A DNA stretch of 64,000 nt from Candidatus Eremiobacteria bacterium (GTDB lineage: Bacteria > Vulcanimicrobiota > Vulcanimicrobiia > Vulcanimicrobiales > Vulcanimicrobiaceae), in assembly GCA_963758295.1 (NCBI GenBank), contig CAVWUU010000002.1, positions 1 to 64,000 of the forward strand, given 5' to 3'. The notes below the pieces were generated by a model. The model ran no database searches, had not been told where the DNA came from, and worked only from the letters and a program-made list of their open reading frames with translations. This document shows, piece after piece, positions 1 through 64,000 of this stretch. A program made the translations under genes and the position numbers. Numbering within the stretch: the first letter of the stretch is position 1; each line of letters starts with the position of its first letter.

Positions 1-921
1 ATCAGCCGCCAGTGCCCATTTTGTGCGGCAATGGGACCTTTCAAGACCGTGACATTACGCGAGCGTTATTTCGGAATGAACGACACTTTCGAATACATCA
101 TCTGCAGCAAGTGCAATTCGCTGTACATCGAAGATCCGGAAATCGACGTTTCGCGATATTATCCAAAAGACTATTACTCTTATGCGGGCGCCGACCGCCC
201 CGGCCTGCTGGGAACTCTAGACCGAAACGTCTTTGACCGACTCGCCAAGTCGCATGTCGCTTTTTTGCGAACCGCCGGCGCTACGGTATCGCACAAAAGC
301 TCCTTCCTTGATGTCGGTAGGGCTCAGGCATGTTGTTGCGCGTTTCATCGTCTCGGATACCGGAACGCTCGCGGCGTCGATCCATATTTGGATCCCGCCG
401 TCGACACGGGCGGAGTTCCGGTGATGCGAACGTCGTTGGGGGCCTTGGCGTCCGATCCGCTGCATCACGCAAGCGTGGACGTCATCATGTTCCATCATTC
501 GCTCGAGCATTTCGCCGAACCGGTAGAAACGCTGCGGACGGCCTCAAAGTTGCTAGCGGACAACGGCGCAATCTTGGTGCGGCTTCCAATCGTGAACTAC
601 GCGTGGGAAAAGTATGGCCCAGATTGGTTTGGATTGGAAACACCCCGTCATCTTGCGATACCGTCGGAGGCAGGGATGACCGAAGGAGCAAAGCGCGCGG
701 GCTTTACGGTGTGCGGCGTGCGTTACGACTCGGGGACCAGACAATTCGTTGCAAGCGAGGCCTATCGCAAGGGCAAATCCTTTGTTGAGGCTTTTGCGCC
801 GTCGCCTCCGAGAACGGTCTTACGGATGGTGGCCTCGATCGGTTATGCGTTGAAAGCCCGTCGCCTAAACGGGAAGCACCGCGGCGATCAGGCCGGCTTT
901 GTGTTGCGGCGGAATACCTGA
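1..921 (+). CDS. Class I SAM-dependent methyltransferase with N-terminal CxxC motifs; 5'-truncated by the window edge
   Basis: Frame open from base 1 (ISRQCPFCAAMGPF..., second CSKC). LDVG motif I, 'VDVIMFHHSLEHF', 'PRHL'. The GxG-MLLR part of motif I lies in another frame at ~320-345, which implies a compensating indel pair. Confidence 0.8.
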   Translation: MSRQCPFCAAMGPFKTVTLRERYFGMNDTFEYIICSKCNSLYIEDPEIDVSRYYPKDYYSYAGADRPGLLGTLDRNVFDRLAKSHVAFLRTAGATVSHKSSFLDVGRAQACCCAFHRLGYRNARGVDPYLDPAVDTGGVPVMRTSLGALASDPLHHASVDVIMFHHSLEHFAEPVETLRTASKLLADNGAILVRLPIVNYAWEKYGPDWFGLETPRHLAIPSEAGMTEGAKRAGFTVCGVRYDSGTRQFVASEAYRKGKSFVEAFAPSPPRTVLRMVASIGYALKARRLNGKHRGDQAGFVLRRNT

Positions 922-924
922 CCA

Positions 925-3900
925 TTGTTTGAGCGCATTAGAAGCCGGCTCAATGTATCGGCCGAACCTTCGGTCGCCCGGATTTTGACGATTGCGGTTA
1001 TTGTCGTCTTTTCCGTGATTGCATTGGCACGGGCGTGGCAATTTTATTGGTTCCACGGACTGCCCGGGCTTTATGCCAAAGATCTCGGCGTAAATTTTGC
1101 GGTCGGCGAATACATTCGCGCGTGCATTCATAGCCCACTCGACTTCTTCGATGCACTTGGGTGGAGCATCTGGTGGGATCAGCCGTTGTTTTCTTTCAAC
1201 GGATACGTCTCTTACGCCGCGATCGTTCCCGTAGCAAAAGTCATCAACAGTACTTGGGCTAGCATAAAATTCTGGGAGCTTGCGCAATCGCTTCTTGCAT
1301 TCGGAGGCACGTACGGCTTGATGCGGCTCTTTGGCCGTTCTCGCATGTGGGCGTGCATCACGGCGCTGGTCTATGCTGCAATCCCGGCAGTGGCGCTCAT
1401 GCCACGTGGCAATCTCGATCTCGGCTGGCCTACCGTCCTCGCGCCGGGCGCACTCGCAGTGGGGATCGCTTTACTACGGCGTTTCGGCGCTCGGGCCTTA
1501 CCGCTGTGCGGCGCTATTTCGAGCGCTTGCGGCCTTTGCTGCGCAATCGAGTACGCCGTATTCTTGACCGTTCCGCTGTATATCGTCCTTGTTGCATTCG
1601 CGTATGATAGGACGCGCTGGCGATCGTGGCTCGGGTTCGCTGCGCTTGGCACGATTCCAATGGTGGGCCTGTCGGCCTATTTCCTAATACCGACGTTCCG
1701 CATACATATGTTTTCCGACTCGGCGGTGCGCGCTTCCAGCCTAGCGGACGCAACGTTTACCCCATATTACAGCGAAGATTTCCTTTCGTATCTGGCGCTG
1801 ATTCCAAAAGAAGTTTTGCTTTCTCCCTCGGCGCTTTACAACGCGACGCCGCAGATTCCGGTCGCTCTCATCGGCGGCCTTTTGCTTTGGACATTCGCGA
1901 TTATTGCTCTTTTGAATCACGCTCGAACGATCTTCAAAACGACTTTCGGCGTAGCGACCACTATTGTTCTCGCTAGCCTCATCGTCTTGAGCTGCTGCGT
2001 TTTTTCCCGGTGGCGACCTCGTTTGGAAGCTCCTTGCCGCCGTGCCGGTCTTCAACGCGATTCGAACACCCGACCGTTTTTTGACGCTGCCCGTTCTTGC
2101 GATAGTCGTCTGTGGATGCGAAGGCCTGCGATTAATCTCAAAAACGGTGGCGGCTCAGAGACTGGCGGTCCCGCTGTTTCTCACCGCTATTCTGGCATCG
2201 TCGTACTACGTCGCAAATGCCCAACAGGTTTGGACAAACCAGCAAGATTACGGCCTCGAAGAGCCATCGCTCGATACGGTAAACGCAATCGCGAGCACCT
2301 TGGGGCCGCGAACGGTGCCACTTGCATTTCTCAACGGCGGTTCTCCGGAGATTATCCCGCTTATGGCGTACCGACGCCGACGTTTTCGGGCTACTGGGAT
2401 TTGGCCGCCCGCTACTCGCAAGACGGCGTGGCAATGACCGGGCTCTTCGAACGTGCCGCAGTCAAATCAGTCATCACGACGCCCACATGGGCAACAAGCG
2501 ATGCCGACGGCTATCCCGATTTCGGAAAGCTTTTGACGCGGCTCCCTTAGCACATCGTTTCTTTAAAAGCCCGGACAATGTGAGCGTCTACGTGCTTGAC
2601 CCGGACGCTCCCGTGACGCCAACGCGCATCGCATGTCTCGACGGCGGTCCCGGGCTTCTCGATCAGCTTCTGGCGGTGGACGATCTGCGGCACGTTGATT
2701 TCGTCGAGCCGCAGTCACACTGCTCGTTACGCGTTTATAGTAATCGATCGGCGAACGACGCCGATTGGCTGAAAAGCACATGGAAGCTTTCTGGTCTTGA
2801 GGTGTGCAGGTCATGCCAAGCCGTGCTCGACGCGGACTACAAGTTTTATCCCGGCCGCGAAGTCTTGAACCAGCCGTGGTACCGGCAATCGGTGGACGGC
2901 GATTCCCCTCTTTTCGATGGCCGCGGCGCCGCGGACGTGCGCTCGGGAATAGAGATGCAGCTGGCTCTTCCAAAGAATTCGCCTGGGAGCGCGCTCGCTT
3001 TTCGAATTGCTTCACACGCTTATGGTTCGCTCGTACTGCAATGCGGGGACGAGGCTTCAACCATCAGGCTTCTTCCGGAAAACGGATTCCGGTGGTTTGT
3101 TATCCAGGCGAAAAAACCGCTTTCGGGCTGTGGCAGAACGACGATAACCTTCGAAGTCGATCAAACCAAGCCGGCAAACGTTGTCGGCATTCCAGGGCGA
3201 ATTGCTTTCGACGGCGTGGTCTTTCCAAATGCAAATGGCAAGGGCGTCGCCTCTCCAACCGGTTCCATTTCCGCGTTCGCGACCGATCGCTTTTCCCCAG
3301 GTCGCGACCGCCGGTTCTTCGCGATAAATGCGCTCATGCAGCCGGCTGTCCACGAAGTGACGTCGGGCTTCTACCGCGAGAACGGCGTGTTCGCCATGTC
3401 GCCCGCGACTCGAACGGCAAAGCTGAGCTTTTTATGGAGCGGACCTGATACCAGGGCATTCATTTACGCGCGGGTTCAAGATGGTCAGAACGCTGCTTTT
3501 TCGCTCGAGGCCGGCGCAACAAGCCGAAGCTGTTGCTTCGAGAAGCATATGAAACAAGCGTCGTCGATTTTGGGATTTTGGACATCGTTGCGTAAAGGAG
3601 AGCGCATCGCAATCAGCGTGCGCCGCGGTGGTTTCCATTCGCATCCTGCGCTTGAAGCGTTCACAGCCGTAGCAAATCGCCCGCTTGCGCCATTCGGCGT
3701 TTCGCCCAGCATGTTTTCGGGAGCGTCGATTTCGCCAGCCCGGCATCCACCGCCCAGGCGAACTCGAGCGGTGCAGCCTTTGCATCGAACGCGTTTTTCT
3801 GCCGCCGGGATCACGGGAAGAAACGGAAACGCCTTGGAGTTTTCCATTCCGGCCGTTTCCGGCGCTACAACCGTATTCGCCGGCTTTGTCGGCACTGACG

Positions 3901-4657
3901 GCGACGGAACGGCGGCGGCGCACCTTTTGTGCGGCACGCGTAGAAAAACGGTTTTTATCACAGCGGATAGCGCTCGCGGCGTTTCACTCGATACCGCTGG
4001 GGCGGCATGCAGGTTGCGAATATCGTGGACCGATAAGCCCCTGACTATCGGTCGCGTGTTTTTCAATGTCACGCGGACGTCTGTTTCCGGAACGCTGCCC
4101 GTTTGGCTTCCCAAAGGATCTTACACGGTCCGCAACTACGCAAAGGACTTGCATAAGCTGCGCCAAGGTTCAATATCAATTGACGGCCTCACGGCGACGG
4201 CTGGCGCGTCGATCGACATTCGGAAGACGGGACGCCACACGCTTGCCCTCCACGATGCCGACGCACGAAGTGCGTTTGTGGCCTTCTTCCCGCGCCGTTT
4301 CGCGACTCACTTACTGGCGCTGCATCATTCGATCGCACCGCGGCGATTAGATATACCGTGAACGTGTCTAAGAAAACGGACTTGAAAGTCGCGCATCTTG
4401 ACGACGGGAATTGGGCTTTAGCCGGCATGTCAGGCACCGACTTCGGAGAACGTTGCGACCTCGTATCAACGTGCTATCCTAACGTGCTGCCGGGCGTTTA
4501 TCACCTCGTACATCGTCTGCCCGCCGCCGTCATCACTGGGATCGTGCTTACGCTTTTCAGTCTGCTTATCGCCGTATTGCCTGTTATTCCGCCTATTTCG
4601 AGGCGGTTACGCGCCGAGACGCGCGATAGCCAAGAAACATCGAACGCGCAAGCTTAG
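925..4657 (+). CDS. Large multi-pass membrane protein with long extracytoplasmic C-terminal region (YfhO/AftD-like, GT-C-like); broken by several frameshifts
   Basis: ORFs 925-2550, 2042-2437, 2322-4361 and 4358-4657 join into one protein: ~10 TM helices, 'FNAIRTPDRF' motif, soluble beta-rich region, final TM helix. Frame switches near 2010, 2350, 2547 and 4310, possibly also 3740-3790. Confidence 0.6.
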
Positions 4658-5453
4658 TGGTTCTTTGTAACGAATTGCGCGACCGCAACGGGACTACGAT
4701 ACCCTGGATCGCGAGGGCGAGCCAGCGGGCATATTTTGGAACGTGGAGAGCAATGAGCCGCCCGCGAGAAGTAAACGCAATTTCTTGCTTCTTCTCGCCT
4801 AGCTTGTCGGTTGAATAGCCGTGTCGCGGGTGTTCGACGAGACGTTTAGGGAAAACGCCCAATCTTGCGCCGGCGTCGCGCGCGCGCAGCGACAAGTCGA
4901 CGTCTTCGCTATATAAGAAAAAGCGCTCGTCGAACCCGCTAAGAGCGTGGAAGAGCGCTGTGCGCATCATAAAGGCACAGCCGGTAATCCAATCGGCATA
5001 AAACGACGACGTCGCCGAATGATGCTCTATGACCGCGCCGCGATAGGCCACCCAGCGCCCGCCCGCATAATAGAGCGCGCCGGAATCGCCGCCGATTAGC
5101 GGCGCCGACATATCCATTTTGCGTTCGCTCATCCATGCGGACATCGACTCAATCCAATTCGGTGAAGCGACGGCATCGGAGTTAAGGAATGCGAGCCAGG
5201 GAGTCGTCGCTCCAGCGGCGCCTCGATTCGCGGCGGCGCCGAATCCAAGATTCTCCAAGCTTCGCACAACGGCCAGTCGCGGATGCGCGACGAGCGTAGA
5301 AACGGAATCGTCTGTCGATCCGTTGTCAACGACATAGACCTCCACAGGAACCGTTTGTTCGAGCGCCGACAAAACGGACTGTCGAAGAAGAGGGCCGCCA
5401 TTGAAATTGACGATGATGACTCTCGCAACTAGGAACCCGGAGGAACGATTCAT
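4593..5453 (-). CDS. Glycosyltransferase family 2
   Basis: 'VIIVNFN', 'VVDNGSTD', 'NLGFGAAANRG', 'FLNSDA', 'GFDERFFLYSEDVDLSLR'. Confidence 0.9.
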   Translation of the reverse strand: MNRSSGFLVARVIIVNFNGGPLLRQSVLSALEQTVPVEVYVVDNGSTDDSVSTLVAHPRLAVVRSLENLGFGAAANRGAAGATTPWLAFLNSDAVASPNWIESMSAWMSERKMDMSAPLIGGDSGALYYAGGRWVAYRGAVIEHHSATSSFYADWITGCAFMMRTALFHALSGFDERFFLYSEDVDLSLRARDAGARLGVFPKRLVEHPRHGYSTDKLGEKKQEIAFTSRGRLIALHVPKYARWLALAIQGIVVPLRSRNSLQRTTKLARSMFLGYRASRRVTASK

Positions 5454-6462
5454 GGCTGTGTATCTACGCCGTACGCTAGGAGTTTTCGTCTTAGTTTCGT
5501 TCATGATTCTTGCCGCCCGGCCGGCGCTGGCCACTGACGATTCGGAGATCGCGCTGCTTCATCGCATTCCTGCGGAAGCTCTGGATCGTATTGCGTTCGA
5601 TGCCGCGCCCGATGCCAACGGGAACATGCAGCTCAATAAGGCGCACTGGACCAGCGTCGTCTTTCAGCGTGTGGCAATGCCCCTCATGTGGATCGGTGCT
5701 ACGGAATCAAACCAGGGAAAAGTCGACCAAGCTTGGCGGGCCGTCGACGCCGCCTTCGCGCACCAAAAACCGGACGGCAGTTTCGATACGGCGTCAGGCG
5801 ACCCAACGGCTCCGACCGACATGGCGTTCTGGCTAGAGGCGGTTTCGCACGGGATCATCGTCCTGCAGCAAAGCCCGCTGGCTGCTGCAAACCGCATGCA
5901 TATTTCTGCGGTTCTCCCTAAGATTCAGGCTGCGGCTTTATGGCTCAACAGACCGGAAGTTTCTGCTGCATTGCTTAAAGGCGACAATCTGGGCACCAAT
6001 CGCATTTTCACCGATGCTGATGCCTTCGCGTCTGCCGGATTACTTCTGCAGAACAACGCCTTAATGAGCAGCGCCGCGCGGTTTACCTCCGAAGCGCTTC
6101 ACCGAATCACGCCCGAAGGCGTCGCTTCCGAAGAAGGCGGTTTCGATTCGAGCTATCAAGCGGTCTCGTTGCTTCACGCGAGTTACCTGCAGTTTCGTAT
6201 GCCGGACGAGCGGCTCAAAGCCGCGATCGGCGCAATGCTGGCACGCGAACTACCTGCTATCGGTGCAAACGGCTCCGTAGACGTTTCGAAAAACACGCGC
6301 ACAGGTCGTGGTCAGGAGAAGGTTTACGGTCATGCAAAGCCGGTCGATCAGCGTTCGGTAATTCTAGGGCTGTATTACTCGGGACTGCTCATGGGCCGGA
6401 CGGACGCTGTGAACGCGGCCAGAAGCGTTTTTGCCTCCGCATTCCACCAAAGCGCTCCTTAG
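5452..6462 (+). CDS. Secreted hypothetical protein, predicted all-alpha (possibly alpha/alpha-toroid carbohydrate-active fold)
   Basis: Signal peptide (RR, hydrophobic stretch, ALA cleavage site). Repeated amphipathic helices with Q-x-x-DG-S-F and EEGGFDSSY turns. Confidence 0.6.
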   Translation: MAVYLRRTLGVFVLVSFMILAARPALATDDSEIALLHRIPAEALDRIAFDAAPDANGNMQLNKAHWTSVVFQRVAMPLMWIGATESNQGKVDQAWRAVDAAFAHQKPDGSFDTASGDPTAPTDMAFWLEAVSHGIIVLQQSPLAAANRMHISAVLPKIQAAALWLNRPEVSAALLKGDNLGTNRIFTDADAFASAGLLLQNNALMSSAARFTSEALHRITPEGVASEEGGFDSSYQAVSLLHASYLQFRMPDERLKAAIGAMLARELPAIGANGSVDVSKNTRTGRGQEKVYGHAKPVDQRSVILGLYYSGLLMGRTDAVNAARSVFASAFHQSAP

Positions 6463-7580
6463 AAATTCAAGGCTTCCCGTTCAATAGCCGCGGCGCGTTC
6501 CCATACGAACGTGCGCGCAAGCGCCGCGGCTTCCATGCTAAGTTTCTCCCGCGTTTCATGCTGGCTCAGAACCATTTCGCATAGCTCGGCCAACGCGCCA
6601 ACGTCCTTCAGGGGCGCTTCCAAGCGGCCGCGCGGAAAGACATCGGCGAAGACGGGAAGATCGTAAGTAACGCAAGGAAGCCCCGCCCACATTGCCTCGG
6701 CAATCGATATTCCCCATCCCTCTTCGGAACTCGGAAAAACGTACAAGGCACTCTGCCGCAAGAGTTGCCACTTTTTGGCGTCGTCGACGCGACCGTGGAA
6801 GATCACTGAGTCCTGAAGATTTAGTCGCGACACTAGGGAGACCAGCTTGTCGCGATACTCCGGCGCCCCGTCTCCCGCAATGTGCAAGCGATGTTCGGCC
6901 GTCGTTCGCTCGGTCAGTCTGGCCCAGGCAAGAATTGCATCTTCAACACGTTTGAGCGGGTCAAGCCGGCCCAGGTAAATAGCGTCTCGGCATCCACTCT
7001 TTTCCAAGAGCGGTTCGCCGCCGACTGAAACGCCGTTCGTGCTGACAAACCATCGCGCATGTCCCACAAAAAACTTCGCGTTCTCGGCGACGTAGCGGCA
7101 ATCGAAAACAAAGCGATTTACGAAAACACGAGCGACCGTTAGGGACACCAACTGGCTACACCATGCAAGCAAGTTGGAGAAGAACGGACCGCTGCGTTTA
7201 CCCGGGATGCCAAGCAAATGGTGCAACGTTACGATGGTCCGCGACGGCCGCGCCCACACCGCGGGAATGACGTCAGCGATGAAATGCGAGGTCGCAAGAA
7301 TGGCGTCCATCCGGCGCAGCTCGCCGCGTAGCTTCAATCCGCCAAACATGCGAGCCAAGCGGCTGAGCCTCCAATGCGGCATCGCTATTTCAGGAATTGC
7401 AATGAAGCGAGCCGCCGGCAACGCCTTCCGAAGTTCGTCTTCTGCTTCCCGCGGGGCGAACACGTTCAGTTCCACGTCGTGCCAGCGTTTCGCGACCTCG
7501 ATAAAGTGAACGTGACCGCCCGCGGCCAGACCAATTTCCCGGCTGTAAGAAGTAACCAATATTCCAACACGGCAGGTCAT
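6459..7580 (-). CDS. Glycosyltransferase family 4
   Basis: 'YLGRLDPLKRV', 'FPSSEEGWGISIAEAMWAGLPCV' (EX7E motif). ATGA overlap with the upstream gene. Confidence 0.92.
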   Translation of the reverse strand: MTCRVGILVTSYSREIGLAAGGHVHFIEVAKRWHDVELNVFAPREAEDELRKALPAARFIAIPEIAMPHWRLSRLARMFGGLKLRGELRRMDAILATSHFIADVIPAVWARPSRTIVTLHHLLGIPGKRSGPFFSNLLAWCSQLVSLTVARVFVNRFVFDCRYVAENAKFFVGHARWFVSTNGVSVGGEPLLEKSGCRDAIYLGRLDPLKRVEDAILAWARLTERTTAEHRLHIAGDGAPEYRDKLVSLVSRLNLQDSVIFHGRVDDAKKWQLLRQSALYVFPSSEEGWGISIAEAMWAGLPCVTYDLPVFADVFPRGRLEAPLKDVGALAELCEMVLSQHETREKLSMEAAALARTFVWERAAAIEREALNF

Positions 7581-9973
7581 GAAGCAACACTCTGCGGGCG
7601 CCGGCACACCGCAAAAAGAAAAGCGAGCACTGAAACGGCCGATGCGATGCCGTTCAACAGGTCGCTGCGCCGCTGATAGACGGAAGAAATAGTGAAAGCG
7701 GCCCCCGCGTCAGTGGGCTGCAGTTTCCATTTATTAAAGAAGCCGTGCACGCGCGACGGCCCTCCGCGATCGATGCCATTGACAAATAAGTGGAGCTCGG
7801 GCGAATAGGTTCTCGCGAGTACGAGGACCGCATTCTTCGGCAGACCATTGCCGGGAACGGCGCCGGAAAACGAAGGCGACCGATAGTGGATTGCAACGGG
7901 CACCGATCGATGCTGCCGTGCGACGGCACGAAGAGCTCTCCACGAACCGTCGGAAGAAAAGACTGCTCGAGCGACGGCAACAACCGGCTCACCGTCTACG
8001 ACCAATCGCGCCTGGGTCACGTCTTCAGACACGGATATTTCGTACCAACGGTATGGGCTCGACGAAGACAACGGAAGCGGCGTCATTTTGCGAGCATTGC
8101 ACTCAACCGTCTTTGCGACTGCCAGAACGTACAAGTAGCCGGCGCGTTTGCGCAACGGAATAATTAATGCCGTCCGCGATTTTGTGAATACCGGCACTCC
8201 GGAAGTGGCTAAGAGCTTTGGATAAGCCCAATACCACATGCGTGAAGAGACCCATGTTGCGCGAATGTCGTTGTCATCGAAGGAGTAGGAAAACGGCAAA
8301 TCATCTCCGGAAGGGACGGTAGAATCGGGCAACGCGGCATCTAGCGCCGAGGTTGAACCGGCGGTTTCAATGGTTGCTACCGGCCTTGCTTCGAAGGTTT
8401 TCGAGGAACGGAAGCGCTCTTGTAGGCGCTTCTGGGACGATATAAAGTCATCGAACGACGCACCGACGTTCGGCTCGTAATTGTTCGGGAGCCGCGAAAT
8501 GATGCCCGGGCGCCATGCGACGGTATCTAACCCCAGGTCGGAAAGCAATTGCGCCGGCTTGTCGGCGCCTACAGCGTAGTGGAGAAATAGCGGTCCATTT
8601 TCCGCTCCGGCCGCTTGCGTCGTCAAGACTGCGGGGTCCCGGCCGAACGTATCTGAAGCGCCGGTAGTACCGACCGGTTCGTCGAGCGGAAGCAAGCCGC
8701 AAAGATTCTCGACGTTATTACAGCGGCTCGACGATTGCAATGATTCCGGAACGGTGGGTACCTGACGCTCGAGACCGCCGGCAAACGGCAACGCAACGAA
8801 CAAAAGCATAACGGCGGCGAAGCGCTGCACATTGCGAGGTAAGGCCGCCAACGCAAAACTCGCCAAAAGCGTAACACAGACGGCGTATAACGCCATCACG
8901 TGATAGAACTCTCGCACCAGAGTGAAAAACGGCGAACCGTAAAGCATTGCGGACCATACGGGAGCAAGCGGCCCGAATAATCCGGTCGCCCAAACGAGGG
9001 CAAAAGCGGCGATGATAGAGATTGCGATTGCAGCGCGCCGGTAAGCCGCGCGGCGCATAGCTGCCGCTACGCCGGCCACCGCGGCAAACAGCAGAACGCA
9101 TTTCCCAAAAAGATAGACGGCACTTTCAACCCCACTCAGAGCCCGCTGATCGTAGCCAACGTATCCGCTCAAGAGCAAAGCGGCGCGAAGAGGCGTAGAG
9201 AGATCCACTTCCCATTGATACGTTGAATGTTGGGCCATGAGCCCTTGCGTTTGAGCCGGCACCGCCAAATTAACGAGCAGCACGACGTTGTGAAGCAAGC
9301 CGATCGACACGATCGGCAGACATTGCAAAAGCGCCCGCCCCGGGCGCTGCGAACTCAATGCAAAAACCGCGGCTATGATACAGCCGAAACCAACAAACTG
9401 AATCTGCGCGGACATTACTGATAAGAGCAGGCCCGCGAAGATCGAAAAGCGCCACCAACCCGATCTCCTTTCGACGGCCTTCAGAGTACAGGCGATAAAA
9501 AACGGCAGCACAGCGTAGGCGCAGACATAATATAGATGGCCAGCGACCAGTTTCTGAAAAGCGACAGGGCCGAACGCGTATGCCGCTCCCAAAGCGAACT
9601 TCGCAAACGTGTCCAAACGAACGTCCAGGATGCGCAAACACGCGTACATACCGTACTGAGCAACCGAGAGCCAGACGACCAATGCGATTGCCAGCGTCAG
9701 TTCGCTGCTCGCGCCAAAAAACGAAATGACCGCGAAGAACATTAGCGGCAAATCGACAGTCGGCGAATCCTGCGGCGAACCGAATCCGTTGGGATACCAA
9801 GCGGAGAGGCCGTTCTGGTACCAGCTAACGAATGTCTCGCGATCGGAAGGCCACAGCCAATCGTGCCGCATCCCCGGCGACCCGCTGCGCATGGCGAAAG
9901 GAACCACAATCGCAATCGCCACCAAAATGGGGACGGCTGCTGCGAGGGCCCGCGCCGCACTACTTCGGGACAT
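7577..9973 (-). CDS. Large multi-pass membrane protein (AftD/YfhO-like, GT-C-like)
   Basis: 798 aa, ~11 N-terminal TM helices ('HDW', 'AYAFGP', 'AGH', 'FTLVREFYH'), soluble domain, C-terminal TM. Same architecture as 925-4657. Confidence 0.65.
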   Translation of the reverse strand: MSRSSAARALAAAVPILVAIAIVVPFAMRSGSPGMRHDWLWPSDRETFVSWYQNGLSAWYPNGFGSPQDSPTVDLPLMFFAVISFFGASSELTLAIALVVWLSVAQYGMYACLRILDVRLDTFAKFALGAAYAFGPVAFQKLVAGHLYYVCAYAVLPFFIACTLKAVERRSGWWRFSIFAGLLLSVMSAQIQFVGFGCIIAAVFALSSQRPGRALLQCLPIVSIGLLHNVVLLVNLAVPAQTQGLMAQHSTYQWEVDLSTPLRAALLLSGYVGYDQRALSGVESAVYLFGKCVLLFAAVAGVAAAMRRAAYRRAAIAISIIAAFALVWATGLFGPLAPVWSAMLYGSPFFTLVREFYHVMALYAVCVTLLASFALAALPRNVQRFAAVMLLFVALPFAGGLERQVPTVPESLQSSSRCNNVENLCGLLPLDEPVGTTGASDTFGRDPAVLTTQAAGAENGPLFLHYAVGADKPAQLLSDLGLDTVAWRPGIISRLPNNYEPNVGASFDDFISSQKRLQERFRSSKTFEARPVATIETAGSTSALDAALPDSTVPSGDDLPFSYSFDDNDIRATWVSSRMWYWAYPKLLATSGVPVFTKSRTALIIPLRKRAGYLYVLAVAKTVECNARKMTPLPLSSSSPYRWYEISVSEDVTQARLVVDGEPVVAVARAVFSSDGSWRALRAVARQHRSVPVAIHYRSPSFSGAVPGNGLPKNAVLVLARTYSPELHLFVNGIDRGGPSRVHGFFNKWKLQPTDAGAAFTISSVYQRRSDLLNGIASAVSVLAFLFAVCRRPQSVAS

Positions 9974-11093
9974 TGGGAACAGCTAGAGACGCCAGGAGAT
10001 CGCGTTCCACGTCGGCAGCGTGCTCCCACGTGAACGTACGGGCTAAGTCCCTCGCCTGCGAAGCGAGAAGCGAATAGGTCTCCTCATCTTTGTCAAGCAA
10101 AAGCACCGCCGCGGCAAATTGCTGAACGTTTCCCGTTTCAGCACAAATCCGTCCCTCCGGAAAAACCTCTTCAAAGATCGGCAATGCATATGTTACGCAT
10201 GGCAAGCCGGAGGCCATCGCCTCAGCCACGGCAATCGCCCAGCCCTCTTCTTTGGAAGGGAATACAAAGAGCTTCGATGCTGCGAGCAGCCGGGTGCGTT
10301 CCTGATTTGACACGTCGAGGCGGAGCGTCACAAGATCCGTAAGACACTGCGCCTCGATCAATCCGCGAATCCAAGCTTCGTACTCCGGCTCGGATCGGCC
10401 GACTATCGTAAGATGCAGTGGTCTTCCTAGTTCGCGAATCTTCACCCAAGCGTAGACGAGGTCTTCAAGACCTTTGCTCGGATGGATTCGTCCCACGAAG
10501 ATCGCGCCGCTTCGTTCGGCTTCGTGTGGTCTTTCGGACAGTGCGTGTTCTACACCGTTCGTTGTAATGGCGAAGCGGGTACGGCCGGCGACCCTCAATT
10601 CTTTCGCCAAGAGGCGGCTGCCGATTATGTATCCGCCACATGCCGATGCTATGGACCGTCCGATTGCGTCGTTGACATAGGCCAAAACATTCGTGATGAA
10701 ATTGCCGGGACGTCGTAAGGGATTTTCGGCAAAGTGCCACAGCGTTACAGCAGACCGTTTGCGGCCGAATGCGAGCGCGGGCAACGTATCGGGAATCCAA
10801 TGAGAAAGCGCGAGCAATACGTCATTTTCACGTCTTAGGCGGCGAACGAGCCACATTGCGGCAATACCGCGCCGAATCAACCCCACCGCCGAGTTCTGCG
10901 TCCCGAAATCGGGTGTGGCGACGTAAGAGGCAGCGGGAAGCGCACTAAGCAGCGCAGCTCGCGCGCTTGCCGGCGCGACAATAGTAAGCTGCACGTTTTT
11001 CCATCGACGCGCCACTTCTATGAAATGCACCACTCCACCGGCGCCGTCGATGGTAGCGGGGTTAATGCTATTTAAGACTGCGACGACACGCAT
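9960..11093 (-). CDS. Glycosyltransferase family 4
   Basis: 'FVGRIHPSKGLEDL', 'FPSKEEGWAIAVAEAMASGLPCV'. Confidence 0.92.
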   Translation of the reverse strand: MRVVAVLNSINPATIDGAGGVVHFIEVARRWKNVQLTIVAPASARAALLSALPAASYVATPDFGTQNSAVGLIRRGIAAMWLVRRLRRENDVLLALSHWIPDTLPALAFGRKRSAVTLWHFAENPLRRPGNFITNVLAYVNDAIGRSIASACGGYIIGSRLLAKELRVAGRTRFAITTNGVEHALSERPHEAERSGAIFVGRIHPSKGLEDLVYAWVKIRELGRPLHLTIVGRSEPEYEAWIRGLIEAQCLTDLVTLRLDVSNQERTRLLAASKLFVFPSKEEGWAIAVAEAMASGLPCVTYALPIFEEVFPEGRICAETGNVQQFAAAVLLLDKDEETYSLLASQARDLARTFTWEHAADVERDLLASLAVPNVPK

Positions 11094-12091
11094 CGGTTGA
11101 CTTCAGCCAGTACCAAGTCCACGGTGACATCGCGCTTTAGGCAAGCGAAATCAATATTCTTGGCGCACGTGACTATAGGCCTACGCACGTCGAAGCACGG
11201 TGGGCAATTTGAAGGCCGGAACGACACCGCGGTCGCGCTAAACGGTCCGAATTCGGTCGGCGTCGGCCCAAAGATCGCAACGACAGGCGTTCCAACGCCC
11301 GCCGCGAGATGCGCGATCCCGTTGTCGTTCGCGACCACGGCCGCGCATCGAGAGAGCATCTTTGACGTAGAAGCCAGATCGGACTGATGAATCGGAATAC
11401 CGCCTGCGAGACGCGCGCATGCCTTCGTTTCGTCGAGCTCATCGGGACCCGCGATCAATACCACCTCATGGCTTTGCTCCCGTAAAGCGGAACAAAGCCG
11501 GGCGAAATTTTCCATAGGCCATCGCTTCGCAGCAAGCCCATCATGCGCAATCGAACCAATGTGAACCGCGATTCGTCCCGAACGTGCGCGTTGAAGATCT
11601 TTCCAAGTAGCCGGAGTTAGATAGCCGGTTTCGGTCGTCGGCTCGATGCCGGCTGCTCGCAGAAGGTCGCGGTTTCGCTCGACGTTGTGAGCTTTACGTA
11701 CGGGTACCGCGCAAATTCCCAGCAACACATCCAGGGAGCCGAACCGCCAATCGTGCGCGTAGCGCCGCCTGGAACGAAATGCTCGAAGCAATAACCGGTA
11801 AGCCGGACGCGCGGCTGGAAATGCCAGAAACGATGCATCGTAACGGGCCGTTCCTCTGGCTCGAATCAGCGCTTGAAGGAAAGCGAAGCGGCCCTTTTCC
11901 CAGAATGGCAGATAGAGAACCTGGTCGACGTATTCCGGAAGACCGCGAAACAATGCTTGGGGACCGCCGCGCGTCACCGCGACGTCTATTCGCGCTTCGG
12001 GATACCGTCTTTTGAGCGCGCTCAGTAGCGGCGTGGCCTCAAGCGCGTCGCCAAGTCCTTGCGGCGCAATGATGAGGAATCTTCGATCCAT
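11072..12091 (-). CDS. Glycosyltransferase family 9 (heptosyltransferase-like)
   Basis: 'GLGDAL', 'AKRWP', 'NDNGIAHLAAGVGTPVVAIFGPT', 'CPPC'. Confidence 0.9.
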   Translation of the reverse strand: MDRRFLIIAPQGLGDALEATPLLSALKRRYPEARIDVAVTRGGPQALFRGLPEYVDQVLYLPFWEKGRFAFLQALIRARGTARYDASFLAFPAARPAYRLLLRAFRSRRRYAHDWRFGSLDVLLGICAVPVRKAHNVERNRDLLRAAGIEPTTETGYLTPATWKDLQRARSGRIAVHIGSIAHDGLAAKRWPMENFARLCSALREQSHEVVLIAGPDELDETKACARLAGGIPIHQSDLASTSKMLSRCAAVVANDNGIAHLAAGVGTPVVAIFGPTPTEFGPFSATAVSFRPSNCPPCFDVRRPIVTCAKNIDFACLKRDVTVDLVLAEVNRCVSSQS

Positions 12092-12099
12092 TTCGAGGC

Positions 12100-13392
12100 T
12101 CAGTGGTGCAAATAGTGCCGCTGAAGGCCGCTATCGGAGGGACAGTGGAGCGCGATAGAATTCTGCTGGCCAAAGAACATGCCGGCGTATCGCGTAGCAC
12201 CCGTTTGCATCGCGGCGATTACCTCGGCCGCCTGCGATGTGTCCACGTCGTCCAACTTCAAGACGGCTGTCCGCGCGTAACGGCTGCGATGCGATGACAA
12301 GATCGGGTTGGCCGATGTAGCGACCAAGAGTGACGGCTTCAGTGAAAAAGCCGGTATCCATGACAAACGAGGTTGTGCGACCTCGACGATTGCGTCATGG
12401 TCCCGCCGGCTCGAAAGCACGTACCAGCAAAGTGTGGCGGCCGTGCCGATAAAATCTTCTCTCATGCAGAGCCGGCGCAGCCATCGCGAGCGGACCTCTC
12501 CCTCTACATCGGACAATCGAACATTAGCGGCATCTAAAGCGACAATGAGCGATGCGAAACGACCGTCGCGTTCGCGCAGGCGCGTCAGACAATCGCCGAC
12601 TAGCAGGACTCGACTTTGTCTTACGACCGGAATCACGCTTGTGCGCCCGAATCGATCGATAAAGGGCAAGAGCCATAAACTCGATTCTCGCAGTCGCAGC
12701 CTAAGAATCGATTTCAGCATGCCCCAGGAGGAGGAGGCAAGGCGGATCGAGGTTCCCTCTTGTTTGTCTGACCAAGTGGTCGGCTCTTCGTGGACGGCGA
12801 GATGCGATCGCTTCAGACGCCACAACACTTCAATATCGAAGGCGAAGTTTGCAAGCTCCAGCGAATGAGCGATTTGATCGATTGCGCTTCTTCGGAACAG
12901 TTTGGCTCCGCACTGCGTGTCGGCATAGCGCAACCCAAAAAGCCAACGGACCAACATGTTGAATGCGCGGCTCGCGAAACGTCTAGCTAACGGCTGCTGC
13001 TGTTCGATGCGCGCACCCGGCAGCCAGCGTGAACCGATCACGCCGTCGTTATGCGAAGCATTTAAAATTGCGAACAGGCGCGCAAATTCGTTGGCCGGCG
13101 TCGATCCATCGGCATCTACGAAGCCTACGTAGTCTTCCGACCCAGTCCACAGGCCGGCTCGAACGGCGCCGCCTTTTCCGATCCTCGCCGCGATCTCCAG
13201 GAGTTGCAGATTGTCGTATTGCCCTTGGAGTTGCTTGACCGTCTGGACCGTTCCATCGGTACAGCCGTTGGCTACGATCAGGATCGTGGCGCTGTCACGG
13301 AACACCGAACAATATTCCCGAACCGTAGGTTCGATACGATCCTGCTCGTTGCAAGCGGGAATGATGATTCTTAGACTATGCAATGGGGACAT
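12100..13392 (-). CDS. Polyprenol-phosphate glycosyltransferase (GT2, DPM/DPG-synthase-like) with ~175-aa C-terminal extension
   Basis: 'IIIPACNE', 'GKGGAVRAG', 'FVDADGS', 'GSRW', 'DTQCGAKLF', 'FAFDIEVL'. Confidence 0.85.
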   Translation of the reverse strand: MSPLHSLRIIIPACNEQDRIEPTVREYCSVFRDSATILIVANGCTDGTVQTVKQLQGQYDNLQLLEIAARIGKGGAVRAGLWTGSEDYVGFVDADGSTPANEFARLFAILNASHNDGVIGSRWLPGARIEQQQPLARRFASRAFNMLVRWLFGLRYADTQCGAKLFRRSAIDQIAHSLELANFAFDIEVLWRLKRSHLAVHEEPTTWSDKQEGTSIRLASSSWGMLKSILRLRLRESSLWLLPFIDRFGRTSVIPVVRQSRVLLVGDCLTRLRERDGRFASLIVALDAANVRLSDVEGEVRSRWLRRLCMREDFIGTAATLCWYVLSSRRDHDAIVEVAQPRLSWIPAFSLKPSLLVATSANPILSSHRSRYARTAVLKLDDVDTSQAAEVIAAMQTGATRYAGMFFGQQNSIALHCPSDSGLQRHYLHH

Positions 13393-14998
13393 CGCGGTTT
13401 TCCGATGGCGTTACAAGATTCTTCTCGAATTTCGCGACGATGGTACGCCACGCGAGTTCGACCTCTTCCACATTGAGGATGCGCGCTGCGGCGATAAAAA
13501 CCGCGCCGCCGATAGCGATTTGGCCGAAGAGGAACCAGGCACGCGAAATCAGCGTCGGATCGGGTGTTACGCGCAAAGCACCGATCCAGTGCAAGGCCGC
13601 ATACATCGCGCATGAACTCAATGCAATTTTAAAAATGGAGACGCCGATCGCGCCCCAATCGATTCCTCGCACCATGCGCGCGATCAAGACCACAAGCATG
13701 GCGGTTTGAAGCGTTTGACTCACGGAATTGGCCAGAAGCAGGCCGCGCGCACCGAGCGTGGGCAGCCACGTCATCGACAATAAGACGTTAAGCAAGACCG
13801 TGATTACGGAGATGGCTACGGGCCAACCCGTTTCTTTGCATGCAAAGCAGCAGCGCGTGAGGACCACATTGGCCGCTAGCGCAATTAGGCCGGCCGCAGA
13901 ATATGGCAACAGATCCGCAGTTACCGCCGTTGCCTCGGCACCGAACGTGCCGCGCTCGAACAGGGTTTGGACCATCGGATATGCGAGCACGACCAACGCG
14001 CACACCGACGGAATCGTAATCAAATTGACCAGTTTAAGTCCGGTAACGATGCTTCGCGCAAGTCCGCGGCGATTGTCACGGGCAAACTGCGCGGCTAGCA
14101 ACGGAAAGATTACCGTTGCGATAGCCGCGGCGAAAATCTGTTGCGGAAAATTCACGAGTTTCGTCGCGTAATTCATGCCCGACATGTAACCTGGCGGCAA
14201 AGTCGAGGCGAAAAAACGATCGAAGAATAACGAAATCTGCCCGGCGGCGCCGCCGATGATGATTGGCCCGAGCAGCATCCACATGCGAGCGAGGCCCGGA
14301 TGATGTAAGTCGATCGTGGGCCGGTATTTTCCGATCGAAAGAAATGCCGGCAGCTGGACGAGCATCTGTGCGATAAGGCCAAGCGCCGTTCCGTACACGA
14401 GCGCGAAGATGCCGAGGTTCTTATTTAGAGCCACCACGCACACAATGGTAATAACGTTCAGCACGACGCCGACCATGGAAGCGGAGCGGAATCGATGATA
14501 AGCATTGAGCATCGCCGAGAATACGCCGCTAAGACTTACGGCGATGATGCTGGGCATTAAACAACGCGTCATGTGAATTGCCACGCCCATTTGCGGCGCC
14601 GGAAATCCATGCGCGATGAGCGGCACGTAATACGGCGCTGCGACCCATCCCAAAATTGCGCAGACGGTAAGAATAATGGCAAGCAGGTTGACGATCGTGT
14701 TTGCGAGGTTCCACGCGCCTTCTTCATCGTGCCGCGAAAAATAGTCTGAGAACGTCGGCACCAGTGCACCGACGAGCGCACCGTTGAAAACGCCAAAAAG
14801 GATCGTCGGGATGACGGCCGCCGCGAGAAACGTGTCCATTTCCCAACGCGTCCCGTATTGCTGGGCGTTTACGACCTCGCGAAAGAACCCCAGGACGGTC
14901 GAGCCAAACGTCGCGGTCATCACAAAAAGCGTTGAACCGGCGACCGAAAGGCGCCGGCGATGCGGTTTTTGGGTGACGACGCGAAGTTGCGGCTTAAT
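13376..14998 (-). CDS. murJ: Lipid II flippase MurJ (MviN); start uncertain, probably ATT at 14998 (first canonical start is GTG at 14923)
   Basis: 'VLGFFRE', 'DTFLAA', 'ALVPTF', 'DRFFAS', 'YATKLVNFP', 'LFERGTF'; ~14 TM helices. Confidence 0.9.
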   Translation of the reverse strand: MKPQLRVVTQKPHRRRLSVAGSTLFVMTATFGSTVLGFFREVVNAQQYGTRWEMDTFLAAAVIPTILFGVFNGALVGALVPTFSDYFSRHDEEGAWNLANTIVNLLAIILTVCAILGWVAAPYYVPLIAHGFPAPQMGVAIHMTRCLMPSIIAVSLSGVFSAMLNAYHRFRSASMVGVVLNVITIVCVVALNKNLGIFALVYGTALGLIAQMLVQLPAFLSIGKYRPTIDLHHPGLARMWMLLGPIIIGGAAGQISLFFDRFFASTLPPGYMSGMNYATKLVNFPQQIFAAAIATVIFPLLAAQFARDNRRGLARSIVTGLKLVNLITIPSVCALVVLAYPMVQTLFERGTFGAEATAVTADLLPYSAAGLIALAANVVLTRCCFACKETGWPVAISVITVLLNVLLSMTWLPTLGARGLLLANSVSQTLQTAMLVVLIARMVRGIDWGAIGVSIFKIALSSCAMYAALHWIGALRVTPDPTLISRAWFLFGQIAIGGAVFIAAARILNVEEVELAWRTIVAKFEKNLVTPSENRDVPIA

Positions 14999-15638
14999 GG
15001 GCGCCGTCCTTACGGATTACGGCGGGGATCGTCTTCACGAGAAGCCCCAAATCGGTTCCCGGCGTCCACGTATCGACGTACTCGTTGTCCAAACGCATCC
15101 ATTCGTCGAACGAAAGCGCGCAACGCCCGCTGACCTGCCAGAAACACGTGATTCCTTGCGGAACCAAAAGCCGGCGCGCGGCATACGAGTCGTAGTGTTT
15201 CACTTCGGAAGGCAATGCAGGGCGCGGGCCGACGAGCGACATTTCCCCTCGCAGCACGTTCAGTAAGTTCGGAAGTTCGTCGATGCTCGTCCGCCGCAAA
15301 AGGCTTCCGAGCGGATGCAGTCGCGGATCGTTGCGAATCTTGAACACGGGACCGTCGACTTCGTTGAGGTGCATGAGCTGTTCGCGCAGCTCGTGAGCGT
15401 TGCGCACCATAGTCCGCAGTTTGAACATTTTGAAGCGCCGGCCGAATTGGCCCACGCGCTCTTGTTTGTAAAACGGCGAACCGCCCGTCACAGCGACGAT
15501 GGCGAGTGCCGCGGCCGCAATCATCGGTGACGCCAGAACGAGGAACAGCAAACCAAGCACGATGTCGGTCGTGCGTTTCAGGCCCCACCAAGACGCGGGC
15601 ACGCGCCGCTCGGCTTCGCGAGCAACTGCCAGCTGCAT
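14994..15638 (-). CDS. Priming sugar transferase (Bac_transf / undecaprenyl-phosphate phosphoglycosyltransferase family)
   Basis: 'KRTTDI', 'FKLRTM', 'DPRL', 'SIDELPNLLNVLRGEMSLVGPRP', 'GITCFWQV'. Confidence 0.95.
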   Translation of the reverse strand: MQLAVAREAERRVPASWWGLKRTTDIVLGLLFLVLASPMIAAAALAIVAVTGGSPFYKQERVGQFGRRFKMFKLRTMVRNAHELREQLMHLNEVDGPVFKIRNDPRLHPLGSLLRRTSIDELPNLLNVLRGEMSLVGPRPALPSEVKHYDSYAARRLLVPQGITCFWQVSGRCALSFDEWMRLDNEYVDTWTPGTDLGLLVKTIPAVIRKDGAH

Positions 15639-15640
15639 GC

Positions 15641-16756
15641 CTAGACTTTGAATGCCTCCAAAACGGTACGTCCCACCGTATCCAAGCCTTCTAATTCGCC
15701 AAGAACTGCTCCCGGAGCCGGGCTCAAATGCACGAACGGCACAAATTCGCGAGTATGATCGCTACCGGGCGCCGTGGGATCGCAGCCGTGGTCTGCGGTG
15801 AAAATCACTTGATCCTCCGGCCGCAGCAATGACTCCAAACGCGGAACGAGCGCGTCGAGCTGTTGCAGCGCGCCGGCATAACCGCGTACGTTGCGGCGGT
15901 GGCCGTATTTTGAATCGAAGTCGTTGAGATTCGTGAAAATAAATCCATGCTCGACCCGCTCGAGTAGATCAAAAGTTTTTTCCATAGCGTCGACGTTGTC
16001 CGTCACGCGAACCGACGATGCAATTCCGTGTCCGCAGTAGATATCGCAGATTTTTCCCACTGCATGAACGTCTATGCCCGCCGTCGCCAACCGATCGAGT
16101 ACGCTCGGCGGCGGCTCAATCGCGTAATCCCGGCGGTTCGGCGTCCGCGTGAATGACCCCGGCTTGCCGACAAACGGCCGGGCGATCACCCGGTTAACGT
16201 TATTAGGGGTCACAAGCATTTCACGCGCTCGCTCGCACCAATCGTAAAGCACCGGCAGAGGAACAACCTCCTCGTGCGCGGCGACCTGAAAGACCGAGTC
16301 CGCGGAAGTATAAAGGATGGGCTGCCCCGTCGCAACGTGCTCTTCGCCAAGCTGCTCGATGATTTCGGTTCCGGACGCCGGGATATTGCCGAGGGGGGCC
16401 TTGCCGGTTATTCGCGTGAAATGCTCCACGACGTCCTCGGGAAATCCGTCGGGATACGTAGGGAACGGAACAGCCGTGATGATCCCAGCCATCTCCCAGT
16501 GGCCGGTGATCGTATCCTTGCCGCTACTGCGTTCGCGCAATCTTCCAACGCGAGCACGCGGCGAAGCGACCGGCGCTACACCATTAAGATTTGTTAAATG
16601 ACCGAGGCCTAGCCGCTCGAAAGCCGGCAACGACAGGCCGCCGACTTGAGTTGCGACATTTCCAAGTGTATTGGCGCCCGGGACGTCGTTATATTGTTCG
16701 AAATCCGGAAGCGCGCCGATGCCGCCCGAGTCTAATACGATAGTAACAATGCGCAT
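15641..16756 (-). CDS. deoB: Phosphopentomutase
   Basis: 'IVLDSGGIG', 'GKDTITGHWE', 'YTSADSVFQVAAHE', 'RVIARPF', 'YGHRRN', 'TADHGCDPT', 'DHTREFVP'. Confidence 0.97.
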   Translation of the reverse strand: MRIVTIVLDSGGIGALPDFEQYNDVPGANTLGNVATQVGGLSLPAFERLGLGHLTNLNGVAPVASPRARVGRLRERSSGKDTITGHWEMAGIITAVPFPTYPDGFPEDVVEHFTRITGKAPLGNIPASGTEIIEQLGEEHVATGQPILYTSADSVFQVAAHEEVVPLPVLYDWCERAREMLVTPNNVNRVIARPFVGKPGSFTRTPNRRDYAIEPPPSVLDRLATAGIDVHAVGKICDIYCGHGIASSVRVTDNVDAMEKTFDLLERVEHGFIFTNLNDFDSKYGHRRNVRGYAGALQQLDALVPRLESLLRPEDQVIFTADHGCDPTAPGSDHTREFVPFVHLSPAPGAVLGELEGLDTVGRTVLEAFKV

Positions 16757-16905
16757 AGTGCGTTCGTTTTTGCGTTTCGTCTTTTATGAATGGCAGTCAT
16801 CCCGGCCGCGATGGGACAGAGCGACTATCGGAAGGTAGCGCAGAATGAGACTGCCGCGCTACTACGAAACCCTCGCTGGTATTCCACTTTTCTCGGAAGG
16901 ACCGT

Positions 16906-18648
16906 TTGCAAAAAGTAGTGTTCCGGGTGCTCGCCGCTATGAGCGCGCTCTTCGTCTCGCTGTGCGCAAGCGCTCATGCAACGACGCTCGTTCGTTTGAA
17001 AGCCGATCATATCGCATTTTATTACGATCGCTTTCGCGTGGAAGCGGACGGCAATGTACGGGTTTCTACGAGCGACGGCATGACGATCACCGGCGACACA
17101 TTCAGCATGGATTTGAAGCTGAATCGCTTCTTGATCGCGAGCAACGTTCATTTGCAGAGTGCCGGCGGCAACCTCGACGGAGCTGCAATCTCGGACTTCC
17201 TGGATTTCTCGCGTATTTATTTCGTTCCGGTTACTTCCGAACCCGATCGCTGGACGTACGAGAATAGTGACTTTCATCATCCCATCAAAGGCCGCGCAAT
17301 GCCCGGCGACGTTTTTTACTTTCCGGATCTCACGGGCACGCAGCCAAGTTTAACGGCGCAGTCCGCTGTCGTCGGCGAAAAATCGTTCGTACGCTTCCAA
17401 GGCGTGACAAGCTATGTGCTTGGCGCGGCGATTCCCTTGCCGAGCTTCTATGTGAACTTCGGCCCAAATCAAGACTTGGCACAGAACTCGCTCTCCGGTG
17501 CGAACTTCGACCTAACCTGGAACGTTACGGGGAACAATAACTCGATCAGCGCGGTTCACTTCCGCGATGATTCGGTGAACCGGGCGTATCTATCGTTCGA
17601 ACAGCACTTGGCAGGACAACACGAGTACGCCGTTTTTTCGGTAAACCCGGCGACGAAGAAACAAAAGTTTTGGAATCTCGTAACCGGCGACCGCATGGGT
17701 TCGAAATTTCAACTGAACACGTTCAGCCAGCTCTACACGAACCAGACGTTCCTGGAGAAGCCCACCGCTGCCGAAAGTGTAAGCTACATTACGGCAACCC
17801 AAGCTTTGAATCAGTCGTACGTGCAAGCGCTCGCGACGTTGGTAGATTACAATATGATCGGACCGTCCGCGCCGGCAATTCCGAACCATCCGACGTCGCT
17901 GCAGCTCAGCGCCGTGTCGTTCAACCACCGCGTCGGCCATCTGCCGCTTTTCGAGCAAGTGAATTACGGCTTCGGCTTCAACCACGACGCGCTCGGTTTG
18001 CAAAATTACGGCGGCTACGAGTACACGACCGTATGGAATCACGTGGCCGGATTTACGTTCTACTCGCCAAGCATCAAGTTCGGGGATCGCGACAACGCGT
18101 ACAAGACGTACTTTTTCAACGCGTCGTTCAACAAGTCGCGCCAATGGTTCAACGTTCCACACCACGTCGACAACACGTCGACCACGGCAAGTATCAGCCG
18201 CCAGTTTTCGCGCGACCTCATCGCCTATGGATCGTACACGGTGGCCAACACCGGGGATTACTATCTACACGGCGGCTACGCGCCCTACACGCCAATTGTG
18301 AACGGGAACCCGATCGCCAGCTATGCGGCGTTTCGTGGCGTTTCTACCTTGAGAACGGCCGCGTTGCAGATGGTCTACTCGGCAACGCCGAACTTTGTCG
18401 TCAGCGTTCTCGCGCGCAAACACAATGACTTCCCAATTGCGGTTCCCGGGTTATTCACCGCGCCGCCGCTCAACGTGCTCGGCCAGTACACCTATACGAG
18501 CTATCTCGGCCAACCGCCCTACGACATCACCGGCGACGTACGCGCGCGTTTGCTGCCGCATCTGGTGGTCGACGTGCAGCGCTCGTACTTCTTCAACTTC
18601 GGAACGCAACGATGGAGCCCGCAATTCGTGGTGCAGCTGAGCCAATGA
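16906..18648 (+). CDS. Putative outer-membrane beta-barrel protein with OstA/LptD-like N-terminus
   Basis: Signal peptide; 'ADHIAFYYDRFRVEADGNVRV...ITGDTF' beta-jellyroll-like segment; aromatic-rich alternating strands through to the C-terminus. Confidence 0.55.
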   Translation: MQKVVFRVLAAMSALFVSLCASAHATTLVRLKADHIAFYYDRFRVEADGNVRVSTSDGMTITGDTFSMDLKLNRFLIASNVHLQSAGGNLDGAAISDFLDFSRIYFVPVTSEPDRWTYENSDFHHPIKGRAMPGDVFYFPDLTGTQPSLTAQSAVVGEKSFVRFQGVTSYVLGAAIPLPSFYVNFGPNQDLAQNSLSGANFDLTWNVTGNNNSISAVHFRDDSVNRAYLSFEQHLAGQHEYAVFSVNPATKKQKFWNLVTGDRMGSKFQLNTFSQLYTNQTFLEKPTAAESVSYITATQALNQSYVQALATLVDYNMIGPSAPAIPNHPTSLQLSAVSFNHRVGHLPLFEQVNYGFGFNHDALGLQNYGGYEYTTVWNHVAGFTFYSPSIKFGDRDNAYKTYFFNASFNKSRQWFNVPHHVDNTSTTASISRQFSRDLIAYGSYTVANTGDYYLHGGYAPYTPIVNGNPIASYAAFRGVSTLRTAALQMVYSATPNFVVSVLARKHNDFPIAVPGLFTAPPLNVLGQYTYTSYLGQPPYDITGDVRARLLPHLVVDVQRSYFFNFGTQRWSPQFVVQLSQ

Positions 18649-19475
18649 CGACCTTTTTCAGACGCGCGGTTGGTGCGCTCCTCGCCACGGCGCTTCTCGG
18701 CGCGGCCGCCGCGCCGGTCACGATCACCGGGCAGTTGCTAGCGTATCAAGGCGGCTACGTCTTCTTCACGACGGGCGACGCCTTTCGCGTCGCGCCGAAC
18801 GTAGCGATTCTCGATGATGCCACGAAGCAGCCCACACCGTTGAAGCCCCTTCCGCGGATTTATGCGCGCGCAACGTTCGACGATCGCGGCACTATCACGG
18901 AACTCGATCTAACGAAGAGCGCGCTTCCCGTCGGCCCGCTTCCCGATGCCGTGCGGCAATTCGCCGTGCAGCTCTCGCCGGCCATTGCGAATCCCGAACT
19001 TGCCGGCGGGCCGCCGCCCGGAACGACCGCAGCCTTAACCGCCGGCAAGACTTTCACTGGTAAACCGGTTCTCGTCGTAATTACCGTGCAAGTTCCGCCT
19101 TCGACGCCGATGACGACGCAAGTGTACATTACGACCGATACGACAGGCTGGAATCCTCAAGCGATACAACTCGATCGGATCGACGCGTTGCACTTTCGAG
19201 TGACCCGCAGAATTGCGTCGGGCACGGTGATGCGGTACTTGTATACCCGCGGCTCGTTGCAAAGTGAAGAGCGCGCCGAAACCGGCCTCGATCGGACGCC
19301 GCGCGAAGTCGTGATCAACGATGCCGACGTGCGCGCGATCAACGACATCGTCTATGCGTGGGCCGATCAAACGACGGGCGGACAGAGTTCCCAACCGTTT
19401 GCGCTTCCCACGCCCTACAATCCAGCCCCGTTCCCGAACCTGCCCTCGGGCGCGCCGACGCCGCATCCGCGCTAG
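18645..19475 (+). CDS. Secreted protein with C-terminal CBM20/CBM48-like Ig domain
   Basis: Signal peptide; 'ITVQVPPSTP..VYIT..GWNP..L..RYLYTRGS...E' matches the starch-binding-module pattern. ATGA overlap with the upstream gene. Confidence 0.55.
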   Translation: MTTFFRRAVGALLATALLGAAAAPVTITGQLLAYQGGYVFFTTGDAFRVAPNVAILDDATKQPTPLKPLPRIYARATFDDRGTITELDLTKSALPVGPLPDAVRQFAVQLSPAIANPELAGGPPPGTTAALTAGKTFTGKPVLVVITVQVPPSTPMTTQVYITTDTTGWNPQAIQLDRIDALHFRVTRRIASGTVMRYLYTRGSLQSEERAETGLDRTPREVVINDADVRAINDIVYAWADQTTGGQSSQPFALPTPYNPAPFPNLPSGAPTPHPR

Positions 19476-20149
19476 CGGATGGTGATCGGGACGCTCGTCG
19501 AGGTCGCTTCGCCACGCGTATTTCGCGCGATGATGTTCATCGCATACGTTCGGTGCAGAAAGAACGGCACCGACGGCACGGTGTAAGAGAGCTCGAAGCG
19601 GCCCGTCGACGACTTCGGCATGGAAAGGCTGAAGCCGGCGATGCGCAATTCGACGCTTGCGACGTTCGAAGATGTTTTCACGAACCCGGAAACAGTGTCT
19701 CCGGCGCGCACGGTCGTTTGACTCACTTCGACCTTTAGGATCCGCGGCGCGGCGTCCGGCGGCAGCATTACGGCTTGCTCTCCGGTGCCACTCCGAGGCG
19801 CGCTTTCCGGCGCAACGCCTTTGACGTTATGCGCAGCGGTGTAGGATGGCGGGATCGCCAAAGGCGACGCCGTCACCACGACTAGCGGTGCACTCGTGGC
19901 TGCAGGCCAGGGCGTGGCCGTGATGGACGCGGTTCCGGAAACCTCGGGAATCGGGACCGAAGCCGTGGGCGAAGGCGACGGCAAACCCGGGGCCGCCGTG
20001 GCGTTCGCTGCCGGAGTCTCCCCTGCGGCGGTCGTCGAGGGCGATGGTGAAGCGGCGCCTTCGTTGCGGGACGGCCCACACGCAGTGACCGCAAGGGTGA
20101 TGATCAAGGCCGCGATCGGAAGCCGGGAGCCAGAGGCCAGTCGTTTCAA
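19472..20149 (-). CDS. Lipoprotein with Pro/Ala/Ser-rich linker and C-terminal Ig-like domain
   Basis: Lipobox 'LAVTAC', low-complexity linker, beta-strand C-terminus. Start chosen at TTG 20149 (uncertain). Confidence 0.65.
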   Translation of the reverse strand: MKRLASGSRLPIAALIITLAVTACGPSRNEGAASPSPSTTAAGETPAANATAAPGLPSPSPTASVPIPEVSGTASITATPWPAATSAPLVVVTASPLAIPPSYTAAHNVKGVAPESAPRSGTGEQAVMLPPDAAPRILKVEVSQTTVRAGDTVSGFVKTSSNVASVELRIAGFSLSMPKSSTGRFELSYTVPSVPFFLHRTYAMNIIARNTRGEATSTSVPITIR

Positions 20150-20189
20150 GCCGGAGTCTTTCTGCAATAGGCGTCGAAGCACGCGCGCG

Positions 20190-21149
20190 ATGGACGTCAC
20201 CCCTGAACGCCCCACGCTCAGCATCGTCGTACCCCTCTACAACGAGGAAGGTAACGTCGAGCCGCTGCTCGCTAGAATCGTAGGAATTGCCGAACGGCTG
20301 CCGGGCATCCCTTCTTATGAGATCGTTCTCGTAAACGACGGAAGCACTGACGGCACGCTTGCGGCCATCCGCCGCCGGCTTGCGTCGCAACCGGATATAG
20401 TGTTGGTGAATCTGTCCCGGAATTTCGGCCATCAGCTCGCGGCTTCGGCCGGCATCGATATCGCACAGGGCGCCGCGGTCGTTCTGATGGACGGCGACCT
20501 CCAAGATCCGCCGGAGCTTATCGCCGACTTCGTTCAAAAATGGCGCGAGGGCTTCGACGTCGTTTATGCAGTGCGCCGAACCCGCAAAGGTGAAAGCCCA
20601 TTCAAGCTTTTTACCGCACGATTGTTTTACCGCATCATCAAGCGGCTGACGAAGGTCGCCATTCCTGTCGACACCGGCGACTTCCGGTTGATGAGCCGCC
20701 GCGTAGTCGATGCGTTGAAGCGCTCGCGCGAACGCCATCGCTTTTTGCGCGGACTCGTGAGCTGGGTCGGCTTCAATCAAACCGGAATCGAATACGACCG
20801 CGACGAGCGCCTTTCCGGAACGACGAAGTATCCATTGCCGAAGATGCTACGCTTTGCGATCGACGGCATTACGTCGTTCTCCGACGTACCGCTGCGTTTC
20901 GCGTCGTATCTCGGGTTCTTCTCGAGCGTCGTGGCGTTCGTGTACGCGCTCGTCGTCATCATCTACAAGGTGCTGAGAGTAAATCCGCCGGGTTACACGC
21001 GAGGCTGGGCTTCGACGATCGTTGCGGTGCTGTTCCTTGGCGGCGTGCAACTCATCAGCCTCGGCATTCTAGGGGAATACATCGGCCGCATTTACGACGA
21101 GGTCAAAGGCCGCCCGCTCTACTTGATCTCCGACATCGAACGCTCTTAA
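20190..21149 (+). CDS. Bactoprenol glycosyltransferase (GtrB/ArnC-like GT2 with two C-terminal TM helices)
   Basis: 'SIVVPLYNEE', 'LSRNFGHQ', 'MDGDLQDPPE', 'TGDFRLMSR', 'LGEYIGRIYDEVKGRPLY'. Confidence 0.93.
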   Translation: MDVTPERPTLSIVVPLYNEEGNVEPLLARIVGIAERLPGIPSYEIVLVNDGSTDGTLAAIRRRLASQPDIVLVNLSRNFGHQLAASAGIDIAQGAAVVLMDGDLQDPPELIADFVQKWREGFDVVYAVRRTRKGESPFKLFTARLFYRIIKRLTKVAIPVDTGDFRLMSRRVVDALKRSRERHRFLRGLVSWVGFNQTGIEYDRDERLSGTTKYPLPKMLRFAIDGITSFSDVPLRFASYLGFFSSVVAFVYALVVIIYKVLRVNPPGYTRGWASTIVAVLFLGGVQLISLGILGEYIGRIYDEVKGRPLYLISDIERS

Positions 21150-21155
21150 GGCCCT

Positions 21156-21237
21156 CGTCATGGTGAGCTTGTCGAACCATAGGCGCATGCGGGTTTTGGT
21201 TGGTATGCGCCTGTCCTTCGACAAGCTCAGGATGACG
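21156..21237. repeat. CGTC-type REP doublet (REPIN/BIME-like) between convergent genes
   Basis: CGTCATGGTGAGCTTGTCGAACCA, then a linker with AGGCGCAT...ATGCGCCT, then TCCTTCGACAAGCTCAGGATGACG. Same unit as the arrays at 31.5 and 32.8 kb. Confidence 0.9.
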
Positions 21238-22501
21238 AAGTAGAAGAAACGGTGGAGTAGACAAGGGGCCGTGATGATGGCCGCGTGTGAGAAATAGTGA
21301 AAGCGCGAGCGACGTGTTCGTGAATGGTGTGCGTTTCGGAGCCGTAAATCTCTGCCAATAGCGAGCCTGCTTCGACGCGATCGCCGGTGCGCACGGACAC
21401 GCGGATGCCCGCCGAAGAATCGCGGTGCGTGAGATGACGCGCCGCATTGCCGAGCGCTACGGCGTCGATCTTCTCGATGAAACCGGCGTTGGCGGCCGTA
21501 ACCGTATGGCGCTCGCCGTGCGGAGTCATGGACTCGAGCGCGGCTTGGGAACTGCCCTGCGCTTCGATCATCTCGACAAATTTGCGGTACCCGGAGCCGG
21601 ATCGTAACGCACGCAACGCCGCTTTCTCAGCGTCTTTAACGCCGGCTAGTTCGAGCATGTGCGTGGCTACGTGCACGCAGGCTTCCGTGATGCGTTCGTC
21701 GGAAACCTCGCCGCGCAGCACGTCCCGCGCTTCGATGACTTCGAGCGCCGTCCCGATCGATCGTCCGAGCGGTTCGTTCATGTCGGTTACAACGGCGCGC
21801 GCCCGTCGCTCGAAGCGCTCCGAGACTTCGACGAGGATTTGCGCTAAGTGCTGCGCCTGCTCGGTATCGCGCATGAACGCCGCACTGCCGCACTTGACGT
21901 CGAAGACGATTGCATGCGCGCCGCCGGCGATCTTTTTCGACACGATAGACGACGCAATCAATCCGACGGCTGGAATAGTGCCGGTATGGTCTCGCAGTTT
22001 GTACAAACGCTTGTCCGCGGGCACGACTTCTTCGCTCTGCGCAGCGATCGCGCAACCCACGGACTCGACCTGCCGGACGAAGCGATCCAACGGCAGCGCC
22101 ACGTTGAATCCCGGCGTCGTTTCAAGCTTGTCGATCGTTCCGCCGGTATGCCCGAGCGCGCGGCCGGACAATTTCGCGACGCGTACGCCACACGAGGCAA
22201 CGAGCGGCACGGTGACCAGCGAAACGATGTCGCTGACGCCGCCGCTGGAGTGTTTGTCGAGCACGACGCCATCGGCGCCATACCCCAACGTGCGGCCGCT
22301 GTTGACCATTGCGTGCGTCAAAGCGACGATTTCGTCCATAGATAAGCCGCGCCAAACGCATGCCATGGCCATCGCGGCCATCTGCGCATCGTCGACCTTT
22401 CCGTCCATATAGGCGCCGAGAACACTATCCCATTCGGTTGCACTCAACGCCTCGCCGGCCCGTTTGCGCTCGATGGCACGGCGCATTGTTAGTTCATCCA
22501 T
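21227..22501 (-). CDS. pdp: Pyrimidine-nucleoside (thymidine) phosphorylase
   Basis: 'DKHSSGGV', 'KLSGRALGHTGGTIDKLE', 'PADKRLY', 'SIVSKKIAGG', 'DVKCGSAAFM'. Confidence 0.95.
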   Translation of the reverse strand: MDELTMRRAIERKRAGEALSATEWDSVLGAYMDGKVDDAQMAAMAMACVWRGLSMDEIVALTHAMVNSGRTLGYGADGVVLDKHSSGGVSDIVSLVTVPLVASCGVRVAKLSGRALGHTGGTIDKLETTPGFNVALPLDRFVRQVESVGCAIAAQSEEVVPADKRLYKLRDHTGTIPAVGLIASSIVSKKIAGGAHAIVFDVKCGSAAFMRDTEQAQHLAQILVEVSERFERRARAVVTDMNEPLGRSIGTALEVIEARDVLRGEVSDERITEACVHVATHMLELAGVKDAEKAALRALRSGSGYRKFVEMIEAQGSSQAALESMTPHGERHTVTAANAGFIEKIDAVALGNAARHLTHRDSSAGIRVSVRTGDRVEAGSLLAEIYGSETHTIHEHVARAFTISHTRPSSRPLVYSTVSSTSSS

Positions 22502-22544
22502 GGCGGCAGTTGGGTTTCTTCACCGTCAACACGAAGCCCGCCGC

Positions 22545-23843
22545 GTGCAGTATCACGCGGTGGTGGACCGCTTTCCGGTTTCCGTGCCGCTCGACCCCAT
22601 AGCGGCCGCCATTTTTGCGGCGGTCTTCATCGTGACGCTGCTTGCCGCGCAGCGGCGCCCGGCCTTCGGTATTGCGGCGCTTTGCCTCAGCGCGCCCTTC
22701 GCTTACTATCATGACCTTTTCGGCACATCGATAACGTTCCCCAAAGTGGTGTTGGCCGGCAATGGTCTGTGGCCTTGCGCTTCGTCCCAGAAGCGCTTGC
22801 AACGTTCAGCGATGGAAGAGTCCGGCGGCTGTTGGCGTCAATGGCGATCATGATCGCCGTCATTGCGATCGGCGCCGCCTTTGCCGAGCATCGCGCGCCG
22901 GTCTTGCGCGAGGCGCTCAAGTGGGTGGAGTACGCCGCCGCGATAGCTGCGGTTTTTGCCGCATACCGGCTAGACCCGGACGATTCACTGGTGTTGAATG
23001 CCTGGACGTTTTCCATTGCCGCCGTTTGCGCGTCCGCATTGATTGAAGAAGTCTTCGGCGCACCGTCGGGACTGTGGATTTCGCCCGGCGTCGTCCCGAG
23101 AATTGCCGGCGTGCTCGAGGGTCCAAATCAGCTTGCGGGCTATTTGGAAACGGCGATTGCGGTGCTTGCGTCCTGGTCGATCTTCCAGTCGCGCCGGAGA
23201 GTTCAAACATTGTCTGAGCATCGCCGTCATAACGCTCGCGCTTACGTTTTCCCGCGGAGGATGGGCCGGATGCGCGGTGGGCATTATTGCGCTCGCCGTC
23301 ATCTACCGTGAACGAGCCATGTCGCTTCTGGGTCCGCTTGCAAGCGGCGCGCTTCTCGGCGCAGCGGCCGATGCCGGCTGGTATGTCGCAGCGAAAAACG
23401 TTGCCGCGCTTCGCGCTCCATCCATCGGCGCCGACTATGCGGGCGGCGTTGGGAACCGCGCGGAGCTTTGGCGCGCGGCATGGTTCTTCTTCCGCACGCA
23501 TCCGGTTTTCGGTATCGGTGCAGGCAATTACGAACTCGAGCTTTGGCGCGCCGGTCTTCCCGACGTGCGCACCCACGCGAACAACTGGTATTTACAGCAG
23601 CTCGCGGAAGGCGGCATCATCCTCTTTAGCGCGACGATTGCGTTTATCGTTGGCATCCTGGCGCCCCTCGTTCGTGCCGCCAGGTCGTCGCCGTGGACTG
23701 CAGCCGGCCTTGCCGCAACGGTCGCGCTCTGCACGCATCAACTAGCCGACTATATCGTGTTTTATCCAAAAGCCGGTTTGCCGTGGATGCTCGCGATAGC
23801 ACTGGCCTTTGCAGCGTCGGACCGGCGCGAATGCGAAGCGTAG
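22545..23843 (+). CDS. O-antigen ligase (Wzy_C) family membrane protein; two apparent frameshifts (~22760, ~23205)
   Basis: ORFs 22464-22853, 22769-23311 and 23043-23843 join into one protein: 'RIAGVLEGPNQLAGYL', 'LTFSRGGW', 'RAELWRAA..HPVFGIGAGNY', 'HANNWYLQQLAEGG'. Start is GTG 22545 or ATG 22500. Confidence 0.8.
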
Positions 23844-25174
23844 CAGCGCTTGTGGCCGCCTTGGCGGCCGGAATGATAGCGGCGCGCTTGACGATGCAAC
23901 ACGTTCCCTCGCGCTTTCACATTGACATGGCACAGCCGCTTGCGGTCGCAACCAACTGGGACGGTTTCGGACTGCTGCTCGTCGGGATTCTAATCGCGAT
24001 GTTTGTTATGGCGTCGGTAGCGTACGTTTTTGCGCTTACCGCCATCGCGAAGAACGACCAGCGGTTTAGCGCATGGCACGTCATCGCCATTTCCGTCGTG
24101 ATGATGGCGTTGTTATGGATGTTTGCGCCGCTTTTTTCAAGCGACTCCTATGCCTATGCGGCGTATGGCGAAATGGTGCGTCTCGGGATCGATCCGTATG
24201 CGACGCAGGCAACCGCGTCGCACGATCCCGTCATTTCGGCTGCCGTTTGGCAGTGGAGCGGAACGTTGCCGGTATGCGTGTACGGTGAGCTGTTCGTACG
24301 CATCGCACAGCTCTTAGTAACGTTCGCGCGTCCGCTCGGCGTCGTGGCGCAGGTCGACGCAATACGCGCGCTCTCCTCGATTGCACTTCTGGTGGCGTCG
24401 CTGCTGCTGGGACAACTTCGTAAAGGCAACGGACGGCAAACATATGCGACGGCGTTGCTCGCATGGAATCCCGTGCTCGTATGGTGCGCCGTCGAGGGGC
24501 ACAACGACGCCATCATGCTGGCCGTCGCCGTTGGAGGCGTTGTCGTTGCGCGCCGTTATTTGCTCGCCGGCATGTTGCTCGCCGCAGCAAGCGCATTGAT
24601 CAAAATTCCCGCCGCCGTAGTGCCCGCGGCAATTGCATACGTCCGGGCACGCCGGACCGACGAATGGGTCTATCCCATCACCTACTTCGTTTTTATTGCA
24701 GCCGTGATTTATGCGGGGTCATACCGGTGGCTGGCTTCGATCCAAACCCACGTTGCTGCGCACGGGCATTACGCGCCCGCAGCATCGCTGCAAGGCTTCA
24801 CGTCTTCGATCGCCGGCATGCCGGGCGGCGTGATCCTCGCGGGCATTGTCGTTGCGATCGCGGTTTTTACGGTCGCGCGAACGACGAGCGGCGCACCGCG
24901 CGCCATTGCGGTTGCGCTTGCGCTGTGGCTGCTCATCCCAAATCCCTACGCTTGGTATGCATTCTGGCTCGTGCCATTCTTCGTCTGGCTGCCCGGAACG
25001 CGAGCTCACTTCATTGCGGCCGCCCTGACGCTTAGCGCGTCGCTGCGCTATCTGCCCGACGCGGCTGGAACGCCGTCGCCTGCGACAAATGCGCTGCTGA
25101 GTGCCGTAGCGCTTGTCCTTTTGGCCTTTGCTCTCATATTGGCGGCTTCTCGGGAGCGCATTCCTCTGTTATAA
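23831..25174 (+). CDS. Polyprenol-phosphate-sugar-dependent membrane glycosyltransferase (MptB/GT87-like, GT-C)
   Basis: 'PLFSSDSYAYAAYG', 'DPY', 'YGELF', 'AWNP', 'EGHNDA', 'LIK', 'YAWY'; ~11 TM helices. Confidence 0.75.
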   Translation: MRSVAALVAALAAGMIAARLTMQHVPSRFHIDMAQPLAVATNWDGFGLLLVGILIAMFVMASVAYVFALTAIAKNDQRFSAWHVIAISVVMMALLWMFAPLFSSDSYAYAAYGEMVRLGIDPYATQATASHDPVISAAVWQWSGTLPVCVYGELFVRIAQLLVTFARPLGVVAQVDAIRALSSIALLVASLLLGQLRKGNGRQTYATALLAWNPVLVWCAVEGHNDAIMLAVAVGGVVVARRYLLAGMLLAAASALIKIPAAVVPAAIAYVRARRTDEWVYPITYFVFIAAVIYAGSYRWLASIQTHVAAHGHYAPAASLQGFTSSIAGMPGGVILAGIVVAIAVFTVARTTSGAPRAIAVALALWLLIPNPYAWYAFWLVPFFVWLPGTRAHFIAAALTLSASLRYLPDAAGTPSPATNALLSAVALVLLAFALILAASRERIPLL

Positions 25175-25175
25175 T
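25167..25175 (+). promoter_or_regulatory. Extended -10 promoter element of mfd
   Basis: Perfect TGnTATAAT (TGTTATAAT) ending 12 nt before the ATG at 25188. Confidence 0.6.
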
Positions 25176-25187
25176 CAGCGGCTCGCT

Positions 25188-28100
25188 ATGAACGCCCAAA
25201 CGTTAACCCCGCCCGCTTCGAGCGGCGGCATGCACGACGCATTGCTGCGCGGCCTTGTTTCATCCAACCGCGCGCTTGCCACGCTCGCAGATCGACTGCG
25301 CACCGGCCGCGGAAGTTACATCTGCCACGAAACGGTCGCTGCTGCGCGTCCGGCGCTTCTGGCTACGCTTTACCGGGCAGTTCAAGCGCCGCTTCTCGTC
25401 GTGATGCCCACGCCGGACGTTGCGGAACGCGCCTTCGCCGATTTGCTCTACTATATGGGCGAAGCCGAACCGCAGACCGTTGCATTACTTCGTTCGCGCG
25501 ATGAGGCGATCGGTGCCATCGAAAGTCCGTCGGATCGAAGCGCGCGCATGACGCTGCTCTCCGACCTTGCGAACGGATTGCCGCGCATCGTTCTCGCGCC
25601 GGTGGTCGCATTGCGCCAATACATGATGCCGCGTTCGTGTTTTGACGAACTGCGCGTTACGTTGCGCGTCGGCGAAGACGCAGGATGGGAGGAGCTGCAA
25701 GAGCGGCTCTTTCATTTGGGCTACACGCGAGCCGACGTCGTCAGCGCCGTCGGCGAATACGCCGTGCGCGGCGGCATCCTCGATTTATTCGCGGCAACGG
25801 CGGAGTCGCCCACGCGCATTGAGTTCTTCGGTGACACGATCGAAAGTATTCGTCCGTTCAATCTGGAGACCCAGCGAAGCGAAGGCGAACTTCAAACGCT
25901 TGAGGTAGTTCCGTGGAGCGAAATTCCCCGCGAAGAACGCTACCGCGAACGGATTCTCTCTACGTTTGAAGGCCCGCAGCGCGTACGCGAAGCGTTAACG
26001 TCCTTTTTGGACACCGGCGGCGACGTACCGGCCTCGTGGCTGCCGCTTGCCTACGAAGAACGCTCGACGGTCGTAGACTATCTGCGTAACGATGCCGTTA
26101 TCGTTCTCGACGAGCCGGGAATGCTCGCGACGATCGAGCGTGCGCTACAGGAAGAACGCTCGCGCGAACACAGCGTGCTGCTCGCGGGCGTGGACTCCGG
26201 CGAATTATCGATCAACGAAGCAGAAGTCGACGAAGCGCTGCTCGCGGAAGTTGCTACGCCGCACCCCCGCTTGTCGGAGCTTGCACCTGCGTTACAATCG
26301 CGGGCGACGCTGATCTTTCCGGGCGCAATCGAGCGCCCCGAGGACGTGTCGTGGCTTCCGGCGGCTACGGAAAGCGTCGTCGTCGAATGCCGTCCGGCCG
26401 AACACTTCAACCGGCAAATCGAAATGTTCTCAAAAAGCGCGCGCGAGTGGGTCGCCGAAGGTGAAACGCTGGTCATCGTCAGCTCCGCCGTTTCGCGGAC
26501 GGTTGATTTGCTGCGCGCAGCCGGCCTAACGGCAGAGCGTTCGGTGCAGTTGTTGCATTTAGGCGCGCGCAACGGGCGCGTTCTCGTCGATCACGGCAAT
26601 ATCGAAGCCGGCTTTGCCCTGCCCGATCTGCGCTTGCGTGTGCTTGGCGACCGTGAAATCTTCGGGCAACCGCCCAAGCGCGTGAAGCTGCGTGCCGTCA
26701 AGGAAGGCGTGCCCGTTACGTTGGCCGATCTCAAGGTCGGCGATTACGTCGTGCATGCGGTGCACGGCATTGGCCAATACTTGGGCTTGCGCACGGAAAC
26801 GATTCTCGGCGCAACACAAGACTATCTCGATTTGGCGTATGCCGGCTCGGACCGAATGCTCGTACCTGTTACGCAGATGCATCAGGTAACGAAGTATTCA
26901 GCGGCCGAAGGGCAGTCGCCGCGGCTCTCCAAGATGGGCGGCGCCGACTGGGCTCGCACGAAGACACGCGTGTCGGAGTCCCTCGCCAAGATTGCCGACG
27001 GTCTCGTGCTGCTTTATGCGGAACGCGAACTTTCGAAGGGCTATGCCTTCGGCATCGACACCACGTGGCAGGCCGAAATGGAAGAGGCGTTTCCCTACGA
27101 CCCGACGGTCGATCAAAAGAAAGCGATCGATGCGGTCAAGGGTGACATGGAACGCATGCGTCCGATGGACCGCCTTGTGTGCGGCGACGTCGGCTACGGA
27201 AAGACCGAAGTGGCCGTACGGGCCGCGTTCAAGGCCATCGCCGACAAAAAACAAGTTGCCGTGCTCGTGCCCACGACGTTGCTCGCAGCGCAGCATTTCC
27301 GTAACTTCAGCGCGCGTTTCGCCGGCTTTCCGGTGCGTCTCGAAGAGCTTTCGCGTTTTCGAACCAAAGCGGAGCAGAAAAATACGCTCAAAGATTTGGC
27401 CGAAGGCAAAGTCGACATGGTCATCGGAACCCATCGCCTGTTGCAAAAAGACGTGGCCTTTGCGGATCTGGGCTTGATCGTCGTCGACGAAGAGCAACGC
27501 TTCGGCGTCATGCACAAAGAGCGCTTGAAAGAATACAAGACGTCGGTCGACGTGCTGACGCTCTCGGCCACGCCGATCCCGCGAACGTTGCATATGTCGC
27601 TCATGGGCGTCCGCGATTTGTCGCTCATTCAAACGGCGCCGAAGAACCGCATGTCGGTCAAGACCGTCGTCGTTCCCGCCAGCGACGCCATCGTGCAACG
27701 CGCGATTACCGCAGAACTCGACCGCGGAGGCCAAGTCTACTACTTGCACAATCGGGTCGAGTCGATCTATGCGGTGAAGAATGCGCTGGAACGATTGGTT
27801 CCGCGGGCGCGAATCAGCGTCGGACACGGACAGATGACGGAAGCCGAACTCGAACCGGTAATGCGTGGCTTCATCGAAGGCCATTCCGACATTCTCGTCG
27901 CCACCACGATCATCGAAAACGGGATCGACATTCCGAACGTCAATACGATGATCGTGAACGACGCGGATAAATTCGGCCTGGCGCAGCTGTACCAGCTCCG
28001 CGGCCGCGTGGGGCGCTCGAATCATCAGGCGTACTGTTATCTGCTGTATCAGGGCCACAAGGCGCTGAGCGAAGATGCCAAGGCGCGCTTAGAAGCGATT

Positions 28101-28733
28101 CGCGAGTTCACGCACCTAGGTTCCGGTTTGCAAATCGCGATGCGCGATTTGGAAATTCGCGGCGCGGGCAACTTGCTTGGCGCGGCGCAATCCGGCTTCA
28201 TCGGTTCGGTCGGCTTCGACACGTATTGCCAATTGCTGGCCGATGCGATCGCTCAGCGGCGCGGCATGACCGCATCGATGGAAGATCAACGCGAAGCGGT
28301 GATCGACGTGAAGATCAGCGCCTTCATTCCGAACGACTACATCCCTCAGGTCTCGCAAAAGATCGCGGTGTACCAGCAGCTCGCCAAAGCGCGCAGCGAA
28401 TCCGAGGTAGAGGAGATTGCCGCCGGCGTGCGCGACCGCTTCGGGGCCTTCCCGACGCCGCTGGAGCATCTCGTCAACCTCACGAAGCTTCGGGCCATTG
28501 CGCTTCAGAAGCACGTCACGCGGGTCGTGATCGACGAGAAGCGCTTGACGCTGGGCGTCGGCTCAGGGTTCGAGCTGGATCCGCAAATGATCCCGACGTT
28601 CCAGTCACTTACGAAAAACAAGTTCCGGTTCGGAGAAGGTAAGATTCTCGTCGACTTGCCGCTTGTCGGCAAGGGCTCGACGCCGGAAGCCGTGTGGATG
28701 CCGCTTCTGCGACGGCTTTTGGAGGCGATGTAG
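25188..28733 (+). CDS. mfd: Transcription-repair coupling factor
   Basis: UvrB-like N-terminus, CarD/RID domain 'GDYVVHAVHGIG', 'GDVGYGKTEVA', 'DEEQRFG', 'QLRGRVGRS', TRCF C-terminal domain. Confidence 0.98.
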   Translation: MNAQTLTPPASSGGMHDALLRGLVSSNRALATLADRLRTGRGSYICHETVAAARPALLATLYRAVQAPLLVVMPTPDVAERAFADLLYYMGEAEPQTVALLRSRDEAIGAIESPSDRSARMTLLSDLANGLPRIVLAPVVALRQYMMPRSCFDELRVTLRVGEDAGWEELQERLFHLGYTRADVVSAVGEYAVRGGILDLFAATAESPTRIEFFGDTIESIRPFNLETQRSEGELQTLEVVPWSEIPREERYRERILSTFEGPQRVREALTSFLDTGGDVPASWLPLAYEERSTVVDYLRNDAVIVLDEPGMLATIERALQEERSREHSVLLAGVDSGELSINEAEVDEALLAEVATPHPRLSELAPALQSRATLIFPGAIERPEDVSWLPAATESVVVECRPAEHFNRQIEMFSKSAREWVAEGETLVIVSSAVSRTVDLLRAAGLTAERSVQLLHLGARNGRVLVDHGNIEAGFALPDLRLRVLGDREIFGQPPKRVKLRAVKEGVPVTLADLKVGDYVVHAVHGIGQYLGLRTETILGATQDYLDLAYAGSDRMLVPVTQMHQVTKYSAAEGQSPRLSKMGGADWARTKTRVSESLAKIADGLVLLYAERELSKGYAFGIDTTWQAEMEEAFPYDPTVDQKKAIDAVKGDMERMRPMDRLVCGDVGYGKTEVAVRAAFKAIADKKQVAVLVPTTLLAAQHFRNFSARFAGFPVRLEELSRFRTKAEQKNTLKDLAEGKVDMVIGTHRLLQKDVAFADLGLIVVDEEQRFGVMHKERLKEYKTSVDVLTLSATPIPRTLHMSLMGVRDLSLIQTAPKNRMSVKTVVVPASDAIVQRAITAELDRGGQVYYLHNRVESIYAVKNALERLVPRARISVGHGQMTEAELEPVMRGFIEGHSDILVATTIIENGIDIPNVNTMIVNDADKFGLAQLYQLRGRVGRSNHQAYCYLLYQGHKALSEDAKARLEAIREFTHLGSGLQIAMRDLEIRGAGNLLGAAQSGFIGSVGFDTYCQLLADAIAQRRGMTASMEDQREAVIDVKISAFIPNDYIPQVSQKIAVYQQLAKARSESEVEEIAAGVRDRFGAFPTPLEHLVNLTKLRAIALQKHVTRVVIDEKRLTLGVGSGFELDPQMIPTFQSLTKNKFRFGEGKILVDLPLVGKGSTPEAVWMPLLRRLLEAM

Positions 28734-28821
28734 CGCCTGGTTGCTTGCGGGGAACCCGTATGTCGGCGGTACCGGCGGCTCGAAGGACCTCCACGCTTCC
28801 GAACGAACCCGAGTCCCGGAT

Positions 28822-28849
28822 AAGCGGGGTCACTGACTCCGCTTTGTGT
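28822..28849 (+). terminator. Near-perfect palindrome after mfd (possible terminator or operator)
   Basis: AAGCGGGGTCA-C-TGACTCCGCTT followed by TGTGT. Confidence 0.35.
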
Positions 28850-28883
28850 ACGCACCCCCTTACGCACTAGTGTGGAGTCCGAA

Positions 28884-29834
28884 ATGTCGAAAGCCGGCCG
28901 CGTCCTCGCGGGTCTAGCTACTATGCTCTGTGCCGCCTCGCTTGCGGCATGTTCGGGCGGCGGCAATATCGCCACCGTCAACGGCCAAGCGATCAGCAAA
29001 GCCGACTTCGATTCAAAGCTGGAATCGAGCCCAGCCGCTCTTGGCACGCTGCAAACGATGGTTCGCGAGAATCTCATCGATCAGTACGCCAAGGACAACA
29101 AGATCAACGTCAGCGACGCCGACATTCAAAAGAAGGAAGACGAGCTCAAAGCCAACTTCCCGAACGGCTCGTGGGACGACATGCTCAAGGCGCGCGGACT
29201 CACCGAAACCGACGTGAAGAACGCCCTTCGCGAGCAGATCATCATCGATCAGGCCGTTGGCAAAGACGTGAAAGTCAGCGACGCACAGATCAAGCAGTAC
29301 TTCGATAAGAACCACGCGTCGTTCGATAAACCCGAGCAGGTTACGGCGCGCCACATCCTCGTTCCGGATCTCGCGACGGCAAACAAAGTCGAAGCGGATC
29401 TGAAGAGCGGCAAGAACTTCGCTGACGTCGCGAAGCAGTACTCGATGGATCCGGGCAGCAAGGACAAAGGCGGCGAGCTCGGCACGTTCCGTCGCGGCCA
29501 GATGGTTCCGGCCTTCGATCAGGCGGCGTTCTCGCTGCCGGTCGGCCAGATCAGCAAGCCGGTGAAGTCGCCGTTCGGCTACCACGTCATCCAGGTCGAG
29601 AAGAAAGACCCGGGCGAGAAGGCAACGCTCGCGAACACGCACGACCGCATCGCCGACATGTTGCGCCAGCAACAAGAAGCGCCGTTGATTCAGCCGTTCT
29701 TGCAGAATCTGCAGGCCAAGGCGAACATCCAGGTCAGCGACCCGCGCTACGCCTCGGCATTCCCGACGCCCGCGGCAGCGCCGAGCACCGAGCCAACCGC
29801 AGCCGCCCCCGCCGCAAGCTCGAGCCCGAAGTAA
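28884..29834 (+). CDS. prsA: PrsA-like parvulin peptidyl-prolyl isomerase lipoprotein
   Basis: Lipobox 'LAAC', 'ARHILV', 'FADVAKQYSMDPGSKDKGGELG', 'PVKSPFGYHVI'; GGAG RBS. Confidence 0.92.
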   Translation: MSKAGRVLAGLATMLCAASLAACSGGGNIATVNGQAISKADFDSKLESSPAALGTLQTMVRENLIDQYAKDNKINVSDADIQKKEDELKANFPNGSWDDMLKARGLTETDVKNALREQIIIDQAVGKDVKVSDAQIKQYFDKNHASFDKPEQVTARHILVPDLATANKVEADLKSGKNFADVAKQYSMDPGSKDKGGELGTFRRGQMVPAFDQAAFSLPVGQISKPVKSPFGYHVIQVEKKDPGEKATLANTHDRIADMLRQQQEAPLIQPFLQNLQAKANIQVSDPRYASAFPTPAAAPSTEPTAAAPAASSSPK

Positions 29835-29840
29835 ACCCTT

Positions 29841-29864
29841 CGTCACCCTGAGCTTGTCGAAGGA
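29841..29864 (+). repeat. Single CGTC-type REP, 6 nt after the prsA stop
   Basis: CGTCACCCTGAGCTTGTCGAAGGA. Confidence 0.85.
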
Positions 29865-29886
29865 CGAGCGCAGATAACCCTAAAGG

Positions 29887-29919
29887 GGCCTCCGAAGCAA
29901 TTCGGAGGCCTTTTCTTTT
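29887..29919 (+). terminator. Rho-independent terminator of prsA
   Basis: GGCCTCCGAA-GCAA-TTCGGAGGCC (perfect 10-bp stem) followed by TTTTCTTTT. Confidence 0.9.
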
Positions 29920-29961
29920 CCGAAAGCGTTTCTCGATGCTTCCGCGAAGGGAGCGCGACCG

Positions 29962-31158
29962 ATGCTGGTTCGTATCGTCGGCTTGGGTCCTGGTGATCCG
30001 GCACTTCTCACCCTGGGCAGTCTCGACGCTTTGCGTTCCGCATCGCGTGTCACCGTCGTGTCCGCGCCGCCGGACCTAACGAAGTACCTTACCGAGAACC
30101 ACATTTCCATCGAACGCGAGTTCATCGCCGATCCGGCACTTTTCGTGGCGGGAAGCACCGAAGAAATCGGCCGGTTCGTGGAACGTGTCGACGCGGCCGG
30201 AAACGGCGGCGATCTCGTGCTCGGGGTGCTTGGGAATCCGTTCTCCGACCTGCCCGGATTGCCGCCGCTATTGCGCGCGCTTGAGGCCCGAGGGATTCGT
30301 ACGGAAATTATTGCCGGCATGGCGCGCGCGACGATCGCGTCGTCACTTGAAATGCCGCTCGTACCGCTACCGCCGCAATCGCACCATTACAGCTTTCAAG
30401 AACTCATCGAGATCATGGCGCGCCTGCGTCTCGGATGCCCCTGGGACCGCGAACAAACACATCGCACGCTCGTCCCTTACCTCATCGAAGAGACCTACGA
30501 AGTCGTTGAGGCGATTGAAGCCGACGACATGGAGGCGCTCTGCGAAGAACTCGGCGATCTTCTGCTGCAGATCGTTTTCCACTCGCAGCTTGGTTCCGAA
30601 GTAGGAAAGTTCACCGTTGCCGACGTGATCGACGCGCTCTCCAACAAAATGGTGCGCCGTCATCCGCACGTCTTCGGCGACGCCGTTATCGAGGACGTGG
30701 ATTCTCAATGGAAGAGTTGGGAAGCACTCAAGGCGCAAGAAAAGACGGGCCAGCAACGCAAAAGCCGGCTCGACGGTATTCCCAAGCACCTCGGTGCCTT
30801 GCAGCGCGGCCAACGCATGCAAGAAAAAGCTTCGCGCGTAGGCTTCGACTGGCGCGACGTCGGCGGCGTGCTCGATAAACTTCACGAAGAACTCACCGAA
30901 CTCGCCGAAGCGCGGCGCGCCAAACAAGACGACGGTCACGTCCGCGAGGAACTGGGCGACGTCTTCTTCACTTTGGTAAATCTTTCGCGCGCGCTCGGCA
31001 TCGATGCCGAAACGGCGATGCGCGAAGCAAACGAGAAGTTCTACAAACGTTTCTTCTTCATGGAGCGGCACGCAGCCGATCAAGGCAAGGCGCTCTCCGA
31101 TCTTTCACTTGACGAACTCGAGGATCTGTGGCAACTAGCGAAAACGCAAGCGGCGTAA
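29962..31158 (+). CDS. mazG: MazG nucleoside triphosphate pyrophosphohydrolase with N-terminal tetrapyrrole-methylase-like domain (YabN type)
   Basis: 'IVGLGPGDP' N-terminus; '[10 protein letters not shown]', '[13 protein letters not shown]', 'RRHPHVF', second 'EELGDVFF'. Confidence 0.95.
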
Positions 31159-31544
31159 CCAGCCTCATTCGCCTCCGCATGAGCGCGCACGACGCGCACT
31201 ACGGCGGCAACTTGGTCGACGGCGCGCGAATGCTCGCACTTTTCGGCGACGTCGCAACGGAATTGCTCATCAAGACGGACGGCGATGAAGGGCTATTCGT
31301 CGCGTACGACAAGGTGGAATTCCTCGCGCCGGTTTTCGCAGGCGATTACATCGAAGCAACCGGCAAAATTACCAGCGTCGGCAACACGTCACGCAAGATG
31401 GAGTTCGAAGCGCGCAAAGTGATCGCCGTTCGCGCCGATATCTCCGAAAGCTCCGCCGATTTCCTCGATACTCCGGTCGTCGTTTGCCGCGCCAGCGGCA
31501 CTTGCGTTACGCCAAAGGACAAAAAGCGCCGCCCGTCACCTTGA
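31128..31544 (+). CDS. Hotdog-fold protein, 3-aminobutyryl-CoA ammonia-lyase-like
   Basis: '[32 protein letters not shown]...[37 protein letters not shown]' matches the Kal family pattern. Confidence 0.8.
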
Positions 31545-31925
31545 ACTCATCAAAGGACGATGCCACACCCCGTCTCCTGAGCTTGTCGAAGGACGGGCGC
31601 ATATCCGCAACGTTCACATGCGCCGGTGGTTCGACACGCTCACCATGACGATGCCACACCCCGTCATCCTGAGCTTGTCGAAGGACCGGCGCATATCAGC
31701 AACGTTCACATATGCGGTGGTTCGACCGGCTCACCATGACGATGCCACGCCCCGTCATCCTGAGCTTGTCGAAGGACGGGCGCATATCCGCAACGTTCAC
31801 ATGCGCCGGTGGTTCGACACGCTCACCATGACGATGCCACACCCCGTCATCCTGAGCTTGTCGAAGGACGGGCGCATATCAGCAACGTTCACATGCGCCG
31901 GTGGTTCGACAAGCTCACCATGACG
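31534..31925 (+). repeat. Tandem array of 4 x 91-92-bp REP-doublet units (BIME-like), plus a leading degenerate REP
   Basis: Unit: CGTCATCCTGAGCTTGTCGAAGGA, linker, TGGTTCGACACGCTCACCATGACG, ATGCCACACCC. Periods 91, 91, 92, 92. Confidence 0.95.
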
Positions 31926-32011
31926 ATGGCTAATCGTTGAAGCGTAAATCGGCCGGGCACGAGGGTTTTACGCTCGCGCCTACGCGCGAGGACGGTGCTT
32001 ATTCCCTGCGC

Positions 32012-32362
32012 TTACGTTCCGACCGTTATGCTGCCTGAATTCACGGGCTGTTGGCAAACGACGGCATTAGATCCGCCGTTCGAAAAGCTCCAGCAGTACT
32101 TATTGCCGGGGGTCAATCCGCCGAAAACGGTTTGCCCTTGAGAATTGGTGGTTTGCGTCGCAATGACGTTCACCGGCGTATTCGTGGAGCTGTTGTAGTC
32201 GCTGGACTCGACGACGGAAAGGCCGCCGGTTGGTGTGCCGCCGACGGTAGCGGTTACGGTAACGCTCGTAATGTTCGGTGGGCCGCTGGAACCCGAGCCG
32301 CTTCCGCCGCATGCAGCAAGCGCGAATAAACTCGAGACGATAAATGCGAGACGCAACTTCAT
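32012..32362 (-). CDS. Small lipoprotein with Ig/transthyretin-like beta-sandwich domain
   Basis: 'MKLRLAFIVSSLFALAAC' lipobox, G/S linker, 'TQTTNSQGQTVFGGLTPGNKYC'; AGGAG RBS. Confidence 0.75.
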   Translation of the reverse strand: MKLRLAFIVSSLFALAACGGSGSGSSGPPNITSVTVTATVGGTPTGGLSVVESSDYNSSTNTPVNVIATQTTNSQGQTVFGGLTPGNKYCWSFSNGGSNAVVCQQPVNSGSITVGT

Positions 32363-32500
32363 GATCGCTCCTGTCTGGAACCGTACACGGTAGCAACACC
32401 ATACGACATGCAGCCACATCGTGCATGATACGAGCGCTTGGTTAGCATTGCTGAAACGCAACCGTCTCCGCGACAGCGGGAGATGGGGTATAAGTCCGGC

Positions 32501-32827
32501 ATGGCGGACGAAATCAAACATGAAGCCGCAGAGAAGTTGGAACAAGCCCCGCGGCAAGCCAAGAGCGATGCGGTCCGCGACGAGATCGGCAGCCTTCCTC
32601 CGGCGGAAATAGCGATGCACGCACAAGCAGCAATTGCTAATCTACGATCTTCGAATCCAAACTTGGCGGCAGAGTTGGAAGACCTCATTCGCGTGGGTCA
32701 AGTCAATCCCGACGCTCTCAAACGCGCCGTCATCGGCTTCGTCGAAATACACCCGGAAACGATCGCCGAGTTCGCTCCAAAAGTAGCTAAGGGCGTTTCC
32801 GAGAGCTTGGACCGTTCGTCATGGTGA
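32501..32827 (+). CDS. Hypothetical helical protein (108 aa)
   Basis: Clean ORF with plausible composition; its stop codon lies inside the first REP of the second array. Confidence 0.65.
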   Translation: MADEIKHEAAEKLEQAPRQAKSDAVRDEIGSLPPAEIAMHAQAAIANLRSSNPNLAAELEDLIRVGQVNPDALKRAVIGFVEIHPETIAEFAPKVAKGVSESLDRSSW

Positions 32828-33392
32828 GCGTGTCGCAGCATTAGCCGTATGTAAATAGTGCTGATATGCGCCCGTCCTTCGACGAGCTCAGGATGACGGG
32901 GTGTTCATCGTCATGGTGAGCGTGTCGAACCATTGGCGTATGTGAACAGTGTTGATATGCGCCCGTCCTTCGACGAGCTCAGGATGACGGGGTGTTCATC
33001 GTCATGGTGAGCGTGTCGAACCATTGGCGTATGTAAACAGTGTTGATATGCGCCCGTCCTTCGACGAGCTCAGGATGACGGGGTGTCATCGTCATGGTGA
33101 GCGTGTCGAACCATTGGCGTATGTAAACGGTGCTGATATGCGCCCGTCCTTCGACGAGCTCAGGATGACGGGGTGTTCATCGTCATGGTGAGCGTGTCGA
33201 ACCACCGGCGTATGTGAACAGTGTTGATATGCGCCCGTCCTTCGACGAGCTCAGGATGACGGGGTGTGCCATCGTCATGGTGAGCGTGTCGAACCATTGG
33301 CGTATGTGAACAGTGTTGATATGCGCGCGTCCTTCGACAAGCTCAGGATGACGGGTGTGTTCATCGTCATGGTGAGCGTGTCGAATCACCGG
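32817..33392 (-). repeat. Tandem array of 6 full plus 1 partial 90-92-bp REP-doublet units, inverted relative to the 31.5-kb array
   Basis: CGTCATGGTGAGCGTGTCG starts at 32817, 32909, 33000, 33090, 33181, 33273 and 33365. Confidence 0.95.
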
Positions 33393-33403
33393 CGCAACTA
33401 GGT

Positions 33404-34783
33404 TTATACCAAGCGCTCGTGGGTCTTGCGCTTCCAGAAGAACTCGTAGTAGCAGAATTGGAGGATGAGGCCGCTACAGAACGCGATCGGGTACCCCATC
33501 CACACACCATCGAGACCGAAGCGGTGCATCAAGAGATACGCTGCCGGAACTTCGACGCCCCAAATCGAGAAGACGCCGATGATCGTGGGCCACAACACGG
33601 TGCCGCTGCTTCGCATGATGCCGCTCAGCACCGATGTGTTGCCGAAGACGGCGTAAGCCCACAGCGTGATCATCAGCAGCGAGTGCGCGATATTCAGCGT
33701 GTGCGTATCGGTGATGAACCAGCCGAGAATAATCCACGACGCCGCGTAACAGATGACGATGATCACGCCGCTAACGATGTAGTTCATCGTCACGGCGGTA
33801 CGGATCACCGCGCCCAAACGATCCTCGCGACGCGCACCGATGAATTGTGCTCCGAAAATCGATCCCGCAATGCCGATCGAGATTGCCGGAAATTGCACGT
33901 AACTTGCAACTTGATTGACCGCACCGTACGCTGCAGTGGCGCTGGACCCATAGCGATTGACGAAGGAAATAACGGCGATCTCTGCGAGCGACACCATGAT
34001 GACTTGCACGCCGGTCGGCACGCCGATGCGCATGACCGTCCACAGAATCTTCGGATCGAAGATCATGTCGCGCGCCATTTCCTTGTCGAATTTCAGCGGG
34101 TGGTTGCGCACCCGCAGCGTTACGAGCATGGCCAAGAGCGATCCGCCCTGCGCGATGAGCGCTGCCCATGCGGCGCTGGCAACGCCGAGGTGCGGCAAGC
34201 CAATCCAGCCTAAGATAAACGCCGGTGTGAACGCCATCGAGAGCACCGTCGCCACGATGAGAAAATAAAACGGCGTGGTGGAATCGCCGGTTCCGCGCAA
34301 AAACGTCGTGTATACGAGGTAGGGGAACAAGATCGGTGATGTCAGGAAAACGATGCGCGCGTAGTGATCCGCTTCGGGCAGAATATTTGCCGGCGTCCCA
34401 AGCGCCTGAAGCATAATCGGTGAAACGAACTCACCGATGATGCCGACGATGATGCCGAGCAATACCGTTGCGCCCAACACCGTGCCCGCAACTTTTTTCA
34501 CCCGGTGCCCGTCTCCCGCGCCATAAGCTTGCCCGATGAGCACCGTGCTGCCGCTGGCGATGCCGACCAAGAACGAAATCAACAGAAAGATGACCGGGAA
34601 AACCGACGACACGGCGGCGAGCGCATCCGTACCGATCAACCGCCCAAGGTAAATGCTGTTGAACGTCTGCGACGCCGATTGCAGAATGTTGCTCAACATC
34701 AACGGCAGTAAGAAAATCGCAAACGTCTGCCATAGCGGCTTTTGCGATTCCGTGATGTGCTGCCGGGGACGCGGTTGAGCCAT
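33404..34783 (-). CDS. MATE family efflux transporter
   Basis: 12 TM helices; 'LPLMLSNILQ', 'ALAAVS', 'LRGTGDSTTP', 'LGVASAAWA', 'IGVPTG', 'GVWMG'. Confidence 0.93.
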   Translation of the reverse strand: MAQPRPRQHITESQKPLWQTFAIFLLPLMLSNILQSASQTFNSIYLGRLIGTDALAAVSSVFPVIFLLISFLVGIASGSTVLIGQAYGAGDGHRVKKVAGTVLGATVLLGIIVGIIGEFVSPIMLQALGTPANILPEADHYARIVFLTSPILFPYLVYTTFLRGTGDSTTPFYFLIVATVLSMAFTPAFILGWIGLPHLGVASAAWAALIAQGGSLLAMLVTLRVRNHPLKFDKEMARDMIFDPKILWTVMRIGVPTGVQVIMVSLAEIAVISFVNRYGSSATAAYGAVNQVASYVQFPAISIGIAGSIFGAQFIGARREDRLGAVIRTAVTMNYIVSGVIIVICYAASWIILGWFITDTHTLNIAHSLLMITLWAYAVFGNTSVLSGIMRSSGTVLWPTIIGVFSIWGVEVPAAYLLMHRFGLDGVWMGYPIAFCSGLILQFCYYEFFWKRKTHERLV

Positions 34784-34887
34784 CCGATCTCCTTTAGAGG
34801 CGCGTCGAAGACGCACCGGGGTATTCTGCCCGCTTTTTGTTGCCGAGCGGATGCAAGCCTGGCTCGGCTTTGCTATGCTGATGCTTC

Positions 34888-35163
34888 ATGCGGCTAGACA
34901 AGTTCATGAAGGTTGCGCGTCTCTCCAAGCGGCGCACCGAAGCGCACGAAGCGCTCGAACACGGACGAATCACCAAGGACGGCAAGGCGCTAAAGCCGGC
35001 GTACCAAGTGAAGCAAGGCGACGTTCTGGAGATCCACTATGCGACGCGGTACGTAACCGTGCGCGTTCGCGAGGTGCCTTTGCGAATGACGCCCGGCGTG
35101 AAGGCCGCCGACCTGTACGAGATTCTCGAAACCCGTAAGGACGATCCATCGGAGTGGATCTGA
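34888..35163 (+). CDS. S4-domain RNA-binding protein (YabO/RqcP/Hsp15-like)
   Basis: 'MRLDKFMKVARLSKRRTEA...GRI...KPA..VK.GD'. TGCTATGCT extended -10 ends 8 nt upstream. Confidence 0.92.
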   Translation: MRLDKFMKVARLSKRRTEAHEALEHGRITKDGKALKPAYQVKQGDVLEIHYATRYVTVRVREVPLRMTPGVKAADLYEILETRKDDPSEWI

Positions 35164-35167
35164 CGCT

Positions 35168-36058
35168 GTGACCGCTTCCTCGATCTCGGGCGATACGAAA
35201 GACGCGCTTACCCGGGAGCTTCCCGGAGCGCCTCACTGCCGGGCTGCTTTGGCTGCGGGTCTGGCGCTCTACGGGCGTGATGCCGGCGGCGTTCACTTCG
35301 TCACCCACCGCAATTCGATCGCCCGCCTGTTCTGGTCGCTGCTCGAGGAGCGGAAATCGCACCCCATTCAGACTCGCGCCGTGACCCGCCTGGCGCGGCT
35401 GCCAACGTTCGCAATCGCGCTTCCCGAGCGACACCGGGCGATTCCGCCGAAGCCGCCGCATAAGTGCGACCGGGTAATGGAGATTCGTGCTGCGTTTTTG
35501 GCATCCGGCTCGCTCGCGGCCGGCACGCACGGCTACCACCTGGAATTCGTCCTGCCCTCCGTGGAGGTCGCCGACCGGCTGGTGTGGATGCTGCGGAGCA
35601 CCGGACGCACCCCCAAGCGGACGGTGCGTAAACGCCGCGAGGTGCTGTACTTCAAAGACTTCGAGGCCATCGTGGACGTCCTTACGGTCATCGGCGCCTT
35701 TGGGGCGGTCTTGCGGCTCGAGGACGTCCGGGCGCTACGCGAGACGAAAAACCGCATCCACCGCCTCGTCAACACCGAGGCCGCCAACCTGGAACGCGTG
35801 GCCTCGGCCGCCGCGGCCCAGCGGCGCATCATCGAATACCTCGCGAGCGCCTACGGTTTGCCCCAGCTATCCCCGCCGCTGCGCGAAATTGCGGAGCTGC
35901 GCATGGCGCATCCCGACGAGTCGCTTGCCGAACTTGGAGCGCGGTGCAATCCGGCTATCTCCAAGCCCACGGTTAGCAGCCGGCTTGGTTCGCTTGCCCG
36001 CTTGGCGGGCAAACTCAAGGGCGGAAAGGGCACCGGGAGCACGCCCGGTAAACGATAA
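35168..36058 (+). CDS. whiA: DNA-binding protein WhiA
   Basis: 'RAAFLASGS', 'GYHLEF', 'LYFKD', 'RLVNTEAANL', 'HPDESLAELG', 'ISKPTVSSRL'. Confidence 0.93.
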   Translation: MTASSISGDTKDALTRELPGAPHCRAALAAGLALYGRDAGGVHFVTHRNSIARLFWSLLEERKSHPIQTRAVTRLARLPTFAIALPERHRAIPPKPPHKCDRVMEIRAAFLASGSLAAGTHGYHLEFVLPSVEVADRLVWMLRSTGRTPKRTVRKRREVLYFKDFEAIVDVLTVIGAFGAVLRLEDVRALRETKNRIHRLVNTEAANLERVASAAAAQRRIIEYLASAYGLPQLSPPLREIAELRMAHPDESLAELGARCNPAISKPTVSSRLGSLARLAGKLKGGKGTGSTPGKR

Positions 36059-36091
36059 GCGTTCCACCTTCAAAACTTCACGGAGTTATGC

Positions 36092-37105
36092 ATGCGCATC
36101 GGTATCAACGGCTTTGGCCGCATTGGTAGAAATTTTGCCAAGGCGCTAATGGAGCGCCATCCCGACATTGAAATCGTCGCGGTGAACGATCTCACGAGCG
36201 CCGCGGAATGCGCGCATCTCTTCAAGTACGATAGCAACTACGGTCCCTACGACGGCGACGTCTCGGTTGAAGGCGACACGATCGCGATCGGCAAGCAGCG
36301 CATCAAAGTGCTCGCCGAACGCGACCCGGCGAAGCTTCCGTGGAAAGACCTCGGCGTGGACGTCGTCATCGAGTCGACCGGGCTCTTCACGGACGCCGCG
36401 AAGGCCCGCGCCCATATCGACGGCGGCGGTGCCAAGAAAGTCATCATCTCGGCGCCCGCCAAGGGTGAGGACGTGACGCTGGTTCTCGGCGTTAACGAAA
36501 GCGACTACGACGCCGAAAAGCACAACGTCATCTCGAACGCTTCGTGCACCACGAACTGCCTCGCAACGGCCGTGAAGCCGCTCGTCGACCATCTCGGGTG
36601 GGTCAAGGGCTTCATGACGACGATCCACTCGTACACGAACGATCAGAACATTCTCGATGCGCCGCATAAAGATATCCGCCGTGCCCGTAACGCCGCAACG
36701 AACATCGTTCCCACGAGTTCGGGGGCAGCGAAGGCACTCTACCTGACGATTCCGGAAGTCAAAGGCACGTTCGACGGCTTCGCACTGCGGGTGCCGACGC
36801 CGACCGTTTCGATGGTGTATCTCGTCGCTCAGGTCAAGAAAGAGACGACCAGGGACGAAGTCAACCAAATCCTGCGCAACGAGGCGCAGGGCGCGCTCAA
36901 AGACTACGTGCAGTTCACGGACGAAGAACTGGTTTCCAGCGACTTCAAAGGCTCACCGTACAGCTCGATCATCGATTCAAAGCTCACCCAAGTCAACGGC
37001 GACCTCGTGCAAATCTGCGCGTGGTACGACAACGAATGGGGCTATTCGTGCCGTCTCGGCGATCTCACGGCGATGATTCTGGAAAAGATTCCCGCTACGG
37101 CTTGA
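36092..37105 (+). CDS. gap: Glyceraldehyde-3-phosphate dehydrogenase
   Basis: 'GINGFGRIGR', 'SNASCTTNCLA', 'RVPTP', 'WYDNEWGYS'. Confidence 0.99.
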   Translation: MRIGINGFGRIGRNFAKALMERHPDIEIVAVNDLTSAAECAHLFKYDSNYGPYDGDVSVEGDTIAIGKQRIKVLAERDPAKLPWKDLGVDVVIESTGLFTDAAKARAHIDGGGAKKVIISAPAKGEDVTLVLGVNESDYDAEKHNVISNASCTTNCLATAVKPLVDHLGWVKGFMTTIHSYTNDQNILDAPHKDIRRARNAATNIVPTSSGAAKALYLTIPEVKGTFDGFALRVPTPTVSMVYLVAQVKKETTRDEVNQILRNEAQGALKDYVQFTDEELVSSDFKGSPYSSIIDSKLTQVNGDLVQICAWYDNEWGYSCRLGDLTAMILEKIPATA

Positions 37106-37123
37106 TCGTCGCGCATAGCAACG

Positions 37124-37196
37124 ATGCGCCTGTCTTTCGACGCGCTCAGCATGACGGGTACGCCGCCGACCTGAGCTTATCGAAGGGCAGGCGCAT
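37124..37196. repeat. Degenerate back-to-back REP pair between gap and pgk
   Basis: TCTTTCGACGCGCTCAGCATGACG (reverse REP, 37133-37156) and CGCCGACCTGAGCTTATCGAAGGG (37164-37187), flanked by ATGCGCCTG / CAGGCGCAT. Confidence 0.75.
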
Positions 37197-37227
37197 AAAA
37201 CTTCTTTACTAGGATGATCGCAAAGAC

Positions 37228-38421
37228 ATGAATTTTCGTACGCTCGAAGATCTCGACGTCGCGGGTAAGCGCGTCCTGGTTCGCGAGGACCTCAACGTTC
37301 CGATGAAGGACGGCGCGATCGCCGATTACACTCGCGTCGATGCGGCGATTCCAACGTTGCGCCGGCTGGTGGATCGCCGTGCACGCGTGATCGTGATGTC
37401 GCATCTCGGGCGTCCCGACGGCACGCCAAACGCGAAGTATTCACTGAGGCCCGTCGCAGCGGCGTTATCGGAGCGCTTGAACAAGCCGGTCGCATTCGCA
37501 GCAGATTGCATCGGTGCGACGGCGCGCAAAGCGGTTGAAAGCCTTTGCGACGGCGACGTGCTGCTGCTCGAGAACGTTCGCTTTCACGGCGAAGAAGAAC
37601 GCAACGATCCGGCCTTCGCCCGCGAATTAGCGTCGCTCGGTGATATTTACGTCAACGATGCTTTCGGAACGGCGCATCGCGCGCACGCTTCAACGGAAGG
37701 CATCGCGCATTTCCTTCCGAGCGCGGCCGGCTTTCTGATGCAAGCGGAATTGCACGCTCTAGGCGCCCTTACCGTGTCGCCGCAGAAACCGTACGTGTGC
37801 GTGATCGGCGGCGCAAAGGTCAAAGACAAGGTCGGCGTCTTCACTAACCTGATGGAACGGATCGATGCGTTTTGCATCGGAGGCGGCATGGCAAATACGT
37901 TCTTGCAAGCGCGCGGCACCGATGTCGGCCGCTCGTTGCGCGACGACGATCTTTCGCCGGCTAAAGTGATTCTCGAACTCGCGGCGACCAAGAGCGTTAC
38001 CCTTCATCTGCCGGTCGATGCGGTAGTTTCGAGCTCGTTCGATGCCGATTCTGAAGCGCACGTCGTGGGAATCGAAGACGTGGGCGACACGATGATTCTC
38101 GACATCGGTCCCGCAACGGCGCGAGCATATGCGCAAGTGATCGAAAACGCGAAAACCATTGTCTTCAATGGCCCGATGGGCGTGTACGAGAAACCCGCCT
38201 ACCAAGGCGGCACAAAGGTCGTTGGTCAAGCGATCGCGCGGGCAACTCAGAACGGCGCTACCAGCGTTGTCGGCGGCGGCGACGCCGCCGCGGCAGCGCA
38301 CATGCTTGGCTTCGCCGCAAGCATGACGCACGTTTCTACCGGCGGCGGCGCGACGCTCGAATTTCTCGAAGGCAAGACGCTCCCCGGCGTCGCTGCTCTC
38401 GAAAGCAAGGCGCATGCCTAG
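37228..38421 (+). CDS. pgk: Phosphoglycerate kinase
   Basis: 'VLVREDLNVP', 'SHLGRP', 'LLENVRF', 'DAFGTAHRAHAS', 'STGGGATLEFLEGK'. Confidence 0.99.
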   Translation: MNFRTLEDLDVAGKRVLVREDLNVPMKDGAIADYTRVDAAIPTLRRLVDRRARVIVMSHLGRPDGTPNAKYSLRPVAAALSERLNKPVAFAADCIGATARKAVESLCDGDVLLLENVRFHGEEERNDPAFARELASLGDIYVNDAFGTAHRAHASTEGIAHFLPSAAGFLMQAELHALGALTVSPQKPYVCVIGGAKVKDKVGVFTNLMERIDAFCIGGGMANTFLQARGTDVGRSLRDDDLSPAKVILELAATKSVTLHLPVDAVVSSSFDADSEAHVVGIEDVGDTMILDIGPATARAYAQVIENAKTIVFNGPMGVYEKPAYQGGTKVVGQAIARATQNGATSVVGGGDAAAAAHMLGFAASMTHVSTGGGATLEFLEGKTLPGVAALESKAHA

Positions 38422-39163
38422 AACGCTCATCGCGGGTAATTGGAAGATGCACAAGACGGCAGCTGAAACGCTGTCGTTCTTAGATGCCTTCCTTCCGTTG
38501 GCGGCAGACTTTCCCAAAGAGATCGACGTAATGATTGCGCCGCCGTTCACGGCGCTTGCCGCTGCCGGCAAACGTCTGCGCAACGAATCTCGGGTCGCGC
38601 TTGGTGCACAAACGGTTCACTGGGACAAGCAGGGCGCCTATACCGGCGAGATCAGCGCGCCGATGCTGTTGGAACACGGCGTCACCTACACGATTGTGGG
38701 CCATTCGGAACGCCGCGCGTATTTTTCGGAAACGGATCTCACCGTCAACCTAAAAGTGAAGGGCCTTCTGGGCGCCGGCATTACGCCGATCGTTGCGGTC
38801 GGCGAAACGCTTTCGGAGCGGGAAGCCGGACAGACGGACGCGCGGATCCTGTTGCAGATTAGCGAGGGACTGAAAGACCTTAGCGACGAGCAGCTTGGAA
38901 GAGTCGTCATTGCGTACGAACCCATCTGGGCGATCGGTACGGGGGAGAATTGCAAGCCTGACGAGGCCAACCGCGTGATGGGGAAGATTCGCAATACGCT
39001 CGAGGGCCTGCAAGACGTTCCGATTCTTTACGGCGGCAGCATGAAGGCGGACAATGTCGCGGCCTACATGCAAGAAGAACACATCAACGGCGGGCTCGTG
39101 GGCGGTGCATCGCTCGATGCCGCCACTTTTGCAACGCTCGTCGCAAATGCGGCCGTTCGATAA
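38414..39163 (+). CDS. tpiA: Triosephosphate isomerase
   Basis: 'AGNWKM', 'GHSERR', '[11 protein letters not shown]', 'LYGGS', 'LVGGASL'. Confidence 0.99.
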
Positions 39164-39179
39164 TTCAAGGATGACAACG

Positions 39180-40724
39180 ATGTACAAACCGGTAGTTCTT
39201 GCAGTGCTCGACGGATGGGGCTGCAGCGACGAAACGCATGGCAACGCCATTGCCGCGGCAAAACCGGCGCATTGGAACGCGTTCTTCCAACGCTATCCGT
39301 GGACGAAGCTCGAAGCTTCGGGCGAAGACGTGGGCTTACCAAAAGGCATCATGGGCAACAGCGAAGTCGGCCACATGAATCTCGGCAGCGGACGCGTCGT
39401 TCCGCAAGGCGTCGTTGTGATCGACGCCGACATCGCTTCCGGTGACTTTGCGAAGAACGGGACGCTGCAACACTGCATCGAGCACGTGAAACGCACCGGC
39501 GGGACGCTCCACCTCATGGGGTTACTCTCCGACGGTCAAGTTCATAGCTCGATCGTGCATCTTTTCGCGCTGATCGACGCCGCGGTGGCCGCAGACGTTC
39601 CGTTTGCCGTGCACTGTTTCTTGGACGGGCGCGATACGCCGCCGCGGTCGGCGGCTGCGTACCTCGAACAACTCAACGAGAAACTGGACTCGGTTGGGCG
39701 ACCCGGCGCAATCGCCGGCATCTGCGGCCGTTTCTACGCCATGGACCGCGACAAGCGGTGGGAACGCACGCAGGCCGCTTACGACCTGCTCGCGCGTGGA
39801 GAAGCAAAATACCGTACGGCCGATGCGATTTCGGGATTGGACGACGCCTACGCTCGCGATGAATCCGACGAATTCGTCCTTCCAACGATCGTCGGCGAAA
39901 CGCGAGCGGTAAAGGACGGCGACTCCGTCATCTTCTTCAACTTCCGGCCCGATCGCGCGCGGCAAATCACTTCCGCGTTTGATGGCGATGCTGCCGCCGG
40001 CTTCGAAACGAAGAACTATGAAGATCTGATCTTCGCGACGATGACGAAGTATGACGAGACGTATCCGAATCCGGTCCTGTTCGGTCCACGTCCGCAGTTT
40101 GACACGTTCGGCGAAATCGTGGCAAATGCAGGGCTGAAACAGCTGCGTCTTGCGGAAACCGAAAAGTACGCGCACGTCACCTATTTTTTCAATGGCGGGC
40201 GCGAAGAACAGTTTCCGGGTGAAGATCGCAAGCTCATCGCGTCGGATCGCTCGGTGCCGACCTACGATCTTGCACCGGCGATGCGCGCCCGCGAAATTAC
40301 GGAGTACGCCGTCGAATGCATCGGCGAGCGGAAATATGACGTCATCATCATGAACTACGCGAACGCGGATATGGTCGGACACACCGGCAAGTGGGAGCCG
40401 ACGATCGAAAGCGTGCAAATTCTCGATGAGTGTCTTCAGCGGCTCGCAGATGCGGTAATCAAGGCCGGCGGCCTGCTCGCGATCACCGCCGATCATGGCA
40501 ACGCCGAAGAGAAGCTCGATCCCGAAGGCAATCCGCTTACCGCGCACACCACCAACCCCGTGCCGTTCATTCTCGTGGGCGACCGCGACGACGTTAAACT
40601 GCGCGGCGGCGGCAAATTGGGCGACGTCGCGCCGACGCTCCTCACGATCATGGGACTGCCGGTGCCTAAGGCCATGACGGGAAGAAGCCTCCTGGAATCC
40701 GCCGCCGACAGGACGCCCGCGTGA
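39180..40724 (+). CDS. gpmI: 2,3-bisphosphoglycerate-independent phosphoglycerate mutase
   Basis: 'LDGWG', 'MGNSEVGH', 'DGRDTPP', 'AETEKYAHVTYFFNGG', 'DMVGHTG', 'TADHGNAE'. Start is 39171 or 39180. Confidence 0.98.
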   Translation: MYKPVVLAVLDGWGCSDETHGNAIAAAKPAHWNAFFQRYPWTKLEASGEDVGLPKGIMGNSEVGHMNLGSGRVVPQGVVVIDADIASGDFAKNGTLQHCIEHVKRTGGTLHLMGLLSDGQVHSSIVHLFALIDAAVAADVPFAVHCFLDGRDTPPRSAAAYLEQLNEKLDSVGRPGAIAGICGRFYAMDRDKRWERTQAAYDLLARGEAKYRTADAISGLDDAYARDESDEFVLPTIVGETRAVKDGDSVIFFNFRPDRARQITSAFDGDAAAGFETKNYEDLIFATMTKYDETYPNPVLFGPRPQFDTFGEIVANAGLKQLRLAETEKYAHVTYFFNGGREEQFPGEDRKLIASDRSVPTYDLAPAMRAREITEYAVECIGERKYDVIIMNYANADMVGHTGKWEPTIESVQILDECLQRLADAVIKAGGLLAITADHGNAEEKLDPEGNPLTAHTTNPVPFILVGDRDDVKLRGGGKLGDVAPTLLTIMGLPVPKAMTGRSLLESAADRTPA

Positions 40725-41534
40725 TCGATCGGCGCGCTCCCAACGATAAACTGCTTGCGCACGACGCTACGCTCGTGCAAGAGGCCGCCGGCGGCCCAAT
40801 CGACATCGGGATCGTCCTCGGCAGCGGACTCTCGTCTTCGCTTCGCGATCGTTTTGCGGCGAAAGCGCTGCCCTACGATAAGCTTCTCGGGTTTCCGGTC
40901 GCGTCGCTGCGCGGCCACGCCGGCGAAGCGCTGGTGGGCACGTGGCAGGGCAAACGCGTCTGCGTCTTCGCCGGTCGCGTGCATTTGTATCAGGGCTTTT
41001 CGCCTCAGCAAGTAACGGTTAACGTTCGCCTGGCGCAAGCCGCCGGCGCTCGCATGATGATCTTGACGAACGCCGCAGGTGGATTGAATCCCGACTTCGA
41101 GCCGGGCGACTTGATGATGCTCAGCGATCATCTCAATCTCACCGGCCGCAATCCGCTTGTGGGCTTGCAGACCGAGAATCCGTTCGTTGACATGATGGAT
41201 TGCTATGCGTCGCGTCTGCGCGATCTGCTGCGATCTGCGGCGAAACCCGAACATCGTCTACGCGAAGGCGTTTATGCCGGTCTGCTAGGCCCGAATTACG
41301 AGACCGTCGCCGAAGGCGCGCTATCTGCGGGTAATCGGCGCCGATGCCGTTGGCATGTCGACCGTTTTGGAAACGATCGTCGCGCGTTTCCTCGGCATGG
41401 GCGTCACCGGGATCTCGCTCATCACCAACATCGTCGGCGCTCCCGAGACTTCTCACGCCGAAGTTACCGAACAAGCCTCGGCACGCGCTTCCCACTTCGC
41501 AGAACTCCTCGAATCTTTCATCGGAAAACTCTAG
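40721..41534 (+). CDS. punA: Purine-nucleoside phosphorylase (trimeric family); +1 frameshift near 41315
   Basis: 'IVLGSGL', 'GRVHLYQG', 'TNAAGG', 'GPNYET.AE'. The shifted frame continues 'ARYLRVIGADAVGMSTVLE...SLITN' to TAG at 41532-41534. Confidence 0.9.
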
Positions 41535-41584
41535 TCATCCTGAGCTTGTCGAAGGACAAGCGCATATCAACAACGCTCACGTAC
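41534..41584 (+). repeat. Single REP plus partial linker overlapping the punA stop
   Basis: GTCATCCTGAGCTTGTCGAAGGA followed by CAAGCGCATATCAACAACGCTCAC, the same linker as in the arrays. Confidence 0.88.
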
Positions 41585-41711
41585 CGCTCCTCATCATAAC
41601 TCACGGCATTCGACCATCGAGACGGGTGTTTTCAGGGAAATCTCATCGGGTTCCGGAGAAGCTTTCAGGTTTGGGCGCGATACTTGAAAGCGTTGATAAG
41701 GAGGACGACCG

Positions 41712-41828
41712 ATGGTGAAACGCGCGAACCGGGCACTGGATGAGATGCGGCTAGCGACGGCGCTGATTTACTTCGTTTTCGTGGGGGCGATCGCGGTGAT
41801 TGCCACGATCGCCTCTCACGTGCTCTGA
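41712..41828 (+). CDS. Small single-pass membrane protein (38 aa), below the ORF-track cutoff
   Basis: AAGGAGG RBS; MVKRANRALDEMRLATALIYFVFVGAIAVIATIASHVL*. Confidence 0.6.
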   Translation: MVKRANRALDEMRLATALIYFVFVGAIAVIATIASHVL

Positions 41829-41832
41829 AGAG

Positions 41833-44601
41833 TTAATGCCCGAAGCTGCGCGTGATGATGAAGCGCACGGTGGCCGGGCCGTAAGGAACGATGTTCCGTA
41901 AGCCTACCTGCCCGTTGGCCAGCGGAGCCGGTACTGCCGATCCGTACTGGACGTAATTGCCGGCGTCGGCTCCGAAAAGGTTATCCACGGAAACCTGCAC
42001 CGCCGTATCGCGCAGCACCGGCTGGCGATACGAGGCGGAAGCAACGAGAAACACCGGCATGTTGAAGGTGTTGTTCGGACCGTAGTACGTCAGTCCGAAC
42101 TGCGCGAACTGGCCGAAGCTGCCGCGGCGATGCACCTCGGCATAGCCCATGGAATAGGCTTCGCTTTTGTTTGAGATGCCGTTGAATGCGGGTGCGTTGA
42201 AGCCAATGTAATTTAGGCCCGGCACCACGCCGAGATTCGTCGTCAACGGTCCCGCCGCCGAGTCATAGAAGCCCGGCGGAATGTTATACGCATAGGCCCG
42301 TTGGAGCGAACCGGAGACCGTGAAGCCGTAGCCGCGAACCGGATCGTGGCGCAGCGATGCTTCCAAGCCCTCATAGCGGCTGCTCGCGAGGTTGGCGTTC
42401 GTCGTGATATAGACGGGGGTTCCGTTGAAGGACGTTCCGCTCGGATAAACGACGCCGACGAATTGGTTGCGAATGTTCGTTTGGTACGCGTCGACGGAGA
42501 AGATGTTGCCGCCCTTCAGACGCACGTCCGTGCCGAGGTCATAGCCGAATGAAGTCTCCGGCAAGAGCGATCCCGAGTTTTGCGAGATAGTAATCGTTCC
42601 GTTCACCGGTTGGGTCGTAGCCGGGTTGGTGTTCAGATTGTCGATCAGCTGCGGATATGGCGGCGCGATTGCCGAGCCGGCGGAGAAACGTACCGCGACG
42701 TTCGCATTCGGCAAATACGATATGCCCAGGCGAGGGTCGTCGTGCGTTGTCGTCGAGTGCGCGAACGTGAGGACGCCGTTCTCGCTCGAAGGCGTAAACT
42801 GATTCTGATAGACGTTATAGTAATTTGCAAGTGTCAGCTGCACTTTGTCGCTGAACGCGAAAACGCCGCGTAGCAAGTACGTATTAAAATCTTGGCGCGT
42901 GCCGCCCGGAATCGAAAAGGTCGTGGTGCCTGATCCGCCGTTTACCTTGTACGAATTCGTGAGCGACGTATTGCGGTCGTACGCAAACGTGTAGACGTTC
43001 GGCCCGACCGGGTGGTCGTATTGGAACGAAAAGCCATGCAGGTAGTCGTGATCCGACATGTTGTTCACGTAAGCCGACGAAGCCGGAACGGTAATCGTTG
43101 CCGGCCCGCCGGTGAAGAGGGTCGGTACGCTGCCGGCGCTGCCGAGCACCGCCGAACCATACAGGTTCAGCGTAGAGGTATACGGCGCTGTCGGCGACGT
43201 TGCATCGGAATACGTGGCGCGTTCGAGAACAGCGCTGTAGTAACGCGCCAAGATCGTATCGTTGTTGAACGTCGTGCGAAGATTCGCTTCGAACATCGGC
43301 TCGTTGTCGTACGTCCGTTGATTCGGAATCGTCGGGGTCGTATTCAGCGAGAAGAATTGCCCGCGCGAAAACGGTGTTCCCGCCGGATCGTAAGCCGGCG
43401 CCGGCGCAAAGACCGATGCGACCTGCGTCAGGCTTCCCGCGGGCGCATCGTAGTTCGACTGAATGCCGATATAGGCAGCCGAAAGAACAGTGGAGTCCGA
43501 GAAGTGATACTGGAGCTTCGCTAGTTCGCCGCGATTGAGGAAATTTGAATTCACGGTTTGGCAACACGCAATGAGCGACGTATAACCGGCATTCGGACTT
43601 CCGAGCGCGCCCGCAACCGGATACGGTCCGCTAACCCCATTAATGGGCTTGGCGCTCGTCGTTGAACCCGCAACGGTTTGCCCGTTTACGAGCGCGCCTT
43701 TCGGCAAGGAAATGTACGAAGGATACTGCTGCAGCGGCCCGCTGGTGCCGTAGCTCGCGTAATCTAGGAGATAGCCGACTTTCCCGATCGTGTCGGAGAG
43801 CCGCACGCTGCCGATCGTTCCGGAATAGTTATCAAAACCGAGCAACATGGAACCGCTCTGCTGTTGCGTCGGATCGCCGGTGCGGAAATTCAGCGTGCCG
43901 CCGATGCCGTAGTTGATCTCCGGGGCATACGCCGTCGGACCTTTCACGACTTCGACGTTATCGAACAGCAGCGAGTTAACGAGCATCGTCGGATAGTCGC
44001 CACGCGCGCCGTTGATTAGCGGATGGCCATCGATGAGCGTGGCTTTTTCATAATCGAGCGCGCCGCGCAGATTCGGCGACGTGATTGAACCCGGCGCCGC
44101 GGCATTGGCCGAACCCGGCCGTGCGCTCACCACACCCGGAATCTGATCGAGCACGTGACCGATTTGCACTTGCCCTTGATCGATGAACTGCTGGCGGCCG
44201 ACGGTCGCAATAGCGGAAGCGCTGGTATTGTACGTGCTCGTGGCCGACGCCGTAACCGTGGCGATCTGCTGCAACGTGCTCAATGATTCGGCACGCAACG
44301 TGAAGGCAACCGGCGCGGCCTGCGGCACCTGCACCGACGTTACCGTCGACGCAATAAAGCCGGGTTTAGAAGCGGTGACGTGATAGGTGCCGCTCGGAAC
44401 GTTCTCAATTGAGAAGTGCCCGCTTGCGTCGGTTTGCACAGGCTTTACAACCGATGGACGAATCGCGATTGCGACGTTGCCCAATGGCGCGCCCTGCGAA
44501 TCTATGACCGTTCCGCTAAGGGCAACGCTCTGCGCAAATGCAGGCTGCATACTAAATGCCGCGATGAAGGTAAACACGAGTAGATATCGCAGGTACGTCA
44601 C
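41833..44601 (-). CDS. TonB-dependent receptor with N-terminal carboxypeptidase-regulatory-like domain
   Basis: Signal peptide; 'LSGTVIDSQGAPL..QTDASGHF..GTYHVTASKPGF'; plug 'NLRG..LIDGHP..VEVVKGP..IGGTLNF'; 'VSVDNLF'. Start is GTG 44601 (TTG 44631 possible). Confidence 0.9.
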   Translation of the reverse strand: MTYLRYLLVFTFIAAFSMQPAFAQSVALSGTVIDSQGAPLGNVAIAIRPSVVKPVQTDASGHFSIENVPSGTYHVTASKPGFIASTVTSVQVPQAAPVAFTLRAESLSTLQQIATVTASATSTYNTSASAIATVGRQQFIDQGQVQIGHVLDQIPGVVSARPGSANAAAPGSITSPNLRGALDYEKATLIDGHPLINGARGDYPTMLVNSLLFDNVEVVKGPTAYAPEINYGIGGTLNFRTGDPTQQQSGSMLLGFDNYSGTIGSVRLSDTIGKVGYLLDYASYGTSGPLQQYPSYISLPKGALVNGQTVAGSTTSAKPINGVSGPYPVAGALGSPNAGYTSLIACCQTVNSNFLNRGELAKLQYHFSDSTVLSAAYIGIQSNYDAPAGSLTQVASVFAPAPAYDPAGTPFSRGQFFSLNTTPTIPNQRTYDNEPMFEANLRTTFNNDTILARYYSAVLERATYSDATSPTAPYTSTLNLYGSAVLGSAGSVPTLFTGGPATITVPASSAYVNNMSDHDYLHGFSFQYDHPVGPNVYTFAYDRNTSLTNSYKVNGGSGTTTFSIPGGTRQDFNTYLLRGVFAFSDKVQLTLANYYNVYQNQFTPSSENGVLTFAHSTTTHDDPRLGISYLPNANVAVRFSAGSAIAPPYPQLIDNLNTNPATTQPVNGTITISQNSGSLLPETSFGYDLGTDVRLKGGNIFSVDAYQTNIRNQFVGVVYPSGTSFNGTPVYITTNANLASSRYEGLEASLRHDPVRGYGFTVSGSLQRAYAYNIPPGFYDSAAGPLTTNLGVVPGLNYIGFNAPAFNGISNKSEAYSMGYAEVHRRGSFGQFAQFGLTYYGPNNTFNMPVFLVASASYRQPVLRDTAVQVSVDNLFGADAGNYVQYGSAVPAPLANGQVGLRNIVPYGPATVRFIITRSFGH

Positions 44602-44604
44602 CCT

Positions 44605-46971
44605 ATGAAGCGCTCCGTCGGAAAAAAGCAACTACTCGCTGCTATCATTTTAAACTTAGCCTTTGCTGTGAGTGCGGTGTCGCCGGCGGCGGGGGCAGAG
44701 AAAGTTCGCATTGCAATAACTGACGATTCAGGCCGCCCCGTGGCTTCGGCGGCAGTCGTCGTATCCGGCGAAACGACCGTGCGCGCGATATCCGACGGCA
44801 ATGGTATAGCCACCATTGGACCGGTAGAAACACCCGCTACCGTCACGGTGAGCGCACCATCGTTTAAGGTGGAGCACCGGGCCATCGCGGCAGGCACGAC
44901 GAGCGTTTCAATCACACTAACGCCTTCCGCCGGCGCGCTGCACATCATCGGGTCCGTTACGGGGCACGGACGCACGCCTTTTAACGCGACGCCGGTCGCG
45001 CAAAAGGTTTTTCCGCGAGAAGCCTACCGCGATCAAGGCCAGCCATCCGCGCGTACCGTCATCGACCAAACACCGGGTGTGCTTGCCGCGCCGGCCGCAT
45101 CCGGAGGCGCAGGATCGCCATATGCTCCGAGCTCTGTCATCGTCCGCGGGAGTTTGCCGTACGAAACACCGGTGTCGCTCGATGGCGAGCCGGTATGGTT
45201 CGGCTCAACCGGAACCTTCGACCTGAACCTCGTGCCGACGTTCGATCTTCAGGAAGTGGAAATTGTGAAGGGCCCCGGCGACGTCGCGGGACTCGGGTCG
45301 GGCGTCGGCGGGGCGGTGAATTTTCGGACCTCGGAGCCCACCGCGGTGCGTCGCGCATTTCCGGAGACCGAGGTCGATTCGCACGGCGGGTCCTTCAGCG
45401 ACATTTCGTACGTCGGAACCGTGCCGGGCGGCAAGCTCGCATTCTCGTCGATGGCCGAGGTTGACGGAACGCCGTGCTGCGGGCCGCTTCCCGCCGATGC
45501 GGTGCGAAAGTCGTTGCTCCTGAAATTGCGGTACATGCCTTCGCAAGCGCTAACCGTGACCGGCACGTTTCTCGGAACCAATCTCGACCGGTCGCTCGGT
45601 GCAAGCAATTCCGCAGAATCGGCCGGCACGTTCTTCTCGCTGCTTCCCTCAACGAACGTTCGGGAGAACGAACGGTTCCGCTTTGAAGACGTTGTAACGT
45701 CGCTCGATCGGGGCGACGACGCCTACGCATTTCACCTTTATGATTCAGCGACGACGCGCGAACGGTACGACGGCCTTAATACGAATGCTACGGATCGTGC
45801 AAGCGGCGCAAGCCTGGAGTGGCAGCATGCCGCGGGAAAAAACTCGTATGGACTACTTGCGCGATCCACGTATTTCACGAGCGACAACAACGATCCGTAC
45901 GAACAGCCCTTAGCCGGCGGATCATCGGAAACGCTAACGTATTTGCGCGGGTCCGCTACGCTTCGTCCATCGTCGCGCGATGAAGTCGATCTCTCCGGCG
46001 GCGGCATCTTCACGGGCATGCGCACTGCAGCGTTTGCGACGGTGAATGAACAACGCACCGGTACTGCCCCTGAGGGGCGTATTGCCTTTTCCCATCTCAT
46101 GCGGCCGGGAGTATCGCTGCGTGGAAGCTATGGTGTTGATGCCATTGCACCGCCGCTCGATGCACTCTCGGGCAGCGACCCGGCCACTCGCACGCCGCTG
46201 AATCTTCCCTCAACCGAAGTTCCATTTCGCTCCTCCGTCGATCGTTTTGAAACCGCCGGTGGCGGCGACGTCGGCGTGGAATGGCGCCTGCACGGCGGAA
46301 GCACCACGTTTTCGGCCGACTGGTATTCGTCCGTGACCCATGATGCCTATATGCTCGAGCGTTCGCAGGTCGCCGGACCGCTGGAAAGCGATACCTGGTT
46401 CAACGGACCGCCGGTCGAGGAGAGCGGCATCGAACTCGCCCTACAGCAATTCAAACCGGTCGGCATGGGCTATATCGCGCAGATAGCCTTTCCGCGTACG
46501 ACCGTTCGTGGAAATCTCGATCCGTCGTTTTACAGCAACGGGAATCTTGCGATCGTTCCCGGCCCAAACATCGGCGGCGGCGCCTGGTTCACGCCCGGTG
46601 AGAACGATATCGCTGCGGAGCGCGTGCCTTACGCGCAAGGCTATACGGAAATCAGTTACAAGTGGCCGCGCGGCTCTCGTGCGTCGCTCGGCATGCTGTA
46701 CGTTGGATCGAACAATCCCTACGGGCAGCGCGCCTTCGCAACATTCAACAGCAATCTCGAGCTTTCGGTCGCCTCGCGCTCGAAGTTTCAGATCTCGGTA
46801 GAGAACCTGTTCAACAATCTCGACATTCCCGTCCCGCTTTTTGGCGGTGGAATCGGCGTACCGCTTGTAACCGGGACGTTGGCGATGCAGAACGCGCAGG
46901 GATTGGCTCCGCGCACGATTCGCTTCATGTACCGGCAATCGTTCGGCGAGGGCTCGATCTACGAACACTAA
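44605..46971 (+). CDS. TonB-dependent receptor (paralogous to the divergent neighbour)
   Basis: Signal peptide; 'IVRGSLPYE..SLDGEP..VEIVKGP..VGGAVNFRT'; 'ISVENLFN'. Confidence 0.85.
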   Translation: MKRSVGKKQLLAAIILNLAFAVSAVSPAAGAEKVRIAITDDSGRPVASAAVVVSGETTVRAISDGNGIATIGPVETPATVTVSAPSFKVEHRAIAAGTTSVSITLTPSAGALHIIGSVTGHGRTPFNATPVAQKVFPREAYRDQGQPSARTVIDQTPGVLAAPAASGGAGSPYAPSSVIVRGSLPYETPVSLDGEPVWFGSTGTFDLNLVPTFDLQEVEIVKGPGDVAGLGSGVGGAVNFRTSEPTAVRRAFPETEVDSHGGSFSDISYVGTVPGGKLAFSSMAEVDGTPCCGPLPADAVRKSLLLKLRYMPSQALTVTGTFLGTNLDRSLGASNSAESAGTFFSLLPSTNVRENERFRFEDVVTSLDRGDDAYAFHLYDSATTRERYDGLNTNATDRASGASLEWQHAAGKNSYGLLARSTYFTSDNNDPYEQPLAGGSSETLTYLRGSATLRPSSRDEVDLSGGGIFTGMRTAAFATVNEQRTGTAPEGRIAFSHLMRPGVSLRGSYGVDAIAPPLDALSGSDPATRTPLNLPSTEVPFRSSVDRFETAGGGDVGVEWRLHGGSTTFSADWYSSVTHDAYMLERSQVAGPLESDTWFNGPPVEESGIELALQQFKPVGMGYIAQIAFPRTTVRGNLDPSFYSNGNLAIVPGPNIGGGAWFTPGENDIAAERVPYAQGYTEISYKWPRGSRASLGMLYVGSNNPYGQRAFATFNSNLELSVASRSKFQISVENLFNNLDIPVPLFGGGIGVPLVTGTLAMQNAQGLAPRTIRFMYRQSFGEGSIYEH

Positions 46972-48475
46972 ATCCAGGAGTGCAACCACATCCGTTGCAT
47001 CCATGCCCCATACGAGATCGTCATGCCGCTTAGGATCGGATAGAAGTAAATAAACCAGAGGACGGCAACGCCAAAATAGCCGCCGACAAACACACGCACG
47101 GCATTGACGTCCCACGCTCGGACGTTTCGCCATAGCCACTGCATTGCCACCGCCGTGCAGATGCACACGAGCGGGATGTCGACGTAAAAATGGTACTCCC
47201 AAGCAATGCGCGGCGAAAGCGGGCCCACGGCAACCACTGCGCGAGATAGGTCAGGACGACCAGTGCGTAGGCGCGACTACGCTCCCGAAACGCCAGGAAA
47301 CCGACGAACGGTACCGTCACGAGCCCCATCCACAGGATGATGGGATTCGGCAAAGACGTAATGATCGCAGCGGTGCGTACGTCTCCCATTTGGCCATAAT
47401 TGGCGTAGTACAAAATCGGCCGCAGATCGAGCGGCCAGGTCCACCACAACGAGGCATATGGGTGCGTCGCGGTGAGCGTGGAATGGTATTTATAGGCATT
47501 CACTTGCATCGTGATGATGTCGCTCAGCGTATAAGGGCGCGGCGCGAGCTGTGGCAAATCGCGAAGTCCCACGAAGTGCGGAATGTATGCAAGCGCGTAA
47601 ACGATGCCGATAGCGGCAATCATGCCGGCTGCAACAAGATCGACCGGAAAGAGCGCGCGCCGGTGCTTTGCGATCGCATAGACGGTCGCATAAGTTACTA
47701 CGCTGAACGCAACGAAGTACGCCATGACGCCGTACCATTTGCTCGCAACGAGCAGTGCGGCCGAAAATGCGAACAGCGTCAGCCATAATGCGCCGGCAGG
47801 CGGCCTAACGTAGACCCGATAGGCTACGTACAAAATACACGCAATAACGATGCCCGCGACGATTTTCGCTGCAACGATCTCATGCGGGAAGCGCAACAGC
47901 ACGATCGCTATCGAAAGCACCACCGCGACTGCGCCGCCGGCAAGCAGCCGTTTCAACGGGAAGAGTTGCCGCTCGGACGTTCGTTCGACGAGAGCGTCCC
48001 AATAACGCATGAACGTGTATAGCGTGGCAAGCGAGAAGACGACAACGAAACTTTCCGGTGTCGCGATGCGCGATTGCACGAAGTGCATGCCGTCGAACGC
48101 GAACAGGCCTGCAGCGTAGGCGCCGAAGAGCGTCGATCCCGTAACCCGCCGTGCGAGCACGTACAAGAGCCACACGGCGATCGCGCCCGCGACGACGTCT
48201 AAAAATCGCCATCCGGCCGATGTGTCGCCATTCGGCAATCCGCCAAAGAGGATAGTGGAGAGCGTGACGAGGAGCTTCGTGACCGGCGGATGCGTATTTT
48301 CGTAGATATACCGCCGTTGCAAATACTCTTCGGCCGCTCGCGCGAAGTAGACTTCGTCGAAAATCTTCTCCGGTGGAAACCAATAGCGGTACACCAACAT
48401 GAGGAACGACCCGACTGCCAGTCCAATTCCGACCAGCCGGTCGATGGTGCGCGTCCGGGTAGAAGAACGCGACAT
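46968..48475 (-). CDS. Protein O-mannosyltransferase-like (PMT/GT39) membrane glycosyltransferase; frameshift near 47222
   Basis: 'IFDEVYFARAA', 'THPPVTK', 'GWRF', 'FVQSRIA', 'HPYASLWWTWPL..RP', 'NPIILW'. The C-terminus 'SPRIAWEYHFY...FYPILSG...MWLHSWI' is in the shifted frame. Confidence 0.88.
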
Positions 48476-48580
48476 CGCGGCAGTTTCATAGCTTGCCATA
48501 CAGAAGCTACAAATAGCCGATTCAACGCTTCGCTCCTTGCCCGGGCATCAAAATCTTTTCGGAAGCGGCTGTCAAAAATG

Positions 48581-49062
48581 CTTACAGTTCTCGCTGCGGC
48601 TCGGCCTTTGGGGACCGTCGCCCGGCTTGCCGGCAATTATTCTTGGGCGTATCTTGTGCCCCCAAGCCCTCTTTGGCGCGCAACGGATTCGACGCCGTCA
48701 TTAGCCGGCTCGCTTCGTGGACGAACATGGCAACGTCGTAGACCTCGACGATTAGCTCATTCGCATCGGTAACTTCCGCTTGGATCGATCGAAAGACGCG
48801 TACCCGACACGACGATCGAGCGAATACGGTGATCCCAAAACGATAAGATCTTCACGGCAACGCGCGGAAGCCCGGCAATGATTTCACGCGCCCGGCGCGA
48901 TAGCGTCAAAGTGTCTTTGACCCACGGCGGATGATCGTGCGGCAGAAACGGTGTTTCAAGATCCGGCTCGCCGACAGCCGAAACAATCGGCTCGCTATGC
49001 GCGGTTTCGAGCGAAGCCGCAAGCGACGCAGCGCGATGTTCGCTTTCAATGCGACGAAGCAC
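48581..49062 (-). CDS. Hypothetical protein downstream of the FliA-like gene; probable frameshift near 48780
   Basis: ORF 48757-49062 overlaps the sigma-factor stop. Removing one base at GATCCA-A-GCG extends it with 'AEVTDANELIVEVYDVAMFVHEASRLM...'. Confidence 0.4.
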
Positions 49063-49723
49063 GCAAGGCCTTTCTCATACGGCTAACAGCCGCGAGATGC
49101 AATTGCGACGCGCGCTGCGGCGAGATCTGCATCGACTTCCCGATCTCGCGCAGAGAGCGATCGAAAAAATAGTGAGCGCGTACGAGCTTTTGCTGGCGCT
49201 CCGGCAGTTGCTCGATCGCTTTGTGCACCGCGGATCGTTCGAGGTTTTCGATGAACTCGCACGCCGGGTCGTTGCGCCGGTCGCGTGCGAGCGATTCGCC
49301 ATCCGGAAGCGGAGCGTCTAACGAAAGCGGTTGGGTACGATGCGCAACAAGCGTTGCCCGCGCAAATCCTGGACAAATGGCGTCCACTTCTTTCACCGAG
49401 GGCACCTCGCCGCGCTCGACCGCGATTCGATAGCGTTCAGCTTCGCCCTCACGGACGGTGCGGCGGGCGCGCTCCGAGACGGGATCCATACGTCGAATCC
49501 CGTTGAGCATGGCGCCGGCTATAACACCGCTTGCATATTGCTCGAGCGTCGGCCCGCGCGTGGGATCGAAATTGTCGACGGCCCGAATGAGGCCGATACT
49601 GCCGTCGCCCACAAGGTCGTCGACATCGACGCCGGCAACCAGCCGGCGTATGCGACGCGCAATTCGCCTTACAAGAGGAAATAGCTCGCGGATCCGGCGC
49701 TCGCGGACCGTTTCAGCGGACAC
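49046..49723 (-). CDS. fliA: FliA/WhiG (sigma-28) family RNA polymerase sigma factor
   Basis: 'PLVRRIARRI', 'DDLVGDGSIGLIRAVDNFDPTRG', 'RRMDPVS', 'SLDAPL', 'LPERQQ', 'SLREIG..MQISPQRASQLH'. Confidence 0.85.
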   Translation of the reverse strand: MSAETVRERRIRELFPLVRRIARRIRRLVAGVDVDDLVGDGSIGLIRAVDNFDPTRGPTLEQYASGVIAGAMLNGIRRMDPVSERARRTVREGEAERYRIAVERGEVPSVKEVDAICPGFARATLVAHRTQPLSLDAPLPDGESLARDRRNDPACEFIENLERSAVHKAIEQLPERQQKLVRAHYFFDRSLREIGKSMQISPQRASQLHLAAVSRMRKALRASSH

Positions 49724-49910
49724 GATCGCCCAGCTGCGCCGCAAGTGCGGCGCCAAACCCCGCTTTATCTTGCTCTGCTATCGACTGCGCCAGCGACGTG
49801 ATCCCGAACGAGGCAACGGGGTCGCCATCCTTCGCCAAGGGCGCCAGGCACTGTTCGAGTAACATCGATTCGAGCGCGGCGCCCAGGCGGTTAACTCCTA
49901 CCGTATCCAT
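49713..49910 (-). CDS. Small FlgJ rod-binding-domain-like protein (65 aa)
   Basis: 'ALESMLLEQ.L...LAQSIA...GFGAAL..QL' resembles the FlgJ N-terminal pattern; flagellar context. Confidence 0.55.
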   Translation of the reverse strand: MDTVGVNRLGAALESMLLEQCLAPLAKDGDPVASFGITSLAQSIAEQDKAGFGAALAAQLGDRVR

Positions 49911-49982
49911 GCGTCGACGCTATCAGCCGGCTGTTGCCAAATCGCTATGGACGCGTTACATATTCTCTAACGAGGTGTTGTT

Positions 49983-50417
49983 ATGGCAAGCGCAATCAAT
50001 GCTGAGCTCCAGGCTCCGCTTAATGGATTAGAGCAGGCGTGGAAACATGGCGACGGCGCAGCCTTCGCCGAACAGTGCACCGAGGACGTCGATTTCATCA
50101 ACATCCTCGGCATGCACGTTCAAGGGCGGCCGGCTGTCGCGGAGCTTCACAACAAGATCTTCAACGGTCCGTATAGGGGCAGCACCGTTACGTTCACCAT
50201 TGAAAGTGCTCGCGCAATCGGTTCCGATGCCGTGCTTGCCATCGTGCCAGGTCATCTCGAAATTCCGGAGGGTCCGGTAAAAGGCGCCGTCTTAACGGTT
50301 GCGAGCGTTTTGCTCCTCCGCGACGGCAGCGAATGGAAGATCGCCAACTTCCACAACACCCGGCGCGATTCCACACAACCGAGTCACCTCTCCGTAATGC
50401 GCGACGCAGTTAAATAA
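49983..50417 (+). CDS. NTF2-like SnoaL / SgcJ-EcaC family protein
   Basis: 'AWKHGDGAAFAEQCTEDVDFINILG..GR', 'WKIANFHNT'; GAGGTG RBS. Confidence 0.88.
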   Translation: MASAINAELQAPLNGLEQAWKHGDGAAFAEQCTEDVDFINILGMHVQGRPAVAELHNKIFNGPYRGSTVTFTIESARAIGSDAVLAIVPGHLEIPEGPVKGAVLTVASVLLLRDGSEWKIANFHNTRRDSTQPSHLSVMRDAVK

Positions 50418-50757
50418 TATCCGCGATTGGCGCATCTCCCCTACCCGCACGACGGCAACGATCGTCTATTCGCTGAGGCCGTCATCAACAAATGGGTGCA
50501 GGTACCGTTTCCTATCATCAGCCGCCGTGCGGTCCTCATCAAGAGACACCGCATTCCATCTATCATCGTGTCCCACGTGATCAAACCCCTCGATAGGAAA
50601 TACAGAAACACGAAAGCACAATCGCGGACGCAATTGCCAAGGGCGGCCTAATGCTGGAAACTTTGCCTTCTCGACGGAACGCGAGTTAAGCGCTTTCAAA
50701 ACGCCAACGAAGCGGCCGCGAAAGCGCTGAAACGGATTTAAAACGCGAGAGCTAGTT

Positions 50758-51193
50758 ATGCCGCACATAGAGATTGACGCTAAATCATGGGGCGGGGTTT
50801 TTATTTACCCCCTTACATCCGCCATAGAAATTGAAGCCGACCCGTTGGCCGCGACATTCGCCGTTGGCTTTGTTTTTCGGCAATTGCCGGACTTGCGGTG
50901 GCTCAAAGAATCGGTCCATTTCCTCATTGAAAAAGGCGCGAGCTTTTGGCTTATTCGGGCCTGAGGCAAGTAAGGCGCATGCCGTGGTAGATGAGATCGT
51001 CGTCCGATTGAGTCTTGAAGAGACCATACTAAGCATGGACTTTGAGGACGAGCTACATAATGTCGTTCTGTCGTTCTTTGGTATTGCTCAAGGAAGCACC
51101 CAGTCGGGTGTCGACAGGTTTGCCTTTTTCGTGCCCATTTCTATGATGAGCGAGGTCGATGAATCGATAATGCAGGGACTCAATTTACGCTGA
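50758..51193 (+). CDS. Hypothetical protein split by a frameshift at the T-run near 50946 (AT-rich cargo gene)
   Basis: ORFs 50758-50964 and 50831-51193 join as '...FLIEKGASF/GLFGPEASKAHAVVDEIV...'. Ends 8 nt before a degenerate flgG tail. Confidence 0.5.
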
Positions 51194-51201
51194 ACGTTAG
51201 A

Positions 51202-51310
51202 CTAGCCGCTCTCTAGATTATTAGCAACGTCTCCTCTGCGCGCGCGGTGATCGCAACAAATCAACGCCACCGTTAGTCCGGCAGATTAACGCAACCTGCG
51301 AACCAGAGAT
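51202..51310 (-). repeat. Degenerate copy of the flgG 3' end plus shared arm (copy C)
   Basis: Minus strand reads ..VANNLESG* versus flgG IANNLQRG*. Internal deletions. GCGGTG junction and CGTTAG / GCGAAC / GAGAT arm blocks are shared with copy B. Confidence 0.65.
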
Positions 51311-51436
51311 CCATTGCTCGACATGGTAAATGGAGTCTATGCGTGTCGAGTCGCTCACACGACCGCGTTCGCTTCGCCTAAGCGTAACAGCTGCCGCTTC
51401 GTCGTGGCCGCGGTTTCATCTGCACGTTGGGCCTAC

Positions 51437-51562
51437 CTAGCCACGCTGAAGATTGTCGGCAATACGCAGCATTTGATCCTCTGCCTCGACGCCTTTAGCG
51501 GTGCATGCGAAATGCGGAGCGGAGCTCCTTCATCTTGAGATTTTCCGCTGGCGCAAAGCGCG
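51437..51562 (-). repeat. Copy of the flgG 3' end plus shared arm (copy A)
   Basis: 51437-51499 encodes AKGVEAEDQMLRIADNLQRG* (16/20 aa identical to the flgG tail), followed on + by GGTGCATGCGAAATGC... Confidence 0.9.
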
Positions 51563-51591
51563 CAAGGCTGCCGCGTCGAACACGTCATACG

Positions 51592-51906
51592 GTGAGAGAA
51601 CGCACTAGTACGAACGGGAAGGCTGCGGTGTCCTTATTCTGCGCACTGGTCTTGCTGATGATACCAGTGGTCGCGATGATAGCGCACTGGGGATTTTCGT
51701 ACGTGACCTACGGCTTGACAAATCTGCCGCTGGCGTCAGCTTCTGTCGCTGCTTCTCTTAGCATATTGGCTGCCGCACTGCTTCGTAACAGTCTCCGTAA
51801 AAGCGAACTGCGGATAATGACGATCTGCCTCATTTGGCTTATCGCTATAGTTGTTGGAGGTCTCGGCGAGACATATCTCTACCTCACCTTGGCTGGATGT
51901 TGCTAG
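51592..51906 (+). CDS. Small hypothetical membrane protein (3 TM; cargo gene)
   Basis: Three hydrophobic helices in the ORF 51505-51906; likely GTG start at 51592. Confidence 0.6.
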   Translation: MRERTSTNGKAAVSLFCALVLLMIPVVAMIAHWGFSYVTYGLTNLPLASASVAASLSILAAALLRNSLRKSELRIMTICLIWLIAIVVGGLGETYLYLTLAGCC

Positions 51907-52032
51907 CGCCCCGGCAGCTGGGCGTATCTTTCCGGATCGATTTCCTCGGTGGGCCATAGCAGGCCCACAATCGTTTTTCGAGCGTTCGCTATCGGATGAC
52001 GACTGGCGGCTGTTGATAGCCGCGATGCGCAT

Positions 52033-52170
52033 CTATCCTCGCTGCAGGTTATTCGCAATACGAAGCATCTCATCCGCGGCCTGTACGCCTTTAGCGGTGC
52101 ATACAAGATGCAGATGCACGAAGAAACGTTAGCAAGCGGTTATCGCCGGCGAACGACGCGAGATTACATA
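52033..52170 (-). repeat. Copy of the flgG 3' end plus shared arm (copy B)
   Basis: 52033-52095 encodes AKGVQAADEMLRIANNLQRG* (20/20 aa identical; 15 nt differences, all synonymous), followed on + by GGTGCATACAAGATGC... Confidence 0.95.
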
Positions 52171-52246
52171 TGTCGGGTGCGGCAGAGGCCGCAAGATACG
52201 CGAGCCGGAACGTATGATGTGCCGGGCTCTAGTAGAGGTGCCCATC

Positions 52247-54074
52247 TTGAGTGATCGAGCGCGCGCTCTTTGGCGAATCTGGCTACTGACGTTCTGCGCA
52301 TTGACCGCGCTGCTATCGATCGCGGAACTGCTTGATGTAACAGGCGCTATCGGTAAGGCCCCTTGGTATGGGTTATGGGGAGCCACTATGGGCGTCGCGG
52401 CGTCACAACCCTATATGGCCGAGGTAATGAGCATCGATCCGGGAAGAGCTTCGGATCGCGGCGGCCTTCGCCGAGGGCGACCTGCTTGACGTGCGCGCAA
52501 ACAACCTCGTCGATCGCTTCGCGATTCTAACGAATTCGGCGCAACCTCTGGCCGGGAAGACGATACTCGTCTCGGTAACGCGCGGCACCCGCCATATGCC
52601 CCTTCGCGTCGTGCCGCTCCCTGTAAACGTCATGCGGCGCTTGGATCAAATCATCGCGCCGATTGCCGTTCTCTGGCTCACGCTTTTTGCATCAGTCGTC
52701 GCGTGGCGGCGTGGGTACGTTCCCGGAAATCTTCTTCTATCGTCGGTGCTGCTTCTCACGGCGATTGTAAGCGGTGCGCCGAGCCACGGTTTTGCCGCGC
52801 CCTGGGCTTGGGCATATGTCGTCCTCGCGATCTGTGTATTTGCAGCGCCTTTAGGTGTGGCAATGTGGGCGACGTACGCAAGCGGCTTCGCGCATCCTCT
52901 TTCCCGGACACGCCGCGTCGCGCTATGGACATGCTATGTGTTCGTTGCATCTGCGGTTGTAATCGGCTGCGCCGAACTTCTAGGAACCATCACACTCTGG
53001 TTCGATCCGGTCGGCTTGTCGTTTCGGCCAATTTTGGCCCTACCAATGTTTGCAGCGATTCTGGCTGCATTGGCCTGTAGTTTACTGGCAATAGCCGAAT
53101 GCCGCGGAATCGATCGTCAGCGCGCGGCTTGGTCGCTCATTCCGTTGCCGATTGTCTATTTATCTTTGCAGGCGTTCGCCTTTATAAACTTTACATCATC
53201 ATCTTACGCCGCATACATTGGCTTTGCGTATCTCTATAGCACGCTTACGTTTATCGCGCCGCTCGCGCTTACGTACGCTGCCGTGAACCGCAGACTCATA
53301 GATCTCGGTTTTGTGTTAAACCGAACGCTGGTCTTCGCCATTGTGTCGGCGATCGTGATTGGTGCCTTTGTTGTCGCAGAGTGGGCGGCAAGCGAATGGT
53401 TCGTGAGCGCGAGTCATACGAGCAGCGTCGTCGTCGGCATGGTAGTAGCGCTGGCGCTTGGCGTGTCGATGCGCTACATTCACAGGTCTGTGGATAGCTT
53501 CGTCGATCGGGTTTTCTTTCGGAAGCGACATGAGGATGAAGCGGCGCTACGCAATTTTGCGCATGAGTCGTCATACATTACGGATCGATCGGTGTTATTG
53601 GAGCGATGCGCTCAGATCGTCCGGCAGCACACGGATACAGATGAGGTGGCGATCCTCATGCGTGGCGGATCCGGTTCATATTTGCAATATTCTAACGGGC
53701 GATCCGCCACCTCAGAGAACGACTCCGGAATCATTGCCCTGCGTGCTTGGGGCAAGCCCCTAGATTTACACGATGCAACGAATTCCGAATTGCAGGGATC
53801 TGTCGCGTTTCCGATGATGGCACGCGGTGTGCTGGTCGGGGCACTCGTCTGCGGGTCAAAAAAAGGCGGTGAGTCGTTTGCGCCTGATGAGATCGAAGCG
53901 CTCATGGCGCTTGCGCATGGCGTGGGCGTTGCGCTCGACTCTTTGAATCGCGAATCCGGCGACTCAATCGCATCGCTGCACGAAGCCGTGATCGGATTAC
54001 AAGCCAGCGTCGACACGATGCAAGAGAGTATCGCCGCTGAGTTTCGTGGATTCAGAAACCTGCTTCGACCATAA
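52247..54074 (+). CDS. Multi-pass membrane protein with PDZ-like loop and C-terminal GAF-like domain (cargo gene); frameshift near 52475
   Basis: GAGGTG RBS and TTG start; 'VMSIDPGRASDRGGLR.GD.LDV' PDZ-like segment; ~9 TM helices; 'VAFPMMARGVLVGALVCG..GESFAPDEIEALMALAHGVGVALD' GAF-like segment. Confidence 0.7.
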
Positions 54075-54075
54075 G

Positions 54076-54804
54076 CTATCCGCGCTGCAAATTGTTCGCG
54101 ATCCGCAACATCTCGTCAGCTGCCTGAACCCCCTTGGCATTTGCTTCATAGGCGCGCTGCGCGCTGAGGATTTCCATCATGGATTCGATGATGGAAACGT
54201 TGGATTGTTCGAGCATGCCGAAGCGAATTTTCGGACCGTTGTCAGTGCCGGCATTGACGTAATGCGGAGCGCCGGAATGGGGGGTGGCATAGAACAACGT
54301 TCCGCCGATGGCACGCAAGTGTTCGGGTGATGGGAACTCGGCCACGCGGATATGCGCGATGCGCTGGGTGCCTTTAGGCGTATTCACCGTAAGCATCCCG
54401 TCTTCGGCGACCGTCGCGGAAAGCGCGTCGGCGGGTATGCGAAACCCATCGAGGCGCCAACCATCGCCGTTGCGCAATGCGCCATCGGAACCGCGTGAGA
54501 ATTCACCGCCGCGGGAGTAAGCCCGATGACCGGCCGAATCGACAACGGCGAAAAATCCGGGTCCGTCTATAGCAAGATCGAAGGAGCCGCCACTCTTCTC
54601 GAGTTTGCCTTGTTTGAAGAAGACTTGTTCGCCGGTCGCGATTGTTCCGAGCCCGTTCTCGCCCGGAGCAGCGAGCGCGGCAAAGCTTTCCGACGAACCT
54701 TTGAAACCGTTCACCTCCGAGTTGGCGAGATTGTTGGCGATTACGTCGAGGTTCTTTTGTTGCGCAGCCATGCCGGTCGCGGCGGCGAAAAGCGCGCGAT
54801 CCAC
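54076..54804 (-). CDS. flgG: Flagellar basal-body rod protein FlgG-like
   Basis: 'ALFAAATGMAAQQKNLDVIANNLAN...GFK', 'DLAIDGPGFF', 'GMLEQSNV', 'AQRAYEANAKGVQAADEML'; TAGTG overlap with the upstream gene. Confidence 0.88.
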   Translation of the reverse strand: MDRALFAAATGMAAQQKNLDVIANNLANSEVNGFKGSSESFAALAAPGENGLGTIATGEQVFFKQGKLEKSGGSFDLAIDGPGFFAVVDSAGHRAYSRGGEFSRGSDGALRNGDGWRLDGFRIPADALSATVAEDGMLTVNTPKGTQRIAHIRVAEFPSPEHLRAIGGTLFYATPHSGAPHYVNAGTDNGPKIRFGMLEQSNVSIIESMMEILSAQRAYEANAKGVQAADEMLRIANNLQRG

Positions 54805-55406
54805 TAGCGTACCCTCGCAACGTCGTTTGCAGCCTTTTGGCGCGCTTGATCGATAGCGCCGGCGACTTTCTCCTCGCTTTCGAAGGCACGCTGGGCCGAA
54901 AGCACAGTCACCATTTCTTGCACCGCATTGACGTCGGCGCACTCGAGAAAGCCGGTACGCACCGTCGCGCCGGGATCGACCGGAATGCGATCGAGCTGGC
55001 GGCCGGAAAGCATGACGCGGCCGCGTTCGTCGATCTCGGCCCCGTCCGGAACTCGCAGACGCCCATGAAGTCCGAGAAGTGCCCGTCCTTCCACGTCGCG
55101 CAAGACCCCGTCGCGATCGCGCGAGAAGTGTCCGTCCCGCGTACCGGTTACGTTGCCGCTGGAACCTTGAACGCGAAAGCAGCCTCCGCCGACGATCGCC
55201 AGATCGAAGGGCTCGCCGGTTCGTCGCAAAGCGCCATGTTCGGGCGACGTAGTGCGTTGGATTTCCACGCCACGCTGCGTTAACGCGCCACGTGCAAGCG
55301 CTTTGCGAAAACCGTCGGTCGAGACGTTCGCGAGATTTGAGGTTGCGATTTCCAAGCGCGTGCGTGCCGCCGCCATAGCGCTAAAGGCCCATTCGATGCC
55401 GTCCAT
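54804..55406 (-). CDS. flgF: Flagellar basal-body rod protein FlgF-like
   Basis: 'SNLANVSTDGFRK', 'TGEPFDLAI', 'TRDGHF', 'GFLECADVNAVQEMV..LSAQRAFE'. Confidence 0.8.
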   Translation of the reverse strand: MDGIEWAFSAMAAARTRLEIATSNLANVSTDGFRKALARGALTQRGVEIQRTTSPEHGALRRTGEPFDLAIVGGGCFRVQGSSGNVTGTRDGHFSRDRDGVLRDVEGRALLGLHGRLRVPDGAEIDERGRVMLSGRQLDRIPVDPGATVRTGFLECADVNAVQEMVTVLSAQRAFESEEKVAGAIDQARQKAANDVARVR

Positions 55407-55447
55407 CTGCGAATGATAGGCCGCCCTTGTGACCGAAAGGTTACAAG

Positions 55448-55807
55448 ATGATGGTCAGGCTGTGCATTATGGTGGCGGCATTTTCCGTGTTGGCCGCGTG
55501 TGCTCAAACGCCGTCGCCGCAAGCGCAGACCGAACAGCGCGAGCGCGACGCGATGGCGCAAGTCAAAACGAAATACCCCGACGTGGTCGAGGGGTTCGAT
55601 TTTAAAGGCAATGCGCTCGATGTCTCCATCGACGCAAACGGTCTCGTGTCCATGGATGAAGACGCGGAAGATGCGCTCAAAGCCGACGTTGCGAAACGCT
55701 GGCGAATGGCCTGGGCAGCAACGCATCCGGGTGCGCATGGGACGATCACCCTCCGCCTGATCGACTTTCGGGGGACGCCCTACTACAAGGCCGCGATCCG
55801 CGTTTAG
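55448..55807 (+). CDS. Hypothetical lipoprotein
   Basis: Lipobox 'LAAC' after a hydrophobic signal. Confidence 0.7.
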   Translation: MMVRLCIMVAAFSVLAACAQTPSPQAQTEQRERDAMAQVKTKYPDVVEGFDFKGNALDVSIDANGLVSMDEDAEDALKADVAKRWRMAWAATHPGAHGTITLRLIDFRGTPYYKAAIRV

Positions 55808-56077
55808 CTAGACGACTTCATCGGGAGAGGCTTCGTGCTCGTCGCGCACGTCGTCGGCATTCGGATTCATGTCCGTGTCCCCGTAGACGGCCTCGTTGCG
55901 CCGTACGTTCTTCGGAACGGCGGGCGCCGGCGTCACGGAGTCGAGAATTCCGGTGAGCGTATCGCGGCGCTCGATGTCGTTGTCGGCATTTTCGTCTAAG
56001 TCAGCCGGATCTTTCTGCGAAAGATCCGCGTCCTGACGGTTGTACGCTTGCGGGTCTTCGGGCCAATCCTTATCCAT
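55808..56077 (-). CDS. Small acidic hypothetical protein (predicted disordered)
   Basis: D/E/P-rich 89-aa ORF directly downstream of the CheR-like gene. Confidence 0.6.
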   Translation of the reverse strand: MDKDWPEDPQAYNRQDADLSQKDPADLDENADNDIERRDTLTGILDSVTPAPAVPKNVRRNEAVYGDTDMNPNADDVRDEHEASPDEVV

Positions 56078-56113
56078 GACCACCCTATACCCGGGAGCTG
56101 CCGGTTTAGCGCC

Positions 56114-56986
56114 CTAACGCATGCGCCGGAAAATCGGCTGCTCTGCGACGACGTGACGGAACGCTCGCTCGTGCACGGTGTTTGCAAGCGATTCATGCTG
56201 CCCGAGCCCAAGAAACCCAAGATGCATCAGGCTGTCGAAATACAGGCGGTGCATGCGGTACTGAATCGCGCCGTTGTACAAGGGCAGAATTCCTCGGGCC
56301 ACGATGGCGTGGAATTCGTTGATCGAACCGTCTTCCACCGGATTGTGCCGCGCAAACATTACATTCTGGCGAAGACGCTGGCCCGCGACCGCAAAGCGGT
56401 CCTGAATGTCGAAATGCTGCGATAGCGGTGAAACGAGTCCCGCTTGGCGGCCAAGGGCAATTAAGTCGTTCTCCGTGCGGTGCTCGAAGACGCCTGCCTT
56501 CGCGATTGCCGCCGCAACGTCGGTAATGCACGTGGCGTAGATAATTGTCTTCTCCAGCATGCCCGCTTCATCGAGCAAAGCGGCAAGGGAGTAGGCGTCG
56601 CCGCCGGTCCCGCCTCCCGGGATCCAAATGCGCACGAACGAGTACGTCTGCAACAACGGTACGACGTGCGAAATGAAGGCCTTGAAAAAGAGCGGATCGT
56701 GGAAGAGTTCGGCGCTGCCGCCGCTCATTGACACGATGAACGACACAAGCGCGCGCTCGTCGTGCAACAGCCGGTCCTGCAGCCCCGAGATGGTGTCTAT
56801 GCCTTCTGCACGCATCGAATCGGCGATGCGCCGGCGGAGCACCGATTGGTTGAAGTTTCGGAAGTCGTAGCCGCCGTAACGCATGAGGGCGTCAAGGAAG
56901 AGCTGGAGCTCGATGTCCGCCAGTTCGTCCCTGCGGAGGTTCAACGCCGTCAATCCGGCGTCTACGCCCCCTACTTGTTCAACCAT
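56114..56986 (-). CDS. CheR-family protein-glutamate methyltransferase homologue with degenerate motifs; start uncertain
   Basis: '[18 protein letters not shown]...LRRRI', 'VRIW', 'VMFARHN', '[11 protein letters not shown]'. Confidence 0.8.
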
Positions 56987-59900
56987 ATCTTCAACAACGA
57001 CGTGAGCTGGTCGATGTCGACCGGCTTACTTACGTATTCGGAGGCGCCTGCCGCGATGCACGCGTCACGATCGCCCTTCATCGCTTTAGCAGTAAGCGCG
57101 ATGATCGGGATGTTGCTGATACGTTCCTCCGCGCGAATTCGGCGGATCGTCTCGAAGCCGTCCATTTCCGGCATCATGATGTCCATCAAAACCACGTCGA
57201 TGTCGCCGCGGGTTCGCAGCGTCGTAATGCCCTGCAGACCCGATTCCGCGCTGACGACGTCCATGCCGTAGGAACGCAATGCCGCTTCGAGGGCGAAGAT
57301 GTTGCGCGAGTCGTCGTCGACGATGAGTACGCGCTTGCTGTGCAACGACACCAGGGACGGATCGCCGCCCGACGGCGCCTTCTTCGCGCTTCCGAGATCG
57401 GCTTCGACGCGATGCAAGAAGAAGTTCAGTTCGTCGAGCAACCGCTCCGGCGCGTGTCCGTCTTTGACGATAATCGTCGATGAGAGGCGCCGCAAACGTG
57501 CTTCTTCGTCACGAGTCAGATCGCGGCCGGTATACACGATGACCGGAACGTTGCTCGAGCCCGGACGCGAGCGCATTTCTTCGATGAACGAATCGCCGGC
57601 CATATCGGGCAAGCCGAGGTCGACGACGACGCAGTCGAACGTCTGCGCCGCGAGCGCTGAAAGCGCCGCTTCGGCGGAACCGACGGCTTTGACGCTCATT
57701 TCGCCCGTTCCGATAAGATTGACCATCGCATTGAGCTGCGTCAGGTCATCTTCGACGACGAGCACGTTCTTGCCGCGATTTTCCGCAAACCCGAGCAGCC
57801 GGTCGAAGGTGTCCATCAACGCTTCTTCCGACACCGGCTTCTGCAAGTGCGCCACCGCGCCCGCTGCAATGGCGCGCTGCTGATGCTCGTCTCCGGAGAT
57901 GACGTGCACCGGAATGTGCGACGTTGCGCTCGTGCGCTTCAGACTGTCAAGTAACTGCCACCCGTCCATGTCGGGCAAGCCAACGTCGAGCGTGATGGCA
58001 TCAGGCACGTAACGGTTCGCCAGCTCGAGCGCTTCGCGCCCGTTATGCGCGACGATGCCTTTGAAGCCGCGCTCGCGTGCAAACGTGAGCAACAGTTTCG
58101 CGAACGTCGGATCGTCCTCCACGACGAGCAACGTCCGTTGATCCGGCGTGATCGTTTCGCGATCGTCCGCTTCGGTAACGGCTCGTGTAACGCGATGTTC
58201 CAGACGTTCGACCACTTCGTGCACGTGCGCGCCCGTTTGGGGACGAGCCTCGTGAACCACCGTGACCTCCGCGCGTTGCGCGGTCGCGGCGCGTTGCGCC
58301 GGGTGGAAGAGCGTGAACGTGCTGCCAACGCCGACGGCGCTTTCGACCCCGATTTCGCCGCCCAGCAAACCGGCGATTTCGCGGCTGATCGCGAGACCGA
58401 GACCGGTACCGCCGAACTTGCGCGACGTTCCCATGTCCGCTTGTTGGAACGCTTCGAAGATGACGTTGAACTTATCGCTCGGGATGCCGATGCCGGTATC
58501 CGTTACCGCGAAGGACACTGCCGGTCCGGGAACCGGCAACGTGCGGTCGTTCGTCATGCTGATGTGCAGCGTGATCGCGCCTTCGGTGGTGAACTTGAAC
58601 GCGTTGGAGAGCAGGTTCTTCAGAACTTGCTGCAAGCGCGTCGGATCTGTCACGATCGAGTTCGGCACGTCGCCGTCTCGGGCAACGACGAACTTGAGGT
58701 TCTTGTCCGCGGCGATTTGGCTGAACGTACGCTTGACTTCACGCTCGATCGAATCGATCGAAACATCCAGCAAGTCGATTGCCGTCGTTCCCGATTCGAT
58801 CTTCGAAAGGTCGAGAATGTCGTTGATAAGCGTGAGCAAATCCGTACCGGCCGAGCGAATCGTTTGCGCGAATTCGATCTGTTTGCCCGTCATGTTGCCT
58901 TCCTGGTTCTCTGCAAGCTGCTTGGAGAGAATGAGGAGCGAGTTGAGCGGCGTGCGCAACTCGTGCGACATGTTCGCGAGGAACTGCGACTTGTATTTCG
59001 ACGTAAGGGAAAGCTGCTCGGCCTTCTTTTCGAGTTCCGTTCGCGCTTCTTCGATTTCGCGCGTCCGGCGTTCGACTTCGGCGTTGCGTTCCTGAAGGAG
59101 ACGCGCCTTTTCTTCGAGCTCGTCGTTCGTCTGTTTGAGCTCGAGCTGCTGGCTTTGCAGTTCGGTCGTGAGCGACTGCGACTGCTTGAGAAGCTCCTCC
59201 GTACGCATCGACGCCGAAATCGTGTTCAGCATGACGCCGATCGACTGCATGAGTTGATCGAGGAACAGCAAGTGAATTTCGCTGAAGCGTTCGAGCGATG
59301 CGAGCTCGATGACGGCCTTGATTTCGCCTTCGAACAGCACCGGCAGTACGACCACGGACACCGCGTTCATGGAGCCGAGCCCCGAACCGATCTTGAGGTA
59401 ATCGCTCGGGACTTCCGTGAGCGCTATGCGCGCCTTCTCAACGGCACATTGCCCCACGAGGCCTTCGCCGAACGGCACGGCGCGGTTCAGGCGGCGATGA
59501 CGCGGCAACGCGTAACTTGCGATGAGTCGCAGGCTCGCCTCGCCGTCGGTCACGTCGGTCATGTAGAATCCGCCGGCCTGCGCGTTGACCAGCGGAACGA
59601 GTTCCGACATGATGAGCTGCGTGACGGCCGTAATGTCGCGCTGGCCCTGGAGCATGGAGGTAAAGCGCGCGAGGTTCGACTTGAACCAGTCTTGCTCGGT
59701 GTTCTTTCGCGTCGTGTCGCGAAGGTTCTGAATCATTTCGTTAACGTTGCGCGTCAACTCGCCGACTTCGCCGCGGGCTTCGATGTCGATCGTTCGCGAA
59801 AGGTCGCCCTTCGTAACGGCCGTCGAAACCTCGGAGATGGCGCGAATCTGGTTCGTGAGCTGCGCGGCAAGCTGGTTGACGTTATCCGTCAAGTCACGCC

Positions 59901-62900
59901 ACAAGCCGGCCGCACCAGGCACAGCGGCCTGGCCGCCGAGTTTTCCTTCGAAACCGACTTCGCGCGCAACCGTCGTAACCTGATCGGCGAACGTTGCGAG
60001 CGTGTCGATCATCCCGTTGATCGTCTCGGCGAGCTGGGCGATTTCACCGCGCGCCTGCAGCGTGAGCTTACGCTTCAGGTCGCCGTTTGCCACGCCGGTA
60101 ACGACTTCAGCAATACCGCGGACTTGGTTCGTCAAGTTGGCGGCCATCGAGTTGACGTTATCCGTCAAATCTTTCCAAACGCCGCTGACGCCCTGCACGT
60201 GCGCTTGTCCACCGAGCACGCCTTCTGAACCGACTTCACGAGCGACGCGCGTCACTTCCGATGCGAAGGCGTTGAGCTGGTCGACCATGACGTTGATCGT
60301 GTCTTTCAGCTCGGCGATTTCACCGCGAACGTCGACGGTAATCTTCTTCGACAGGTCGCCGTTTGCGACGGCGGTCGTAACCTTCGCAATGTTACGAACT
60401 TGCGACGTAAGGTTCGACGCCATGAAGTTCACGGAGTCGGTCAAGTCTTTCCACGTACCGGAAACACCGCGAACCTGCGCCTGACCGCCCAGAATACCTT
60501 CGGAGCCGACTTCACGCGCGACGCGCGTAACTTCGGAGGCGAAGGCGTTCAGCTGATCGACCATCGTGTTGACGGTGTTCTTCAGCTCGGCGATTTCACC
60601 GCGAACGTCGACGGTGATCTTCTTCGACAAGTCGCCGTTTGCAACGGCGGTCGTGACCGAAGCAATGTTACGCACCTGAGACGTCAGGTTCGACGCCATG
60701 AAGTTCACGGAGTCGGTCAAGTCTTTCCACGTACCGGAAACACCGCGGACCTCGGCCTGACCGCCGAGTTTGCCTTCGGAACCGACTTCACGGGCGACAC
60801 GCGTAACTTCTGAAGCGAACGCGTTGAGCTGGTCGACCATGACGTTGATGGTGTTCTTCAACTCGAGAATTTCGCCGCGAACGTCGACGGTGATCTTCTT
60901 CGACAAGTCGCCGTTTGCGACGGCCGTCGTGACCGACGCGATGTTACGAACTTGCGACGTCAGGTTCGACGCCATGAAGTTCACGGAGTCGGTCAAGTCT
61001 TTCCACGTGCCGCTCACGCCTTTGACGTCGGCCTGGCCGCCGAGTTTGCCTTCGGAACCGACTTCACGAGCGACGCGCGTGACTTCGGATGCGAACGCGT
61101 TCAACTGGTCGACCATGACGTTGATCGTGTTCTTGAGTTCGAGGATTTCGCCGCGAACCGGAACGGTAATCTTCTTCGACAAGTCGCCGTTGGCAACCGC
61201 AGTCGTCACTTCGGCGATGTTACGAACCTGCGACGTGAGGTTCGACGCCATGAAGTTCACGGAGTCCGTCAAGTCTTTCCACGTACCGCTGACGCCGGCA
61301 ACCTGCGCCTGGCCGCCGAGGATCCCTTCGGAACCGACTTCACGGGCGACGCGCGTGACTTCCGAAGCGAAGCCGTTGAGCTGATCGACCATGACGTTGA
61401 TCGTGTCTTTCAGCTCGGCGATTTCGCCGCGAACGTCGACGGTAATCTTCTTCGACAAGTCGCCGTTGGCAACGGCAGTCGTCACTTCGGCGATGTTACG
61501 AACCTGCGACGTGAGGTTCGACGCCATGATGTTGACCGAGTCCGTGAGATCTTTCCACGTCCCCGATACACCGCGAACGTCGGCCTGGCCGCCGAGCATG
61601 CCTTCCGATCCGACTTCGCGAGCGACGCGCGTGACTTCGGATGCGAAGGCGTTCAGCTGGTCGACCATCGTGTTGATCGTGCGTTTGAGGTCGAGAATTT
61701 CGCCTTTAACGTCGACCGTGATCTTCTTCGACAAGTCGCCGTTCGCAACGGCCGTCGTAACGTCGGCGATGTTACGAACCTGCGCGGTGAGGTTCGAAGC
61801 CATCGTGTTGACGGAGTCCGTCAAATCTTTCCACGTACCGGCGACACCTTGCACCTCGGCTTGTCCGCCGAGCTTGCCTTCCGAGCCCACTTCGCGAGCG
61901 ACGCGCGTGACTTCCGACGCGAAGCCGTTCAACTGGTCGACCATCGTGTTGACGGTGTTTTTCAGTTCGAGAATTTCGCCCTTAACGTCGACCGTGATCT
62001 TCTTCGACAAGTCGCCGCGAGCAACGGCCGTCGTGACTTCGGCGATGTTACGAACCTGCGACGTCAGGTTACCGGCCATGGTGTTCACCGAGTCGGTGAG
62101 ATCTTTCCACGTACCGGCGACGCCTTCGACGGCCGCCTGACCGCCGAGTTTTCCTTCGGAGCCGACTTCGCGAGCGACGCGCGTAACTTCCGACGCGAAC
62201 GCGTTCAGCTGGTCGACCATGACGTTGATGGTGTCTTTGAGCTCGGCGATTTCGCCGCGAACGTCGACGGTGATCTTCTTCGACAAGTCGCCGCGAGCAA
62301 CGGCCGTAGTAACGTCGGCGATGTTACGAACCTGCGCCGTAAGGTTACCGGCCATCGTGTTCACCGAGTCGGTGAGATCTTTCCACGTTCCGGCGACGCC
62401 CGTGACCTGCGCCTGGCCGCCGAGGATACCTTCGGAACCCACTTCGCGAGCAACGCGCGTAACTTCGGATGCGAAGGCGTTTAGCTGGTCGACCATCGTG
62501 TTGATGGTGCCTTTGAGCTGGCGAATTTCGCCGCGCGCTTCGACCGTAATTTTCTTTGAAAGATCGCCGTTGGCGACGGCGGTCGTCACTTCAGCGATGT
62601 TACGAACCTGCGCCGTCAGGTTACCGGCCATCGTGTTCACCGAGTCGGTGAGGTCTTTCCACGTACCGGCCACGCCCTTCACGAGCGCCTGTCCGCCGAG
62701 CTTTCCTTCGGAACCGACTTCGCGCGCGACGCGCGTCACTTCGGACGCGAAGCCGTTCAACCGATCGACCATTGTGTTGATCGTGCGGCTCGACTTTAAA
62801 AACTCGCCTTTGAGCGGATGATTCTCGGTCTCCAGCGGCATTCGTTGACTCAAGTCACCATTGGCGACCGCGCCGAGCACACGGCCAGCTTCCGACATCG

Positions 62901-63234
62901 GGAAAACGAGATCGTCGACCAGTTGGTTGACCGACTCGATGCAACCGCGCCACGCACCCTTCGCGCCTTCCGAACCCGCGCGCTTGCCGATTTGGCCTTC
63001 GCGCCCAACCACCTCACTGATACGTCCGAGCTCTTGATGCAGTTCTTGACCGTGTCCGATACAATCGTTGAATGCCTGTGCGATCTCACCGTCGATTCCG
63101 GTGAGATTTCCGGGCAAGCGCACGCTAAAATCACCGTCGCGCGCGGCTCGCAAAGCAGCAAGCAGAGCCGTCATTCTAAGACGGCCCGGCTCCGAATCGT
63201 GCGGTTCGGTGGGCTCAATAGTGACTGTCGACAT
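56971..63234 (-). CDS. Soluble poly-HAMP hybrid histidine kinase (HAMP repeats, GAF, HisKA, HATPase, 3 receiver domains)
   Basis: ~12 tandem 92-aa units '[51 protein letters not shown]'; '[15 protein letters not shown]'; N/G1/F/G2 boxes; three REC domains. Confidence 0.95.
59700..62990 (-). repeat. Intragenic 276-bp tandem repeats encoding the HAMP units
   Basis: TCTTTCCACGT-like motif recurs every 276 bp (e.g. ~60446, 60722, 60998, 61274). Confidence 0.9.
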
Positions 63235-63427
63235 CCTGCGCAGGTGCCTCCAACGATTCAATTAGACGGACAAAGCCGAGGCTGTGGTCAGAAGACTCAC
63301 CCTCGGTCAGCATGCACGGTTTTACCCTAATGTCTCGTGAAATGAAACAGGCAAGCGGGAAAAAGCTTACGTTTGAACTTGCAAGCAGCCAGGGCATACT
63401 GCCTGTAGCGTTCCCGCGAGGTTTTAT

Positions 63428-64000
63428 TTGCTGAGCGATTTGCCAGGCGAGCTGTTTGCAGGCCTTGGCGCGTTTCCGGCTGAGGAAGCGCCGGTCCAAA
63501 CAGAAGGTGGCTACTCTCAATCGATTGCGGCGCAGATTAGCCGTCTGTGCACCGACGCTTTTGCCGACTTTTGTGCGGTGTATTTGCGCGCGTCGGGACC
63601 CGAGCCGGTTGCCTTCGACGCGCGTACTGAGGGACTGCGCTCGGCGCTCGGCCGCCTTCCGTTCGATGATGTGTTTGAGGCCGCCGCGCACGCTGCCGGC
63701 ATCAGCACCGTCGTTTACGAACCGCTGGCCGTCAACGACCGCCGGATCGGCACGATCGTCACGGGCATGTCGGACGAAAAAGGGTTGGGCGCTGAAGGGC
63801 GTCGCAGCTTCTCGGTCGTTTCTTCGGTGCTCTCGATGGCCGTCGAGCAAGCTCAGCAGCTGGAGCACCACTACCGGGTTTCCAAACGGCTGCAGCGCGC
63901 AATGCTTCCGGCCCAGCTTGCGATTGTCGAAGGCGCCCGGTTCGACGCGGCATACCGGCCGGCAAGTGACGAAGCCGATGTCGGGGGCGACTGGTACGAC
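63428..64000 (+). CDS. GAF + SpoIIE (PP2C) phosphatase, 3'-truncated by the window edge; absent from the ORF track
   Basis: TTG start after GAGG. Frame reads ...FADFCAVYL...EPLAVNDRRIGTI...SKRLQRAMLP...FDAAYRPASDEADVGGDWYD. Confidence 0.9.
   Translation, partial: MLSDLPGELFAGLGAFPAEEAPVQTEGGYSQSIAAQISRLCTDAFADFCAVYLRASGPEPVAFDARTEGLRSALGRLPFDDVFEAAAHAAGISTVVYEPLAVNDRRIGTIVTGMSDEKGLGAEGRRSFSVVSSVLSMAVEQAQQLEHHYRVSKRLQRAMLPAQLAIVEGARFDAAYRPASDEADVGGDWYD

Follow-up and report, generated by a model that had tools for sequence, protein, structure and literature searches.

Displaced copies of the flgG gene end border small single-gene cassettes in Vulcanimicrobiota: a candidate attachment site of a large serine recombinase

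The window (the whole stretch of 64,000 nucleotides that was analysed) contains flgG, whose product ends in AKGVQAADEMLRIANNLQRG* (54138-54076), and a series of small genes and flgG tail copies below it; the features are listed in Table 1. Full-length flgG homologues are found in 40 of 41 relatives. The original prediction placed two extra flgG tails at 52095-52033 and 51499-51437, and both were recovered by tblastn and by an independent DNA profile. With the last 20 flgG residues as the query and the whole 3.03-Mb assembly as the target, only three tblastn matches have an E value <1e-5: flgG itself, copy B (52095-52036; 20/20, E 3.8e-8) and copy C (51499-51440; 16/20, E 5.7e-6). The best match after those three has an E value of 1.2. 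Copies B and C share an 82-nt repeat of 78% identity, which continues for about 19-21 nt outside the flgG homology; as had been claimed, both tails are preceded by a shared non-flgG 'arm', which is 21 nt long. The DNA profile, trained only on 34 arm+tail units from other genomes, gives E values of 2.6e-22 for B and 3.8e-17 for C, both with the arm included, and of 3.6e-16 for the live tail, without an arm; the next match has an E value of 0.005. Of the 63 bases of tail B, 15 are changed relative to the live tail, all of them synonymously. Decay of the tails in the window grows with depth in the stack. A real fourth tail at about 51239-51203 is possible: the predicted decayed copy (VANNLESG*) is the sole match when the search is limited to the 1.56 kb under copy C (5.0 bits at 51239-51203; local E 0.025), but genome-wide it is at chance level (tblastn E 55) and is absent among the DNA-profile matches.

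Table 1. Features of the flgG tail stack and its right flank in the window
Feature	Position	Strand	Basis or remark
flgG, distal rod protein, 243 aa	54076-54807	minus	Pfam Flg_bb_rod, LlgE_F_G_D1, Flg_bbr_C
Tail A, live last 20 codons and stop of flgG	54076-54138	minus	
Cassette 1 cargo, membrane protein with C-terminal GAF domain	52214-54074	plus, antisense to flgG	Pfam GAF, 37.5 bits
Arm B, 21-nt conserved non-flgG motif	52096-52116	minus	
Tail B, displaced flgG tail	52033-52095	minus	20/20 aa
Cassette 2 cargo, ORF of up to 133 aa	51505-51906	plus	hydrophobic-looking by reading
Arm C	51500-51520	minus	repeat alignment and DNA profile
Tail C, displaced flgG tail	51437-51499	minus	16/20 aa
Possible decayed fourth tail (…VANNLESG*)	51203-51239	minus	7-nt gap relative to the profile
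Unassigned ORFs	50427-50651; 50758-50964 and 50831-51193 (two frames)	plus	
SnoaL/DUF4440 (SgcJ/EcaC family) gene	49983-50417	plus, antisense	
Conserved right flank, small ORF without family	49713-49910	minus	
Conserved right flank, FliA-type sigma factor	49046-49756	minus	

Plus-strand genes lie between the tail copies. The one predicted at 52247-54074 is not a single frame: it occupies two (52214-52489 and 52491-54074), which reflects either a frameshift or an error in the assembly. The two pieces fall into one cluster with GAF cargo from five relatives (G003, G001, G064, G084 and G212), and the gene is collinear with that of G003 at 76%; the stop codon of 52491-54074 sits 1 nt from that of flgG. 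The ORF of cassette 2 has no family match and no homologue among the 22 arrays compared. The true start of its gene is probably inside the listed ORF, and a terminator-like hairpin is located at 51949-51968. Concerning the plus-strand ORFs at 50427-51193, which are possibly old, decaying cargo, 50758-50964 and 50831-51193 have no Pfam family, 50831-51193 also has no NCBIfam family, and 50427-50651 has none in a scan of NCBIfam only. The SnoaL/DUF4440 gene, which lies outside the interval first noted (50418-54138), belongs to a 12-member cluster, the commonest cargo family of the arrays, and is collinear with G003. Flagellar genes are found on the flanks of the arrays, and of the 22 compared arrays, 12 have the FliA-type sigma factor after their last tail.

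The family hosting the stacks is Baltobacteraceae (Vulcanimicrobiota/Eremiobacterota), which consists of uncultured soil bacteria. Arm+tail units are present downstream of flgG in at least 39 of its 348 genomes; these are the 34 genomes with arm-inclusive matches among the matches listed, together with G000, G001, G012, G014 and G245, and verification of the pattern matches gave 23 true of the first 30. The densest stack has six tails within 5.5 kb (L085). In every copy the homology to the tail ends at the same base and is followed by the common arm, which is conserved over exactly 21 nt and no further out (40 displaced copies, many genera). Dozens of assemblies made independently have the same architecture, some of them on contigs 1.8 to 3.6 Mb long. 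A native-type tail is carried by flgG and by every level in each stack, and decayed internal tails also occur in L087, L088, L096 and L100. The units are conserved in sequence, have only weak dyad symmetry and show no covariation between arm and tail (arm-tail pairing 10/21). Relatives vary as anticipated, some with identical arm+tail units at flgG and other cargo and some without units. The metagenome and viral contigs searched contained no close homologue of the recombinase described below and no arm+tail unit. Overall, the first reading of the locus, as serial accretion of small cassettes at the end of flgG, is supported, and those of its proposed checks that were run all came out in its favour.

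The displaced tails are not the ends of longer, decayed flgG paralogues, since no long frame enters them: upstream of 40 displaced copies the frame stays open for a median of 18.5 codons, and in 15 of the 40 it lacks a start codon. Compared with their own live tails, 28 displaced tails have 273 synonymous and 33 nonsynonymous differences (pS 0.74, pN 0.027); protein-level purifying selection is, judging by these substitutions, still acting on them. Between one tail and another, 8-18 of 57 bases differ. In the window and in G003 alike, tail B keeps all 20 residues (20/20 aa), though the surrounding DNA is unalignable, and this constancy is unlike that of a passive scar. The arm is also alignable between the two where the adjacent non-coding DNA is not.

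The cargo is variable, mostly single-gene and antisense to flgG, and includes glyoxalase, GNAT, SnoaL and cupin genes, mostly co-oriented. Three cargo segments reach 90-94% identity between genomes that are 72-76% identical in the flanks, and two of them begin at the tail or just before it. The RidA unit is 90.6% identical between L102 and L104 against 72-76% in the flanks, with the similarity setting in exactly 3 nt into the tail; the alpha/beta-hydrolase unit is 90.2% identical against 72-74% in the flanks; and the glyoxalase gene is 91-94% identical between two genera, tail and arm not included. The newest cassettes were expected next to flgG. Two nested comparisons agree with this (G001 has a cupin cassette above the GAF gene that comes first in the window, and L102 an extra cassette above the RidA unit that comes first in L104), as does the depth-graded decay. 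However, turnover is not confined to the top, because cassette 2 differs between the window and G003 under a common cassette 1, and a relative of about 90% identity (public run) diverges right after tail B, at its last codon. The contigs of one public run showed no circles and no alternative joints.

None of the small cassettes codes for a recombinase, in line with the prediction of integrase-less cassettes, which also suggested looking for a recombinase gene beside the arm. Such a gene is present in three genomes and encodes a large serine recombinase (LSR). At an identity of 61% or more, 4 of 348 genomes have a homologue of it, and all four have an arm match. In G149, G115 and G079 the gene starts within about 40 nt of the arm, and in G103 it lies directly after flgG, at the other junction. 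The arm-adjacent LSR sits in a larger insert at the same flgG codon in the three relatives; that of G149, a full-size element, is about 13 kb. The G149 LSR contains the Resolvase, Recombinase and Zn_ribbon_recom domains. In the window's genome, which is 82% complete, no serine recombinase and no PF00239 match was found. Its only PF00589 matches are a Xer-like gene and one frameshifted integrase, both on other contigs; no IntI is among them, and the only intact recombinase found is the Xer-like one. The small cassettes are absent below the LSR element in all four LSR genomes, so it is the common arm that links LSR and cassettes.

Concerning the geometry of the site, the sequence into which flgG runs beyond the central AA in G149, G079 and G103 repeats the element's arm imperfectly in inverted orientation, with about 19-20 of 25 positions matching. 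Three LSR elements give flgG poor P'-type tails (AKAVQTKSQ..., AKGVHIKRQ... and AKGVQTTRQ...). When arm and tail are both read outward, there are 6.42 matches in the inner 12 nt against 3.15 +/- 0.85 in shuffles, and the outer 8-nt motif of the tail is found again in the arm, displaced outward by exactly 4 nt (4.83/8 against 1.05-2.75 at other shifts). According to Rutherford et al. (2013, PMC3783163), attB half-sites carry the outer (zinc-domain) motif nearer the centre than attP half-sites, by 5 bp in the case described there; the 4-nt shift, the sole good registration, fits this attP-versus-attB rule. Since the LSR gene abuts the arm and the inverted repeat of the arm stands at the flgG junction, the arm is most likely the P half-site of the LSR attP, and the arm+tail unit an attR-type junction. 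The LSR apparently placed the cassettes, and most genomes no longer hold it.

Our best explanation, which we consider probable, is an LSR attB at the 3' end of flgG, a stack of arm+tail junctions and small cassettes between them. The attachment site would lie near the end of the gene, around the codons ...EAN-AKGVQAAD..., where the LSR of an integrative element would target it, with the crossover placed at the AA of the Lys codon (54135-54134 in tail A). The attP of the element would be a quasi-palindrome, P-AA-P'. After integration flgG would read into element DNA, and the old tail would come to lie downstream, preceded by the 21-nt P half-site. The window would thus be a stack of attR-type junctions between very small cassettes, each made up of a tail, one gene, mostly antisense, and an arm; tail A would have arrived together with cassette 1. 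No cassette encodes a recombinase, and on the side facing flgG each has a fully functional flgG tail recoded by synonymous changes. We infer that the LSR makes the junctions and that the small cassettes are moved in trans.

By the route we prefer, an LSR element would integrate atop a stack, excise with a directionality factor via a deeper attR-type junction and thereby carry the upper cassettes, deliver them to the flgG of a new host, and exit precisely, leaving flgG joined to the good tail of a cassette. The recoded tails would be former host tails from diverged lineages. The window's genome is without the enzyme, so its stack would currently be static. No intermediate of this ferrying was observed. 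The canonical rule, as given in the same source (PMC3783163), is that an attR-type site should not integrate into attB by integrase alone. A circle of arm and tail would be such a site, so its direct integration would run against canonical rules. Insertion at the top only fails to explain the swap of cassette 2 between the window and G003 and the divergence after tail B. Also counting against the best explanation are the glyoxalase gene shared without a tail, the absence of arm/tail covariation, the constancy of tail B amid unalignable DNA, the rarity of the LSR in the family and its absence from the matches in the window's genome, and the negative outcome for the metagenome and viral contigs searched.

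More tentatively, and with less than even confidence, the stacks can be read as a serine-recombinase counterpart of the integron: a family-wide capture platform whose exchange unit is a portable flgG tail, one gene and a P half-site. The tails would be former host gene ends doubling as B'-type half-sites. Every insertion would restore an attB-like site on flgG and so leave the site reusable, and a rare LSR element would ferry the recombinase-less cassettes between genera via alternative attR-type junctions. Displaced tails would be selected because stripping the upper cassettes returns them to service. With such a platform, cassette-array gene capture, so far known from integrons only, would gain another enzyme class and another logic. 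The platform would also pose a puzzle for serine integrases, with attR-type junctions accumulating and recombinase-less units moving under rules that normally forbid both. A natural mobile unit in which a functioning, recoded part of an essential-structure gene has to travel along would allow a clean study of selection on DNA serving at once as binding site and as coding sequence. For Vulcanimicrobiota/Eremiobacterota, a phylum with almost no genetics, the analysis yields a concrete, putative attachment-site pair and a candidate recombinase.

Two other explanations are unlikely to a similar degree. The intervals could be immobile, the eroded remains of successive full-size LSR elements which lost the recombinase and most genes by deletion. 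The full-size elements at the same site, the decayed copies in the window (C and the fourth) and in the four other arrays, and the frameshifted GAF gene agree with this. It is at odds with the native-type tails at all levels of the stacks, since the three LSR elements leave a poor P'-type tail and an attL junction is not attB, so that repeated integration needs native-type tails. Also, the cargo beside the arm is diverse, with no recombinase remnants seen there, and tail-inclusive units are 90% identical across genera where the flanks are far more diverged.

The flgG-fliA interval could instead be a hot spot served mainly by homologous recombination after DNA uptake, with the tails as portable homology and the arms as relics of one or a few old LSR events. 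Breakpoints lie off the proposed crossover, as in the relative whose divergence sets in with the final codon of tail B; neither tail nor arm accompanies the shared glyoxalase gene; and the replaced cassette 2 has long homologous genes on both sides. Against this, the tails are so divergent that RecA would find few long identical stretches, the arm is kept to 21 nt in 40 copies of many genera and remains alignable between the window and G003, and two unit boundaries are at or beside the crossover.

A true integron- or Xer-type system, in which a tyrosine recombinase (IntI or the Xer of the host) puts the cassettes in place, with arm+tail units as attC- or dif-like sites, is very improbable, even though the cassettes are integron-like in gene number, orientation and cargo and the sole intact recombinase found is Xer-like. 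The absence of IntI, the sequence-conserved units with neither strong dyad symmetry nor covariation, the flagellar flanks, and the arm abutting the LSR gene with its inverted repeat on the other side of the element all speak against it; by eye, the arm did not resemble the E. coli dif sequence. Decayed paralogue ends, tandem duplications or assembly artefacts are refuted for practical purposes by the constancy of the junction, the short upstream frames and the recurrence of the architecture in dozens of assemblies; the one point in their favour is a second rod-gene pair elsewhere (G000:C4:9696-11077) of about 40% identity.

Under the preferred explanation, an LSR attB at the end of flgG, the nearest known system by enzyme class and logic is the SCC family at rlmH. 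In SCC/SCCmec of staphylococci an LSR also targets the 3' end of a conserved gene (rlmH, or orfX) and keeps the frame, and tandem elements, including recombinase-less ones (no ccr), are bounded by repeats of the target gene end. Hossain et al. (2024, PMC11470126) describe recombinase-less neighbours excised by the recombinase of another element, and give 24-68 kb as typical of SCCmec cassettes. The flgG stacks differ in their target and their host, an uncultured soil phylum; in cassettes of 0.6-2 kb with one gene; in a 20-codon gene end recoded at most synonymous sites; and in the enzyme, as the G149 LSR is not a Ccr (best NCBIfam model CcrB, 116 bits; CcrC, 82 bits; cut-offs 900). The serine integrases of phages and ICEs (A118/LI, phiC31, Bxb1, SPbeta) likewise have a quasi-palindromic attP with the recombinase gene beside it; their attB is shorter, its outer motif lies further in, and they integrate within a gene. 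Their hybrid sites are inert without a directionality factor and are not known to build up in stacks, whereas up to six attR-type junctions stand in a row at flgG, and the flgG side is always attB-like again.

The comparison with integrons (IntI, attI, attC), made in the original prediction, holds for the outcome: small cassettes without a recombinase, mostly of one gene and in one orientation, lie in arrays at one fixed site, growth is at the proximal end, and the cargo is of the same general kinds. It does not hold for the machinery, as the enzyme tied to the arm is an LSR and not an IntI-type tyrosine recombinase; the stacks are without IntI, attC-type folded sites or an identified Pc promoter, the site is in coding sequence, and each cassette requires a working gene end. 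The e14 and phage 21 elements at icd and the islands at tRNA and tmRNA genes differ in having a tyrosine integrase in each element and lengths of kilobases to tens of kilobases; they too supply a substitute 3' end and displace the old one, and tandem arrays of such 3'-end-replacing elements occur at tRNA genes.

The C-terminal 20 residues of the window's flgG are AKGVQAADEMLRIANNLQRG, followed by the stop codon. Searching the entire 3.03-Mb assembly for them with tblastn gave three matches at E < 1e-5, one being flgG itself (its live end, tail A) and the others two displaced copies (tails B and C); the next best match has an E value of 1.2. The recurrence of the flgG end described in the original prediction is thus confirmed. 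Between tail B and the live tail there are 15 base differences out of 63, every one synonymous. Tails B and C share an 82-nt repeat of 78% identity, which extends about 20 nt past the tail into non-flgG-like sequence. A decayed fourth copy had also been proposed: it is not significant genome-wide (E 55), but it is the sole match in the 1.56 kb below tail C in a local profile search (E 0.025, with a 7-nt gap). Concerning the original flgG tail, a possible remnant can be seen by eye just upstream of a small ORF at 49910, where the profile search gave no match. The features are presented in the following table.

Features of the flgG locus, of related loci and of other regions of interest
Feature	Sequence	Position	Strand	Remarks
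Long ORF, 2096 aa	window	56971-63261	minus	tandem repeats
flgG	window	54076-54807	minus	three Pfam rod-protein domains
GAF-domain membrane protein, two frames	window	52214-52489 and 52491-54074	plus	cassette 1 cargo; frame change at 52489-52491
Tail B	window	52095-52036	minus	20/20 residues, E 3.8e-8
ORF up to 133 aa	window	51505-51906	plus	no family; hydrophobic-looking on reading
Tail C	window	51499-51440	minus	16/20 residues, E 5.7e-6
Candidate fourth tail	window	51239-51203		
ORFs without family assignment	window	50427-51193	plus	
SnoaL/DUF4440 gene	window	49983-50417	plus	
Second flgF/flgG-like pair	G000:C4 (window's genome)	9696-11077		
Phage-type tyrosine integrase	G000:C1 (window's genome)	650761-651293		frameshifted
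Methylase-endonuclease fusion and HTH-peptidase_M78 regulator	L230 (G149:C1:1571500-1587500)	7601-9223 and 12398-13507		
Region with recombinase gene	L235 (G103:C222)	6456-8982		directly after flgG, same strand
flgG in two pieces	L050 (G014)	12259-12979		
flgG in two pieces	L099 (G155)	9490-10211		

Plus-strand genes do lie between the copies, as had been claimed. In cassette 1 (from tail A to the motif before tail B), the GAF gene is split over two frames. Either a frameshift or a mistake in the assembly accounts for this, and each piece has matches to full-length relatives, such as the 663-aa protein of the related genome G003. Below the array genes are a small ORF and then a FliA-type sigma factor gene. 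A consensus scan for a promoter of the antisense cargo in the conserved motif or the tail stayed at background (4 sites vs 2.4 +/- 1.5).

Based on 40 displaced copies, conservation before the tail is limited to 21 nt (C-R-T-C-K-G-C-W-T-T-T-Y-R-T-A-T-G-C-A-C-N), hereafter the arm, with none beyond. Displaced copies mostly have CCT as their first tail codon, live genes always GCN, which places the exchange point at the AA of the next Lys codon or immediately behind it. No long reading frame enters the tails, so these do not extend into flgG paralogues. The in-frame stretch that is open upstream of them is short (median 18.5 codons) and lacks a start codon in 15 of the 40 copies, which rules out a small peptide ending in the tail as a general feature. 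Complementarity between arm and tail (of 21 positions) is 10.0 at the same junction, 10.7 within the same cassette, 10.3 between genomes and 6.4 for the native flank; arm/tail covariation being absent, a hairpin or attC-like unit was dropped.

Free-end global alignment of arm and tail gave 4.64 vs 3.55 +/- 1.45, and a fixed-register test was used instead. Counted outward from the AA, arm and tail share 6.42 of their inner 12 positions (shuffles 3.15 +/- 0.85), and the outer 8-nt motif of the tail has its counterpart in the arm at a distance larger by 4 nt (4.83 of 8, vs 1.05-2.75 at other shifts). The attP and attB half-sites of serine integrases are related likewise, with a shift reported in PMC3783163 of 5 bp rather than 4 nt. 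In two displaced units from different genera (L085 5341 and L087 11152), the arm is a hybrid, with the outer 14 nt of arm type and the inner 7 nt of flgG type (…AGCCAAC), as if the exchange had fallen 7-10 nt further left. A further short motif (AGTGCCTC...) lies 35-45 nt upstream of the tails in the loci L096, L097, L103 and L088, outside the 21-nt arm and with differing cargo; it hints at a longer common right-end module, which may include the ribosome-binding site of the cargo.

The enzyme is indicated by G149, the genome of a relative, in which a divergent flgG end (AKAVQTKSQQMALRLQR...) is followed by a 13-kb insert and then by an arm and a perfect tail. The insert encodes a large serine recombinase (LSR; 620 aa, with Resolvase, Recombinase and Zn_ribbon_recom domains), which starts at the arm antisense to flgG, and a second resolvase-type gene. 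Also encoded are a DNA methylase in fusion with an Mrr-type endonuclease domain and a regulator of the HTH-peptidase_M78 (ImmA/IrrE) type; the insert has the look of a small integrative element that brings defence genes, not of a phage. LSR homologues of at least 61% identity are found in four of 348 family genomes (G149, G115, G079, with one in-frame TGA, and G103). The original prediction had proposed serial accretion of small cassettes by a recombinase acting in trans or since lost, and had suggested a search for loci with a recombinase gene beside the arm: in G149, G115 and G079 the LSR gene starts within about 40 nt of an arm match. This reading of the locus is supported, and the enzyme is now identified as a probable LSR. 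In G103, the LSR gene is on the attL side, the reverse of the other three, with the arm and tail on another contig; the attP being almost symmetric, the element body seems inverted with respect to its central dinucleotide.

In G149, G079 and G103, flgG continues past the central AA into a sequence that repeats the arm imperfectly and in inverted orientation (some 19-20 of 25 positions). On this sequence comparison, the attP of the element is most likely P-AA-P', and the arm+tail unit an attR-type junction. The best NCBIfam model for the G149 LSR is CcrB (116 vs a cut-off of 900 bits), and in the PDB the LSR has fragments of TP901-1, SPbeta and TnpX as relatives. No serine recombinase was matched in the window's genome (assembly 82% complete). 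Of its tyrosine recombinases only an Xer-like one is intact; a phage-type integrase of this class, with a frameshift, is located on another contig and unrelated to the flgG locus. The more distant LSRs of two other relatives, G068 (37% identity) and G104 (31%), lie away from flgG and arm units. Among metagenome contigs, the LSR alignment search gave one partial relative (52% identity, at a contig end) and otherwise distant ones. The top match to the LSR among viral contigs shares 33% identity with it across the N-terminus, and all seven arm-pattern matches there are without a tail.

The distribution of the units was followed with several searches. Among 20 flgG loci fetched irrespective of arrays, with about 11 kb downstream where the contig allowed, four genomes (G003, G001, G012 and G014) have extra tails; the other loci have none in that stretch or the shorter one available, and G002 reads N there. 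In this last locus (L038, G002:C16, same genus) the N run extends from about 12091 downward, starting exactly where the tails begin in flgG. The arm pattern (up to 2 mismatches) matched in 49 of the 348 family genomes, and the reversed pattern, used as a control, likewise yields many single matches. Of the first 30 loci, 23 have the tail directly after the arm; the other seven are false matches in unrelated sequence. A search with one 84-nt unit matched in 285/348 genomes, mostly the live tail alone; 43/348 have two matches, with at most two candidates scored per genome, and at least 34 have an arm-inclusive match among the matches listed. Together with G000 (the window's genome), G001, G012, G014 and G245, this gives a displaced arm+tail unit in at least 39 of 348 genomes. 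The tallies include genomes flagged as unpublished (G004, G013, G024, G036, G209, G219, G241, G243, G244, G260, G313 and G327), two of them (G241, G260) among the 43; the individually described loci are all from other genomes.

In a search of the whole genome collection with the arm pattern, paired-arm loci are titled Vulcanimicrobiota / Candidatus Eremiobacteraeota, Candidatus Baltobacteraceae, Ca. Cybelea or Ca. Tumulicola, and among the matches listed two-arm loci have Vulcanimicrobiota-type titles only; single matches in other phyla look like chance. Stacks of tandem cassettes hold up to six tails within 5.5 kb (L085), and tail spacings are 0.6-2 kb. A sigma-factor gene comes next after the last tail in 12 of 22 arrays compared. 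In two loci (L050, L099) flgG was matched in two pieces, which suggests frameshifts in the rod gene.

The cargo differs between relatives, in agreement with the variability expected of mobile cassettes. The Pfam families found are SnoaL/DUF4440, glyoxalase/VOC, cupin, alpha/beta hydrolase, GAF membrane proteins, RidA, RibD_C, NmrA, GNAT, AHSA1 plus ArsR-type HTH, and DUF4760; the Pfam scan found no recombinase in the small cassettes. By our own tally, the orientation is antisense to flgG for 21 of the 25 cassette cargo ORFs that reach a Pfam gathering score. Genomes of different genera share two tail+gene units, and one cargo gene minus its tail, at an identity far above that of the surroundings. 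The tail and RidA unit is 90.6% identical over 522 nt between L102, where it is second, and L104, where it is first (flanks 72-76%), the similarity beginning 3 nt into the tail; the tail and alpha/beta hydrolase unit is 90.2% identical over 1095 nt across two genera (flanks 72-74%); and a glyoxalase gene is 91-94% identical across two genera, its tail not included. The GAF gene, which heads the array of the window, has a cupin cassette and another gene (449 aa, DUF4440) above it in G001.

The window and G003 are collinear over cassette 1, at 76% from flgF to the end of the GAF gene, and differ in cassette 2 (tail B to the arm of tail C). In a public run, available as contigs only, one twentieth of the sampled words were present; its relative of about 90% identity covers window 52039-54163, has cassette 1, arm B and tail B in common with the window, and parts from it at the final codon of this tail. 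These contigs, which would not reveal rare forms, showed neither alternative joints nor circles. The differing cassette 2 and the divergence after tail B do not fit insertion at the stack top alone and point to turnover inside the stacks as well, probably with homologous recombination acting via the tails or via long genes that are shared.

An LSR element occupies the 3' end of flgG in three to four genomes, and the same P half-site stands at every displaced tail in dozens of others. We infer that the LSR made all arm+tail junctions and moved the small cassettes in trans. A circle bearing the arm+tail unit would have an attR-type site, which according to PMC3783163 the integrase alone should not insert, and we therefore favour a hitch-hiking route. 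An LSR element would integrate atop a stack and, with a directionality factor, excise via a deeper arm+tail junction, taking the upper cassettes along; it would then integrate into flgG of another host and later exit precisely, leaving flgG joined to the native-type tail of the cassette. Such a route would account for native-type tails at every level, growth at the stack top and the rarity of the enzyme; the saturation of synonymous sites would follow if the tails are former host tails of diverged lineages.

Comparing 28 intact displaced tails with the live tail of their own genome (four copies with internal stops left out) gave 273 synonymous and 33 nonsynonymous differences (pS 0.74, pN 0.027). 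Tail B is 20/20 aa identical in the window and G003, with 11 differences over the 57 positions compared, all read as synonymous, and the adjoining non-coding DNA is unalignable. If the two are orthologous, displaced tails would be under protein-level selection, which a scar model does not predict; a possible reason is their re-use after the upper cassettes are stripped.

Among known systems, the SCC family at rlmH comes closest: as described in PMC11470126, its Ccr serine recombinases act at a housekeeping gene's 3' end, its elements form tandem stacks and ccr-less neighbours are excised in trans. The flgG case differs in target, recombinase lineage, cassette size and host phylum, and in the length and recoding of the carried gene end. 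Compared with integrons, the outcome is similar but the defining integron parts are absent. Our literature search, with most subscription journals outside its coverage, returned no paper tying flgG to a serine-recombinase site and none describing such a system in Eremiobacterota.

A second flgF/flgG-like pair, 35-40% identical, is present in the window's genome and elsewhere in the genomes of most relatives; the profile search of the window's own genome found no arm+tail unit there. In the 2096-aa ORF of the window, a unit of about 90 aa recurs in tandem over a dozen times with hardly any change and, by eye, has the look of a HAMP-type linker. Apparent GAF and histidine-kinase modules and several apparent receivers come after the repeats, and the ORF resembles an unusually long repeat sensor kinase.
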